Source: Epithemia pelagica
Lineage: Eukaryota; Protista; Bacillariophyta
Reading direction: 5' to 3'
DNA: 64,000 bases
Assembly (NCBI GenBank): GCA_946965045.2
Contig: OX337234.1
Coordinates: 2,170,001-2,234,000, forward strand
In this document: one piece after another, positions 1 to 64,000 of the stretch
How positions within the stretch are numbered: the stretch's first letter is position 1
How the letters are laid out: every line of letters begins with the position of its first letter
The notes under the pieces: generated by a model
Seen by the model: only the letters and a program-made list of their open reading frames with translations
Databases searched by the model: none
What the model was told of the DNA's origin: nothing
Position numbers and translations under genes: made by a program

Positions 1-275
1 ACCATAGCCGATCTTGTCAATCGTTGGACTGTCGACCACACATGGGACCCACCTCCCCACCCAATGGAGAACCTCGCCTCTTCGGCGCCCACGCAGCCGC
101 CCGATCGTTCAGTTGTCACCGCCCCACCTCCAACCCATACTCGTCCCATTCAGCGACTAACCAACCACGACATTCTGGCGGCCATTCCACCCACGCCCCC
201 GCCATCCAACCGATTCGTCCCTTACAAGCCTGGCCCGTTGGCTTATACCGATGTTTACCTTGACGACACTATACA

Positions 276-1038
276 GAAATTGCCTTAAAAGCTTGTTCTG
301 TCTCGGATTGCACTACAGATAGATTATCAACAAGCTAGCCTTTCGTCCTAGAGAGGTCGCGTCAATGTCCCAAAAGGCTAGGTCGTTCGTCCAAACATCA
401 TCCAAGATTTCGGGGAGGCAACGTGTTCTCGTAGGACAGAATTCAGGTCTCAGCGTATATCTACAACCGATTAAGCGCAAGAAAGTGCGCCGGTCAGTTG
501 GATGGCACGTGTCTTTAATTAATTTTGGTCCTGATGTCGGAAATCTGGTCCCGATCTCGGAATTCGGGTCGATCTCGGAATTCGGGCCAGATCTCGGAAT
601 TCGGGTCGATCTCGGAATTCGGGCCAGATCTCGGAATTCGGGTTTTTACTCTGAAATAAAGTATACTTTTGTCGGAATTCGGGTCGATCTCGGAATTCGG
701 GCCAGATCTCGGAATTCGGGTCGATCTCGGAATTCGGGCCAGATCTCGGAATTTGGTCTTTCCGTTGAACGGTTTTCAAGTTGCCGTGCCTGCTCGCAAT
801 ATCCTGTTTGACAGGTCAACTCGTCTCTCTATTGACTAGATAGCTAGGAGTACTATTAGCCATTATCGAAATTCGGGGTTTTAGCTATGGAATGGGAACA
901 CTTTCTACTTCAAGGAATGATTAACTAGGATAGGTTGTGCTATGGCTTTTGTCTGACTTCTCGTCCGGACTCGACAGGTCATTGCAAATCTCTTGGCAGC
1001 CTCTCGTCCGAGACGGAACCAGCTTTTAAGGCAATTTC
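276..1038. mobile_element. Non-autonomous DNA transposon (MITE-like), 763 bp, 32-bp TIRs, 3-bp TSD ACA
   Basis: Left TIR 276-307 GAAATTGCCTTAAAAGCTTGTTCTGTCTCGGA and right TIR 1007-1038 match at 30/32. ACA is at 273-275 and 1039-1041. Excision restores the RT frame. Confidence 0.92.
553..753. repeat. Two arrays (about 5+5 copies) of GATCTCGGAATTCGGG with alternating 18/19-bp period, inside the MITE
   Basis: Units at about 553, 571, 590, 608 and 627; an AT-rich gap at 643-671; then units at about 672 (partial), 686, 705, 723 and 742. Linkers alternate TC and CCA. Confidence 0.9.
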
Positions 1039-2052
1039 ACAACTGGCCCAGGGCTCCAAATCACGCCTCAATCGAATCCGGCGAACCTTGCTTCATAGCA
1101 CCGACTTGGTATTTCGACCCAATGACACCGACGACACCCAATTTGGAAGACGCGAACCGATTTCCGCCAAAAAACTGGGAAAAGGAGATGGCTGCTGGTC
1201 GACCTTCCAAACCATACTTGGTTGGGAGGTTGACTCCATTCGAAAAACAGTCGAACTCCCCTCACACCGCAAAGAGAAACTCATTACACTCCTGGCCAAT
1301 GTACGGAATAAAACAGTCGTCCCTATTGCCACTTGGCACAAGCTTCTGGGAGAGCTTCGGAGCATGGTGCTCGGAATCCCCGGTGGACGGGGTTTATTCT
1401 CCCACCTGCAGCAGTCCTTGTCAAACGCCTGCGGCCACGAATTCGTCGTCATTGATCAGCATGCGGCAGACCAATTGGCCGACTGGGAACAACTTGCACA
1501 TGATCTGGTTAGTCGTCCAACACGCATCGCAGAGATCATCCCGACGACGCCCAGTTACATCGGTGCTTGTGACGCCGCCCCTTCTGGCCTTGGTGGAGTT
1601 TGGCTCCCTCCCGATCGTCCTTCCCGCCACACTCCGTCACATCCCCCAATCGTTTGGCGTTGCCCTCTCCCGGATGCCATCCGGGCATTGGTTCAGAGTC
1701 CTACCAACCCGCACGGCCCCATCACCAACAACGACTTGGAATTGGCTGCCACGATAGCGCACGCCGACATCCTTGCGTCCGCCGTTGACGTCCGCGAAAA
1801 GACACTCGCCACGGGTTGTGATAATACAGCGGCGGTTGGTTGGGCCACTGCTGGCAGCACAACCTCCACGAGCCCGGCTTCGTACCTTCTTCGCGTTTCC
1901 AGCCTGCACCAACGGGCACATCGTTACATCCACAACCTCTCGTACCTCCCAGGCGTCCGCAACAAACTTGCTGATGACGCTTCACGGCTATTCTCACTCC
2001 CTGATCCACTTTTCCTCAAACATTTCAACTTCTCTTACCAGCAACGCAAACC

Positions 2053-3388
2053 ATGGTGTCTACTCCGGCCTCGGCCCGAGATAATTTCTACGTTGACCTC
2101 CGCCTTGCGCAGGCAACGGCTCGGGCATCCGTTACCCCAGGCCGTACCGAAGCACACGACCGCATCTGGAGCAAAACATGGGTCCCCTTCACCGAGGAAC
2201 TTGGGCTGGACCCCTACCTCCACGGCCTCGACGAAAAAATCCCGGTTCTCATGGTCTTCGCCCAGCGTGTCCGTGACGGACGCCGTAGCAGGAGTGGTCA
2301 ATCGGTCCGCGGTGACACCGTGGCTGACCAACTTTTGGCAATCGCCAAAGCGTTTATCACAGTGGGGTCCGCGGACCCACGCCTAAACCAGTTCGGACAA
2401 ATTGATCAGAGACTCCGGAATCTGTTGAAAGCCATGCGGAATGAAGATCCGCCACCTGTCCGACTACAACCCATCCCAATTCAAGTGATGCTTGCCGCAC
2501 AAACTCTGGCAGACGCTTCCCCACGTCGTCAAGATGAAGCCAAATCCGTCATCGACATGGCTTGGATCGCTTTCTTTTATATGCTTCGGGCCGGCGAGTG
2601 ACACGTGCGAGAACTACCCTTTGCGTGGACGTCAAATAAGATTCGCACGGGGCAGCAGAAAAATTGACCCGTCCGATTTTTGCTTTGACAACCTGGAACA
2701 AGCAACCCAGTCTTCCATCACGTTCGAACAGCAAAAAAATCGTCAGAAGGGCGAGATCATCGCGCACGGACGGAGTCGACATGCCATTGCTTGCCCAACG
2801 CGGGCACTGGCACGCCGCATCATGCACCTTCGCGACATGGGAGGGGGACCGAACACCCCCTTGTGCGCCATTCGTCCGCATAAAAATGGTTGGGTCGTCG
2901 TCACGTCAAACATGATTACCGACCTGCTGCGCCATGCCGTCCGCCTGGTTCCAGACTGTGGAATTGATCCGACCAACGTTCAAACACGCAGCTTGCGGGC
3001 AGGTGGCGCCATGGCTCTGCTTTGTGGGCGTGTTGATACCGACACCATCAAACTGGTCGGCCGTTGGCGCTCAGACGCCATGTTTAGATACCTGCACGCG
3101 CAGGCAACCCCCGTCATTGCAGACTTGGCGGCGAAAATGGTCCAACACGGTACCTTCTCCTTGGCACCAGGCGCTGATGTTCCCGAGGTAGAAGCGCACC
3201 TGCTGGATGTGGCTGCACCTTTCATCTCCTCCCCACCGACTCTCGACCACGAAACCCCAGACGACTCCCCTGATACTGCACAAAATACCTTTGCCCCTGA
3301 CAGTACCGACCACCCCCCTGGACAGGACCACGCAGCCAACCAAGCAGAGGACCGCACTCGTGTTGCCCGGGCTCATGGGCGGCGGTAG
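2053..3388 (+). pseudogene. Tyrosine recombinase of the retrotransposon, split by a frameshift near 2600
   Basis: ORF 2053..2601 ends AFFYMLRAGE*. ORF 2492..3388 continues with RSLRAGGAMALL and GRWRSDAMFRYL (catalytic R, R and Y motifs). Removing one G from GAGTGACACG gives RAGEYTCEN. Overlaps the RNase H ORF, as is typical of DIRS/Ngaro. Confidence 0.88.
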
Positions 3389-3564
3389 ACTACGCAGCGA
3401 ACTGCGGTTGCCAGAAACTACATCATCCACCGTAACCAACATCGAAAACAACACCAAAAAAAAAACCTACAACAAATCACACAGCGACGCAAACACATTT
3501 CACAATTCCCGTACCTCCGATACCTCCCGTCATCCACCGCGTCATGGTTGGCCCACCAACATTG

Positions 3565-3690
3565 GGCCTTTCTCCTGAGTGGTAGCATCGGGCTGGGGCT
3601 CCTAGATTCCTTTTCGCCCATCACGCACTATGACTTAGCTACCACGTCTATGAGGTCGGAGGAGGGACGCAACTTAGGTGGCGGTAGCCA
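3565..3690 (+). repeat. Split direct repeat copy B1 of the Ngaro-like element
   Basis: GGCCTTTCTCCTGAGTGGTAGCATCGGGCTGGGGCTCC...GGTGGCGGTAGCCA recurs at 3863-4417. Confidence 0.9.
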
Positions 3691-3862
3691 TTGATGTTGC
3701 GGTACGCACGACAGACGAGTGGACGGACCGGCGCGGCGAGAGCGCGGCGACATCTGTCACACTGCATTCGTCTTCCTGGAGTCAAGGCTCATTCTTTGCC
3801 TTTGGCCGCCACGAGAGACTGCTGGTACTCCTAGAATAGCTTAACCCACCCGACCCGCCCTT

Positions 3863-4417
3863 GGCCTTTCTCCTGAGTGGTAGCATCGGGCTGGGGCTCC
3901 TACCGTAATTTGCGGATTCCTGTCCCCCCGGAATGTACAAAAATTAAGAGGAGGGGGACAGGACTACGCAATTTCGGATAATTTTTCTTAAGATTCCATT
4001 CACACACTACAATTAATTTCTAAGTAAATTAATTTTCAACCTCGGGGTTGTAGAGAGCGTTTGGTCGCACAATTCCAGTCAGGGGAAAGACCGTGCTTCA
4101 ATGCGTAGCCTTAACCCAAATCATAATACCCATCATGCTTTATCTCTTGTTTCTCCTCTTTGATTCACTCCCATGTAATGTCAGGCAGTGTGATAGAAAG
4201 CTCGGAACGTGAGGAATGTGGGGGTAACCCATAAGCCCAGAAAGAACCTACAGATAAAAAGTTAGGGGGCCATGTACGTTTAAGGGGAGTGGGGGGGACA
4301 GGACTATAGGGGGGACAGGAATCCGCAAATTACGGTAGGAGTAGATTCCTTTTCGCCCATCACGCACTATGACTTAGCTACCACTCGGAGGGGACGCAAC
4401 TTAGGTGGCGGTAGCCA
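3863..4417 (+). repeat. Split direct repeat copy B2 (probable 3' end of the element), interrupted by a MITE
   Basis: Matches B1 apart from the insertion at 3903-4341 and small deletions (GTCTATGAGG and 2 bp). Confidence 0.88.
3903..4335. mobile_element. MITE, 433 bp, perfect 27-bp TIRs starting CCGTA, flanked by TA (Tc1/mariner-pogo type)
   Basis: CCGTAATTTGCGGATTCCTGTCCCCCC at 3903-3929 and its reverse complement at 4309-4335. TA at 3901-3902 and 4336-4337. Extra internal GGGGGACAGGAC motifs near 3953 and 4293. Confidence 0.88.
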
Positions 4418-4630
4418 CTTTGTGCGTGCGTATCGACGACCACATCACGCAAGATCACGCAGTCCCACAGACATCAGACATTATCGAGGTGTAGTAGATT
4501 GACTCAGGCGATGTCGGAGATGGTTCAGATCCAACAACAACAACAACAACAACAGGTAGTCTGCGCATGGCCTTGGCATAAAACGAGTTCCCCTTGAAAG
4601 TCAATTACGAACAAAGACCGCACTGCAACG

Positions 4631-5414
4631 ATGAGATTCTCTCAGATTGTATTTCTACTGCAACTGTCGTGTTTAGCGGCCGTGACATCGGCATTCTCCG
4701 CCTTGTCGGGTTTCACAAATGCATTTACGACAAGCTCCCGTGTCACAACCGTATCCAACCAGGGAACCATGGTCATGGAGTATGTCCGTAAGTTGAAAAA
4801 GACATTGTACACGCTCTATTGATGCAATTCTCGCCGTGTTTCTGATTATTGTAATGCCTCTTTTGTTGGACCGGTTGCAGCAAGTGGCATGTCAAAAGAC
4901 CAGTATAGAAAGCTGAAGGCTCAGGAAAAGAAGAAGACTCAGGGCAAAGACCTAGGGAAGGTTGGAATCACCAGCTTCAAGAGCCGGTCATTTGCCGATT
5001 GGCAGGCGAGTGGTGGAAAGAACTTGTTCCCTGTGGACCCTCGCACCGCAAAGAATGCCAAGGAGATTCCCTACATGTAAGGATTATATTTCTCCGTGTC
5101 ACAAGACATGGTTCACTTCTTTGAGATGCAGTACGTGACTAATCTCTTCTCTATCTTTCCATGTCCTGTAGGCAACGCCCTGGAGGTTCCGCTGATGATT
5201 CGTAAGTCAAACAATGTGTCTCAAAGATGATTGTCACTGTGTGGGAATCTTTCTGCAACAGTACATACTTACCGCCTGGTTGAATTCTTGTAATTTAAAT
5301 CACAGCGATTTGGGAAAGAAAGGCGGTGGTTTCAACTTGTTTGGAATGGGAAAGAAAAAACCAGAAAAGAAAGAGCCGGAACCAGAAAAGCCAAGAAACT
5401 GGTGGACTCTGTAA
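4631..5414 (+). CDS. Small plastid-targeted conserved algal protein, 4 exons
   Basis: Signal peptide and VTSA-FSA cleavage motif. Predicted introns 4788-4880, 5077-5171 and 5202-5305 (all GT-AG) join into MEYVPSGMSKDQYRK...PYMQRPGGSADDSDLGKK...NWWTL. Confidence 0.8.
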
Positions 5415-6111
5415 TTCTTTTGTGGTCAGCCCCAATATCCATCTCATTACATAATAACCCGCAGTAGCAATGAAGTATACAACCTAGTTTACTTCAATTA
5501 AACCACCTGCTCTCTACATCATGAAGAGTGCCAGTCAGCGACAGCTCTTTACTTTTATTAATCCTCTATTGAAACTGTTATGAAAACATTTCTGCTCGGT
5601 CTATACGTCATTTTGTCGCGCCTACAAGGAACAACCACATGCGTGAGTTGAAATGTTTGCACAAGATAAGGACCCTTGTAGACACAAATATAGTCCTGAG
5701 GGCTGTGATCGGTGATATTCATCTCCCAGGATCGAACCGTACGGTAGCCACCACCAAAAATTAAAATGGCACCGAGACATTCATCCCTCTCGGGATGACT
5801 GTCAAAAGATTGAATCTGGTTTTCTGTTGAAACCTGAAGGTTTGAGGAACTCACCTGCCAGGAGTTGATCCTAAAAATTAGAATGCTTCGCTTGTGAGGA
5901 TACTGTAGGTACCGGGAAAACCCCCAATCACCACTATCAGGAATGACGGGGACCATATGTGGTTCACCAAACGAATGCTGTTCCAGTAACGCACGACTCA
6001 ACTCCAAACGAACAGATTGAAATCAAGCTCAAAGGTTCTGGTGGTTCCACCTTCGCCATTTAACGTACCTCGATGCAACACGTGTCTAGTGTCCCTGACA
6101 TAGTCATACTT

Positions 6112-7515
6112 CTAAGGCTTAGGAGCCTCTGTCTTCCCTTCACTTGAATCTATTTCCATTGTGGGTGGATCGATGCCCTTCCTTGCCACAAATTGAACAC
6201 ATTGGTACGTCATGTTCATCATCGATCTTTGATCAGCGGTATACTTTGCAGGCAAGGAGGATCTTTCTTCGACGACTTCAAAGCCAACATTGACAAAGAC
6301 AGCCCGTACATCTTCCCATGACATGTCCATGCTACTTAGATACTTCTTGTCCAAGAACGAATAGCGACTTTCGTAGTCTTCCCATGTTTTGTCATCGGGT
6401 CTCATTGCTGGTCCTGACCAGTGCCACAACAACGGACCAAAATGAAAGACGAACCCACCTGGCTTGAGACTGTGGTACATAGTTGTGACATATTCAACGA
6501 TGGATGGAGAAGTATCCAAGAAGAAGCAGGCCACGAAACCATCCCAACGATCCTTTTCACGAGCATTGCCATAAATAGAAACAAACTCCCCAGCGGCCAT
6601 AGAGAACGCAGCAGGGCCATCATCAGAGTTGTTATTCGGAGAACTGTCAAGTTGATTGGTTTCCTGCATTTCATCACTTGTCTCAGAGGATCCTGGAGAC
6701 ATGATCATGTGATAAGGATCAACATCTGGGATTCCGACTGTCCGAGGTGGATCCGCAGGAGAGTGGACATTCCGCGATTCCATAAGAAACGGGGAGATTT
6801 TGAGAGGATGATCAGGTGTCATGCCTCCATTCAGAATGAAATCACTCGCCAACAGCATGTACAAGGAAAATTCATTTCCTTGAACTTCATAGCCCAATGC
6901 AGCTAGTTCGCATGCCAAGCGCCCGACACCCGCACCCGGAACACACAATCTAGCAGGCGCACCCAATGTCTTCGTAACCGAACCATTTGAGTTGGATGGC
7001 CTTCGAGATGGCAAGTATTGCTGAACTTTTTCCAGAATTGGAATGTAGGACAAGTCTCTTTCTTCCTTTCCTTCAGCAGACCAGTCCCTGGCCAATGATT
7101 TGAGAACGCTTGAAACTTTACTCATTTGTGAATCGGTCGAATGCTTAATTGCTTCCTGCGATCGTAAAACGTCTTGCGATATGGGTTGACCGGCATGTCG
7201 CAAAATACAGTCCAGGCAAAACTGGTTTCGAATGGCAGCTTCTTTGTACGCTCGAGCTCGTTCTTGAAACTCGGGAGTCTCGCGCCTCAGCCCAGAGGGT
7301 AGGAACTGCCGTTGTTCTTCCGGTAAGGCATGCAATCGATACTGATGATTGGCCCACTGTGCCATGGCAAACGTCGCATATTGACGATATGTACGGCAAA
7401 CATCCTCCCAGTGTGTCTTCTCTTCGACATCGTGTGCCAAATAGGTACTATATGCATGAGAGAGTGAGTGATGTTCCTGTTTCGTGTCGCTAACGCCTGC
7501 TTCATTGCCCTCCAT
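6112..7515 (-). CDS. CARNMT1: Carnosine N-methyltransferase / N2227-family SAM methyltransferase
   Basis: LKSLARDWSAEG, VPGAGVGRLA, GNEFSLYMLLAS, ACFFLDT, LKPGG...GPLLWH. Confidence 0.9.
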   Translation of the reverse strand: MEGNEAGVSDTKQEHHSLSHAYSTYLAHDVEEKTHWEDVCRTYRQYATFAMAQWANHQYRLHALPEEQRQFLPSGLRRETPEFQERARAYKEAAIRNQFCLDCILRHAGQPISQDVLRSQEAIKHSTDSQMSKVSSVLKSLARDWSAEGKEERDLSYIPILEKVQQYLPSRRPSNSNGSVTKTLGAPARLCVPGAGVGRLACELAALGYEVQGNEFSLYMLLASDFILNGGMTPDHPLKISPFLMESRNVHSPADPPRTVGIPDVDPYHMIMSPGSSETSDEMQETNQLDSSPNNNSDDGPAAFSMAAGEFVSIYGNAREKDRWDGFVACFFLDTSPSIVEYVTTMYHSLKPGGFVFHFGPLLWHWSGPAMRPDDKTWEDYESRYSFLDKKYLSSMDMSWEDVRAVFVNVGFEVVEERSSLPAKYTADQRSMMNMTYQCVQFVARKGIDPPTMEIDSSEGKTEAPKP

Positions 7516-8160
7516 GCTGGCTGTCGTGAAATCCAGACAAATTGGAAAAGAGGGGGGAAACGTTAGATCGTTTCAATGTAATTCTCAATCAGGACTCCGA
7601 GTGCAACGAAAGTAGATCACGGGCGTCAGACATTATGAAAAAAGATTTCTGTTCCAGAGGAATCGGCCTTCATCTCGTGGTGAGTGAAAATATCCACATG
7701 ACGAAGTTTTGACAGTCTCTGGGCATCACGCTTGGGGGGTGTAGGCATTTTGGATCAAATCGACAAAAGCAAAGACCACAGGTATCTCGAAACTTGGATT
7801 TCCAAGATCCTTCAGCACTCACCTGCTGATTGCTGTTACCAATCCTATGACCAACTGTCGATAAACAGTGTCCCCAGCTCTTGTGTATTTGTTTTCGCTA
7901 CAATGTTCCAAACATTATAACCTGCCCTTTATCATTGTGCTGGCTGTCCGGCGGATGCCATTAGAAAGATCGTGGATGTGGATGTGGGTGAGCATTACAA
8001 GCGACTCATAGACGAATCATCCGACAACCCTATGGTCTCGGTCGCGGATTCCGTCATTGGAATGCTTGTCTGACAATGATGAACGGAGAAGGGAAGCCGC
8101 TGAAAGGAACTGCCGTTGCGCTCATTGTCTTGAGTGGTCTCACAAAATACACGAAGAGAG

Positions 8161-10705
8161 ATGAGTGACATGATGAACGACCAACTTGTGAATGATCAAG
8201 CTTCCGTATCGTCCTCCAGTTCTGATGAATCTTCAGAAGAAGAAGAAGAGGAAGGATTGCGGAAAGGCGGCTTGTCTTTGCTGGAAAAGCGAGCCCTGAA
8301 CGTAGAACGCAATAAGGCTTTCCTCAACTCATTGGGGTTACTCAAGACGAAGAAAAAAGACTTGGAACCAGGATTGGAAAAGGAACATGAATCCGGCAAT
8401 CCTGAGACGAAGTTAGAGGGCTCGACCCGTGGAGGTGGAATTCTCTTACCACCCTGGCCATCACCAAACAAATCGACACGATCCACTTCGGATGCACTGT
8501 CATCATCGCCAGTGGCATCATCGTACACATCATCATACTTTCAACAAGTTCAGGACATTTTATTCAACTTTCCGGGTCGCGCCGACCAGGTTCATCAACT
8601 GGCTGCGTTGTTACTCAATGGACAGAGTGCAGGGATTCCTATTTTTGTGACAGGCTCGTCGGGGACTGGCAAAACCGATTTGGTACAACGGATTTGTAAG
8701 ACTGCCGTCGCAATTGCAAACCAGACTCCTCGCTCGAACCGATCCGACAATGATCCCAGCACAAGCAAGAAGGTTGTCGTCGTTTATACCCATGTGAACA
8801 TTGCCACAAGTCGAGATGCTTGGATAAGACAAATTCATCAATCGGTGCAAACACAACTCCATATCAATGAATCCAACAAATCCAGAAAGAGAAAGCGACC
8901 GAAACAAAAGAATCCCGAAAAGAAAAAGAGCAAAAGCTTGACCGACAGTCATGCTGGTCCCACCAAAGGAGAAAGCAACGAAGAACGGCAAGAGGAAAAG
9001 GAAGAGGATAATGAAAGACGATATCCTCTTCGATCGCAGAGAGCCGTGTCTTCTGCAGATACAATTTCTAGTATGACGAAGCAAGTCCCAAAACCAAAGA
9101 GGGTATCCAAAGCCACTGCCGAAGACATGGTCATCACGGTTCAAGACGATTCCACACCAGCCGCTGCGTCATCCAACCTAACCGCTCCACAACCCTTAGC
9201 AATGCATTCCCTGGGACGATTTCTACAGCAAAGCTTATTGTCCGGACATCCGTATGGAGAACACGACAAGAGAGAGCGTCGAATGATTCTGGTTATTGAT
9301 CAAGCAGAGTTCTTGTTTGCTGATCATGGTAAGCGGGCGTCGAACATGCATCCAAATGCCTTGGCACAGCTGCTATTATTACCACGGACCATGGGATTGA
9401 CGAAACATTTGACGATTTTGGTAATTTCCAATAGCCTTCTTTTGGGTCGGACGAGTACGTTGCGAGAACATTTGATTCGTGATCGTCTCTCAACGAAGTG
9501 CCGCTGATTACATCATCAATTTTCTGTTGGTTGTTCTTGTTCTTGTCCTTTCCAGGGATGAATATGTATGTTACGTCGGCTCAGTCTCTGGGCACTGTGC
9601 TAGGAAATCTGCAGCCCATTCAAGTTTACTTTCCGGCGTACGCGGGAACACAAACATTTCATAACGTACGTCCAACAGAAAATCTCTTCAATGCTTACTG
9701 CCTGTGCTCTCATCTCTTGCCATTTTTTTGTGTTTGGTACAGATTTTTAGCACTGACAGAGTCTCCCTCCTTGTCACTGGTGATCCTCAGCTGGTCGCCC
9801 CTAAAGGGAAGGATACGAACGTTGCGTATGGACCCGACCGCAACACGGACCGGCATTCGACGTTTCAGTCCCTCGTGTACCAAAGCTTTGTCCGCACCTT
9901 TGTTGCGACCATGTATGATATTTGCAATGATATGAATGAGCTCATTCGAATGGCACGTTTACTGTGGCCAATTTACATCCAACCGTTGTCGTCAACCGCC
10001 GACCTTGAACAAACTTTCAAACAGACAGCGACCCAACAAGGGAAACCTCCAAATGACCCATGCACTTCCGAGACCAAGACGATGGATGCCATTGTACTGG
10101 AATATCTCGACCGGCGGGCATTGGGGAAATTTCGGCATGCCGTAGATATGTGCTTTAGTTCCATCGCTGCTTGGAATGCAAGTAAGAGTTCTCGGAAAAA
10201 TCATCCAGGGAACAATCCGATGGAGTTCATGTCCCGACATGCTCGATATCTGTTGCTAGCTGCATACTTGTGTCAAGTGAATCGGCCAGATCAGGACCGA
10301 GCACTCTTCTCAATTGAAAGGAATGGTCGCCCTTCTCGGAAACGTGGGACAGGTTCCGAGGAAACACCAACGTCCGATAACACAACCAGCAAGAATTTTC
10401 GACTTCGGTCCTTCCCCATGGAACGGATGCTTTCCCTCTACGTCAGCCTAGTTGCTCTGCATGAAACCCTTTCGTTGGAGGAAGACAATTCACGTCAGTA
10501 TGCAACCACATCGTTGCAAGAACGATTTGGCGAATGGCTTCATCACCTACAATCACTTGGCGTCATCCAAGAAACGTCGTCTTCTCAAGACAAATACGGC
10601 TCTATTCGCTTGTCGGCGCCGCGGTATACCTGCAACATTACTTCCGATCAAGCTCACAGTGTGGCCTCAAGCCTAGACTTTCCACTGGATAGATACGTGT
10701 TTTAA
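8161..10705 (+). CDS. ORC5: Origin recognition complex subunit 5 with long low-complexity insertions, 3 exons
   Basis: FPGRADQV, Walker A GSSGTGKT, VIDQAE, IQVYFPAY, and ORC5-like C-terminus (RYLLLAAYLCQVN, FPMERMLSLY, YTCNIT...VASSLDFPLDRY). Predicted introns 9455-9555 and 9666-9742. Confidence 0.88.
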
Positions 10706-10885
10706 CCATGCTCTGAAAGGAGTTCAACTACGAGATCGAAACCATCATACACGTCAAGCGCAGTTGTCGCTGCTTTCCCATCAACACGAGACTGACAGAG
10801 CCGCTTTTCTGCGCGGCCAAGGAATCGATTGTTGAATATGGTAATTGGAATGAGCGAGAGGATCGACACTGATTTAAGGTTCGAT

Positions 10886-12254
10886 TCATCCCTTTGCATC
10901 CAGCGCCAAACGCAATGGTTCCTCGGGCCATCCTAAAGACTTGGCATTGGAAACTAAATCTTGACGTTTTCTGATGCATTCAAATGCGGGCTCCAGTTCC
11001 AAGGATGGGTCCAACAGTTGTGCCTTCTCGTAGCACTCCAAGCTCTCCTCCAGTCTCCAGAGGTCCGACAAGATACTTCCGGCTCTTTCCCATGCAGGTG
11101 CATATTTGGGAAGTAACACGGTAGCCTTGAGAGCATCTTCCAAAGCCTTTAACATGGCGTGTTGGTACAATCCATGCCATAATTGAATGCGACTGAGCTG
11201 TTTCTCTTGCTGTCGAGTGTCCTGACGAATCTTTCTCAGAATGGCCGTGGTGAGACCGGGTTCATGAGCTGCTAAGGCATACATGGAACGCATGTTCGAT
11301 TTGGTGGGAACCATGGATTTGAGTTCGCTCAATATTCCGAGGAGAACATCGCGTTGGGTAGCCGCCATGGCGACATGAGCTGCCGCCCGCATAAACAAAA
11401 CGACTCCATCTTGCGACGGAACTTTGAGTTCCAGAGCTCGACTGTAGGCGTCAATGGCTAAAGCGGCTTTGTTGGCCTCCAAATATCCCGTCCCCTTGTA
11501 TTTCAATTTCAGACAATCGCACATTTGTATCGTAATGCCCTGTGTCATCATCCAAGTTGTCATCGCGCTACAATAAGAATTGTGGATAAAGGGTGCGGTC
11601 ACGCAATACATGACCTTCACGTACCTCAAGTCCCATGTGTTTGGTCAGCACTCGATAGACCTTTTCTACCGAGTTGACGTTTGAAACTTCAAATGCCACG
11701 TGCATGTCATCATTGTTGTTTTGTCCACCAACGGGAACACAGCGGATAAAAGGACCTTTCCCTTTGGTCGGCTTTGGAAAAATAGCCGCCTTGACTGAAA
11801 CGCTCTCGGAGGTTGCCAATCCCATAAAGGCGTCCAGTGTGGCCACTCCACCCCGTTCCAAAGACGCTTTGGACTGATCCACGTATACAATCCAATCCTG
11901 AAAGGTATCATAACAAGACCGAAGCTTGGTATCTTTAGTCCAAAGAGCAACCGAGGATGAGAGAGTTAAAGTCCATGAACTTACACATGTCACTGATTTC
12001 GTTCCGATCTGATGGTCGGCGACATAATCTATCGGCTCTTGCATCGGACGACCCACTGAATTTCGTGCGAGTCTCCGTCGTTGTTCGATGATACTTGCTT
12101 CCGGCAACCTCAGTTCATGGCGGTGCTTCCACAAGGCATTCTTGGTAGGGCCCGTCGTTGTATGGAAAGCCACGGTTCTTGTCCGACAGAAGCACCATGA
12201 ACAACAGACCACAACGACGAAACAACGTCCAAATAACATCATTCTCTTCGGCAT
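10886..12254 (-). CDS. TPR-containing protein with an N-terminal signal-like peptide (possibly plastid), at least 1 intron
   Basis: ORF 11568..12437 (hydrophobic, Cys-rich N-terminus) splices HMGLE|GITIQMCD into ORF 10886..11629, which has TPR-like helices (AIDAYSRALEL; PKYAPAWERAGSILSDLWRLEESLECYEKAQLLDP). Confidence 0.65.
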
Positions 12255-12815
12255 ATGCCAACGACAGGACCAAGACGTCAAAAGTGAAGATTTGTGGAAA
12301 AGTGACAGCTTGTTCGCGTGACGCGCATGATGGCCCGAAATAGTTGGTCGCTGATATGACCTTCCGCGACTGACCCTTTTGTGGATGCATGCAACGCATC
12401 TTGTTGATGACAGTTGAAGACGTTGTTCAGGGAACAATGACTTTGTTCATGGAACAATTCTCAGGATGCAGCAACAATGTCGGGCCGGTTGATGTGCGCT
12501 TGACGGAGCTCGATGAATGCGTCTGGACCTGCACATGATGTGATTTAAACCGGCCTCTTGGCTGTTGCCTCGCATCGAGGTGTCACCAGTCCAACAAACC
12601 GGCCTGTTCGACCTGTTTAAATGCTTGGATAGAGCATTCGATGGAGGAGCTCATAATTTCCCTGTGAAACAAGCATCATCTCTTGAAACGATTTATCAGA
12701 CTGAACGAAGAAAACTCATTGCCTTGGAACCAACGGTGTATCACTTTCTCGATTGAAGCCCCTCCTTAATTGAATCAACGCACTATCAGCATTCATCCAT
12801 CGGTGTTGAGTCAAG

Positions 12816-13823
12816 ATGGATTCAAAAGACGGCAAAGACAGAGTATTGAAATCGGGCCTTGCTCCTCTTCGACTTGACGGTGAACGGTCGACGTCGACTG
12901 TTTCATCCAAGGCCGCGGCAGCACTTGTGCAACTCAAGAACGCAGACATTGGCATTGAACCTCTGAAAGCTCCTCACCGACGACAATGCGATTCCAAAAC
13001 AGGTCTGCTACATGGTCGGATTCATGTTCAAAAGCAACGCAGCGGCATGCTCCGAAACAACTCTTTGCGTTTTGAATTTGTGTTGGAGCGACAGAACATT
13101 GATGGTACCAACCTCCCTCTTTTGGTGGCCTTTCATCCAACCTCATCCTCAAGTTCCGACGCCAACAAGAAAAAGATCAAATTCCCGACCCCGGCCGACT
13201 GGATGATAGAGAAGCGACATTTTGCCATTGCTTTGTACAGCAACCAAAACGAAGTGTTGGGTGAAGTTGGCGTGGCACCGTACCGAAACAGGAATGTAGT
13301 GGCCTTTGCAGTGACAGTATTGGACCAAGTGGACAGTTGTGTCTTTTACAAATGCCACAGCCTTGAAAAGATCATGAGCAAAGATGAATCATCTTTTCGT
13401 GAGGCTGAGTTTGCACGCTTCACAGAACGAGCCAAGAAAGCTGCCCGGAAATCGGGAGATGGAAAGTCGACCAAACTTGAAGACAATGAGTTTTACGGCT
13501 GCTTGCTCAATGAAAGTTGCCAACTTTTACAACCCCCGAAGCAGACCTCTGGCCCAGAGCTCAAGGTCTTTTGTGATTCCAATTATTTGAGTATCTTTTC
13601 TTCCGCACGACCCACCCTCGGAAAAGGAATGGAGGTGCCTTCGCTCAACATGAATGGCCGAGGTACCGTCACGTCCAATAAGAACATGCAGCTGGTGAGC
13701 ACAGATGGTTTAGTTTACGTTCAAGTTGCCAAGTGCGATACCAATACTTATCACGTGGATTTCCGAGCACCATTCAACCCGCTTCAGGCCTTTGCCTTTG
13801 GTATTGCACAGATTGTCCTTTGA
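12816..13823 (+). CDS. Tubby C-terminal domain protein
   Basis: GRGTVTSNKNMQL, VQVAKCDTNTYHVDFRAPFNPLQAFAFGIAQ resembles the Tub-domain C-terminus. Confidence 0.8.
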   Translation: MDSKDGKDRVLKSGLAPLRLDGERSTSTVSSKAAAALVQLKNADIGIEPLKAPHRRQCDSKTGLLHGRIHVQKQRSGMLRNNSLRFEFVLERQNIDGTNLPLLVAFHPTSSSSSDANKKKIKFPTPADWMIEKRHFAIALYSNQNEVLGEVGVAPYRNRNVVAFAVTVLDQVDSCVFYKCHSLEKIMSKDESSFREAEFARFTERAKKAARKSGDGKSTKLEDNEFYGCLLNESCQLLQPPKQTSGPELKVFCDSNYLSIFSSARPTLGKGMEVPSLNMNGRGTVTSNKNMQLVSTDGLVYVQVAKCDTNTYHVDFRAPFNPLQAFAFGIAQIVL

Positions 13824-14550
13824 TTGACGAATGTCATTCGTATGTTTTAGTCACATTTGCCTGATGAACTTGGTCGTACAAGTTTTTGCTAGCATAATTC
13901 CAAAAGATCATATAGTTTGTTGATAGCTAAGATATGGGCTTGCCATCTCTTCTATTCTGGATAGATTTGTTTGCTACCAGGATGACAAGTGTTAGTCAAA
14001 CAGGTTAACTTCTCTCAGTCTGGTCGACGAGGAGTTGTGATTTTGAAACTGTCCGTTGATGCACGGATGTAAGTATTGTCAGATCGCAATCCACAGCAAT
14101 GATCTACGGTCCTCAGGCAGAGAAGTCCTTCCGGTACTATATGTCTGACCTATAGCCTTGTCACTTGTCATTCCACTCCAATTTTCAATTTGGAAGCCAG
14201 GCTGAAATATACCGTCCCATGACCTTTTCCGACTACATAGCAGTCTTAGGAAGCTAGCTAGGAGCGCTATGTAATGGGTGTCACAGTATTGTTGGTTCTA
14301 CTTTCTTTAGGCAATAAAAAGCAAACTTGATTGACTATTCTTTACCTCACAACGGACAGAGTTTGATAAACTGAACTTGAAAACAACAACAGAACTCGAA
14401 GAAGTAGGTTTGTGTACAGGCCGTGAGCTGTGCCGATCTTTCTTGAAACTGAAGGGGAACGTTCCCGTTTCTTCAAAATTGTGGAATAGAAGGTGATGAA
14501 GTAGTCACATATACCTCCTTTTCACGGGATTGGTGGCGTCTGCGTTCACT

Positions 14551-15573
14551 TCATATGGTGGGGTAATGGAAGTTGGGGGGCCAGAGGGGGATTGGGCAGA
14601 GCTCGTCCTCGTCGCCGTTGCGATGGTCGTCATGTGTATCACGGCAGTAGTGGTCGCGTCCCCCGAACTGATCAGAAAGGTACCCGTCTTCTTTTTTCTC
14701 ATCTCGTTGCTGGAAGTCAACCGATACCCCAGTGGCTCCGTGGTGCTCTTCAGCTTCCCCTTTGACTTGTTCCCATCCAGTGCGAATGCCTTCTGTCACC
14801 TTGTCATCAGCAGCATAGTTATGAATGGGACCGCCCAAATGATCACGATTCCCGTCAAGAAACGCATCGTACCATTGTGTATGATGAGTGATATCATGTT
14901 CATTGAGGTCGTCCTTGTGCTGATGAGATGTCTGCTCTGCAGTATTCTCTGTGTCCTCCTCGTCGTCGTCGCCCCAGTCATAAATGCTACTGGAGCTGCT
15001 TCCAACCGTATTCTCCGTTTCATGAGCATGAAAGTCGACTTGCTTATCTTTTCTGTTCTTTCGGGTGCTGCTGGTGTTCTTTTCACGTAGCTCATGCTTC
15101 AGGTAGTCGAGAATATAGCCCTCACCGACTTCAACGCATACTCCTTTTGGATAGCTCCTTAGTTGTTCCACACTTGTGTGCTTGTCCAGGATAGACTCTC
15201 TTCGAACCACTCCAAGGTGACGAGTCTTGAGCGTTCCTGTCTTCTCCTGAACGTCATCTTTTTCAATGTATTCTAGGAGCTTATCAAGAGGGAAGACGAA
15301 CTTGACGTGCTTGAACTCATTCCGTAGCATGCGGCGAGCAAAGTCATCGCGTCGAAATCGGTCGACTTTCCTGTACGCGGGTCGTCGTGCTTTTATCAAA
15401 GCTTTCTTTTCGGCATTACCGATCTTTGTGTTTCCATAGCCACCTCTTCCAATCCAAAAAAATGATTCATCTGGGAGAACCTCGTCCTTCAAATAGAACT
15501 TGCGAGAAGGAACAGATTTGGATGGGGCATTCTGTTCATCCGCTCTGATGGTGTTGTGAGTTTTGGAAGCCAT
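14551..15573 (-). CDS. Hypothetical protein with a DUF6824-like N-terminal domain
   Basis: IGRGGYGNTKIGN...LIKARRPAYRKVDRFRRDDFARRML resembles the diatom-expanded GRG..N...GN..R..Y motif. Acidic C-terminal half. Confidence 0.6.
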   Translation of the reverse strand: MASKTHNTIRADEQNAPSKSVPSRKFYLKDEVLPDESFFWIGRGGYGNTKIGNAEKKALIKARRPAYRKVDRFRRDDFARRMLRNEFKHVKFVFPLDKLLEYIEKDDVQEKTGTLKTRHLGVVRRESILDKHTSVEQLRSYPKGVCVEVGEGYILDYLKHELREKNTSSTRKNRKDKQVDFHAHETENTVGSSSSSIYDWGDDDEEDTENTAEQTSHQHKDDLNEHDITHHTQWYDAFLDGNRDHLGGPIHNYAADDKVTEGIRTGWEQVKGEAEEHHGATGVSVDFQQRDEKKEDGYLSDQFGGRDHYCRDTHDDHRNGDEDELCPIPLWPPNFHYPTI

Positions 15574-16285
15574 CAGTATTCAGTTTTCTCTTCTTGCAAG
15601 TGTCTATGAGTGATCCCGAGGAAACGGTTTTCCAAAGGTGGTGAGTTTATCAGAGAGATCAACCAAGTACAAGAAATGGGAACATGATTTTGAAACTCCC
15701 TCAGATCAAAAACAACAAGAGGAACAAGACCAAAACACGTGCACTTCGTTAACAATGTTTTCTCTTACACCCTTTGAGTTTTCGAACGGTATCTTCTCTA
15801 TTGATGTTTCGACGGAAGTGTGTCCATGTGTATCCCCTTGGCCTTCGCTCTTCGCGCACGCCCCGCGGTCCGCGGTCCGCCTGATGTGGCGCCATCTCCA
15901 TTCGCGATCGCATTTAGCCTAGGTAGGAGTAATACTTAGAGACTCCGCAAACTAAGTAGTCTATAACCTATCTATGAGATTCACACGTCGCAACAACAGT
16001 CTGAATGCAACATAGGAGTAGGAGTACAACTCAACACTCAACAGAAAACTTCCTAAGGAATTAGCAAATCGCGCTCCAAGCTCCAAAGTGCTGCCCAACC
16101 AAGACAGGAGACTACCAAGGATCTTTTACTCTTCTACTCAATACAAATAGTAAAACAAACGAGACGGAAAAGCACATAACCACAATAATATCAAACCAGC
16201 AGTCATCACGACAGGACCAGAAGCTGTGGTTGCCCATAATGTGTGCTTTAGAAGATCCTTAGGAAACTCCATATAGGACTTTATA

Positions 16286-19200
16286 GGGGGAAGTCGCAGA
16301 AGAGGAGGGGAAAGAAAGGAAGAGAAAAAAGAAGAAGAAGAAGGAAAAAAGAAAAAAGAGGAAGAATTAGTTGTAAGATTCCCTTTGCTACGAACGTGCG
16401 ATTGCCACCATCATATTATGATCTCATTGGTTGATCCATTTGTCACTGCTTCTGGTCTGTGTGGGATGTGTGGTGACTACGTGTTGCTCCAATGTCCCGG
16501 TGGAGGGGGATTTGGCAGTTCCCTACGGTCGTTCTACGTATCTGGCTACGGTAAGTGCTGACACCGTGTGTCTTTTACCTATACAAAACATCATCAGCCT
16601 CACATATGCCTTTGATCTCTGATTGTATTGCTTGTGCGAAGATATTGGCATACATTGTTTCCAGTATATCGCGCAATCATAGCTACGGCATGGACGAGAA
16701 GTTTTGCACAGTTTTTGTTAGTTCATTATTTTCTGATCGATGGTTTTCTCACTACTGTTGTTGTTGTCGTCGTTGTTTTTGTTATATCTCTTTAATCTTT
16801 GTCTTAAAGTGTCTGGCCTCCATGGTAAGTCGCGACTGTTGGCTGTTGATGCTGTGTTGATTTTTGCTGCTCTCTAACCGATGTTGTTGTTGTGTTTTAA
16901 GGGTACGATGCATTACTGGGATGGTTGGAACAAGATTTGTCATGGGGTGGGATACCCCGACGATTGGGCCTCTGCCAATACTGAATATTGCAGATGCAAC
17001 AATTTTGAGTCGGTTGTGGATGTGTTGGTTGTTGATGGACCGGTTGGCAACCAAGGTACGACGAGTAATACGCCGCTTGCTGCAGCAGCTGTTGCTGAAA
17101 GTGATGAACACTAGCAAGCGGCGTATTTGGCGGAAGCAATGGTGGAAGTGATGGCATTTGTGGTTGTGGCATGGTGATTGGTCTGGGGGCCGGTTGTATT
17201 GCTGTTCTTGGTGGCGATTTGGGAGCAGGTTGCTGTTGTGTTTGTGGTGGTGGTCGTTGTGGTCGTGTTGGAGAAGACTGTTGCACTGTTGGAGCTGGTG
17301 GTGGCGGCAGCTCTTCCTCCTCATCACTCAACATTGGATCATCGTCATCTTCTTGGTTTGCTTCGTCTTGGTGCTCTTCTTTTTCCTCAACTTGTTGCTC
17401 TTTTTCATTTTCTCGTGATTGTTCTGTATCTTGTTGTTCCAGTGTCTCGCTTGTTTGCATTGTTTCTTCATCTTGCATATTGCGCTGAGCCTCACATTTC
17501 TCACAGGGACAGAAGTCATGCTGTTGGACCAAGATGTTCCAGACCTCGTTGAGTTGCTCATAAACTTGCAAGTACTCAGAAAAAAAGCGTTCGCCATTGT
17601 CTTGCGGTAAGTGCTCGACGTCATCAAACAACTTGGATGCGCCGCATCGAACGGCCAACTTGTTGATAAAGGCAAGTTGCTGGTGGTTCCAATGACTCAC
17701 CACTGTTTCCCACGCCGCAGGCATTTTCTTGTTGCGTTGTTCCGTTGTCTTCGACACAAAGCGCAGCTTGTGTCGAATCTGACGGTTGTACCGCGCCGTT
17801 CCGCACAAGTTCAAGTCGTCCGAGAGTTTTTCATTTGTGCCCCCATTACTGAAATGGGCCAAGTTGTTGTGCCATGACTCCAATTTGGATTCCCCTCGGT
17901 AAGAGACCCATTCGGACAATTGATGGCTTGATTTCGGGTGTGGTTTGATCTCACGATACATGTCTTCGATTGGAATCGGATCTGCGAGAAACTTTTTTAC
18001 AGTTTTCGATTGCTGAGTGTGTATCTTGTGTGAACAATGGTTGTTGTGTCTTGTGATCGAGCCTTCCTCGTGCCGGTGGCCCACTGTCACTACTACTTCT
18101 CACTTTATATTTTATCTTCCACTCCTCCAGGCGCATCACGATTGTTTGGAACGCGCGGATGATTTTCCGTAAGTACTTGCCGTATCTTTCGCGAAAAACC
18201 TTGGTCTGTCTCATTTCTGCTATTTGCTTGTCATTACATTTCTTGCCTCCAAGGGTGCCATTCTTCAGGGCCGTGATGACTTTATGGAAGTCACCATCGT
18301 GATACTCGTAGATGCAATCCAACAATTCGCGCAACGCGTCACCAAAGTCCATGTGTTTATGGCGCAGGGTCTTTATAATTTGCTGGAGGAAATGAAAGAG
18401 TCCCAGTCTTGGGACTACATCTTCACCCAACAATCCAACCCAATAATTGCTCTTGTGGGGGAATGTGTCGGAATAGATGACGCTCGGGTTAAAATTTCCA
18501 CGGCTGCAGAGTTGTTGGGCAGCATGGGAGAAGGTCTTGGTTTCCAAGTTTGGAACCAAGATTGCACATGCAATCTCGCCTACTTCATTGGCAGCATCCC
18601 ATACAGCTTCTGCCTTGAGCCTCTTGGGATAGTTCTTGACTGCTTGGAAGGTGTGGTCTTGGGCAAAACTTGTTTGGCAGCCCACGGCTTGGATTTCCCC
18701 GGTGTGCCTCTCATAGTCACTTGTTCTCCAGGGATTGAGTCTTGATCTTGATGCCTCGTGGTAGGCCTGTCTGATTGTCTCACCAAGAGGAGGATACCTG
18801 GTGAGCCACTCTCCATCTTTCGCTGGATACTCTTGCCCTTGCTGATGTGTTGCATCGCAGAAGGAGTAATAGTTAGTTGTTCTATTCCTATAATCCCTGT
18901 TGATTGCAGCATACAATAGTCCACTACAGTGGTCACCATTGCCATAGGTAAGCATCTCCTCCTCCAACACTGTTGTTGTTGTAATGTCGAAGTGCTGGGC
19001 ACCTCGAGCCCACTTTGCTTCGACTGGATACCATTTCGCAAAATGTGGAGGCAACGAATTGAGAAGTGCTCCGTCGTTGCCGGCATGCGTGGTATTGCAC
19101 TCCTTGCAATGGTAGTGCGTGACAAGGGCGTAAGACGGTGCGCCATCAAGACCAAAAATGGGGAATAGACTTTTGCTCTTGGAAAGGTTGGTCCGCTCGC

Positions 19201-20429
19201 GTTGTAGTGTACAGTTGTTACACTTTGGACACTTAAGCCCAATTTTCTGAAACTCCACCGGCATAAACAGCTCCCAGTCAACAATGTACAAACGTCGCCC
19301 TACAATTGAGTCCCACAGGGCATTATTGTTGTTTCGCACGTCGGGTACAGTCAAACACATGTCGCGCATGAACGGCTTAAGTGACCGCACGTCGCGCTTC
19401 CGTTCCAAACAAGTTTCGGCGATAGTCTTGGCAAGCGCGTACATTGTTTTCGGACACGTGATCGACTCGTCTTGCTCTATCTCCTTGTATTTAGCCAGTA
19501 CCGATTGCATAAATACATACTCATCCGACCCAACGGCGGACATCACCTGATTATTGATCAGGCAGTCCGTGCGCGCAATACAGTTGCGCTTCCCCTTTCG
19601 AACCCTGGAAAGTTTCAAATCGTCCTCTGTCACGGTCGTTGCTTCATTTGAAGCTTCCGAGACAGGTTTATTGTTGAGACAAAAGAAGAGGTTGAAATCT
19701 TCTTGCCTCATGATGATTGGATGGTAAGTCACTTCCTTGTTGGCCTCTTTCTTCAGTCGTTCCTCCTCCTTCATGGCCTCTACCAAGTGGTCTGGTATGC
19801 CCCTGGTCTTTGTGTTCTTCGGGCAGAAGACGTGATGGGGGCGCTTGGGAGGCTTGGTCCCAAGCCTTTTGGAACTGCAGATGGTGCAGTCCCTGTCTGG
19901 CTCAAAGGCCTTTTTCTTCTCAAGCGTGAGCTGCCTCAACTGCTTTGCCTCTTGTTGCTTCCTCTTCTTGTTGCTTCTCTGTTGTGCTAACGACTTTGCC
20001 CTTTTTGTTTGGTTGTTTCGTCGTTGACTCTGCCCACCCATCTCTTGCTCCTTGCTGAGCTTTTTGTATGGGTTCACCACCAAGGGTGCTGGTGGTGGAG
20101 GAGGAGAGTCATTCTCCTCAGGGACAGTCATCGTGGTTGGGTCCATTGTCGCTCCAGAAACATCGACACCATTGTCCATGTCCTGGGGCACGGCAACCGC
20201 GACCGGCCTCATTGGCACGGAATCGTGTTGGAGACGAAATCCCTGTCGTTTCGGCTGTTTTCGTGGGGAAGTCGGCAAGATTCCGTGGCTTTTTGCGCGT
20301 GGCGCGCGATGTCTACTGGTAAGAGAAGACATGTCTTGTGTGAGTTTTCGTTAAGTATTTTGATGTCTTGTCTATGTCTTGTGAGTTTTCTAACCCAATC
20401 ATATTTCTGCCTTCTATTTCGTGAGCCCC
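16286..20429 (-). mobile_element. Putative DNA transposon copy 1 (large Cys/His-rich DDE-like transposase); ends tentative
   Basis: Bounded by TA|GGGGG (16284-16290) and CCCC|TA (20426-20431). Terminal regions share motifs with copy 2. Confidence 0.5.
16897..20332 (-). pseudogene. Large DDE-like transposase (Mutator-like/DUF6729-associated type), frameshifted near 17995
   Basis: ORFs 17951..20332 and 16897..18090 together are colinear with ORF 21075..24809. Motifs: CTIC...HHVFC, CPKC...CKEC, FAQDHTF, IYSDTFP, LGLFHFLQ, RGESKLESWH, ARYNR. Confidence 0.72.
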
Positions 20430-20441
20430 TATTGCGAAAAT

Positions 20442-23400
20442 GGGGGGGGCCAAGGCAGAAGAGAGAAGGGAAAAAGGGGAGGGAAAAAAAGAGAGGAAGA
20501 AAAAAGGAAGAGATTCCCAACGTTCAAAATGGTAAGATTCCGTCGTTTTCTGCATCCTAGTCGGTTTCACTCTCATTGGCTGAATTACCATGTCTTGTCT
20601 AACCCTTGCATCTGGTTTAACTCTCTGTCATGAGGGGCGAAGGCACCTCCCCTTCAATCACCATAAATGATTTTGGTCTTAGTTCAGAAATTTCTGTGCT
20701 TACATCAGTGGTCAACGCTCGACGAACGTACAAGACGTCTGTCCATGGTAAGCTTCATGTGTGCTCTGTACGTCGATCGTTGACACAAAAATCTACCGAA
20801 AGATCGCTCTCATAATTTTTGAACAGGCATGTTTCTAACTCATTCTTCATCTTATGTTTTAGTTCTTCTTATTTCAGGTATACGGGTCGTCTCATCCTAA
20901 TGGTTTTGTGTCTTTTTCTTCTTTGTGGTGTGGTGCATGGGTTTGGTGTGATGGATTTCTTGGTTTTCCTTTTTGTGCTTGAGCCACATCCGCCATGATA
21001 TTTCGGTGATGTGGCTGGATCCTCCTTCCTGCCAGCAACGGCAAAATGGACAAGCCATTGCCATGGACAATCCATCAAGGCTTCTTGGTATTTTTGTTGG
21101 GGCAGTCTTTGTTGTGATGAGGTCTCCCACGCTTTCCATTCTCGAAGTATTCAAAATACTTCGGACAACAGAATTGCCGTTGGTTTCGTGGGGTTGGCCG
21201 CATCCAAGTTGTGGTCGCGGCATGGTGCTGCTGTTGAACTAAATTTGGCATCAGCAACGATAGAGCCAAAAGTGTTTGAGCCAATGGCCCACTTGCTTGG
21301 CTTGTTGTCATTGTTGTAAGTTCTTGTTGTGCATGTGTTGTGTTTGTGGTTGTGATTCTTGCTGGTGTGCTGGTGATTCTGTCGTTCTTGTTGACTGTTC
21401 CAAAACCAGAGCTGAATCGTGCACTATTTAGTTGTTGCATAATCTCACGCCTATGTTGTGCTCTTTCTTGTTCTTGTTGATTCTCTTCTCTCATTTGCTT
21501 CTTTGTTTGACTGGTGCTACTTTCTTGGTGACGTGCTTCCCCAGCCTGTTCTTGTTGTTGTGCTTGTGGAACCAGCGGCCGAGTCTCACTTGGTTCTTGC
21601 TCACCCACATTCTTGATGTAAGTACTCTCCTCCTGTTGAGGCTCACTGTCACCAGATTCCATTGTTGTTATCGTCTCCTTCTCACTGGCATTTTGGTTTT
21701 TCTGTACATGCTGCTCTTTTTCGGATTCGACTGCTGTTGGATTTCCCACAATCGGAACACACAACAACCCCTCACTCTGATTGTTTGGACTGCTTTTGGG
21801 GGAATTGCCGTCCTCACTCTCATTTTTCTCATTCTCCTCTCTCTTGTCATGCTCATTGTCTCGGTTTGTTTCATCACTGTTATTTGATGGTGTCCTCTTT
21901 CGGTACGGGTTAACAATCATCCCCTGTACTGTTTGGACTGGTGGTAGTGTTGAAAGAGTAGGTGCTGGTGGTGGGTGAAAGGACTTGTCATGGGGAAGGC
22001 GCACAACAGACTTGGCACACAAGCAACACTGACAGCGGTCATTGAGTGGATGCTTCGGAATCTCCAATTTCCGTCTGCTCTGTTGTGCCAAGTATTCCGA
22101 AAAAAAGCGTTCACCAGTGTCTTCTGGTAAGTTTTCAACCCATTGAAATTGTTGTTGCGATCCAGAACTCACAGCCATTTCATTGATGAATCGCAGTTCA
22201 GTGTGGTTCCAATAAGGAACCACACATTCCCATCCGGCTGGAACAAGAGATCGCTCATCAAGAGTCATTGCAAGCAATCGATGCTTGAATCGAATGGTAA
22301 GATTGTAATGCGCTGTTCCCTGTAGGTTAAGATTGTCTGCAAGGCTCTCACGCATTCCACAATTTGCAAAGTTTGCCAGGTTGTCGTGGAAGCTCTCCAA
22401 CTTGGATTCCCCTCTGACTGCAATGTATTCAGGTAAGGAGTGGCGTGAATTCTTGTTGGCTGCAACTGTCAAATACATGTCTTCAAGTGGTAGTGGATCT
22501 GACAAATACACTGCCTTTTGTTTGCAATTTTCTATCGCGAGATGAGTATCCTCCGTAAATAGAGGTTGATTTGTCCGCGGATCTCGTCGACCTCTTGCTG
22601 ATGGCTTGCCTGGTGTGGCAGTGACCTTATAGGTCACTTTGAATTCTTCCAGCTTCGCAATGATGACTTCTTTCGAGCGGATCATTTTTCGTATGTACTT
22701 TTCATACCTTCGTCCAAACTCTGGAGTGTCGAGCAGATCCTGTATCTCACCCTCAGTGTATTGTTTCTTGCTACTTGACATTTTTCCTTCTTTCAGCGCT
22801 TGAAGGACATTATTCATATCCTCATCATTATACTCATACAGGGCCATTTTGAAATCACGGAGTGCTCGCCCATAATCAATGTGTCTTGGTCGCAGAGTCT
22901 TCACAATTCTCTGCAGGAAATGAAACAGGCCGAGGCAACCCTTCACCTCGTCACCCCAAATCAAGACCCAGAAGTCAATGGAAGAAGGCCATGTATCAGT
23001 ATACATGGCCTTCGGACAAAACCATGGCCGACGAGCAAGCTGTTCGACAGCATGGCTCACCTCCTGGATTTTGGTATTTTCAACGAGAATAGCACAGGCA
23101 ATCTCACCTTTTTTGTTGGCTACGTCAAACAGGGCCTTTGCCTTACAGGCTGAGGGATAGTTTTTCACTGTCTGGTGAGTATGATCATTTGCAAATGTTC
23201 GTTTGCATCTCACCATTTGCATTTCTCTCGTGTGTCTATCATGATCCGACAGACCCCACCAATTCCAATTGGAACTAGCCGCATCGTCATACAGCTGACG
23301 GATGGTGTCACCTTGTGGAGGGAAGTTGACCAGCCACTCGCCATCCTTTTTGGGATAGTCCTCACTTTTTTGGCCAGTGGATGCACAGAATGAATAGTAC

Positions 23401-24894
23401 CTCGTTTGTCTGTCTTTGTAGTCTGTATTGATACCACTGTAGATCATTCTAGAAAAATAATCTCCATTGCCGTAGGTCAGCATAGAGTGTTCTAGCATGT
23501 GGGTAGCATCTCGAGTAAGATGTGCCATCCCACGAGCGTACTTTGGCTCCACAGGGTATGCCATGGCCATCCAAGGTGGGAGTTTTGCTAAAAATCGTCC
23601 TTCATTCCCTTGGAAGCATGTTTTACATGCCGAGCACCTATAGTGCATGACAATGGCGTATCTTGGGGGACCAGAGCTTCCGAATAGGGGGAAAAGACAC
23701 TTGTTTTTGGAGAAATTACTCCGTGTCCGATGGAGTTTACCATTGCATAGAGGGCAAAAGAGTACTTCTCCAGGAAAAAAGAGTTCCCAATCCACAACCA
23801 AGAGTTTCTGGCGAGAAAACGAGTCGTACAAAGCACACGTGTTGGTAGCGCAGGCCGGTACACAAAATTCCATACCGTCAAAGAAGTTTGATAGCACACT
23901 CGTATCACGCTTTGTCCCCAGGCACGCTTCTTGCATAAATGAGGCAAGCGCATGCATTGTCTTGGGACACGTGATACCGTTGAATGTACCATGTGTAACC
24001 CTATGTAATATTTCCTTTTTGAAATTTTCAGCCGACATGCGCAGCTCTGTCACTGTCACACTTTGACCGTTGCTGATTTCGCCCATTCTCCCTTCTGCCA
24101 ACTTCTCACCTGTCAACGACTCTAGAGTGAGTTTTCCTGGGTTCAACACTTTTTTGGCCGTATTGGGACGCGGCTTCATGAAGTCCTCCCAGTCCTCCAT
24201 GGTGATCCCTGGTCTGTGCTTTTCAGCTTCAGACAATGGTTGTTTGTTGTTTCTTTCCCTCTCCTTCGCTGCTTTATCCACCAGTCTCTTGATCTGTCCC
24301 AGTTCGTTTGTCTTGTGTGGTTTTCCCTTTGTTTTGGTGTTGAGTGGACAGAGCATGTGGTGGGATCTGTGTGGTTTGGGGAGGTTGTTGTGTTTGGCTC
24401 TACACACACAACAATCAATCTCTTGTTGAAACTCCACGACTCCGGTAAGTGTTTGATAACCAGAGCGTCGTTGTCCGTGTCGAACAGGGAGTCGACTATA
24501 CAAGTTGCCCAGCCGTTGCGACTGGGGACCCATTGCTGCTCTTGCAGCACTTTGTGCTGCTGCAAATGATTGCACAGCACCAGAGGATGACCTACTAACC
24601 ATCTTTATTCGATTACGTTGTCTACAGGTCTGAGATGGCCAGAAAGTGGTCAATGTCTTGTTGTCGTCTTGTGTTTTGTCGACAATGGCGCGAGCGACCG
24701 CCTCGATCGGCTGATGGAATCCAACTTGGAGGTTTTTTTGGTTTTTTTCTTGCTGCCAATCCGTGATTCGGGGCCTTCGTGGGATTGGTTTTAAATCGAG
24801 GTAAGACATTTTTAACTCGTTTTTCGTTAAGTGTTTAATTGTTGTGTGACATGTCTAACCCAATCATATTGCTGCCTTGGAAAACTAACACCCC
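20442..24894 (-). mobile_element. Putative DNA transposon copy 2; ends tentative
   Basis: Starts with a G-run plus CCAAGGCAG (20442-20458) and ends with CTGCCTTGG...CCCC (24872-24894). No TSD seen. Confidence 0.45.
21075..24809 (-). CDS. Intact 1244-aa DDE-like transposase, paralog of 16897..20332
   Basis: Uninterrupted ORF. CCVC...HHMLC, CPLC...CSAC, FANDHTH, MYTDTWP, LGLFHFLQRI, RGESKLESFHDNL, C-terminal CC...RPHHNKDC. Confidence 0.75.
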   Translation of the reverse strand: MSYLDLKPIPRRPRITDWQQEKNQKNLQVGFHQPIEAVARAIVDKTQDDNKTLTTFWPSQTCRQRNRIKMVSRSSSGAVQSFAAAQSAARAAMGPQSQRLGNLYSRLPVRHGQRRSGYQTLTGVVEFQQEIDCCVCRAKHNNLPKPHRSHHMLCPLNTKTKGKPHKTNELGQIKRLVDKAAKERERNNKQPLSEAEKHRPGITMEDWEDFMKPRPNTAKKVLNPGKLTLESLTGEKLAEGRMGEISNGQSVTVTELRMSAENFKKEILHRVTHGTFNGITCPKTMHALASFMQEACLGTKRDTSVLSNFFDGMEFCVPACATNTCALYDSFSRQKLLVVDWELFFPGEVLFCPLCNGKLHRTRSNFSKNKCLFPLFGSSGPPRYAIVMHYRCSACKTCFQGNEGRFLAKLPPWMAMAYPVEPKYARGMAHLTRDATHMLEHSMLTYGNGDYFSRMIYSGINTDYKDRQTRYYSFCASTGQKSEDYPKKDGEWLVNFPPQGDTIRQLYDDAASSNWNWWGLSDHDRHTREMQMVRCKRTFANDHTHQTVKNYPSACKAKALFDVANKKGEIACAILVENTKIQEVSHAVEQLARRPWFCPKAMYTDTWPSSIDFWVLIWGDEVKGCLGLFHFLQRIVKTLRPRHIDYGRALRDFKMALYEYNDEDMNNVLQALKEGKMSSSKKQYTEGEIQDLLDTPEFGRRYEKYIRKMIRSKEVIIAKLEEFKVTYKVTATPGKPSARGRRDPRTNQPLFTEDTHLAIENCKQKAVYLSDPLPLEDMYLTVAANKNSRHSLPEYIAVRGESKLESFHDNLANFANCGMRESLADNLNLQGTAHYNLTIRFKHRLLAMTLDERSLVPAGWECVVPYWNHTELRFINEMAVSSGSQQQFQWVENLPEDTGERFFSEYLAQQSRRKLEIPKHPLNDRCQCCLCAKSVVRLPHDKSFHPPPAPTLSTLPPVQTVQGMIVNPYRKRTPSNNSDETNRDNEHDKREENEKNESEDGNSPKSSPNNQSEGLLCVPIVGNPTAVESEKEQHVQKNQNASEKETITTMESGDSEPQQEESTYIKNVGEQEPSETRPLVPQAQQQEQAGEARHQESSTSQTKKQMREENQQEQERAQHRREIMQQLNSARFSSGFGTVNKNDRITSTPARITTTNTTHAQQELTTMTTSQASGPLAQTLLALSLLMPNLVQQQHHAATTTWMRPTPRNQRQFCCPKYFEYFENGKRGRPHHNKDCPNKNTKKP

Positions 24895-24898
24895 GTAT

Positions 24899-25327
24899 TG
24901 CCTCGTCTCGGGTTGTGCCCATTTCGGCCTAGAAACACCCTTTGGGCACATAGTTTCAACTAGATAGAACATGATCAATATTAGGCCTACGGCAACGTGT
25001 GGATGCTCAAAGTTCTTCTCCAAGACATCCTCTATCAACATTTGATACCCCATTGCACCCATATATGACATATCTAGGTCATATGAGCGCCTAGCCAAAA
25101 ACCGAGCACAACCCCCCAAAGGAGGTGCTATGGAGGCACTCATATGACCTAGATATGTCATATATGGGTGCAATGGGGTATCAAATGTTGATAGAGGATG
25201 TCTTGGAGAAGAACTTTGAGCATCCACACGTTGCCGTAGGCCTAATATTGATCATGTTCTATCTAGTTGAAACTATGTGCCCAAAGGGTGTTTCTAGGCC
25301 GAAATGGGCACAACCCGAGACGAGGCA
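24899..25327. repeat. Perfect 189-bp inverted repeat with a 51-bp spacer (foldback)
   Basis: 24899-25087 is the reverse complement of 25139-25327. The ORF track shows identical peptides on both strands (YDLDMSYMGAMGYQMLIEDV...). Confidence 0.95.
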
Positions 25328-25547
25328 CTATATGAGACTATTGATAGGCAGTTTGGCTACGCTAGAGGCATCTTACGGAGACATAGTGAGGGTAGCAGTA
25401 AGAATGCCCCCCTCTTACTTCCCTACCGCTGGAGAGTAATACTTGAGATTGCAAGGTCGCGCATTCTGGCATCTGGCTCTAGAAAGAAAAAGATACGGCT
25501 TCCTTTTTCCAAGAACATGAATTGCTCTATCAATATTGCGGGGTTCT

Positions 25548-27490
25548 ATGAAGAACTTGACAAATCTCCCTTCACGTCTGTTCGGCACGACTTCAAGAGT
25601 TGGTTTTCTCTGGACGACGAGATTGTTATTCCCAGTGATTGCATCGCTGTCAGCTTCTGTCGCAATGTCCACGTCGTCGAGCTCCAGCGGCGTCGGACGA
25701 TGGGTAGCCGGTGAATCCTCCCAAATTGATTTGGCCAAAAAGTTGGATGTGTGGCCTCTCGATGAATACAATGCAGCCCTACTGAATGAAGTACATCCTC
25801 TGGACTATACGTCGTCCACGGAAACCCCGCACGATGTGTATGACATTATTGCGATTGGATCGGGGGCAGGAGGATTGGTGACATCCAAGCAGGTACGCAC
25901 ATTATTCGCTCAATGACATGTCTACAGGTATTGTGATATTCTAAACCATGTTTTTACACGTTGCCTGATACAGTCTGCTCGCCGTGGAGCCAAGAGTGCC
26001 TTGATATCGGCTCATCTTGCAGGTGGCGACTGCTTGAATGTAGGCTGCGTACCGTCCAAAGCCCTTCTCCGTGCCGCCAAGGCCGTTGCAGAAGTGAAGC
26101 GAGCTTCCGAATTTGGCATTGTTCTCCCAGAAGGAGAAGTGAAAATTGATTTCGCCAAGATCATGGCTCGTCTGCGCGAGCGACGCAATATGATTGCACC
26201 TGCAGACGGCCATGCTGGAACGGCGGGCACAGGTGCCCATGTGTTTCAGGGCTTTGGAAAGTTCACTGGACCAGGTTCGTGTTGAGATATTGTTGGGGAT
26301 AGTTGTATGCATGTGTTCACTTGCTCTAACGATGGTTCGCGCACACAGATACTGTCGAAGTAAATGGTACAACCCTTAAATTCAAGAAGGCGGTCGTAGC
26401 AACTGGAGGAAGACCATCGGTACCGAATGTTCCGGGTTTATCGGAAGCTCCCTATACCACCAACGAAGTTCTATTCAATTTGGAAGTGCTGCCACCTCGC
26501 ATGGTGATCCTTGGTGCAGGAGTGATAGCTTTAGAAATGGCACAATGCTTTGCTTTGTTTGGAAGTCATGTGACCGTCCTCGTAAGGTCAAAGAGATTGT
26601 TCGAATCAAAGCAGGGAGACGCTGAAGCTGCTGAACTGTTACGTCGTGAACTTGAAAAGTCTGGAGTTCACTTTGTTTCGGGCTCTACGAAACAGGTGGA
26701 AACACTTCGTGAGCGAACCAACGATCCATCAGAGCTTCCCCTGGTGAAAGTTACAGTGGGAACGGAAACTGGAACTCTGGATCTCGAATGTGAGTGTTTG
26801 TTGGTGGCTACTGGTCGCTCTTCCAATGTTGAAAACTTGGGTCTGGAAAACGCTGGTATTGAATATCAGATTGGCAAGGGAGTGGAAATTAACGACTTCG
26901 CACAAACATCCAACCCAAATGTTTATGCAGTTGGAGATGCTGCCTTAGGTGTCCCTCGTCTCACGCATATGAGTGGTGAAATGGCGAAACTAGTCGTTCA
27001 GGTGAGTTTTAACAAGTTTTGTTGAGAGATTGACACACTGGATGCCTCATCCGTGATCATGTCTACCCAGAATGCTTTGTTTGATGACGACTGGCGATTG
27101 AGCAGTTTTGTGGTACCAGCTGTTGCCTATACGGAGCCTGAATACGCCACTGCCGGAATCTCTTCGGAAGAGATGGCGACAAAGAAAGGCATCGAAGTGG
27201 ACGTGTATCGAGCCGGATTGGAGCACAACGATCGCGCGATTCTAGAAAGCAACAATGTTGGATTTTGCAAAATAGTTTGTGCCAAAGGCACGGACGAGAT
27301 CTTGGGATGCACAATCGTTGGTGAACGAGCAGGTGAGATGATCAACGAAGTGACGTTGGCCATGAAAAACAAGATTGGATTGAAGCAAATAGGTCGAAAT
27401 ATTCACAGTTACCCGACAACTGGTGAAGCAGTCATGGGCTGCGGAATTGGTTACATAAACTCTCACTGGAAACGATTGGACGTGGACTGA
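25548..27490 (+). CDS. Class-I pyridine nucleotide-disulfide oxidoreductase (mercuric-reductase-like / DLD family), about 4 exons
   Basis: IAIGSGAGG, GGDCLNVGCVPSKALL (redox CxxxxC), ILGAGVIALE, VYAVGD, HSYPTTGEA. N-terminal organellar-type presequence. GT-AG introns near 25893, 26275 and 27002. Confidence 0.85.
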
Positions 27491-28203
27491 GTTTTACGGA
27501 GAAATGTCATCCAAATAGATCTGTGCATCAGATATGCAACTGTTCTGCTTTATCTCAATCAACAATTAATAGATACCTTGTCCGCTAGTTATTGCTTGTC
27601 GCATGTTTAGACGTTTAGGCATTGCCCAAACTGTTGTTTCCTGAAATGAACGCCAGCTCCACGGTTTAGGCGACGCTGAAATCGCAACTCTAACTTAAAA
27701 CGCAGTGGACTCCTACTCCTACTAGGAGTACGAGTAACACCAACCACCGAATCCCCATGCGGCATAGGATTCATAGCCATGGTCGTGACTCGTGACTGCG
27801 GGCTAGAGATGGGACTCGGGACTCGGGACTGAGAAAGATGTTCCATGTTCCATGGGATTCAAGTCATCTCCATGATTGAAAAGTCGTGAGACGATGACCT
27901 AACGCGCAAAACACAAGACCCCCAAAGTCAAAAGCCAACGATTCCTTTTGTGGAAGACGTGAGCTTTCTTTCGTGTTGTTGGATTACACTGAACATCGCT
28001 TCAGTTCGTGTCCCTTGACTGAGTTAAAGGAGAAGATCCTTCGCGACAGGCTCTTTGGCGTTATCAGAGAGGCTACCCCTACTCGAAATCTTTTCTGTTC
28101 CCCCTTCGATTGGCATTTCTACGGCTCGTTGACCTTCTACGAGCGTGAGAGGATCATCTTCTCTTGAATCGTATTCTACGACGATCTTTGAATTTCTTCA
28201 AAC

Positions 28204-30483
28204 ATGTCCTTTAAGACAAAGTTACAAGTGGGCAATTTGCCCTCCAACAAGCTCGCGTTGACCAACAAGGTCTACGTGTCCACTGGTGTCATCAAAAAGA
28301 TGGACGCCATGTTTCAACAAAAAGGAATCCAAAGCATTGGTACGAAATCAATCTGTCACTTGATCGCTGTCAATGGCCATCCTTATGCAGTGGAGGGGAA
28401 TGAACAGATTCCAGATGATCAAATTGCCATGAATGGATTGCATCGCCGCTTTGCCAAACTTTCCATTGGAGCATCGGTCCAGATCACCAGTATGGATCCA
28501 CCTCCCTTGCCCTTGGCTACTTTGAACTTTGCCGTGGATACTTTGGCCAAAAAGCAGGCCGCTCCTAAAGGACGGGAAGTGGCGATTGATACCAATCGGT
28601 TGGCACAAACTGTGTTGATAGTGCTTGAGAATCAAGTTTTGGAGAAGGGACAAAGCGTGGCCCTAGATTTTGAAGGCACCAAATATGAAATTACTGCCGA
28701 CAAAATGCAAGCGCTGGATCTTCGCAAAAAGGCCAAGAAAACTGATCAACAGCAGCAAGAAGATGTTTGGGCAGGACAGTTACTGGAGCCGACGCAACTC
28801 ACCTTTTCTTTGGCCGACGGAACGCGAGGGCTGGCGCTCGAAGGAGACATGGTGGCAGATGGTGGTGCTGGAACGGCACAGTCCATCTTTTTGAATGATT
28901 TTGACTTTGAAAAGCTTGGTATTGGAGGACTGGACGCTGAGTTCAATCAGATCTTTCGTCGTGCTTTTGCCAGTCGATTGTGGCCACCCTCTGTCATTAA
29001 ACAAATGGGCATTAACCACGTTCGTGGTATGCTGCTCTTTGGGCCACCGGGGTGTGGTAAGACACTGATTGCTCGACAGATTGGTAAAGCTCTCAATGCC
29101 CGTGACCCCAAAATTGTGAATGGACCCGAAATCTTGGACAAGTTTGTAGGTGGTAGTGAGGAAAAGATTCGTGAACTTTTCAAGGAAGCCGAACAGGAAC
29201 AGAATGAACGAGGTGACAAATCAATGTTACATATTATCATTTTGGACGAAATGGATGCCATTTGCAAGCAACGTGGAACTGTACGGGATGGTACGGGTGT
29301 ACAAGACTCGGTTGTAAACCAGCTCTTGTCCAAGATTGATGGTGTTGACTCCCTCAACAATATTCTGTTGATTGGAATGACAAATCGAAAAGATATGATT
29401 GATGATGCGCTCCTACGTCCTGGTCGTCTCGAAGTTCATGTAGAAATTGGCCTGCCAGATACCAAAGGTCGGCTGCAAATTCTCAATATTCACACGAGAA
29501 GCATGAAAGAATCCAAACGTCTTGCATCGGATGTTGTCAAGCGTTTGCCCGAAATTGCCGAAAAGACTAAAAACTTCTCAGGGGCGGAAATCGAAGGTCT
29601 TGTCAAGGCAGCAAGTTCCTTTGCCCTAGGCCGTTGCATTGACCATAAGAACCTGAGTAAGGCTCCGGATACCTCTAAGCTCGTGCTGACGTACGACGAT
29701 TTGATTCAGGCTCTCGATGATGTGGAACCGAAATTCGGAGCGAAATCACAAGAGCTCAAAGCGTTTTATCGAAATGGTTTTGTCAATTATGGAGAAACGT
29801 TCGATACGCTCATGCAATCCCTTCAGCGTTTGGTTGATCAAGTGCGCGTAAGCACCAAGACGCCCTTGTTGTCTGTCTTGTTGCATGGAGCGTCTGCCGT
29901 AGGCAAGACGGCTTTGGCAGCAAAGCTGGCGGTGGAGTCGGGTTTCCCTTTTGTTCGAATGATTTCGGCCGATGAGATGATTGGATATTCCGATGTATCC
30001 AAAAGTCAACTGATTCATAAGGTGTTTATGGATTCATATAAATCGCCTCTCAGTCTTATCCTGATTGATGACATTGAGCGTATCATTGATTATGTGCCGA
30101 TTGGGCCTCGTTTCAGTAACACGGTACTTCAAACACTTTTGGTTCTTCTCAAAAAGATTCCACCCGATGAGAATCGGCGTTTGCTTGTGATTGGAACGAC
30201 GTCTGTGCCACGAAATTTGGAAGATTTGGGTATCACAGAATCATTCTCCGTTGCACAACCAGTACCATTGCTGGAAGACCCTGCTGCCATTGCACGAGTA
30301 TTGCAAGATTCGGCCACAGTTGACTCAAAAACATCGGCGACAATCGCGAGGAAAATCAACAAACCGATTGGTGTGAAACAGTTGCTCATGGTGGCAGAAA
30401 TGGCGCAGCAGGGCGTTGCTGGAGAAGGGGGACCGTTGGATGCCAACATCTTTATGGAATGCCTACATACAGCAGGATTCTAA
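28204..30483 (+). CDS. NSF: Vesicle-fusing ATPase NSF/Sec18
   Basis: GIGGLDAEFNQIFRRAFASR, GPPGCGKTLIARQIG, DEMDAICKQRG, LRPGRLEV, second AAA domain. Confidence 0.97.
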   Translation: MSFKTKLQVGNLPSNKLALTNKVYVSTGVIKKMDAMFQQKGIQSIGTKSICHLIAVNGHPYAVEGNEQIPDDQIAMNGLHRRFAKLSIGASVQITSMDPPPLPLATLNFAVDTLAKKQAAPKGREVAIDTNRLAQTVLIVLENQVLEKGQSVALDFEGTKYEITADKMQALDLRKKAKKTDQQQQEDVWAGQLLEPTQLTFSLADGTRGLALEGDMVADGGAGTAQSIFLNDFDFEKLGIGGLDAEFNQIFRRAFASRLWPPSVIKQMGINHVRGMLLFGPPGCGKTLIARQIGKALNARDPKIVNGPEILDKFVGGSEEKIRELFKEAEQEQNERGDKSMLHIIILDEMDAICKQRGTVRDGTGVQDSVVNQLLSKIDGVDSLNNILLIGMTNRKDMIDDALLRPGRLEVHVEIGLPDTKGRLQILNIHTRSMKESKRLASDVVKRLPEIAEKTKNFSGAEIEGLVKAASSFALGRCIDHKNLSKAPDTSKLVLTYDDLIQALDDVEPKFGAKSQELKAFYRNGFVNYGETFDTLMQSLQRLVDQVRVSTKTPLLSVLLHGASAVGKTALAAKLAVESGFPFVRMISADEMIGYSDVSKSQLIHKVFMDSYKSPLSLILIDDIERIIDYVPIGPRFSNTVLQTLLVLLKKIPPDENRRLLVIGTTSVPRNLEDLGITESFSVAQPVPLLEDPAAIARVLQDSATVDSKTSATIARKINKPIGVKQLLMVAEMAQQGVAGEGGPLDANIFMECLHTAGF

Positions 30484-30623
30484 GCATCGCGCGTCTAGAG
30501 TACACATCACGGGTGATCTAAATAAAACTGGAACGATAATATAAAGATATAGCAGCATGAATCATTTTCTTAACTGCGACATTTTACAACGAACAAGTAA
30601 CCTTTGTTAGATTCAGAGTGTTA

Positions 30624-32558
30624 TCAGTGGGAAAACTGTCGATTGTCTCCCTTTGGTCGCTTCCCATATGGATTGGACGCAGAGAAGGCATGTCCTGTCC
30701 CACTTTGCCGTTGGCCCTTCACCTTTTTGGTGCGCCGTTGCTGTCCCTTGTCTTTCCCAAATGCTAAATCTACTCGTGGGGGCACGGTAAATCCAAAGGC
30801 ACGTCCCACCGCTTGCAAATCCAACTCATGCACGTTGAATATATCTCGATGACTATGACTGGCATAGGCCAACATGTAACTTCGATAGGCATCGCGAGCA
30901 GAGCAATTGAGATAGTAATTGGTTTCAATGAGCTTTTGCAATTGCGACTGCACATTGGCCACCTTATTGTCTGGAAATTCGTATTCATTCAATGATACCT
31001 TGGCGGCTTTGAGGTATTTGAGAAAGCCAGTTTCTTCTGGCGTGAGGAAAAGCAGTGCTCGGCCAGACCCAGTTGCACCACGGGCTGTGCGACCTACACG
31101 ATGAATGTATTCCTTTGGGTCGTCGGGAGGGTCGAACTGAATGATCCAATCAACCGAAGGAATGTCTAATCCTCGGGCTGCCACATCCGTGCACAGCAAA
31201 GTTCCAGTTTGATTTTTGCAAAATTGGAAAAATGTTGTTGTCCGCTTCACTTGCTTTTGTCTCCCATGAATGTCCATACATGGAATGTCAATGTAGTTGA
31301 GGAGTTCTGCATGAAACTTGACCGAGTTGCAGGAAGAGAAGAACACCATTATCTTTTTGTTCTTGTTCTTTTTCAAAAAGGTGAAGAGCAACAAGAATCG
31401 TTTCTGCGATGGACATGTAACGTATCCCTGTTCCAAGCCAGCAGCAGTTGCAAGTTGCGTGTCACTAGGCACATCGACAAAGATAGAATTTTTTGGATTG
31501 ATGGAGAGTCGAGCCAAGTCTTCGACTTTCTTCGTTTGCGTGGCCGAGAAGAGCATGGTTTGTCGCTCCTTTGGTAAAAGTTTGAGGATTGCCCGTAAAT
31601 CATCTTCAAATCCTTGTTCCAATATACGATCTGCTTCGTCCATCACCAAAGCCACTAAATTGCGAAAGACAAAGCCTTTGGAATTTTGTAAGTGGTCCAA
31701 CAATCGTCCTGGTGTGCAAATTACGAGATTCACCCCCTTTGCCAATCGATCAGCCTCTGTTTTGCGATTGGCACCACCCATAATGAGACCATACGTTTGA
31801 CTGTGCTTGCCATGAGTACACAGCTCTTGCAGCACTCCATAGATTTGCAAGGCCAATTCGCGCGTAGGAGAAATGACGATGACGCCAGTTCCATTTTTGT
31901 TTGTAAACTTGGCCTTATGCAACAATTCAATGCAGGGAAGCAAGAAGGCCAACGTTTTGCCACTTCCTGTTTTGGCTGCACCAATTAAATCTTTGCCTGT
32001 CAAGAGAGCTGGAATCGCCATACTTTGAATTTGCGTCATGCGGGTAAAGCCCATTTCCTTCAAGCCAAATTGTGTCTTGTCAGACAGAGGGAGACTGGTA
32101 AAGACATCCTTCTTGTTTGTTGAGTAGAAGTTTGGTTTGTCGTCGTTCAAGTCATCTTTGTTCTTGTCGTCATCATCATCGTTTGTTTGTGCATTGTCGC
32201 TTCCTTCCTTGTCATCCGATTTTGGTTCCGACTCTTCCACCTCTATCGGCTTGGCTTTCTTCGTCGACTTGCCATCAGATTCGTTCAATCTGCGCTTTTT
32301 CTTTTGCGAACTTCCGCACTCATCAACAGAATCAGATGATTCTCTTCCACTTGTTTGATCATTCTTGGTTTGATCCTCACTAACCTTCGAAGGCGTTCGC
32401 AATGGCGGAGTTGATACATTCTCATCGGAGGAAGCGTCCTGCGATTTTCCTGGAGCTCCTTCGATCACAGTCCCCTCTCCATTCACCTCATCCTTTGACT
32501 GAGCCTTTGCTTTCTTCTTTTCCGCCTTTTCCTTTTTACTTTTCTTGTTCTTTCCCAT
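30624..32558 (-). CDS. HAS1: DEAD-box RNA helicase HAS1/DDX18
   Basis: Q motif [49 protein letters not shown]. Likely ATG at MGKNKKSKK. Confidence 0.95.
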
Positions 32559-32746
32559 GATGCATGCCGAGAGCGAGGAGACGTGAGACACAAGAAGAAA
32601 GGAAAGGGAGAAAAATGTGATGGTTGGAGGAAAAGCAAGTCGACGACGGACGGACGAAGTACGGTCGGGAGTCGGGACGCTTTTGAGACGCACATGATCA
32701 TTTTTGAGCGTCCGTACGACGTCGGCGTTGGTATCTTCTCTTGCCG

Positions 32747-33664
32747 ATGATGGATTCTGGAATTCGAAGGCTGTCGTTCACCATGATGTCCTCGCTGTGG
32801 CGGTCTTCCACCACGTCTTTTTCCAGATTTGCGGGCACTTGTTTTCGACATGGCCCAGCCAGAAGCAATCAAGGCTTGAAACAACAACAAAATCGCGTCT
32901 GTTTGTACTCAACGTTGAAACAATGGTCGTGGTCCAATTCAGGCAGCAGCAGTGGGCCAAAACACCATCCACGACACTGCAGTGACAATTCAAACTTCTC
33001 GACATCTGCTATAGGAAATTTCATCTACAATAAGTCAAGTGCTTCATCTGGGATTATGGCAACGTCCGCTCGTCACATGTCCTTGACGAGACAAAAGAAG
33101 AAACGTCTACGACGTGCCATTGAGCGAAAGGCAAAACGAGAAGCCGGAATTCCTCGACCCTTGCCAAGCGGCTACGTGGACCCCACAACTCCCGTCATTG
33201 GTGCAATTTCCCGTGAGGAACAAGAAGCTCGTCGGGCTGAAAGAAAGAAAAATGAAGTTTTGGAGGTTCCCGAGGAAAAAGATACTGGACTGCCTCCCTT
33301 GCTTTATCCATTCCATTCTTCCGTCCAGGATACTGAAAAATCATTGACCATAAGTCCCAAGGTGGCCAAAGTCTTGGCTTTGAGCAATGCGACTCAGAGT
33401 CGCGTCGTTCAGGCTCAGAAAGCGGCTGGTATGAAACTGTTTCAATATCGTGAGGGTGATACGGGGTCCTCCTCCGTACAAATCATTGCTCTGACAGCTC
33501 GCATTCAACAGATGGAAACTCACTTGATTATGCATCCCAAAGACAAGTCTGGAAAGCGGGGAACGATTATTTTGCGCGCTCGCCGACGCAAAATGCTTCA
33601 ATACCTGGAACGAAAAGATTTTCCTGCCTACTGCAAGATCGTGACCGCTTTGGGACTTCGATAA
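32747..33664 (+). CDS. Ribosomal protein S15 family protein, probably mitochondrial (uS15m)
   Basis: [16 protein letters not shown]...[10 protein letters not shown]...[13 protein letters not shown]...LGLR. Arg/Ser-rich presequence. Confidence 0.9.
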
Positions 33665-33925
33665 ACCTCAAGTAATCTTGCTTATAAAGATTGCTATAGG
33701 AAACTAAGAGTTAGTGACATTATTTGTAAAGGCATGTATGGAGCTCTGCAAATCAAGGTACTGCGACAGAGACACCCTTTGCGTACTTCTTCCACTGGAC
33801 TGGTTCAACTAAAACGTAGGATCACCGAGCAGCTGGCATGCAGACGATAGACTCTACACTCAACAAAATGACACATAGCATCGAGAACACCTTTAGTCAA
33901 AAGCATGATTATCCGACTAGAGAGA

Positions 33926-34891
33926 TTACAAGTTTAGTCCACCAATCGATGGGGAACTCGGTGGTTGAGTTACGTCTTTGACTTTTTGCCCTTTCACTTT
34001 TGTTGCGACAAAGCTGAAGGACTGACCAGGTTTCCATCCGGCACTAATGACTTCTTTCATGGTTTCAAAGGTTCTCCAGGCGGGAGGCTCTTCCGGTTCT
34101 GGTTCTACCACTGCTGCCAGATCTTCTTGGTCCTCCTCATCATTGCTGTTTTTGCGTTTCTTGTTGGATTTCTTGTTCTTGTTCTTCTTTTTCGATGCCT
34201 TTGGAGGAGGAATTTGAAAATCGGAAAAGAACATGGTGGCGCGTGCCTCGTCAAAGGGCCGAATATTGTTTTGTTGCAAGGCTTCCAGTACGGTTTCTCG
34301 GGCACACTCATCCATGGCAATCGCTTTGTACGTAGGCTCTAAATGCGGTGGAATCGTTCCGGGACGAAATCCTTGGAAGCGTTGCTGTTTGGCTTCACTC
34401 ATCAACTTTTTGTAAATAGCCTCGGAAAAGCGACCCAAATCGGCCTGTTCTCCATCAATCGTCAAGATCCATTCCGTTGGCATCGAGGCGCTGCTATATC
34501 CGTCACCCTCCGTCACCGCCTGTAGAGTACACCCACGAATACGACCATCTTGTTCGGGAACCACTTCACCTTGCCATTCACCATTGCTGCTCTTGACAAC
34601 TATTACTTCTTCACATGCTCGTCTTCTTCTTGGTGATCGTCTAGAGTTTAGCGGGAAGGAACTGGATGAGGGCGACACCGCATGCTGCGTCGGATTATTG
34701 CGTATGAATGATAGTGATCGTGCATCCTGGAACGAGTCCCAGTGTACCGTCCTTGTTGGAGAAAAGGAGCACACAGTGCCAACCATCCACGAAAGGAAAC
34801 AGACGGCATAGACTACCCAGCCTCCATGAGAACTGTGCTCTCTTCTTCTTCTTGGTGTAAGTGGTGACTTGTGAGGGATATCCCTTGTCAT
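33926..34891 (-). CDS. Plastid-type trigger-factor-like protein (ribosome-binding domain only)
   Basis: FQGFRPGTIP signature (GFRxGxxP). Signal-peptide-like segment VVYAVCFLSWMVGTVCSFS. Confidence 0.75.
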   Translation of the reverse strand: MTRDIPHKSPLTPRRRREHSSHGGWVVYAVCFLSWMVGTVCSFSPTRTVHWDSFQDARSLSFIRNNPTQHAVSPSSSSFPLNSRRSPRRRRACEEVIVVKSSNGEWQGEVVPEQDGRIRGCTLQAVTEGDGYSSASMPTEWILTIDGEQADLGRFSEAIYKKLMSEAKQQRFQGFRPGTIPPHLEPTYKAIAMDECARETVLEALQQNNIRPFDEARATMFFSDFQIPPPKASKKKNKNKKSNKKRKNSNDEEDQEDLAAVVEPEPEEPPAWRTFETMKEVISAGWKPGQSFSFVATKVKGQKVKDVTQPPSSPSIGGLNL

Positions 34892-35328
34892 TGCGCCAGC
34901 AATGTGTCCCTGGATTTTGAAGAATATATGAAGAGGTGAGTCGATCGAATACCTAGTCAAGGTCAAGGGTGGACTGACGACGACGGTTCCCTGAGAGATG
35001 TGGATGTGGAAGTTGGAGTTGGGCGAGTATCTCCATCCATCAACTTTCAGCGCGACTGGAACAGCGACCCATAAGAAATACCTATCGCTAGTCCGGAGAA
35101 TTCAGTGTAATCTGAAACTGTCGTTTATTCCATGTACCTGCTAGATATTACGGCTTTTGAGTTTTGGGGCCAGACAGTTCCCTCCAACCAATGTGCCACT
35201 CCTCTCACAATTTGAACTTCCGCAACTTGCAGAACATGTGGGCCGGATGATCACAACATATCCGTAAAGGTAACTCAAAACTGCTCTATTCTCTCTAGCT
35301 TAGCTGTACAGGTAGGAAGCGGAACTAG

Positions 35329-36330
35329 CTAGCCAGCCATTGTTGTGGTATCAGTGTCGTCTTGTTCCCATTGCAATGACACGGCTCTCAAGGTTGCCAT
35401 TTTGTGAGCAAACTGTCGCGATGGCAAACTCACCGTCTCACAGGAGTGTCGAATAAATTCGGTATTACTTTCGGCATTGAATCGCAGAACGGCTTCACCG
35501 TTGCGATATTGCAATTCGTGCATCAGAGCAAGTTGTTGTCGTCGGCATTGCTTGCTTCGTTTTTTGGTGCTCCCCAACGCCAAGGCTGCTTCCAAAGCAT
35601 AACGTTCCATTCCCGCAAGTTCTGGATGCTGTGATACCAATTCAAAGTAGGCTTGCTCCCATTCCGAAGATGCGCTGGTAGCTGCTCCTGTTGACGGTGT
35701 GTTTCGCAAATCGGTCCACGAGGATGATTGTTCTTGACTATTTCGTCGGATTTGGTCCTCGTAGATACCTTTGACGACAGCCTGAAAAGTTGCTGATGGC
35801 GACGAGGACGACAAAGTGGGTAACAAGGACGAAGTTCTACCCCTTTGAATGATGGTATCCCGTCGGAAACTCTGAAGTTCCTTTGAACTGAACCATCGTT
35901 CTTTTTGTTCCTCCTCCAACAAAGGGTCCACTGGATGAGTCTGATTGAGGGTGAGGTCAAATTGTACTCTTCGTTCCGGTCTGGTACTTCGCGTAGTCAA
36001 CGAGTTGCCAGCGAGCTTCTCTTTTTGTGGGTCCTTGTCAATGAGGGGTGCCGAAGTTGTCGATTTGGCGTCCAATGTCGTAGAAGTAGTGGATGTTCGG
36101 ACCACGCTGTTTGAACTGTGACAACCATTGCCATAGAAATATTCCGAAAAATGATCCACGTGATGAATCAAGCGAATGGACCTTCCATGTTCGATCAGCA
36201 TGTTGGCGGCGGGACGTAGTTTGGGTGTCGAACAGAACGCTCGTGTTGGGGGACTGTGGGGAAACATGACGCAAGAATAAAAGAAGCAAGAACGAGAAGA
36301 CGACCCAATTGCCAAGCCAACGATGCACAA
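35329..36330 (-). CDS. Hypothetical protein (start uncertain)
   Basis: 333-aa ORF. RRVQFD...WFSSKELQSFR and GMERY motifs are typical of diatom-expanded unknown proteins. Confidence 0.6.
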   Translation of the reverse strand: MCIVGLAIGSSSRSCFFYSCVMFPHSPPTRAFCSTPKLRPAANMLIEHGRSIRLIHHVDHFSEYFYGNGCHSSNSVVRTSTTSTTLDAKSTTSAPLIDKDPQKEKLAGNSLTTRSTRPERRVQFDLTLNQTHPVDPLLEEEQKERWFSSKELQSFRRDTIIQRGRTSSLLPTLSSSSPSATFQAVVKGIYEDQIRRNSQEQSSSWTDLRNTPSTGAATSASSEWEQAYFELVSQHPELAGMERYALEAALALGSTKKRSKQCRRQQLALMHELQYRNGEAVLRFNAESNTEFIRHSCETVSLPSRQFAHKMATLRAVSLQWEQDDTDTTTMAG

Positions 36331-37624
36331 GTGTGAGTCTTCGCAATCCAGTTTGTTACGGGTTGTCCAATGTCATCATGGTCTAGATCATTCGCACCTT
36401 ATTGTTGAGAAATTGTCGAGACAAGGCCTTTTGGCGGGAAGAAGGCGAGTGAGAGTGCGTGGATTGGTTCGCTTCCCTGTTTTTTGTGGGAGCAACAGTT
36501 GTTGGCATCACGACGAGTGGGTGTGACTCGGACTCGGGGGATTTTTCGTCAGTTGGGCCTCGAGAAGACTTCGTCCAACCTACCACGGGAAAGAAGCAGA
36601 ATCCTTCCCAATCAGTTGTTCTCTGCGCAACTCCCCACCAGCCAACCAAAAGACTGCGTGGACAGGCTCTTCGTCGCTGTTCCCACGAGCAGTGAGCCAC
36701 AACCTATCGGCGAAAAGTCTTGTTTTCCGTGCTTCGGATGCTTCTCTTTTCTTCCTGTGTGTCAGGGGCGAGGGCCTCGCTTGTGTTCCCGCTTGTTCCC
36801 GTCTGCGTTTTTGTGCCGGGCGCTCAGGAGTAGTGCGTGGGACCAGACTTCTTGAGTTGCGTCGCGAGAAATTCTCCCGGATAGATTTCGCGGGGTGGTC
36901 AGTCGCATGCGATATGCTCATTATATCCCTCCATTTCCATTGGACGAGATTGGATCTACGTCTGACCAGATATCAGCGCAATCAGAAGAGCAAGTAAAAG
37001 ACGCAAAGATGGTTTTGAGAATGGTACACTCTCCGGTTTTACAAGGGCGGAGAACCACTTCTTCTGAGTAGGACGCACAAACCTCATTTCGCAGAACAAG
37101 AACGCAAAATCCTATCTGGAATGATGAATAGAAGCTATGATTCGTTTCTGGGAAATGAAAGATTCCTACTTTCGCAAGGAGCCGCTCTTGGGCGATCCAA
37201 AATGACGGGACAATCCGATCAATTCTTGCTTCCCATTCCCACACATCCTTCGGCCGAGCTCCATCTCAGTACCAAGTACAAAGAACATGGAATACTACAT
37301 GAACGGTATAGACATGGGCTGCAAGTGACGTTGCTCGTACTCGTTAGAAGCTCTGGAACCGCATTCTTCTAGAGAGCGCAGTAAGGGCCATTGCTATGTA
37401 GGAGTAGATAGAGGGGTTGACCACATCGTTGCACCCCTAGCTCCTACTCCTAGCTTTTTGTCGCGTTAAAAAACGTTCGTCCGTCGGCCAATGGCCATGG
37501 CGACTGGCGACCGCTCATCATCCCAAATCCCAACCGACGATTCCCTCCACAACGAGAAGAACAAAAGACCGTCAATTGTTCTGTTGCTTTCCTTGACTTG
37601 AACTATTCGTCCTTCATTCAAACG

Positions 37625-38737
37625 ATGAGTGCCGCTGTGACCGATGATGCCCGAAAGAAGGCCAATTTACGCCTTTTGCAACGAACATGCGACAAATCCA
37701 TCACTGAGATTATGGCCACCGCAACCCATGTCGTCCTTTACGAATTTGCTCATGCTTCGTGGTCAAAAACAGAGGTCGAAGGGTCCCTCTTTGTTGTTTC
37801 CAAATCGTCGCCCCAAACATCATATATGTTGACAATAATGAATCGAAGCTCCACCGAAAATTTTACAATGCCCATAACATCCGAGTTGAACCTGCAACAC
37901 CAAGAACCCTACCTTATTTGCAAACGAATACTCTCGGATGCCAAAACTGGAACAAGTAAATCCGTTATCGAAGGAATTTGGTTTCACCATGCGCATGAAC
38001 GTATAGCGCTCACCAATACTATGGAACAAATAATTCAGTCGCTTCAACCGCAGCCATTCAATCCACCCTTACCTCAACAACTCACACAACCAGAACAACG
38101 GACGCAAATTGGAGGACCATCAATATCACTGGGACAAGCACAGCCGGGTGTTTCCTTAACAGCACACTCAACCACACTGGCAGCAACGCTTGCGGCTGCT
38201 CATCACAACCCTTTGCATCCAGCTCCGTCGGTACCTCAACCATCGACGGCTCATAGTGCATCCACTACACTCAATATTTCATCGTCTGTATCACCAGCGC
38301 CAGTGATTCCTCAAATACTCGACCCGTTGCACTCCGCCGCTCCTGCTGGAACGTCGACTGCAACACCTGATGAACGAGCCCAGTTGGCTGCGCTGTTGTC
38401 GCAAACGGCATTACTTGCGAGTCAACCACCATCCTCAACCACACCATCCATGACACCACCGCCCAAACCGACAGAAGGGAAACAACCAATTCTCCGGGAG
38501 GTTTCGAATCCACCCAGCTCTGTCGTCAATGGTGGCTCCACTACGGTGGCAACAGCAACAGGAGACGACATGGCTGCGCCGACAGCGCTTCCGCCAGGAG
38601 TTGCTCTGGACAAACGATCCTTACAATTAGCCTTGCTTTCCTTGATCCAAGATGATCGATTCTTGGAATTGCTGCACTCTCAATACTTGAGAGTCATGAA
38701 AGCTCGTGCAAAGAAAGGTGGTGCTGGTGATTCGTGA
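37625..38737 (+). CDS. DCP1: mRNA decapping enzyme subunit 1
   Basis: NLRLLQRTCDKSITEI...HVVLYEF...WSKTEVEGSLF...MNRSSTENF...GIWF (EVH1 domain). Pro-rich tail. Confidence 0.92.
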   Translation: MSAAVTDDARKKANLRLLQRTCDKSITEIMATATHVVLYEFAHASWSKTEVEGSLFVVSKSSPQTSYMLTIMNRSSTENFTMPITSELNLQHQEPYLICKRILSDAKTGTSKSVIEGIWFHHAHERIALTNTMEQIIQSLQPQPFNPPLPQQLTQPEQRTQIGGPSISLGQAQPGVSLTAHSTTLAATLAAAHHNPLHPAPSVPQPSTAHSASTTLNISSSVSPAPVIPQILDPLHSAAPAGTSTATPDERAQLAALLSQTALLASQPPSSTTPSMTPPPKPTEGKQPILREVSNPPSSVVNGGSTTVATATGDDMAAPTALPPGVALDKRSLQLALLSLIQDDRFLELLHSQYLRVMKARAKKGGAGDS

Positions 38738-39018
38738 TTTTGGCTAGCTAGTTATGATATAGCCCTACGAACAACATGATGGGAATTGCAATTGAGTTCT
38801 TGATTATTTGAAACTCCAAGCTTAGGTATTCACTTTTGTAGGACACGACATGTCGGCGGAGTTTTATCTCTGCTAATAAATCTAATGCATCACCATAGAG
38901 AGTCAGATACTGACAAACAATCGGCAACCCACAGCTATTATTCGTTTGATTCTGTAATGTCTATGGTTCCGATATCAAAACACTAACTGACATGCTATAC
39001 AGTTCCTTTCGAGTCAGT

Positions 39019-40073
39019 CTACCACATTCCTTTTTTAGCTACTCCCTTTTCAAACTTTGTGTCGGCGTCACCCAACAAGTTGAGCAAGAGTGAATCTGCG
39101 TTCAAATACACCTTATTTCCAGACGTGGCGACGACATCGGCAATGTCACGGGCAGCATCAATACGACGAAGCTTCATGAACCCAGGATTCTTCTTGACAG
39201 CTGTACCAATCAGCTCCGCTGATTCGGCTTCTCCACGTGCCTTGGTGATAATGGTCTTTTTTTCTTGCTGCGCACCAATCACAATGTACTTGGCACGCTC
39301 CGCATCTTGCTGTGCAACTTGCTTTGCTTCTACAGCTTTGGCATATTCTGGAGAAAAGGCGAGATGTGTAATAGACACATCCTACATCAACGAGCAAAAC
39401 GAGGCACAAGGCGACCATGTTGTTAGAACGAATCTTTCACCGCGCATACATCAGAGTTGTACAAAGCACCCACCTCCAACAAGATATTAAAGTAGCCAGC
39501 ACGTCTCTTGAGTTCCGCCGAGATTTCGCGCGACACTTGCTCTCGCTTCGTGAGCAATTCGGACGCATTGTATCGAGCCACCACTGCCTTGGCACACTCA
39601 TTGATAACAGAGGGAAGCACTCGTTCGTCGTAGTTCTTTCCCAAATGTCGATAGATCCACACCAATCGATTTGGGTCTGGTTTGTGCAACACACGGATCG
39701 CAATCGTCACCATCTGCAGATCCCTGCTCCCCGTCAAGGTCTGCAAACTGACCGGTCGGGTTCGCACGTCAAATATAATGGGGCGTTCAAACCATGGGAT
39801 ATTAAAATTCAGGCCTTCACCGTAGATGTGTTCTTTCATGCCAACCACTCGGTTGTACACGACGGAGCGGTGACCTCCCTGTACCGTATAGATGGAATGC
39901 AGAGCTCCGTAACCCAGCACCGCAGCACCCGCAAGGGCGGTGACCGAACTGGCCAAGGCTGCAGCGGCACGACCAGGACCTCCACCGCCTCCTCCACTAC
40001 CTCCGCCGCTTCCACCAGAGTTTCGCATCTGTTGCGCCATGCGCTTCATTGCTTCTCGGAATTGATTGGCCAT
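39019..40073 (-). CDS. PHB2: Prohibitin-2, 1 intron
   Basis: TVQGGHRSVVYNRVVG, EGLNFNIPWFERPIIFDVR, GSRDLQMV, SITHLAFSPEYAKAVEAKQVAQQDAERA. Confidence 0.95.
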
Positions 40074-40592
40074 GGTGCCGGTAAGTGTTGTTATCAATAA
40101 ACCTTGCGATGCTGCGTTGTCAAAGAAACACCACGATCCTTATCGGCTCTCTTCTTTCTCTTCATGAAAAAGATCCTGTTCTTGGGTTATGAGCTGGGGG
40201 TGGGGCGCAGTGGGGGTTTCCAAACGTGCGAGGGCTACCTCTACCTACCCAGGTAGGTGGCCAAAGTAGATGATAGATGATCCCCATTTTTAACGGTGGA
40301 CAGTCCTTGAACCTAGAACAATTGTCCTTAGCCAATGAAAGAATGAAAGTTGAGAGCTCCAATCATCCACTATATTTCTTGTGCGTAAGCAAAGGCACCG
40401 GCAAGAACTGGGCTATATTACCATCTGCTGAGGGGTAGTGTCTTTGTATATTCAAGATGAGTAGTCCGACGAAAGGTGGTTCAATGAGTTTATGGTCCAC
40501 GCAAAAAGAAGTGAACGCCACCATGGATCTGACAGTGTGAGATCCAACTTCATCAGGCTTCTGCAACCAACAGCAACATCCAGTGGATAAGG

Positions 40593-42551
40593 TCAGAGCG
40601 AACTTCGAATCGTAATCGTCGCAGCTGCTCTTTGTTTCAGTTTGTTCTTCAATACCTTGCCTAATGAGTTGCGGGGCAAAGAGGAAAGGACTATCCAAGA
40701 TCGGGGGCATTTATACCCAGACAATCCATGCTCTTTACACCATACCCGTAGGGAAGACAATGTGAGGGGAGTCTTATCCCTGCTCCGATGCATTTCTGTA
40801 AAGACAATTGCGCAGGCAACTGCTTCCCCAAATCGCACATGAGGAATCGGGAATACAGCAACTTCCTTCACCATGGGGTGTTTCTGAATCGTTTGCTCCA
40901 CTTCGAGTGCCATGACAGTTTCACCTCCCGTTCGAATCGAGTCGGTGACTCTGCCACAAAAGTACAAGTTGCCTTTCTCGTCCCATGCACCCACATCATT
41001 CGTGATGAACCATGCATTCTTGTCAAATCGGGACGACAAGTCTAGTGATGGAACAGCGGAACGTTTCCAATACCCGTTCATTAAATGAGGACCCCGTGTG
41101 GCTACGACTCCAATCGTGCATGGTTCATCAATGGGCTTCCTGCCAGGTTTCCCTCCACCTGATTCCAGGCTGCCGTCCATCGGCAGCAACGCCAACTGAA
41201 CGTGTTCTGCTGGTTGGCCAACACAATCACCCGAAATTTTCTTTGTCTCCCCTGATCCGTTTTCATTCTCGGTTGTCACATTGTGATATGTGAGCGATGA
41301 CGCTGCTTCTGTGCAGGCATACGTCTGGACGAGACGAACATTGGGGAAACAGCGCCGAAGAAATTCCAGTGCCGACTGAGATGCGGATTGGCCACCAATT
41401 AGTACCAGCTGCATAAATGGGAAAATCGCCGAAGGCTTGTAAGTCTCTTGGAGCATATGTATCATTGCTGGAACCACCACTAGTGTGTTACAAGTCTTTG
41501 ACGTCAAAGACTTGGAGGTTGCAAGCAATGTGTTCCATACATGAGTGGGATCAAACGAACCCGAAGCACGCTCATCTGTTGAGGTCGGATCCTTCAAGAC
41601 GAGCGTTCCTCCCGCCAGCCAACAGGCGAGAATATTGACCAATCCACCAACATGGAAAAAAGGCAACGAGGAGGCCCAAAGTCGAGTCTCCGAGTTGAAA
41701 CCACACGGCTCCTTCAATTTGGCCATGGCCTGAATCAGAAGTGCACCATGACCCAACTTGACCCCCTTCGACCCAGAGGTGGTTCCAGAAGTAAACAATA
41801 CGAGGGCCGTGTCCTCAGCTTCAATTGTAGAGCAATAGTTTTGAACAAGCGAGCGATTTGGTTTCTTTGTTCGTTGAAGAGCACCGGGGTGTTCAAACGG
41901 TTGCTTCGACATAGACGTTTCATTCTGATCAACCACATTCAGTTCAGCGTTTTCCCGCTGGGCCCGTGAATACTCAGGTAATGGTTTGAAGCAGATATGT
42001 TCATGATCCTGCGACAACTGTTGGGCCAACGCCTCGGCTTGTTTGCGAAAATAAGGTCCAAAGAGAATCATTGTTTTATGAACATGGTAGCCATGTTTAT
42101 CATCTTTAGAGAAAGAAGACTTCAAAACACTGTACATTTCATCGACTGTCCAGCGAGTGTTCAATAAAACTGGAATGATGTTTCTTGATGGTTGTTGATG
42201 TTTGCTTCGAGGCGAGGACACATCGGAAGCTGCCAAGACACTCAGAAAGAAATCGACCGAGTTATTGGAAAGAAAAGCAATGACAATGCTTCCACGTTGA
42301 TAAGGAAGCTCATGATTTTCTCGAATCTTTGTCTTGGCTGTCTTCTCCCGTCCTACAGCAAAGGTATGAGAAAGAGCTCGTTCCAACCAGTTTCGGTGTT
42401 GTTGCAAGGCCCATCGGGTTTGGTCAAAGGAAATTGACACCGACGGCCTACCCTGCTTGGAAACAAGCACTGCACAATCGTTCTCGTGATTGACCGGGTG
42501 ATCAATGACATCCGATAGTCTGGTGACTTCATGGTTGTCGAGGTGTTCCAT
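40593..42551 (-). CDS. AMP-binding acyl-CoA synthetase, o-succinylbenzoate-CoA ligase (MenE/AAE14)-like
   Basis: LFTSGTTSGSKG, PFFHVGG, YACTEA, IRTGGETV...EVE, GYKCPR, PRNSLGKVLK. C-terminal SSL. Confidence 0.8.
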   Translation of the reverse strand: MEHLDNHEVTRLSDVIDHPVNHENDCAVLVSKQGRPSVSISFDQTRWALQQHRNWLERALSHTFAVGREKTAKTKIRENHELPYQRGSIVIAFLSNNSVDFFLSVLAASDVSSPRSKHQQPSRNIIPVLLNTRWTVDEMYSVLKSSFSKDDKHGYHVHKTMILFGPYFRKQAEALAQQLSQDHEHICFKPLPEYSRAQRENAELNVVDQNETSMSKQPFEHPGALQRTKKPNRSLVQNYCSTIEAEDTALVLFTSGTTSGSKGVKLGHGALLIQAMAKLKEPCGFNSETRLWASSLPFFHVGGLVNILACWLAGGTLVLKDPTSTDERASGSFDPTHVWNTLLATSKSLTSKTCNTLVVVPAMIHMLQETYKPSAIFPFMQLVLIGGQSASQSALEFLRRCFPNVRLVQTYACTEAASSLTYHNVTTENENGSGETKKISGDCVGQPAEHVQLALLPMDGSLESGGGKPGRKPIDEPCTIGVVATRGPHLMNGYWKRSAVPSLDLSSRFDKNAWFITNDVGAWDEKGNLYFCGRVTDSIRTGGETVMALEVEQTIQKHPMVKEVAVFPIPHVRFGEAVACAIVFTEMHRSRDKTPLTLSSLRVWCKEHGLSGYKCPRSWIVLSSLPRNSLGKVLKNKLKQRAAATITIRSSL

Positions 42552-43324
42552 TTCTATTGGAGGGGCGTTTTCGAGTTACAACAGGATATTTACCCGCCGA
42601 ACTGCGACCAATAATATCTCGCGACTCTCGGTCTCATTTCAGTCACAGGGGTAAGTATGTCGCAGAAGTGTCTTTTTGATCCCCTCCCTCTACAGTAAAA
42701 TAAATAATTCCTACTGTACGAGTACTCGTACTCGTAGGGGTGTGAAGTAGTGTCAATCATCAATCATCCAGGAAAAAGGGCTGTATTTCTAATACTGTAC
42801 TCCATCTTGAGATAGTTCAAGCTTACCATATACAATTTATTAGCGCCCTTGTTAGCTCCATATATTAAAAATTTCGAAATGGGAATGAGAAAAAATCGTA
42901 TACCTATAATAGTGTACATTGATTTGATAAGCCCATTAGCCATGGCGAAGCTGTAGACCACGCCCCTCTACCTCTACGAGTACTCGTATTGCGTGTTGGG
43001 TTGGCGTTGGATGGAGAAGAGCGCTTTGTTTCATCACGACCATCGAACAATCAGATCAATCAATTGAGGTTGAACACAGAGAGAGTTTTGACAACCAGTC
43101 AAAACGCGACGAAACCTGAGACGAAACGAACAAGTGATCCTTCTCTAATAGCTCCGCACTCAGCTATCGAACGAGAGACAATTGAATTGAGACAGAGACG
43201 ATCAAGAAAGGATTGGGGGCTCGCATTGGTCATCGCGTCATTTTTTGTTGATTGCAAAACGGACAAACTTCTTGCACTTGTCGCATTTTTTACGCAGAAC
43301 GGGTCGAGCTTTGAAGGAATAAAA

Positions 43325-44827
43325 ATGAGCAGTGATAACAATTCACATTTTATGCAAGAGGATGACATTGTGATGCAAACGGAAGAGGAAGATGAGGAGG
43401 ATGAGGAGACGGACCCGGAGGACTTGGATGAGGACGACGATGAAGATGATGAGGACGACGACGATGATGACGAAGAGGATGATGATATGCAAGACGCAGA
43501 CGATCACATGGGTGGGACAGGTGAGCAGGGTGCCAATGCTGCCTCCCATCATGGTGCTGCCGCTGCCCCTCCAGCCGCAGCAGCTCCAGCGGCCCAGGAA
43601 GAAGCATCGGCCATTCAGCGACGGCGGCTGATTCAAGAAGTGATGAGAGACACGACCTTGTCCGAGCAAGAAAAGCGCATGCGGATTCAGAATATCATGA
43701 GTGGAGGGCGGACTGTTGTGGTAGCACCTCCGGCACCGGCCATTCCACAACCAGAAGCCAATGCCGCTTGTGTTCACTATGAGCGGAACTGCAACATTGT
43801 TGCTCCATGCTGCGGTCGTATCTATGGATGTCGTATTTGTCACGACGAATTAAGTCCTTGTCGACAACCCATGAATCGATTCATGGTTCAGGAAGTTGTG
43901 TGCAAAAATTGTAACACGCGTCAAAGGGCCTCGTAAGTGTATTGTTTTGACGACCTTCTCTTTCAACGGACACTCTCGCTAACCATTCTCTCTCGCAGAA
44001 ACCAATGTGTTAACTGCCATACCATATTTGGAGAATATCATTGTGGTGTGTGTAATTTGTGGATGTCAATGGTATGTATTTATTCGGTGGAGTTCCCGCT
44101 TTTCGTTCACCTGTCTCACTTTTTGGTCTTGATTGTTCGCGGCAGTCTAAAAAGCCCTTCCATTGCGAGCAATGCGGTTTTTGTCGTGTCGGTGGCGTCG
44201 AAGCATTTCGTCACTGCAATGAATGTTGCATGTGCATATCAGTGAGCGTCTTTGAGACGCATCAATGTTTCAAGGATAAGTACAAGAACAATTGTCCAGT
44301 GTGTCGAGAAGATATGTTCTCGTCGCGACAATCACCACAAGATTTACCCTGTGGTCATGCCATTCATGCACACTGTTTTCGCAAACTGGCTGGTTTTGAT
44401 TATCGATGCCCTATTTGCAAAAAGACTGTCGTGAGCCAGCAAAGTATGGCGGCCGCATGGGAAGCCCGGGCTAGGGATATTGCCGAACATCCAATGCCAG
44501 AGGACTTGCAGGTAAGGGTGAATACAGGACCTCTACCTCATTGTATGGTCGACGATGGTGTCAGTGATCTAATGCACTTTGGACCAATCTTTGATTGCTT
44601 CTTTTTGAATGTAGCGTATCGTGGATATCATGTGCAACGACTGTGAAACAAAATCCCACAATAGACAATGGCATTTCCTCGGCATTCAGTGTCCGCAATG
44701 CAACTCCTTCAATACAGTAGTCGAACAAGTGGTGAGCACAGGGAACGAGGTTCCTCCCACACAACCGGGACAAGAACAACCGCAACCGCCTCCTCCCGCT
44801 GGTGGCAATCCAAACAATGCCAGTTGA
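43325..44827 (+). CDS. RCHY1: RING finger and CHY zinc finger protein (Pirh2-like), 4 exons
   Basis: CVHYERNCNIVAPCCGRIYGCRICHDE, FHCEQCGFCRVGG, CPVCREDMFSSR, CGHAIHAHC, CPICKK, IMCNDC...CPQCNSFNT. Confidence 0.93.
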
Positions 44828-45074
44828 AATCGAAATGGATAACTTGCATGCTGTCTAAGGGACAATCCTTGATATTGATCAGAAATGACCAAGTGGATGG
44901 TAGAATCTCAACATTGCCAGGAAGTAGCTGTAGCTATATGTTCATATTCACATATTTTAAATAGAGCAATCCATGGTCTATAGTCACGAGGATAGATACG
45001 AGTGTATGAGTTCGGGTCACGAGCAATGAGGAAAAGCAATGCCTCCCAAGAATAGACTCTATGAAATCAACCAT

Positions 45075-46777
45075 TTACTCCCATTCAATTGTCGCCGGTG
45101 GCTTTGAGCTGATATCATAACACAGTCGATTGATACCTCGAACTTCATTAATGACACGACTTGACATGGTTCCCATAATTTCATAAGGAAGATGATAGAA
45201 GTCTGCAGTCATGTAGTCCGTAGTCTCGACGCATCGGACAGCCGCAACATTTTCATATGTTCGGCCGTCTCCCATCACGCCAACGCTCTTGACAGGCAAC
45301 AAGACTACAAACGCTTGTCCAATGGCACGGTAGTGACCCGATTTAAACAACTCCTCAATGACAATTGCGTCTGCTTCCTGCAACATTTGAACTCGTTCGC
45401 GTGTGACTTCTCCAAGAATTCGAATGGCTAAGCCGGGACCAGGAAATGGATGACGCCAAACACTGGCTTCGTCAATCCCAAGAGCCATGCCGAGTTCCCG
45501 CACCTCATCTTTGAACAACTCACGCAATGGTTCAATCAATTTCAGTTTCATTGTCGCAGGAAGTCCACCAACGTTATGATGCGTTTTGATTGTTGCGGAT
45601 GGTCCTTTATACGAAATACTTTCAATGACATCTGGATAGAGCGTCCCTTGGAGAAGATATTCACAAGGACCACTCTCCTCTTCAATCTTTTTGGCTTCTT
45701 GTTGAAAGATTTCGATGAATGTTCCCCCGATCAGCTTCCGCTTCTTCTCGGGATCCGTCACCCCCTCGAGAAGATTCAAAAATGTATCCGATGCATCCAC
45801 GCAGCGCAGATTCACCCCGCAATCGTCTTTCATGCGCTTCAATACGTTCTTTGCCTCATCTTTTCGCAAGCACCCATTGTCTACCAGCACTGCATGAAAT
45901 CGATCTCCAATGGCACGTGTCATCAAAACAGCAGCCACAGTGGAATCGACGCCACCCGACACGGCTCCAATGACATGACCTGTGGTTCCCACCTTTGTCC
46001 GAACCTCCTCAATGAACTCATTGGCGTAGTCTTTCATGACCCAATCCGTTTTGGCCCCCGCAATGTTCACACAAAAGTTCTCCAAGATTGTTTTCCCCTT
46101 TGGTGAATGCGTCACTTCGGGGTGGAACTGCAATCCCCACATTCGTGTTTCCGTGTTCTCAATGGCAACAAATTCAGCATTTTCCGTAGCCGCCACGAAC
46201 TTGAAACCAGTGGGCATTTGTTTCACTTTGTCACCATGCGACATCCACATTTGAAACTCCGTCGGCATCCCTTGAAACAGGACCGAATCGCAACCTTCTG
46301 TGCGATGAACCATTGCTTTGCCATACTCATGTTTGCTTCCAGGTTCGACAATGCCACCAAACACATGCGCCATTTCTTGCATTCCATAACAGATACCGAG
46401 AACTGGAATAGACCGTTCTTTGATCAAGGTCCACGTCTCGGCAGACACATGAGGTGCTCCCTCAGCGTAGACGGATGCAGGGCCACCGGAAAGAATGATT
46501 GCAGTAATTTCATGCTTTTCCAGCTCGGATGCTGAAACTTGGCAGGAATAAAGCTCACAATAAACGTGCAGTTCTCGGACTCGACGAGCTATCAAATGAG
46601 AATATTGCGAGCCAAAGTCCAATATAGCAACTTGAGGCCTATCGTTGAATAAGTGCACACAATTCAGAAAAAATGAGTCGGAAAACAAAGAAGCGCACCA
46701 GCGCTACTTCATGGAGATACTCACCGGCCGAAGTTGCTTAGACGAGAAGATTGTTTCAAATACTCGGTCGATTCCAT
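45075..46777 (-). CDS. guaA: GMP synthase (glutamine-hydrolysing), 2 exons
   Basis: ILDFGSQY, LGICYGMQ, QFHPEV, SGGVDS, LLQGTLYPDVIES, IKTHHNVGG, KPPATIEWE. Predicted intron 46639-46723 joins MESTEYLKQSSRLSNFGR to PQVAIL. Confidence 0.97.
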
Positions 46778-47160
46778 GGCCACGGATTTGATCTTCTCAA
46801 TGGAGGATTCTGATTTCTGATGGGGCGTCTCGGAAGTAGAGGGCGACAGTTTGATTGGTCCCAAGTAATGCGACGGTCGGTGAACAGACGCCCTCTACTG
46901 ACTCCTCTCATTCCGATTTCCGATGTCCGTCATGGCTCTCATACGAGTACACTGACAAAAGCCGACAACAACCTTTCTATTGCCCAGAATATATTGTAAG
47001 ATCTAAGCCCTCAATTCGTAACTATCAAAAAACAACGCGACTGGATCGGGAATCAGAATCGACGCGTCGTCATTCGGTCACTTTTTTGTTTTTACTTTCG
47101 CGAAGCATCAATAGCAAACCCCAGACAAAACGAGTGTCGAAGACTACAACACATCTAACC

Positions 47161-48096
47161 ATGGGGAATGTAATTGTTCTAATAGTTGGACGAAAGGGGC
47201 CCAATCGTCTTCTGATCAGGGGAAACGATGCTTACAAGCACGAACATTACCAAGATGCGATCGAATACCATTCCAGGGCACTTGCGCGACTGAAGAAGCC
47301 TTCGCTGAAGCGAGCCAAGTGTCTCGACGAATTGGCAAAAGACTTTTACCGTGTCGGAGGCATTGATAAGTCTCTCAGCACTTCAATGGAAAGTCTGTGT
47401 ATCAAGGAGGCCCTTGTCCCTCGGTCTGACACCGTGGCCAAGACTCTCTCGAACATTGGATGTATCTTTTTCGAGCGAGCCGACTTTATGAAAGCGCTAG
47501 AGGTGATGGAAGCAGCGCTAGCTATCAGAGAAGAACTGGACCCCGACTCCAAGGATATTGCTGTGACGTGTAATAATATGGCCATGATACTGACGAGACT
47601 TGGAAGACGAGAGGAAGCTTTGCGATACAATGAACGAGCTCGTCGAATCAAGGAACGAACTCGACCTAGCTCCATTAGCCTTGCTACAACATACATGAAC
47701 ATGTCGTGCTGCTCAAAAGACTTTACTCATGGGATCATGATGCTGGATAAGGCACGGCGAATTGCCGAAAGAATCAAACCCGCCCCCAAGTCTCTTCTTG
47801 CTTTGATAGATACTAATCATGGGAATTTTCTTATGAGAGCTGGCAAGCTCAAAGAGGCCATTCAGTGTTACAAGAGTGCAATACACCGAGAAGAAGAAGT
47901 GGCACCAGAATCTTTGACAATGGCTACAATTCAACAGCACTTAGCAACGGCATGTGATAGGGCAGGTCTTCACGCGGAAGCTCGCATTGCCCGGGAACGA
48001 TCGATTGGCATTCGTTCACGGAAAGCGCCTTCATACTTGGAGAAAAGACTGTTGAAGAAGCCCACTCATCAGTCATCATCATTAAGCCAGTCGTAG
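47161..48096 (+). CDS. Tetratricopeptide repeat protein (kinesin-light-chain-like TPRs)
   Basis: Tandem TPRs such as VAKTLSNIGCIFFERADFMKALEVMEAALAI and IAVTCNNMAMILTRLGRREEALRYNERARRI. Confidence 0.85.
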   Translation: MGNVIVLIVGRKGPNRLLIRGNDAYKHEHYQDAIEYHSRALARLKKPSLKRAKCLDELAKDFYRVGGIDKSLSTSMESLCIKEALVPRSDTVAKTLSNIGCIFFERADFMKALEVMEAALAIREELDPDSKDIAVTCNNMAMILTRLGRREEALRYNERARRIKERTRPSSISLATTYMNMSCCSKDFTHGIMMLDKARRIAERIKPAPKSLLALIDTNHGNFLMRAGKLKEAIQCYKSAIHREEEVAPESLTMATIQQHLATACDRAGLHAEARIARERSIGIRSRKAPSYLEKRLLKKPTHQSSSLSQS

Positions 48097-48491
48097 TCAT
48101 TGACGGCAACGGAAGGGAAGACTAACATTTGCAGATAGGAGTAGGAGTAGGTTACACGGTAACTTATCAGGCTACTTTTTGGTGCGGGGGGCAGGTGCGA
48201 GTGCGAGGGGGGACTCCAAATCTAAAAATTTAGCGCGGGCGCTCGCAAAAATTGCGTGCAAGTCACTGCGGGCATGCAAGGGCTGCGAGGGCAACGATTT
48301 ACCGCACCAAATACCCCCAAGTAGGGGTGAGTAGGTAGTCGCACATGTGTCGTGTATTCTGGCGAATTGTATACTCACCCCCACGGCGCGGCCACCCAGC
48401 TCTCGAGGGTGATACAAAACTCCAAACACCACATGTATAATCCCCTCATTCATCACAGTGGTGGAGGTGCAGTAGCCCTATATCGCATCCA

Positions 48492-51400
48492 ATGTCGTCG
48501 TCTTCCTCCCACAAACGCAAACGACTCTCTCAAAAAGATGCCAAGGCAAGGTTCTCAACGCACCATGCCTCCGCAAGGTTGTCCCTTCCTACAACACAGG
48601 TCGTCGATAACAGCATCGCCGAAAACAACAACACAACGTCGTCTCCCCAAGACAGTTCTTCATCGCCACCAGAAGCCTCTTCCCTACGTGAACCGGTACC
48701 ATTCCGTCCATACACGATGCCTCAAGCGCTGAGAGCCCAACAACGGACAAAACCTCCCCCGAGCAATCTATCAGAGCCGTCTACTACGTTCATGGATAGT
48801 GCTGCGGCAACAAGCTCCCTATCGACGACGCCACACTTTCAGCGTGCCATTGCTCCCGCACCTTTCCAATTGACTCGCTTTCAGTCCATGCCTCCGCCTG
48901 AACCTTCTCCCTGCTATCAAAATCAAAACCAAGAATCAACCAATTCTTCGGCTCAGCAAAGAACAAAGATTTCGGCGGCGTCTTTTCACCTTCTGCATCG
49001 CCGCGATTCATTCGGCCACGTGCAATTCGGCACCCAATCTTCCCTGACAAAATCCTTTAACCTTTTAGGAATGATTGAGGCTGCGAAGAATTCCCCAGAC
49101 GTGGTACCTGCCATTGTTGGAGCTACTCATCCCCAACAAGAAACGAATGTGACAAATAGTACAACCAGCCACCCAACCAACGAAGCCTCCAACAACCAAA
49201 ACGAAGCATCCAGTTCCTATTCCGTCCCGACCGCTGTTGCCCCGCCGTCTCCTCCTGCCGTCAATCCCGATGATAGTGATTCCTCATCTACATCCATGGA
49301 ACTTTTACAGCAACCGGACCCAGTTGTTCAACCAGCCACTCTCCATCCAAATTTGAAACTACAACTGAAAAAAGTAAAAGAGGGATCGTTCTTGGTTCCC
49401 ATTCGGCGCCATCCCCAGCTTCCCTGCGTCGACGCTGGTGAAGCACTCACCAAAAACCCACCAATGGTGATTATTACACAAACTCCGGAGAAGAGGACAG
49501 CAAAAGCTTTGAATTTGGTGTCGAATTTCTGCGGACCCATGATGCGTAAAGCCAAGAATTTCACACGGGGCGGCACTCGGTCTCCGACGGGGACACACAA
49601 ACAACGACGATACCACAAAGCAAAGAAGCGCAGGCTTAGTGCTGACGACGCGGCACCATCGACCTCGTCATCTACAGGGCCTCAGAATCTGCAAATGGTC
49701 AGTTCCTTTGCCATGCGGACGATGTTTGTCGAAGATATTTGGTTCCTCCAAGAAGACCAAGCCATTATTCTGTTTTTCAACGATGACATGCTTCCCCCTC
49801 GGTATTCCAAACGTTGGACAAAAGTGTGGAAAGACACTCAGCAATGTAACTATGTCCCAACTGTTATGTTTGACGGACGGTCGTACAAACAGCTGTGCGG
49901 TTGGGTCCACAACAACAAGGCGGCCAAAAAGAAAATTTGTGAAGATAAACCTTATAAGGTCCTTGTTGAGGCTATGAATGAAACCTCGCAGAACGGTGTC
50001 TACCTCAAGTTTCCAATGTTTTCCCCGTCCAATCACAACATCACTTCTCCCCCTTTGGAGTGCTACAAACAGCTATTGTCATGGTTTGAGATCTTTACAT
50101 TCCCACAGTCCATATTTATCCAGGCTGACTACCATCCCGAACGTAATTGGGCAAGCATTTTCAGCCGTTTGAAAGAAGAAGGAGGGGACAGACTCACATT
50201 GCTACATAGAATTATACAAGAGACTCCAGGCGATCGATACGTACTATCAGAGTTGCGCCATGTGTGGGAGCGCTTGCGCCTGAATGCAGGTGTCTGGAAA
50301 GCCCGTGATGAGTTTATTGGAGTCAATCTGAAGCTACAAGAGGCTGAGGCAAAGGTTGCAGCTGACCCCCCTCCTATAATTGACCCCAATCTGAAGCCAG
50401 TCCAGAAATTCTGCAAGCTACTGGATGAGACTCTCTGGAAACGCATGGAGGATTGTTTCGGGAGCTTTAATCACTTGTTCGAGAAGTTTCTATCACAATT
50501 GGAAATTCGACGCCTCGCTGTTGAATTTGAGACAATGCTACCGCAACAATTCAACACTTTGATGGCAATCAGTGGATACAACCGAAAGCTAGAGCTGGCT
50601 TCTCCTAAAAACCGTGATTTTCTACGCGCAAGATTCACCCTAGATGTCCTGTTCCAGTTCATAATCCGAGCCCGTAAGCACAATAACCACATGCTTGTGC
50701 CTTTTGGGATGCTCTTTGCCATGGCACAATATGCGTGTGGCCACCCACTGCTTGCGACACAAATCCCAATATGGCTGGGAATATCAGTGTCGAAGCGCAC
50801 CATGGAACGACGAATCGAGCCGTGGTTGCAATCCTACGACAATCGCGTCAAGATGGCACTCCGCAATGTTACAAGCCTCCTTTGCGTGTTCGATAATCTT
50901 CAGGATGGACGTCGCCTGCAATTTCAGCAGGGACAGAGTTCTGTTTTCACTCGCGTGACGGCTCGTTTTGTCATGTCAATGTATCTTTCCCGTCACCCTA
51001 CGTGGGTGTATTCCTACCTTGAAAGACCGAAGCTCACGTATATCCAACAAGCTATACCGGCGTCCTATCAAATGCCGGCATTGGAAGTGACAAAGGATTC
51101 AAACTTGGCTGATGTATTGAGATCTGTTTTCCTGGGCACTTACCCCGATGACCTTGAACAAGAAGGGAATCCATTTGATTGTTCAGGGGTTCGAGTGAGA
51201 ACACACCAGCAGATAATCGGTTGGTGCAGGGAGTTACGAGCAATCAAACGGTACATGTCAACAAAGCGACGAAAGGGATATAAGGTGGATTATACTCTGC
51301 AACCACCAGAGTTTGCTATCAATCACGCAAGAACTACCATTTGTGAGGCAATGCACCATTTGCGCAAGGATCGCGACTCTAATGTGTTCCAGATGGCGGC

Positions 51401-53453
51401 AGAATTTCAGCGTCGTGTTATAAGGACGTGGCGGTATCTTCCTCCCGTTGCTGAATTGCTGATCCTCCCTGTGTCCGTTCTGGACGAAACAACTAAAACC
51501 GGTGCAACGGGCATTATCCTGGACTTCATGGTCCTGCATGGCCTTCTGGAGTGGGATCCAAGAACTGCTATGTATTGCCATGGAAGCAGTTGGGAAGACA
51601 AATGGCTCTTCATCGTTGGCGATGGTTTGTCAATTGATAGAATCTTTCAATTCTTCGATGACAACATGGCAATCACCGACTCTTCTGTATCATCCTACAG
51701 AGCCGCCTACCGCCAAGCCATGACTATATCTCAGGTGGTGCATCGAGTGGTTCCCATCAATGGGGACTTGCATGTTCGTTTCCACATGCTTGATGCAATT
51801 TACCGCCTCTTTTATGGCGGCTTCCTACAATGCATGCAAGTACGACTGAAATGGAAGCGACTCAATGCTTCTGACGTGTCTAAGAGTTACCGCCTTGCGC
51901 ATCGATTGGCAATGTTGGTCTTCGAAGAGGTGGACAGAATCGTGCTAGATATCTTTGTGTACAGGACTGTGTCCGAGGAAACAGTGGACGGCTATTTACA
52001 CCATGGACAGGAAGAAGAATTGGCTGTATTTTTGGCACAGGGATATAGAGCGTATCTCGAGCGTCAGGTCCGTGAAAGCAAGGATTGGTTGCATCGATAC
52101 CTTTGCAATTATCTACTTATCATTCGGAAATACTCTACTTTCTTGGAAGCGGAGCAACAAGGAGACGCATTGACAATGGAATCTGTTGTGGTGGAGTTTC
52201 TTCCTGTGTTCTATATCACAAAGAAAAAGAACTCCTGCAATACGCAACTTAGGCTCGTTGAGCTTTACTACAACCGACTGCCCATTTCGATCTTGCAACA
52301 AATCCGTTTGAACCAAACCAAAAGACAAAAGGAAGGAAGCGGTCCGTCCATGGTGGCGAAAGAAAGTGCTTTGGACCAGATTATGGAGCGGCTCATGCCT
52401 TTCTTCAAAGGCGTGAGCCACAGTGGGACAGAAGCATCCTTCATCAAGGTGTCGAAGATGCTGACAGTGTGTCAGCGTGCAAAATATTTTGTAGAATACT
52501 ACACCAGGAACAGAGTAGACAATACCACATTGCAAGTACATAAGAAAACCAGACGATGTGGCAATGGGAAGGTTGAAGCAGACAGTACTCATGAATATGT
52601 CATGGTGCAAGCGACAGGGATGGTAGGCAGTCTGACAGAGACTGGTGACGAGGAGAACCAGTCCGAAACAGGAAACAAGAATGATGACGATTCAGAAATC
52701 GACTTGGAGCAGGCTCTGAAAGAACAAGATGATGATAAGTCGGTTGGAGAGGACTCTGTTTTCAGTGAGGACGAGATTGCTGTTGTTGAGATTGAATATG
52801 AAAATGAGTTTGGGGGAAATGAGACCAATGAGACCGTGGAAAAAGATGTGACCGTAGAGAATGATGAAGATAATGACAACGAAGAAGACGCTGTAGTGGA
52901 TGATGACAACAATGGCGGCAATGTATCGGATTCTCAAATTCCTGAAACACAGGTGGAGGACGTCATTCTGGACGATGCAGAAGAACTTGACAACGAGAAT
53001 GATGAAGATGCAGATGAAGATGTAGACGACTTGGGTGAAGACGGAGACAGGGAGGAAAGTGGCGGGGATGCGGCATCGAGTAAAAAGGATGACAGTGTTG
53101 AAGATGAAGGTGCTACATCAAGCAAGGACGAGAAGTTGGTGGAAAAGAAAAAGCTCAAAGGCATGAAAGTTGTGGAACTCAACAAACTTGCAACAACGGA
53201 TGTTATATCGCATGCACTGGAGGAGATCAGTGAGAAGAATATTATTTCTGGAAGAGAATGGGATACCTCTCGTAAGGAAAGAGAGCACCATTTCCTCCGG
53301 TACAAATTGTTTTGTAGGCTTGAAGAAATGGAAGAGGAGGGAACTGGGTTGGGTTGGAGTACTCAAAATGACTGTGAACTGGAGGTAACTCAACGACTTG
53401 ATCGTTCCTTATCTATGTTTCAACGATATAAGAAATCAAGAGGAAAGAAGTAA
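48492..53453 (+). CDS. Academ-type (DUF6589-like) transposase, 1653 aa
   Basis: CVFDNLQ, ILPVSVLDETTKTG, FIVGDGLSIDRI, GDLHVRFHMLDAIY, ALDQIMERL. Low-complexity N-terminus and acidic C-terminal tail. Confidence 0.8.
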   Translation: MSSSSSHKRKRLSQKDAKARFSTHHASARLSLPTTQVVDNSIAENNNTTSSPQDSSSSPPEASSLREPVPFRPYTMPQALRAQQRTKPPPSNLSEPSTTFMDSAAATSSLSTTPHFQRAIAPAPFQLTRFQSMPPPEPSPCYQNQNQESTNSSAQQRTKISAASFHLLHRRDSFGHVQFGTQSSLTKSFNLLGMIEAAKNSPDVVPAIVGATHPQQETNVTNSTTSHPTNEASNNQNEASSSYSVPTAVAPPSPPAVNPDDSDSSSTSMELLQQPDPVVQPATLHPNLKLQLKKVKEGSFLVPIRRHPQLPCVDAGEALTKNPPMVIITQTPEKRTAKALNLVSNFCGPMMRKAKNFTRGGTRSPTGTHKQRRYHKAKKRRLSADDAAPSTSSSTGPQNLQMVSSFAMRTMFVEDIWFLQEDQAIILFFNDDMLPPRYSKRWTKVWKDTQQCNYVPTVMFDGRSYKQLCGWVHNNKAAKKKICEDKPYKVLVEAMNETSQNGVYLKFPMFSPSNHNITSPPLECYKQLLSWFEIFTFPQSIFIQADYHPERNWASIFSRLKEEGGDRLTLLHRIIQETPGDRYVLSELRHVWERLRLNAGVWKARDEFIGVNLKLQEAEAKVAADPPPIIDPNLKPVQKFCKLLDETLWKRMEDCFGSFNHLFEKFLSQLEIRRLAVEFETMLPQQFNTLMAISGYNRKLELASPKNRDFLRARFTLDVLFQFIIRARKHNNHMLVPFGMLFAMAQYACGHPLLATQIPIWLGISVSKRTMERRIEPWLQSYDNRVKMALRNVTSLLCVFDNLQDGRRLQFQQGQSSVFTRVTARFVMSMYLSRHPTWVYSYLERPKLTYIQQAIPASYQMPALEVTKDSNLADVLRSVFLGTYPDDLEQEGNPFDCSGVRVRTHQQIIGWCRELRAIKRYMSTKRRKGYKVDYTLQPPEFAINHARTTICEAMHHLRKDRDSNVFQMAAEFQRRVIRTWRYLPPVAELLILPVSVLDETTKTGATGIILDFMVLHGLLEWDPRTAMYCHGSSWEDKWLFIVGDGLSIDRIFQFFDDNMAITDSSVSSYRAAYRQAMTISQVVHRVVPINGDLHVRFHMLDAIYRLFYGGFLQCMQVRLKWKRLNASDVSKSYRLAHRLAMLVFEEVDRIVLDIFVYRTVSEETVDGYLHHGQEEELAVFLAQGYRAYLERQVRESKDWLHRYLCNYLLIIRKYSTFLEAEQQGDALTMESVVVEFLPVFYITKKKNSCNTQLRLVELYYNRLPISILQQIRLNQTKRQKEGSGPSMVAKESALDQIMERLMPFFKGVSHSGTEASFIKVSKMLTVCQRAKYFVEYYTRNRVDNTTLQVHKKTRRCGNGKVEADSTHEYVMVQATGMVGSLTETGDEENQSETGNKNDDDSEIDLEQALKEQDDDKSVGEDSVFSEDEIAVVEIEYENEFGGNETNETVEKDVTVENDEDNDNEEDAVVDDDNNGGNVSDSQIPETQVEDVILDDAEELDNENDEDADEDVDDLGEDGDREESGGDAASSKKDDSVEDEGATSSKDEKLVEKKKLKGMKVVELNKLATTDVISHALEEISEKNIISGREWDTSRKEREHHFLRYKLFCRLEEMEEEGTGLGWSTQNDCELEVTQRLDRSLSMFQRYKKSRGKK

Positions 53454-55598
53454 TGCATAAGTAAGTTCGTGTTTAGATTCACCATCGTCTGATTGGTCCT
53501 TTTCAATGAACAAAAAGCCTACCCAAGCACTGACATCGTTCAACCTCGGGTTGCCATTATTGCAATAGCCCAGCTTTGCTCGTAAATGGTATCCATCAAC
53601 CTCCGGCTCCAGTATCCCGGCTGCAAAGCATTTTAGAATTAGGGCTTTCGTCCTTGGACGGGCAGTCTGCACTGTCTTCACGCCAAATACAGCTTTGTGA
53701 AACTTTTTGATTGGCTTTCCATCAGGGCCAGAATTCAGGAGTTCATTCAAAAAACAGTCACGGTGTAGAGACAATTGTGATGCAGGGAGCTTTGAAGTGA
53801 TGAAGATTGCGACAAGATACTCCTTAAAGTGATCTTTGTTAATGCGACAATCAAGGGGGGTCGAAACGGGTGCCACGGAACAACGCCAACAAGCACCGTC
53901 ACAACATTCATCCATGTCATTTACAGGAACCACATATGGATGCAACATGAGTCGTTCCAATTGATAATGGATACATTGACCGTTATCAATGCAGACAAGG
54001 TACAGGACTTCCTTTAATTTCTCCCATTGACGCTTAGCCAGTTCTTCCATTGACAATGTCGTCGTAGTAGGGGCTGAGGAAACTGATGTAGAAGCATCTG
54101 TGGAGTTGGTTGTAGCTTCTTTCGTGGCTTTAGCAGCTTCGTATTTAGGAATGATGAATATGCGAGTCATCAATGCTACAAGACTGTTGAGCGAGATGAC
54201 CATTGTGAATGATGAGTTCCCTGGATGTGCTTCTGGACTCCGACCACACCGTCCTGAGCATTGGAGGAAAACTTCTATCGTAGCCGGAAAGCCTTGAAAT
54301 ATGACTTTGTCGACCTCTTGACAGTCCAAACCAGAACTCGTAGCCCCAGCAGTAGCAAAGAGGGCCACCGGATCAAATCGCAACGGAAGCCCAGTAGTGG
54401 GACATTCGTCCAACAAAGGTTTGCCGATGAACATATCAGTGTGGTGAAATTTCTGCTCTCGGTACATGTTTCCATGTACCAAGAGTAGATCTTTCTGTAT
54501 ACCCGCAAGATTCAACACATTCCGGCTCTTGTTATACAAATGGACAGTGCCTTTGCGTGAATTGGAGTATACAATTAACTTCCGGCCACCCGGGGTCCGG
54601 CAAAGCTTAAGCAATTCCGATTTGACTCGTCGGTGAGGTGAGGCGTTGAGGGAGATATCGAGGAAAACATTCCGGCGCTGCACTCCAGAATGATATTGGG
54701 GCCATAGCATGTCGTTTGTAGGATGGACAGGTAAACCGGTGAGTTGCTCCAGATCTTGCACCATAGACTTGGAGGCGGCTGCTGTCATGAAAAGAACTGG
54801 GATGGGATATTGAATTCGTTTTTCAACCAGCCGAAACAAAAATTTTCGAAGCTCTCCGAACTCCTCTCTGAACTCTATACCATGGGCGGCATAGAGGTGA
54901 CATTTGTCAACTGCAAGCAACCGTAGGGTACCATTCATACAGCATGCTGCAATGGTCTGTTGCCAATGGGGGTCTTTTGTTATCTTTTGTGGTGAAGAGA
55001 ACAAAGACACAATGGTTTTGCAATCGGCGTCGTTTTTCAGTTGCTCGAGGTGGTTCCGCAACTCTTCGTTTAAGGATGTGGAGCGTATAACGTCAAGGTT
55101 GAAGACTTTAAAGCGGTGGAACGAAGTCTGATCGATGGATAGTTGAAGGAGCTTGGAGGTTTGGTCTGCGGCCAAACTTAGCAAAGGAACAATTGTTAAT
55201 GTGATACCACCACATAGAATCCCCGTGATGTCCCGAACAGCAGATTTCCCACCACCAGTGGACCGGACAAGAAGAAGAGGGCGGAGCATACGGTCGGGAG
55301 GGGGTTCAACATGTCGTCGAAGGAGTTCTGCACATGCAGTAACTTGCCAATGGCGGGCTGTCTTGCCATGCCAGTCGGTGAAAGCTTGCTTGATTGCATC
55401 GTCTGGGGAAGTGACATCGTCGTCATCATTGGGAGGAAGGATAGGGGTGTTAGAAGGCATTTGATTTGACGGAGGAGGTTGGGAAAGGCTTGTTTTGTAT
55501 GGGTCAGAGCCGCCTTGAGTGAAGAACGGAAGCATGGGGTGGATTGGTGGACTGGGTAACGTGAAGGAACCTTTCGGTCGCGAAACCGGGACTCCCAC
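53436..55598 (-). CDS. RecQ-like SF2 helicase of the element, with a variant Walker B (start uncertain)
   Basis: WQVTA, RSTGGGKS, IVPLLSLAADQ, SSPQ, AVDKCH, FMTAAA, IVYSNSR, ATSSGLDCQEV, QCSGRCGR, RecQ-type Zn motif CCDGACWRC. Confidence 0.88.
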   Translation of the reverse strand: MGVPVSRPKGSFTLPSPPIHPMLPFFTQGGSDPYKTSLSQPPPSNQMPSNTPILPPNDDDDVTSPDDAIKQAFTDWHGKTARHWQVTACAELLRRHVEPPPDRMLRPLLLVRSTGGGKSAVRDITGILCGGITLTIVPLLSLAADQTSKLLQLSIDQTSFHRFKVFNLDVIRSTSLNEELRNHLEQLKNDADCKTIVSLFSSPQKITKDPHWQQTIAACCMNGTLRLLAVDKCHLYAAHGIEFREEFGELRKFLFRLVEKRIQYPIPVLFMTAAASKSMVQDLEQLTGLPVHPTNDMLWPQYHSGVQRRNVFLDISLNASPHRRVKSELLKLCRTPGGRKLIVYSNSRKGTVHLYNKSRNVLNLAGIQKDLLLVHGNMYREQKFHHTDMFIGKPLLDECPTTGLPLRFDPVALFATAGATSSGLDCQEVDKVIFQGFPATIEVFLQCSGRCGRSPEAHPGNSSFTMVISLNSLVALMTRIFIIPKYEAAKATKEATTNSTDASTSVSSAPTTTTLSMEELAKRQWEKLKEVLYLVCIDNGQCIHYQLERLMLHPYVVPVNDMDECCDGACWRCSVAPVSTPLDCRINKDHFKEYLVAIFITSKLPASQLSLHRDCFLNELLNSGPDGKPIKKFHKAVFGVKTVQTARPRTKALILKCFAAGILEPEVDGYHLRAKLGYCNNGNPRLNDVSAWVGFLFIEKDQSDDGESKHELTYALLLSS

Positions 55599-55906
55599 AC
55601 CTTCTTGTATGTATAGAAGGTAATCCCAAGTGGTTTAAAGAGAGATTGAAACGTTAGCAGTGGAACAAAGGGACCTCGGCAAATTGGCACCGTGGTGTTT
55701 GTGTTGAGGTAGAAGGAGTTTTGTATCACCCTCGAGAAATCGCCAAATTTGTCTGCTCGCGCCATGGACACAGCGCACGATCAGGTATGTGTCAGTTGTC
55801 CAGAAAGCGGGCTGGCGCGCGCCTGCGCGCAAGAAGAAAATTCGTCGGATGCAACACGGGTTATCGTGGAAAACCATGGTGCTTTAGAGGTCGGTCCGAA
55901 ACCCTA

Positions 55907-55999
55907 AACATGTACCTTTTTCCATTCGAAACCTTACAATCGTCCCTATGACCATGGTTGGACTGGTTGTTACCTTTCGAATGGAAAAAGGTACATGTT
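55907..55999. repeat. Perfect 25-bp inverted repeat with a 43-bp spacer
   Basis: AACATGTACCTTTTTCCATTCGAAA (55907-55931) and TTTCGAATGGAAAAAGGTACATGTT (55975-55999). Confidence 0.9.
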
Positions 56000-56176
56000 C
56001 TGACCTTCATTTTCTACTCGATATTGTGTACAAGGTGTGGTGCGTTGCGTGGGATGGTTGGATGGAGTGTCGCGTCCCGTCCCGTTGTATCGATCGAAAC
56101 ACATCCGACGCCAAGCCGTATTTTCTCTAAATGCAAAGAAGTAATAAAATTATGCATACGCTATAGTGTTGTATTT

Positions 56177-57259
56177 CTAGCTATTAGAGTCGATAGGACA
56201 ATTTGCCTCCTGACAAGTGTGGTACAAGAGCAAAGACAAAGTCTCAAATGATGACCGTTTTGGGTGTCGTGACAAAAGTGGCACCGGTGGTTTCGGGGAA
56301 CCAGGTTCAAGGATGTGATCGCCACGAACGATAATTTTGTGGACATGTGGTTGTTGGGCCAGCCATTGATCGAATCGAACCACCGAGCTCTTTTTCTGAC
56401 TCCCATCCATGGCAAAATCACCCAAATGCAACAAGACATCACCATCCGGTAGACTTGTTCTGTCTTCTTCATTGGCCAAGGTTTTTTCAACTCCATGGGT
56501 ATCGGAAATCACCACCAATCCCAAGGACGTGGAATTGGGAAGGACATAATCGGCCGTTGCTGCCGACGACGAGATCAGGCCATCCACGACAAAGGGAGAC
56601 GACGACGACGACAAGGGCATGGAATTCTGAATCCACGATGTCTGTCCGTATGCTCCAGGTCGAGGAGTATAATGATTGGCATTGTATTGAAATACATGAG
56701 CCATGGCCATGTTGGCTGACATCCTGGTGTTGGTGTTGGTTGATGTTGTTGTCATGGTCGTGTTGGTATCGGACACAGTTGTACCATTGGTGATATTGAG
56801 ATTGTGATTGGAAAGGTCAGTGGCATTGATCCATGCCGTAGGAGGACATGCAGCGACTTGTTCTTTGAGTTCACGTCGCCATCGTTTGGCCAAAATGACG
56901 CGATCACCCGTCTTTTCTTTGCGACTCATGGATTTGCGCAATTTTTCCCATCGGGCCAACAAGGCCGTTTATTGTTCCGGGGACAGTCGTGGTGCTGGTC
57001 GTGGCAAGAAGGATTCCGTTGGTGGTTGTGGATGATGATGACCACCGCCAAAGGCTTGTTGCGGTCCTTGTTTCAAGACATCAGCCACGACTTGATTCAA
57101 CAAGGGCGATGAGGATTTGAGCAATTTTTCTCGCAAGGATCGTACCTTGGCTTTGAGCTACCAATGTGGTGGAAACCCAGTGGCGACGACGAGGATCCAA
57201 AGCATCCTGGAAACCAAGGCTGGACCCAACGACGACGACCCAAACCAACCGGAAGTCAT
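56177..57259 (-). pseudogene. Captured calcineurin-like metallophosphoesterase gene fragment
   Basis: LVVISDTHG, DVLLHLGDFA, KIIVRGDH. In-frame stops at 57158-57160 (TAG) and 56969-56971 (TAA). Probable frameshift after GDH. Confidence 0.75.
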
Positions 57260-57451
57260 CGAATGGCCAAGTCCTCGGAACATGCTATAAGAACTGAATG
57301 GAGCTGTTTGTTGTGTTCACTTGACAAGGAACTCCTTTCAAGATCGGGTTGCCTCAGCTCTTCGGTATTCCTCGTCACTGGATGATACGGCAACCACCTT
57401 TCCGTCTCCGACTGTATCAACTGACTTTTCGGTTGGAAAGTAGTATTAATA

Positions 57452-57621
57452 CTTCCCGGTGTTGAGTCCTTTCAAGGAGGGACCGCCCGGCGCGGAGGGT
57501 AGAATGACGAGGAGGGCAATGGTCGAGGAGGGCGCACGCCCGACAAGACAATTGCCCGTCGAGTCATTCTCCCGACAAGCCGGGCGCGCCCGACGCGAGA
57601 CGACGGCCAGACACAGGGAAG
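57452..57621. mobile_element. Possible tiny GC-rich MITE flanked by TA
   Basis: TA|CTTCCCGGTGT ... ACACAGGGAAG|TA, an imperfect 11-bp TIR. Confidence 0.35.
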
Positions 57622-57677
57622 TAGTAAACTTACTCCCTATCAAGCTGTGTAGGTAGTGAGAAATTCCTGGAAGCCAT

Positions 57678-57728
57678 GTCACAAAGTGTCACACAAGTGT
57701 CATACAAGTGTCACACAAGTGTCACACA
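57678..57728. repeat. Tandem repeat, 11-bp unit GTCACACAAGT, about 5 copies
   Basis: Read directly from the sequence. Confidence 0.85.
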
Positions 57729-58464
57729 CGAGAGGGAAACCGCGCGACTCGCACGAAACTACTTCCCGGTCGTACAAAAAATTCCTACTGTAGTATAAAA
57801 ATGTGAGACGAACTACTGGTATGGAGTTAGAATGCCAATAGATCCAACGCAGAACAACAACTCGGATGGCTTTGATGGTCGGTCCGTGGAGAGTGCAGAG
57901 GTAGAGGTGTGTTACTTTCTCTTTACTGACTAATTGTCAGTTAACTGAGAATGTAAGCGTAACACTCTAATTAAGCCCCACCACATACCTGATCGTGCGC
58001 TGTGTCCATGGGGGTGAGTATACGAATTGTGCAAAATACACGATTCATGCGCGACCAGACAACTCACCCCTGCTTGGGGGTACCGCGCCAAAGCTGAAGA
58101 GTATCGGGAATCGTCTGTCATTCTATCCGTTGAAGCACACTCGCATGACAAAACTACGGATAACTGTTAAGTTTCTAGTAGGAATGTTGATGCGAGTGCG
58201 GGGGCTTACCCCCCGCACTCGCACCTTCACCCGCATCAATGTTCCGGTGATAAGTTAGGAGTAGTGTGTTACTCCTAGGATAGTTGCAATAGTACGCCGG
58301 GTTCCTGTAGTTAGCTCGGGTAGAGAGATGGTGGTGGGACATACAGACAAAGAGAATATCCCTCTGGGTGAGATGAGAGAGAGGGAACGACGATGGGGAA
58401 GACTTAGCCAAAAGAGATTAAGTCGAAAATCGAATAGATGCATTTGCTCGAACACTTACTGGCC

Positions 58465-59216
58465 ATGGGAAATATATGTTCGGGATCCAAAGAAGAGGCG
58501 AGAAAGCACGCAGCATTACAAGAAGCTGATGCCAGTCCGACCGACATTCCCTCCAACGTGGATCTCGAAACGAACAATGAAGGTGCTTCTGCTTTGGAAC
58601 AAGATCCCGGCGTGAGCGCAACACCTGCAACAGATGCAGCATATGAAGAGACAAGGACTTCTGAAGAGGAACAGAAACGAAGAGAAGAAGAGGCACTTCG
58701 ATTAGAACAAGAACGATTGGAAATGATTGTACAAACCGCCAACCGACAAATGGTATCGGTAAGGTCGACACGAGGTAGCAATGCCTATTATGATCAAGGT
58801 ACGTGAATGGGTTCCGAGTTCCTTGTTGGTTTTTCACGTTGTGACTTCTGAACGCTGGCCAAAAAAAATTTGCTCTTGACAACATAACCACACATTCAAC
58901 AAAAACAACGACAACATGAATCACTAAAGGTTTTGCGGCAGCACTTTCACAGCATTTGGAACAAACTACAACATTTCGAGACTCTATAGAACTCCCACTT
59001 CCCCGAGCACATCCGTCTCCTGTTATGGATCGTTTGTCGGAACCACCGGTGTGGGATGGAATAGCAGAAGACAATGAACATCTGGGAAAACTCATCGGCG
59101 GGGACAGTCCAAGTGACTTTATGGATAGGGTGGCCGAGGCATTGTTAAAAGAGGCAGTGCCTACCAAAGAACAGCTATTTGCCAATGTAGAACCTATAGT
59201 GGAAAGTCTATTATAG
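58465..59216 (+). CDS. N-terminally acylated small protein, LAMTOR1/Ego1-like, 2 exons
   Basis: MGNICSGS (myristoylation/palmitoylation motif); EQERLEMIVQTANRQMVSV helix; intron about 58800-58929. Confidence 0.6.
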
Positions 59217-59399
59217 TTTCACAACACAGCAACAATAAACTACATGCACAATCGTCATCGTAAATGGATGAAGAACGACAACACACAAATGCGATCGTGT
59301 ACTTCATTTCGATTTGCAGGCATGGTCCCAAACATTATGCTCTCAATGACCCATCTCTTGTACTAGAGATCTTTAATTCTAGGATTCCATTTCTTCCTC

Positions 59400-60632
59400 T
59401 TAGAGTTTGCAATCCGTCGCCAAGGAGTGCGCCATCATGAGTGCGGCTGACACGTTGATGGAGGCATTGAGGCGATCGTAATCGTGTTGGCCTTCCACCA
59501 TTCCCCAGTTGCTAATCTGAAATTCTTCTTCCACACGACATGCCTGTACGGCATCTGAAACTTCCGTGAATAAGAGGCTGGACAATGCCTTGTCTGTTTG
59601 GACGTTGTTGTTGTTGTTGCTGCTGCTGTGAAGGTATTGCGTCAACACGGCCCAGGCCAACCAGAATGATTTGGCTTCCACCGCTAATGTATGAAGAATA
59701 GTCAAGTGCCACGCATCCAAGGAGTGGCAGAATTTTGCGGCGTATTCATGCACCCGTGGATCATGTGGCAAACCACGGGCCGCAGTCATCATGGTTTCTT
59801 GGGTGCCCATGACGGTGGCAAGGGGAACCCCCACCACCTGATGCACTCGATCGTGAATGTTTTGCCAGGATTGTTCTTGTCGTTGATGCAAGACCCGATC
59901 TTCGGTCGGATCGGCCCAGTAACAAACAGTGTCGGTCGACACAAATTTCAAAATTTGCTCTTGATACTTGTGGGCATGCCATGCAGTTTGATCCAGAACT
60001 GTACAGGTCAAGGTCATGCAAGGCATTTGTGTGGGCTGCAAGACACTGTCGACAGCATCCCACTCAGCTGCGATTTGCGCTGCCAGCAGTTGACTGGGAA
60101 CAATCAAGGTTTGCCCCATGGGTGTCTGGATCGAACGACCGTCCAATGTGACACCATACCAAGCAATATCGGACAAGGACGAATCACTATCAGTAGTTTG
60201 ATCTTCGATCCATGGCCTTCGAGGTATTAGGTAGTGTTGCAACAAGGATCGGTTGTCTTCTTCCATTGATGCTGAATCCGTGTCTGACAATGTCCCTGCT
60301 CTTCTTCGAGGATGATGGACACCCGAGGCACTGTCGGAACCGTCCACTCCTGCAGAAATGGGAGATTTCACCTTCGTTTCGTCATCATTGTCTGGTCCCT
60401 GGTCTTGTTGTTGCGTGTACAATTCCCACGGGCTTTGTCCAGATGGTTCCATGCCGACATTTCGATAAAATCGCCGTCGACCGGCCAACCTTCGATCGCG
60501 AGCAGCCGAAGCCGACGATGAGCTACTGCTCCAACATAATTGTTGCTGCCGTGCGACTTGAACGTCACCAGTGGTTGCCCAACGAGTATATACAGGTGGG
60601 TGGATACAGCATCGTCCAACACGGCGAAACAT
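59400..60632 (-). CDS. ATP12: Mitochondrial F1-ATPase assembly chaperone ATP12/ATPAF2
   Basis: RRFYRNV, VTLDGRSIQTP, AAEWDA, MPCMTL, TDTVCY, EAKS, RVEEEFQISNWGMVEGQHD. Confidence 0.93.
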   Translation of the reverse strand: MFRRVGRCCIHPPVYTRWATTGDVQVARQQQLCWSSSSSSASAARDRRLAGRRRFYRNVGMEPSGQSPWELYTQQQDQGPDNDDETKVKSPISAGVDGSDSASGVHHPRRRAGTLSDTDSASMEEDNRSLLQHYLIPRRPWIEDQTTDSDSSLSDIAWYGVTLDGRSIQTPMGQTLIVPSQLLAAQIAAEWDAVDSVLQPTQMPCMTLTCTVLDQTAWHAHKYQEQILKFVSTDTVCYWADPTEDRVLHQRQEQSWQNIHDRVHQVVGVPLATVMGTQETMMTAARGLPHDPRVHEYAAKFCHSLDAWHLTILHTLAVEAKSFWLAWAVLTQYLHSSSNNNNNVQTDKALSSLLFTEVSDAVQACRVEEEFQISNWGMVEGQHDYDRLNASINVSAALMMAHSLATDCKL

Positions 60633-60914
60633 CCTACGGCGTCTTTTTGCACTTGCTCCCTGACGATGATTCAATAAAAAATGAATGGATCTGTTACCCA
60701 ACAAATAGCCCCAAGAGACATATTGACTCACGGGGTCAATATGCACTATACAAATTGACCCACCCTGGGGCGTTGGTCAATCCGTGGTTCCCACAAATCA
60801 CAAATGACTTTAATACTCCTCTTTCGCATTATACTCCCTATCTATCCGTCCATTTTTTGGACTCACATCGCACCTCCATTGCTTTTAGGAAATCATCCCA
60901 ACACGACAAACACG

Positions 60915-62714
60915 ATGACGACAATCAGAGTCAACCGTAGTGCCAAACATAAGACAACCGGCGTTACATCTAACCGCCCACCTGGTGTCATTCATGTTCT
61001 TCGATCATTTCCTAACGCAACGAAGCATCAACTTGGATGTTTCGATACCCCAAACTTCAAATTGCTTCTGACTGAGATGTACTCCTTGTGCATCCCCCCT
61101 ACGTACCAAGAAGATTTCATACGCCATTCAATGCGTTCTATTACTTCTCTCTTTCCGTTGCCCATCGATACATCGGTTCCCGATATTCCCGTTCTTACAA
61201 GATGTATCATTGATGGGTTTCGTGCTCTCCAAGCACAACATGCTTCTTGTCTTCAAGAAGCTAATTTGATTGTAAGAGACGCAGTACCAAAGCAATTAAC
61301 ACAAGAACTACATGGATGTTACTTGGTTGACTGTATCTTGTCCCGGACTCACAAGAAGCCAAGAATTTCAAACGAATCACGTTATTACGAAACAATCTAC
61401 CAAACGCGTACATCCCGTTCGCTTTGCAACGATGAGAACGATGCGATTTTCCGTACGGTCATACTAATTTCCCCCTACTCTGCTTGCTTTTGGACAACGG
61501 CCTTTGTTGCCGACAGCTTCATCCCTACTGGTGACGTTTCCTTTGGAATTGGGTCGTCTATCACCAAGTCTCCCATGGCTTCTTTGCCTACCTCTTGGTT
61601 GCAACTTGTACAGAAAACAGGTTTGCCTGCACGGGGTGGCTTCATAAAAAAAATCAACCATGTTTGGTCGATTGACTTTTTACCGAGAAAAGCTTCTTTG
61701 CCTCGTGTCTATCACTGTCTACATTTCAACGACGATGATCCGGATTCTCCACTCTTACCACCCGATCAAATTGGGTCCAACATACCCACTAAGGATTTAC
61801 AAGCACAGCGTTCCTTGTACCGGTCCCTTTTTGACTCATCTCCTTCCAATAAGGTTGGTTGTCGACGGTATGTTTCAGGTGCGCTCTACCAAAACATTCC
61901 TCCTTCAGCTTACATCTACGATCCATCTACAGCTGGCAATAATGCCTGTTTTCAAGCGTCCATCCTTGACGGAAATAAGCGTCCGATTTCCCAATCAAAC
62001 ATTGTGGTATGCTTGATTCCACAGGAACACCAGTTATACAAGACTTTAAATGTGGCGTCTCGGTTATACACATCATCCAAAAGTTTCTCTAAAGGAGGAA
62101 ATTGTCGACAAAAGACTGGTGACAATGGTGTTATGAGCGCTTATGGACAAATGTTACATCGTTTTAAGAGATGCATCAACAGCATTTCCTTCCATGACAG
62201 CGATGGTCTTTTGATTGAGAGAGTTCGAGAAACGTGTCATTTGGCAGCGGAATTCATATCAAATAATTTTCCTGGAACACTTTCCTTGTTGAAAAGTTTA
62301 CGGACCATTGGAGGGCTCCAAATCCCAGACGACTTGGGTGGTGACGCCAACGGTTGCAGCAGTAACATTGCCATCAGTGTCGATCTTATGAACTCTTCAC
62401 ACATTGACATCAACGATGCTAGTGTTGGAGTTGTTCTATTTTCAGAGACAGAGCTTGGATCTGCACGCAATTGGTACTTTGTCATGCCCAATGTTTTGAT
62501 AAAAATTGACTCGACAACTTACTCAGGTTTGGTAATTCGACTCTCCCACGGAGTTTCTATACTATTTGATGGACGTGTTATCCGTCATTGCACAAGTGTT
62601 CATAAATGTGTCCGTTCCGCAGAGTCCCTTACGAGTGCCAAACGGGGACCCCACACTGTTGGCTGCTTTTTTGGGCTGTCCCTACCTGCCTTGACTCAAA
62701 CCCCTGGAAGTTGA
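60915..62714 (+). CDS. Protein with a C-terminal 2OG-Fe(II) dioxygenase domain, TET/JBP-like
   Basis: NIAISVDLMNSSHIDIND (HxD), NWYFVMPN, VIRLSHGVSILFDGRVIRHCTS (distal His). Confidence 0.65.
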   Translation: MTTIRVNRSAKHKTTGVTSNRPPGVIHVLRSFPNATKHQLGCFDTPNFKLLLTEMYSLCIPPTYQEDFIRHSMRSITSLFPLPIDTSVPDIPVLTRCIIDGFRALQAQHASCLQEANLIVRDAVPKQLTQELHGCYLVDCILSRTHKKPRISNESRYYETIYQTRTSRSLCNDENDAIFRTVILISPYSACFWTTAFVADSFIPTGDVSFGIGSSITKSPMASLPTSWLQLVQKTGLPARGGFIKKINHVWSIDFLPRKASLPRVYHCLHFNDDDPDSPLLPPDQIGSNIPTKDLQAQRSLYRSLFDSSPSNKVGCRRYVSGALYQNIPPSAYIYDPSTAGNNACFQASILDGNKRPISQSNIVVCLIPQEHQLYKTLNVASRLYTSSKSFSKGGNCRQKTGDNGVMSAYGQMLHRFKRCINSISFHDSDGLLIERVRETCHLAAEFISNNFPGTLSLLKSLRTIGGLQIPDDLGGDANGCSSNIAISVDLMNSSHIDINDASVGVVLFSETELGSARNWYFVMPNVLIKIDSTTYSGLVIRLSHGVSILFDGRVIRHCTSVHKCVRSAESLTSAKRGPHTVGCFFGLSLPALTQTPGS

Positions 62715-64000
62715 TGGAAATTCCGATTCATACACCTGTTTTCACTACATTTGCAGCTTGCGTCACAAGCCTGATTTTTCTTCCTGCACCCACAGTTGTT
62801 TGTCGTACATTGAGAACTGCTTGCTTTACAAGAACATCCAGTGCCATAACTCTTAGTAGTACGTAATTTCGTTTTCAACTGTCCTTCCTGACTATATGCG
62901 ATTCGATGAGCGTCACGGATCGACAAAAAAGCCATTTTAGTGGGATCAAATGTTTTGTCAATAATCTGTTTCTGTAAATCTCGACGTGCTTTGCCCATTG
63001 GTGAAGAAGAATGAATAAGACTATACGTGTCCCGTGCGTACCATGTTGGTGTTCTTGTTCGTTTATCTCCTATAATCCCTTCAGGCAGTACCAATCTAAC
63101 AGATGGTTGCAAACTGTGAGAGACCGCAAAAACAAGGCAGTGTATTCCATGGCGGCTCTGGTTTGCACGATCTCGAGGGTCAGGAAACAGGGCTACAGCG
63201 TCTCCAACGGAAACTCGGAATCCAGCTTGCTGGTTCATCCTTATCATTTTGGTCGCTTGTCTTCGTTGTTCCGCCTGGCGAGTGGATATATTTTCATATC
63301 GAGTATATTGCCTTTCTGTCGTATCGTCTATCATAAGAAAACTACAATTACATCCACGTACATCTGAGTATTACTATAGAGCAAATGGAATGGAAGGAGA
63401 ACAACTTACTTCTTGGATTGGTTTCTTTGCGAGCGACGTGTTGTTTCTTCAGTTTTTTCTGTGTCCATGAAACCAGATAGATAATTCAAATATTGCTCTT
63501 TCAACGACGTCTGACCGACCGATGTATATTCCTCATGGAACTTCTGCCGTAATGCAGAATTGAGATTTTCTTGAATATGTTTCCGACCGTGGATCGCCAA
63601 GTATCTTCGGAACGTGTTGATGGATGTAGATCTTTCCTTTTCGATGGATTTTTCAATACAGGCCTCATTAAATACATAATACTCAAAGAAGCAAGGACTC
63701 CACAGGAGTTCGAATCCTTTTGGATACCCATCATTCTTGTATCATATGCAATCGTCCAAAAGGCAGACGATGAGTGGCTGTCATCTGTCTGCAAGCAATG
63801 GACTGGACGCACATTACTGTCTGCTTGCTGTAGGAGTTCGTAATACCATAAAGTCGCCAGAGCACTCTTGTTCCACAGTGAATGATTGTTTCCCCCCGAC
63901 ATTCCATCATAGACATCAATTTTTTTCTTGTCGATATCGATGTGGATTACAACATAATGGCTTTTGCCGAAACCAAGAGAAATAACCTCTTTAACGTAGG
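62696..64000 (-). pseudogene. Ulp1-like protease domain joined (predicted 68-bp intron 63342-63409) to an integrase-C-terminal/CXC region; frameshifted
   Basis: QKDSNSCGV (catalytic Gln/Cys), SINTFRRYLA in a different frame, VGDAVALFPDPRDR, CSCKASSSQCTTNNCGCRKKNQACDASCKC. Confidence 0.6.

Follow-up and report, generated by a model that had tools for sequence, protein, structure and literature searches.

Two convergent open reading frames, coding for a large transposase and a RecQ-like superfamily 2 (SF2) helicase, were found in the 64,000-nucleotide stretch of Epithemia pelagica DNA analyzed here (the window). They lie between imperfect terminal inverted repeats (TIRs) of roughly 80-125 nt in an element that begins with TACCCCCAAG and ends with CTTGGGGGTA (Table 1). 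A second, unrelated element with perfect TIRs of its own interrupts the right TIR, and the two halves of a short repeat resembling a miniature inverted-repeat transposable element (MITE) frame the whole. A neighboring GMP synthase gene had its best named matches in Epithemia clementina (92%), Phaeodactylum (86%), and other diatoms, which confirmed the diatom origin proposed by an earlier interpretation made from the letters alone (the sequence-only reading).

Table 1. Features of the locus (window positions) and target site duplications of related insertions.
Feature	Position	Strand	Details
AcademH-like element	48312-58082	+	9771 bp, or 7533 bp after removal of the nested insertion
Left target site duplication	48302-48311		CCGCACCAAA, 10 bp
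Right target site duplication	58083-58092		CCGCGCCAAA, 9/10 match to the left copy
Left TIR	48312-48423	+	Boxes 1, 2, and 3
Left TIR, box 1			TACCCCCAAGTAGGGGTGAG
Left TIR, box 2	~48374-48391		ACTCACCCCCACGGCGCG
Left TIR, box 3	48401-48423		TCTCGAGGGTGATACAAAACTCC
Transposase ORF	48492-53453	+	1653 aa, uninterrupted; conserved core roughly residues 400-1400
RecQ-like SF2 helicase ORF	53436-55598	-	720 aa, convergent; 18-bp overlap with the end of the transposase ORF
Right TIR, inner part	55715-55767	-	Box 3 plus a spacer, specific to the right end, that includes AAATTTGGCGATT
Right TIR, outer 77 nt	58006-58082	-	Boxes 1 and 2
Nested non-autonomous TIR element, unrelated	55768-58005		2238 bp; 24-bp perfect TIRs ACACAGCGCACGATCAGGTATGTG
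Small repeat inside the nested element	57436-57831		~390 bp; other copies L007 24158-24541 and L001 19203-19591
MITE-like repeat, left half	48160-48311		Terminus TAACTTATCA; TA target duplication possible
MITE-like repeat, right half	58093-58257		
Target duplication, L002			GGGCTTCATA
Target duplication, L003			TTGGTTGCT
Target duplication, L004			TGGAGCTCTC
Target duplication, L007			TGAGTCCAT
Target duplication, L008			GGCAATTGGA
Target duplications, L005/L006			AATGGAGCG and AGTGACCGG

Transposase and helicase genes

The transposase matched the Pfam family DUF6589 at 30.8 bits (cut-off 27), in agreement with the DUF6589-like frame described in the sequence-only reading, and the same family scored above the cut-off in six of seven family members and in all eight distant relatives scanned. 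An AlphaFold2 model of the protein (pLDDT 86.9) was compared with known structures by VIA-align, and the best matches were almost all DDE transposases or integrases, including at the top Hermes (Z 7.6), the P element (Z 7.3), integrases, Tn5, RAG1, and Transib, with the IS256-type ISCth4 transposase also among them (Z 6.1). No Z score exceeded 7.6, and the call of an RNase H-like fold follows from the coherence of this list, in which every Z was below 8; a Foldseek search of the PDB with a 781-residue model gave no significant match, and the transposase profile, searched against PDB sequences, returned a chance match only. The model predicts an RNase H-like DDE core, spanning about residues 790-1310, with a large all-helical insertion domain. 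Residues D801, D1044, and E1299 (conserved in 38/39, 45/45, and 41/41 cases, respectively) are proposed as the candidate DDE triad on the grounds of conservation and secondary-structure position rather than coordinates, and the motif after the second D reads G-D-L-H. Hermes of the hAT superfamily and the P element share an RNase H-like DDE core with a large helical insertion placed after the fifth strand and ahead of the Glu-bearing helix, but they show no detectable sequence similarity to the diatom protein, differ from it in duplication length, and carry no accessory helicase. Target duplications measure 8 bp in hAT and P elements and 9-10 bp in MuDR elements.

The convergent frame had likewise been correctly recognized as RecQ-like from the letters: its product matched Pfam DEAD and Helicase_C together with NCBIfam RecQ models (E 1e-19; 69.7 bits against a cut-off of 640), and its PDB sequence matches were all from the RecQ family, namely BLM, RECQ1, RecQ, RECQ5, and WRN. 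A C-x3-C-W-x-C motif was conserved after the helicase core, Pfam matched neither RQC nor HRDC in the protein, and the name best given to it on its sequence is RecQ-like. Transposase and convergent helicase were paired in all fetched diatom copies, and the pairing recurred in the ~20%-identical relatives L009, L010, and L011; in P0300, a DEAD match lay C-terminal to DUF6589 within a single gene call. A Pfam scan of the window ORFs and of eight distant homologues detected no XPG domain. The helicase would be an accessory factor that unwinds end or target DNA.

Element boundaries and nested insertions

The sequence-only reading had placed the element ends at 48160 and 58257, which proved to be wrong, the true ends lying 150-175 bases further in. 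Similarity to the paralogues L002 (92%) and L003 (~68%) began at 48308-48312 and stopped at 58082, and target duplications were found exactly at the TACCCCCAAG...CTTGGGGGTA ends in eight insertions, with lengths of 10, 10, 9, 10, 9, 9, 9, and 10 bp. The 9-10-bp duplications that the sequence-only reading gave for AcademH were present; in the window they flank the corrected ends alone, and the seven other insertions, all located in the same genome and sharing this TIR as their end, have them as well. The metagenomic relative L009 had a duplication of 8 bp, compared with 9-10 bp in the family.

The TIR boxes of the transposon lie at 48312-48386 and 58006-58082, with the third box at 48401-48423 and 55715-55737. 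In all seven copies aligned, the left and the right end alike retain boxes 1 and 2; box 3 occurred in several copies at the left end and, in inverted orientation, at window 55715-55737. The outer right TIR was 82% identical to the inverted left one (48312-48386) and 98.7% identical to the right TIR of L002, in which the inner and outer parts are contiguous. The transposase would recognize the conserved terminal boxes and excise the element, and integration would use target cuts staggered by 9-10 bp. An inverted pair, GGGGTGAG/CTCACCCC, was conserved inside each TIR. Hairpin folding was consistent in eight of ten TIRs and thermodynamically weak (z -0.7 to -3.9).

The right TIR of the window copy is split by the nested element, whose own TIRs extend over 24-30 bp (55762-55791 and 57982-58011) and which is flanked on each side by CCATGG. 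Since this target is a palindrome, duplication lengths of 2, 4, and 6 bp are all possible. L002 joins the sequence of window position 55767 to that of 58006 through one CCATGG without the nested element, and the only domain match within it was a marginal Pfam hit to Metallophos (ORF 56177-56962, minus strand).

The outer repeat carries TIRs at 48160-48232 and 58191-58257, and exact TAACTTATCA 10-mers were present at 48160 (plus) and 58257 (minus), as had been reported. They mark the termini of a MITE-like element of ~317 bp, a repeat in its own right, into which the transposon had inserted. Read contigs from runs X1-X3 passed from 48311 directly into the sequence of 58093 onward (GCTGAAGAGTATCGGTAATCG...), with one copy of the target 10-mer, so that the uninterrupted target was seen. 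Contigs from other copies of the repeat diverged into varied flanks at 48152-48159, varied loose contig ends were found before 48312 and before 48152-48159, and contigs piled up higher on the repeat than on the interior of the transposon. A BLAST search over ~240 kb of fetched loci revealed no further MITE-like copy, and no second full-length sequence was recovered. Taken alone, TAACTTATCA 10-mers were not above chance (2 matches against 2.46 expected, with at most one mismatch).

Target duplications were also sought at 48160 and 58257, where none was found, the left flank reading GGTTACACGG and the right flank GGAGTAGTGT. Another candidate for the duplication at these outer ends, the direct repeat TAGGAGTAG of 9 bp (48136-48150 and 58256-58264), was rejected, since on the left it is displaced from the TIR terminus, on the right it overlaps with the terminus, and it forms part of a hexamer repeat.

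The region is with good confidence three nested transposable elements in diatom intergenic space, with the AcademH-type transposon as the middle layer. In the proposed sequence of events, the repeated MITE-like element would have been present first, the 7.5-kb transposon would then have landed in it with duplication of a 10-bp target (CCGCRCCAAA), and the 2.2-kb non-autonomous TIR element would later have inserted into the inner part of the transposon's right TIR. The sequence-only reading had instead described one element of 10.1 kb with TAACTTATCA at its two ends (48160 and 58257), with long, layered subterminal repeats and with cargo of ~2.2 kb lying past the helicase gene, toward the right end. 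The exact inverted 10-mers and a further collinear inverted block 25-27 nt inside them would suit such an element, but its ends have no target duplication, all seven other insertions end at TACCCCCAAG with 9-10-bp duplications, and read contigs carry the outer sequence uninterrupted elsewhere. What had been taken for cargo is a nested insertion, absent from the 92%-identical paralogue and provided with perfect TIRs of its own. Several collinear inverted repeats do exist, as had been noted, but they resolve into four separate things rather than layers of one terminus, and the single-element picture counts as refuted.

Decay and activity of the copies

The AcademH-type insertion is old and is present on both haplotypes. 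The alleles differed by 28 nonsynonymous and 7 synonymous changes, 25 changes were derived in the window copy, and the other allele carried Q1183*, D1044N, and a 4-bp deletion; both alleles have evolved neutrally since insertion. In the window helicase, motif II reads DKCH (Lys232) in place of DECH, a form found only in this copy in the motif table across copies, and motif III reads TAA. Neutral evolution together with the lost motif II glutamate indicates that the window copy is probably no longer autonomous. The description of the element as full-length therefore held for the two ORFs but not beyond them, given the Glu to Lys change in helicase motif II, the split right TIR, and the neutrality of both alleles.

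Comparison of the window copy with L002 gave a dN/dS of 0.18, and between subfamilies dS was saturated and dN was 0.25-0.39; these sequence comparisons indicate that selection acted during the active phase of the lineage. Recent activity is suggested by the sequences of other copies, among them two of 7809 bp (L005/L006 type) with 100% identity to each other. None of the RNA runs contained sequence of the stretch.

Superfamily placement and host range

Academ is among the least studied of the cut-and-paste superfamilies. To our knowledge, AcademH is known only from animals and fungi, with Academ overall found also in one red alga. The AcademH lineage of this superfamily was reportedly described by Kojima in 2020 in Mobile DNA 11:15. 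AcademH elements produce target duplications of 9 or 10 bp and AcademX elements of 3-4 bp (Kojima 2023, PMC10045372), and AcademH helicases contain DEAD and Helicase_C domains (PMC10799480). The features used for comparison were drawn from papers that cite the AcademH description and, as far as these sources outline them, the diatom element shares with AcademH a large DDE transposase and a separate SF2 helicase gene (DEAD/Helicase_C, RecQ-like), TIRs, 9- or 10-bp duplications, the lack of an XPG nuclease, and a low to moderate copy number. As judged from the same sources, it differs in its host, a diatom and thus a stramenopile, and in its long TIRs (~80-125 nt) with three conserved boxes. AcademX presumably belongs to the same transposase superfamily, but it has an XPG domain and 3-4-bp duplications, neither of which was found in the diatom element.

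The diatom locus contains a genuine transposon, probably of the rare AcademH type, in which a cut-and-paste transposase is accompanied by a RecQ-like helicase encoded in the same element, and the two-gene architecture recognized in the sequence-only reading was borne out. The architecture and the duplication length fit AcademH. DUF6589 clusters occurred in Basidiomycota, Mucoromycota, Cnidaria, and Rotifera, and the proposed equation of DUF6589 with the Academ transposase draws on the two-gene architecture, the length of the duplications, and the taxonomic spread of these clusters. No paper in the literature searched equates the two, the one that mentions DUF6589 making no link to transposons; no Pfam family matched Academ in 2017 (PMC5751038); and Kolobok lineages recruited RecQ helicases independently (PMC9587614). 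These points would allow for a helicase-carrying DDE superfamily distinct from Academ, in which the two genes and the 9-10-bp duplications resemble AcademH by convergence. We consider this unlikely, because the diatom element unites the very traits that define AcademH, its large DDE transposase and SF2/RecQ-like helicase being accompanied by 9-10-bp duplications, and because DUF6589 clusters are found in Academ/AcademH phyla (rust and other basidiomycetes, Mucoromycota, and cnidarians).

Assignment to another named superfamily, whether KolobokH, MULE/MuDR, or Helitron, has very little probability. MuDR elements are generally known for 9-10-bp duplications and ISCth4 was among the structural matches, but Pfam gave no match to MULE, hAT, P, or Helitron domains. 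Although duplication length alone would fit, no MULE or SWIM domain was matched by Pfam in any member scanned, and a MULE lineage is unlikely for the diatom element. KolobokH and Kolobok-1_CCri are DDE transposons that encode RecQ-type helicases, in Kolobok-1_CCri on the complementary strand, and a diatom carries Kolobok (PMC9587614). Kolobok elements are, however, characterized by TTAA 4-bp duplications, 5'-RR...YY-3' termini, and a C/DxxH signature (PMC9587614), none of which is found in the diatom element, where duplications are 9-10 bp and of varied sequence, the termini are TA...TA, and the motif after the second D is not C/DxxH. Helitron is excluded by the presence of TIRs and target duplications, and its candidacy was further rejected on the helicase, which is RecQ-like and not PIF1. 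Kolobok and Helitron are both largely excluded.

The distant homologues were mostly metagenome proteins, with Skeletonema marinoi proteins, annotated as "hypothetical proteins" in a public genome, and one MMETSP transcript also among them; relatives ~20% identical and with CACRCTGTAG termini were found in S. marinoi and metagenomes. It is conceivable, though rather doubtful, that the elements of diatoms constitute separate, deep-branching Academ lineages that carry helicases, one TACCCCCAAG-ended in the pennate diatom and the other CACRCTGTAG-ended. If so, the transposase-RecQ partnership would be older than the opisthokont-stramenopile split or would have crossed between these groups, the family would still be mobile in diatoms, as the identical 7809-bp copies suggest, and the conserved inverted pair inside the TIRs could be a helicase-exposed hairpin for end recognition.

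No report of Academ in diatoms or stramenopiles was found in the literature searched. Being old and in decay, the window copy documents a new host rather than a new type of element, and its annotation is corrected to three nested elements instead of one with cargo. The diatom copies would extend the AcademH host range to stramenopiles, with defined TIRs and 9-10-bp duplications and with signs of purifying selection on both genes, and they offer sequence-defined, apparently recent material for probing the role of the helicase.

Ends of the transposon and the repeats interleaved with it

Comparison with paralogous copies placed the transposon at 48312-58082 rather than at 48160-58257, the boundaries proposed in a sequence-only reading. 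At least 12 transposase relatives (clusters at 90% identity) were identified, every one on a 0.1-2-Mb contig of ENA assembly ERZ21939226, and eight loci were retrieved for comparison. Paralogues L002 (92% identical) and L003 (~68%) aligned with the window only over 48308/48312-58082, where both ends carried TACCCCCAAG flanked by CCGCACCAAA (left) and CCGCGCCAAA (right), a 10-bp duplication whose copies differ at one position. Identical termini bordered by perfect duplications were found in the other insertions of the family (L002-L008), matching the 9-10-bp length given for AcademH. Two 7809-bp copies (L005:9829-17637 and L006:9829-17637) were 100% identical with reciprocally swapped 9-bp flanks (AATGGAGCG/element/AGTGACCGG versus AGTGACCGG/element/AATGGAGCG); either two recent insertions underwent reciprocal exchange or the assembler switched copies within the repeat. 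A diverged second TIR-like sequence (TACCCCCTAGCGGGGGTGGC; L008:9348 and 10158) lay ~800 bp upstream of the duplication-bearing left TIR in L008, where the gene call reads through the TIR, and may have been left by a further copy.

Features of the window and of related loci (window positions unless a locus or residue is given)
Feature	Position	Strand	Size	Details
MITE-like element	48160-48311 and 58093-58257		~317 bp	imperfect TIRs
Transposon	48312-58082
Transposase ORF	48492-53453	+	1653 aa	no internal stop
Helicase ORF	53436-55598	-	720 aa	convergent with transposase ORF, 18-bp overlap
Nested element	55768-58005		2238 bp	between two CCATGG copies; 24-bp perfect TIRs
Putative catalytic Asp	D801			motif FDNLQ; 38/39 conserved; strand 1 of predicted fold
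Putative catalytic Asp	D1044			motif GDGLS; 45/45 conserved; follows strand 4 of predicted fold
Putative catalytic Glu	E1299			motif ALDxxxE; 41/41 conserved; helix after ~180-residue helical insertion domain
Duplication	L002		10 bp	GGGCTTCATA
Duplication	L003		9 bp	TTGGTTGCT
Duplication	L004		10 bp	TGGAGCTCTC
Duplications	L005/L006		9 bp each	AATGGAGCG and AGTGACCGG
Duplication	L007		9 bp	TGAGTCCAT
Duplication	L008		10 bp	GGCAATTGGA

The matching termini first read as transposon ends, TAACTTATCA, were present as exact inverted copies at 48160 (+) and 58257 (-) but belong to a separate repeat; a 10-mer pair of this kind alone was not above chance, and the ten bases beyond 48160 and beyond 58257 did not match. 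Among contigs from three DNA runs of the organism mapped to 48100-54099, each run yielded one matching through 48311 and continuing into GCTGAAGAGTATCGGTAATCGTCTGTCATT, which is window 58093-58122 with one mismatch. This contig is the uninterrupted outer sequence with a single 10-mer copy, in effect a paralogous empty site. The remaining contigs diverged into varied flanks before 48152-48159 and before 48312, as expected from other copies of two different repeats, and pile-up on 48100-48299 was much higher than on the interior, such depth not being a copy number. The uninterrupted contigs and separate break points thus identify the outer sequence as a repeated MITE-like element, possibly with a TA duplication, into which the transposon inserted. 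No second copy was found in the retrieved loci.

In L002 the equivalents of 55767 and 58006 adjoin directly via a single CCATGG, identifying the intervening sequence in the window as a nested non-autonomous TIR element, whose duplication could be 2, 4, or 6 bp because the target is palindromic. Being absent from L002 and having perfect TIRs of its own, this insertion is what had been interpreted as cargo; it contained no transposase and its sole match in the domain scan was a marginal Metallophos. The insertion split the right TIR of the transposon. The TIR comprises three conserved boxes (terminal, CTCACCCCCATGGCGCG at ~60-80 nt, and TCTCGAGGGTGATACAAAACTCC at ~90-125 nt), the third now lying at 55715-55737 on the right. 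The layered subterminal inverted repeats attributed to a single element therefore exist, but are distributed among the MITE-like repeat, the TIR boxes, and the nested element, which together account for every major inverted repeat detected.

A ~390-bp small repeat within the nested element (57436-57831; TAGTATTAATAC...GGTATGGAGTTAG) had further copies at L001:19203-19591 and L007:24158-24541. The copy in L001, the same locus in the other haplotype, lay beside the MITE end exactly at the equivalent of 58257/58258, where the window reads TAG-GAG-TAG; the repeat may have excised there and left this footprint, or may simply be absent. An inverted pair, GGGGTGAG(nn) / (nn)CTCACCCC, ~40 nt apart, was present in each TIR (48312-48391, 58003-58082, and the ends in L003-L008) and conserved across subfamilies; upon single-strand folding its halves base-paired in 8/10 TIRs with weak z of -0.7 to -3.9.

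Coding capacity and superfamily assignment

Both ORFs previously described from the sequence were confirmed. The uninterrupted transposase ORF matched Pfam DUF6589 (30.8 bits versus a cut-off of 27; residues 942-1256), while the convergent ORF matched DEAD and Helicase_C. The top NCBIfam matches of the latter were RecQ models (E 1e-19, far under trusted cut-offs), and every match among PDB sequences was RecQ-family (BLM, RECQ1, E. coli RecQ, RECQ5, and WRN). A transposase profile search yielded 723 representative clusters at E <= 1e-3, and DUF6589 was above cut-off in all eight distant relatives scanned, one having an additional DEAD match within the same gene call.

The structure predicted for transposase residues 620-1400 from 46 aligned sequences had a mean pLDDT of 86.9 and pTM of 0.85. 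Foldseek returned no significant match with this model; the top matches from exhaustive structural alignment were almost all RNase H-like DDE enzymes, led by Hermes (Z 7.6) and the P element transposase (Z 7.3) and including retroviral integrases, Tn5, ISCth4, RAG1, Transib, Sleeping Beauty, and MuA. This list was coherent although the Z-scores were modest, and conservation together with strand and helix order suggested D801, D1044, and E1299 as the DDE triad.

AcademH is described by Kojima (2023; PMC10045372) with 9- or 10-bp duplications, compared to 3-4 bp for AcademX, and in PMC10799480 with DEAD plus Helicase_C helicases; the diatom element shares both the duplication length and the helicase domains. 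A helicase of RecQ type also occurs in Kolobok lineages, for which PMC9587614 gives TTAA duplications and RR/YY termini, and Kolobok was rejected since the diatom elements have neither. MULE, hAT, P, and XPG domains were not detected in domain scans of family members and distant relatives. In addition, the ESM Atlas DUF6589 clusters (Basidiomycota, Mucoromycota, Cnidaria, and Rotifera) overlapped groups with reported Academ/AcademH. On these grounds the element is probably AcademH-like, as assigned by architecture, duplication length, and DUF6589 taxa. The earlier AcademH-like reading thus stands for the DUF6589 transposase, convergent helicase, and 9-10-bp duplications, but not for a single element spanning 48160-58257.

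Host, decay, and distribution

L001 shared the flanking TPR, GMP synthase, and ATP12 genes with the window and was 99.35% identical; as its variants and those of the window co-occurred in the same sequencing runs, the two represent haplotypes. The proposed diatom (stramenopile) host was upheld by the flanking GMP synthase, whose named top matches were only diatoms, with Epithemia clementina first (92%) followed by Phaeodactylum, Thalassiosira, Mayamaea, Pseudo-nitzschia, and Fistulifera; several more were unnamed metagenome or assembly proteins (84-92%).

The copy had been considered full-length, which holds for the ORFs only: the right TIR is split, and the helicase has DKCH in motif II, compared to DECH in all other members, including the L001 allele, and TAA instead of TAT in motif III. 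Window and allele differed by 18 nonsynonymous and five synonymous changes in the transposase and by 10 and two in the helicase. With L002 as outgroup, the window copy had 25 derived changes and the allele 14; the allele also carried Q1183*, a second stop, D1044N, and a deletion of 4 bp. In contrast, dN/dS was 0.18 between window and L002, and dN was 0.25-0.39 between subfamilies with synonymous sites saturated. These patterns show that the lineage was under selection while active and that the window insertion has since decayed. As both TIRs retain an intact outer 77 nt, the window copy may still be mobilizable in trans.

A ~20%-identical relative, a DUF6589 gene, was identified in Skeletonema marinoi, annotated as a hypothetical protein alongside a truncated convergent helicase (KAK1733536.1; GCA_030871285.1, JATAAI010000048.1, ~7618-13095). 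Its TIR-like ends (GCACGCTGTAGTCCTCGGTTT) resembled the ends of two metagenome loci, L009 and L010, in which both genes were complete and accompanied by 25-bp TIRs and an 8-bp duplication. An MMETSP transcript fell in the same protein cluster as KAK1733536.1. Three short, low-depth contigs from biofilm metagenome run X4 were 99-100% identical to the element over 48383-51665, suggesting that the organism, or a close relative with the same copy, was present in that biofilm. A different transposon-like region occupied window 16897-24809 (-), with ORFs of 793 and 1244 aa weakly matching DUF6729 and CxC5 (KDZ-transposase-associated).

The 48312-58082 element is thus a genuine diatom transposon, probably of AcademH type, that sits within a MITE-like repeat and is itself interrupted by another element; AcademH-type elements being already known, the novelty lies in the host record.
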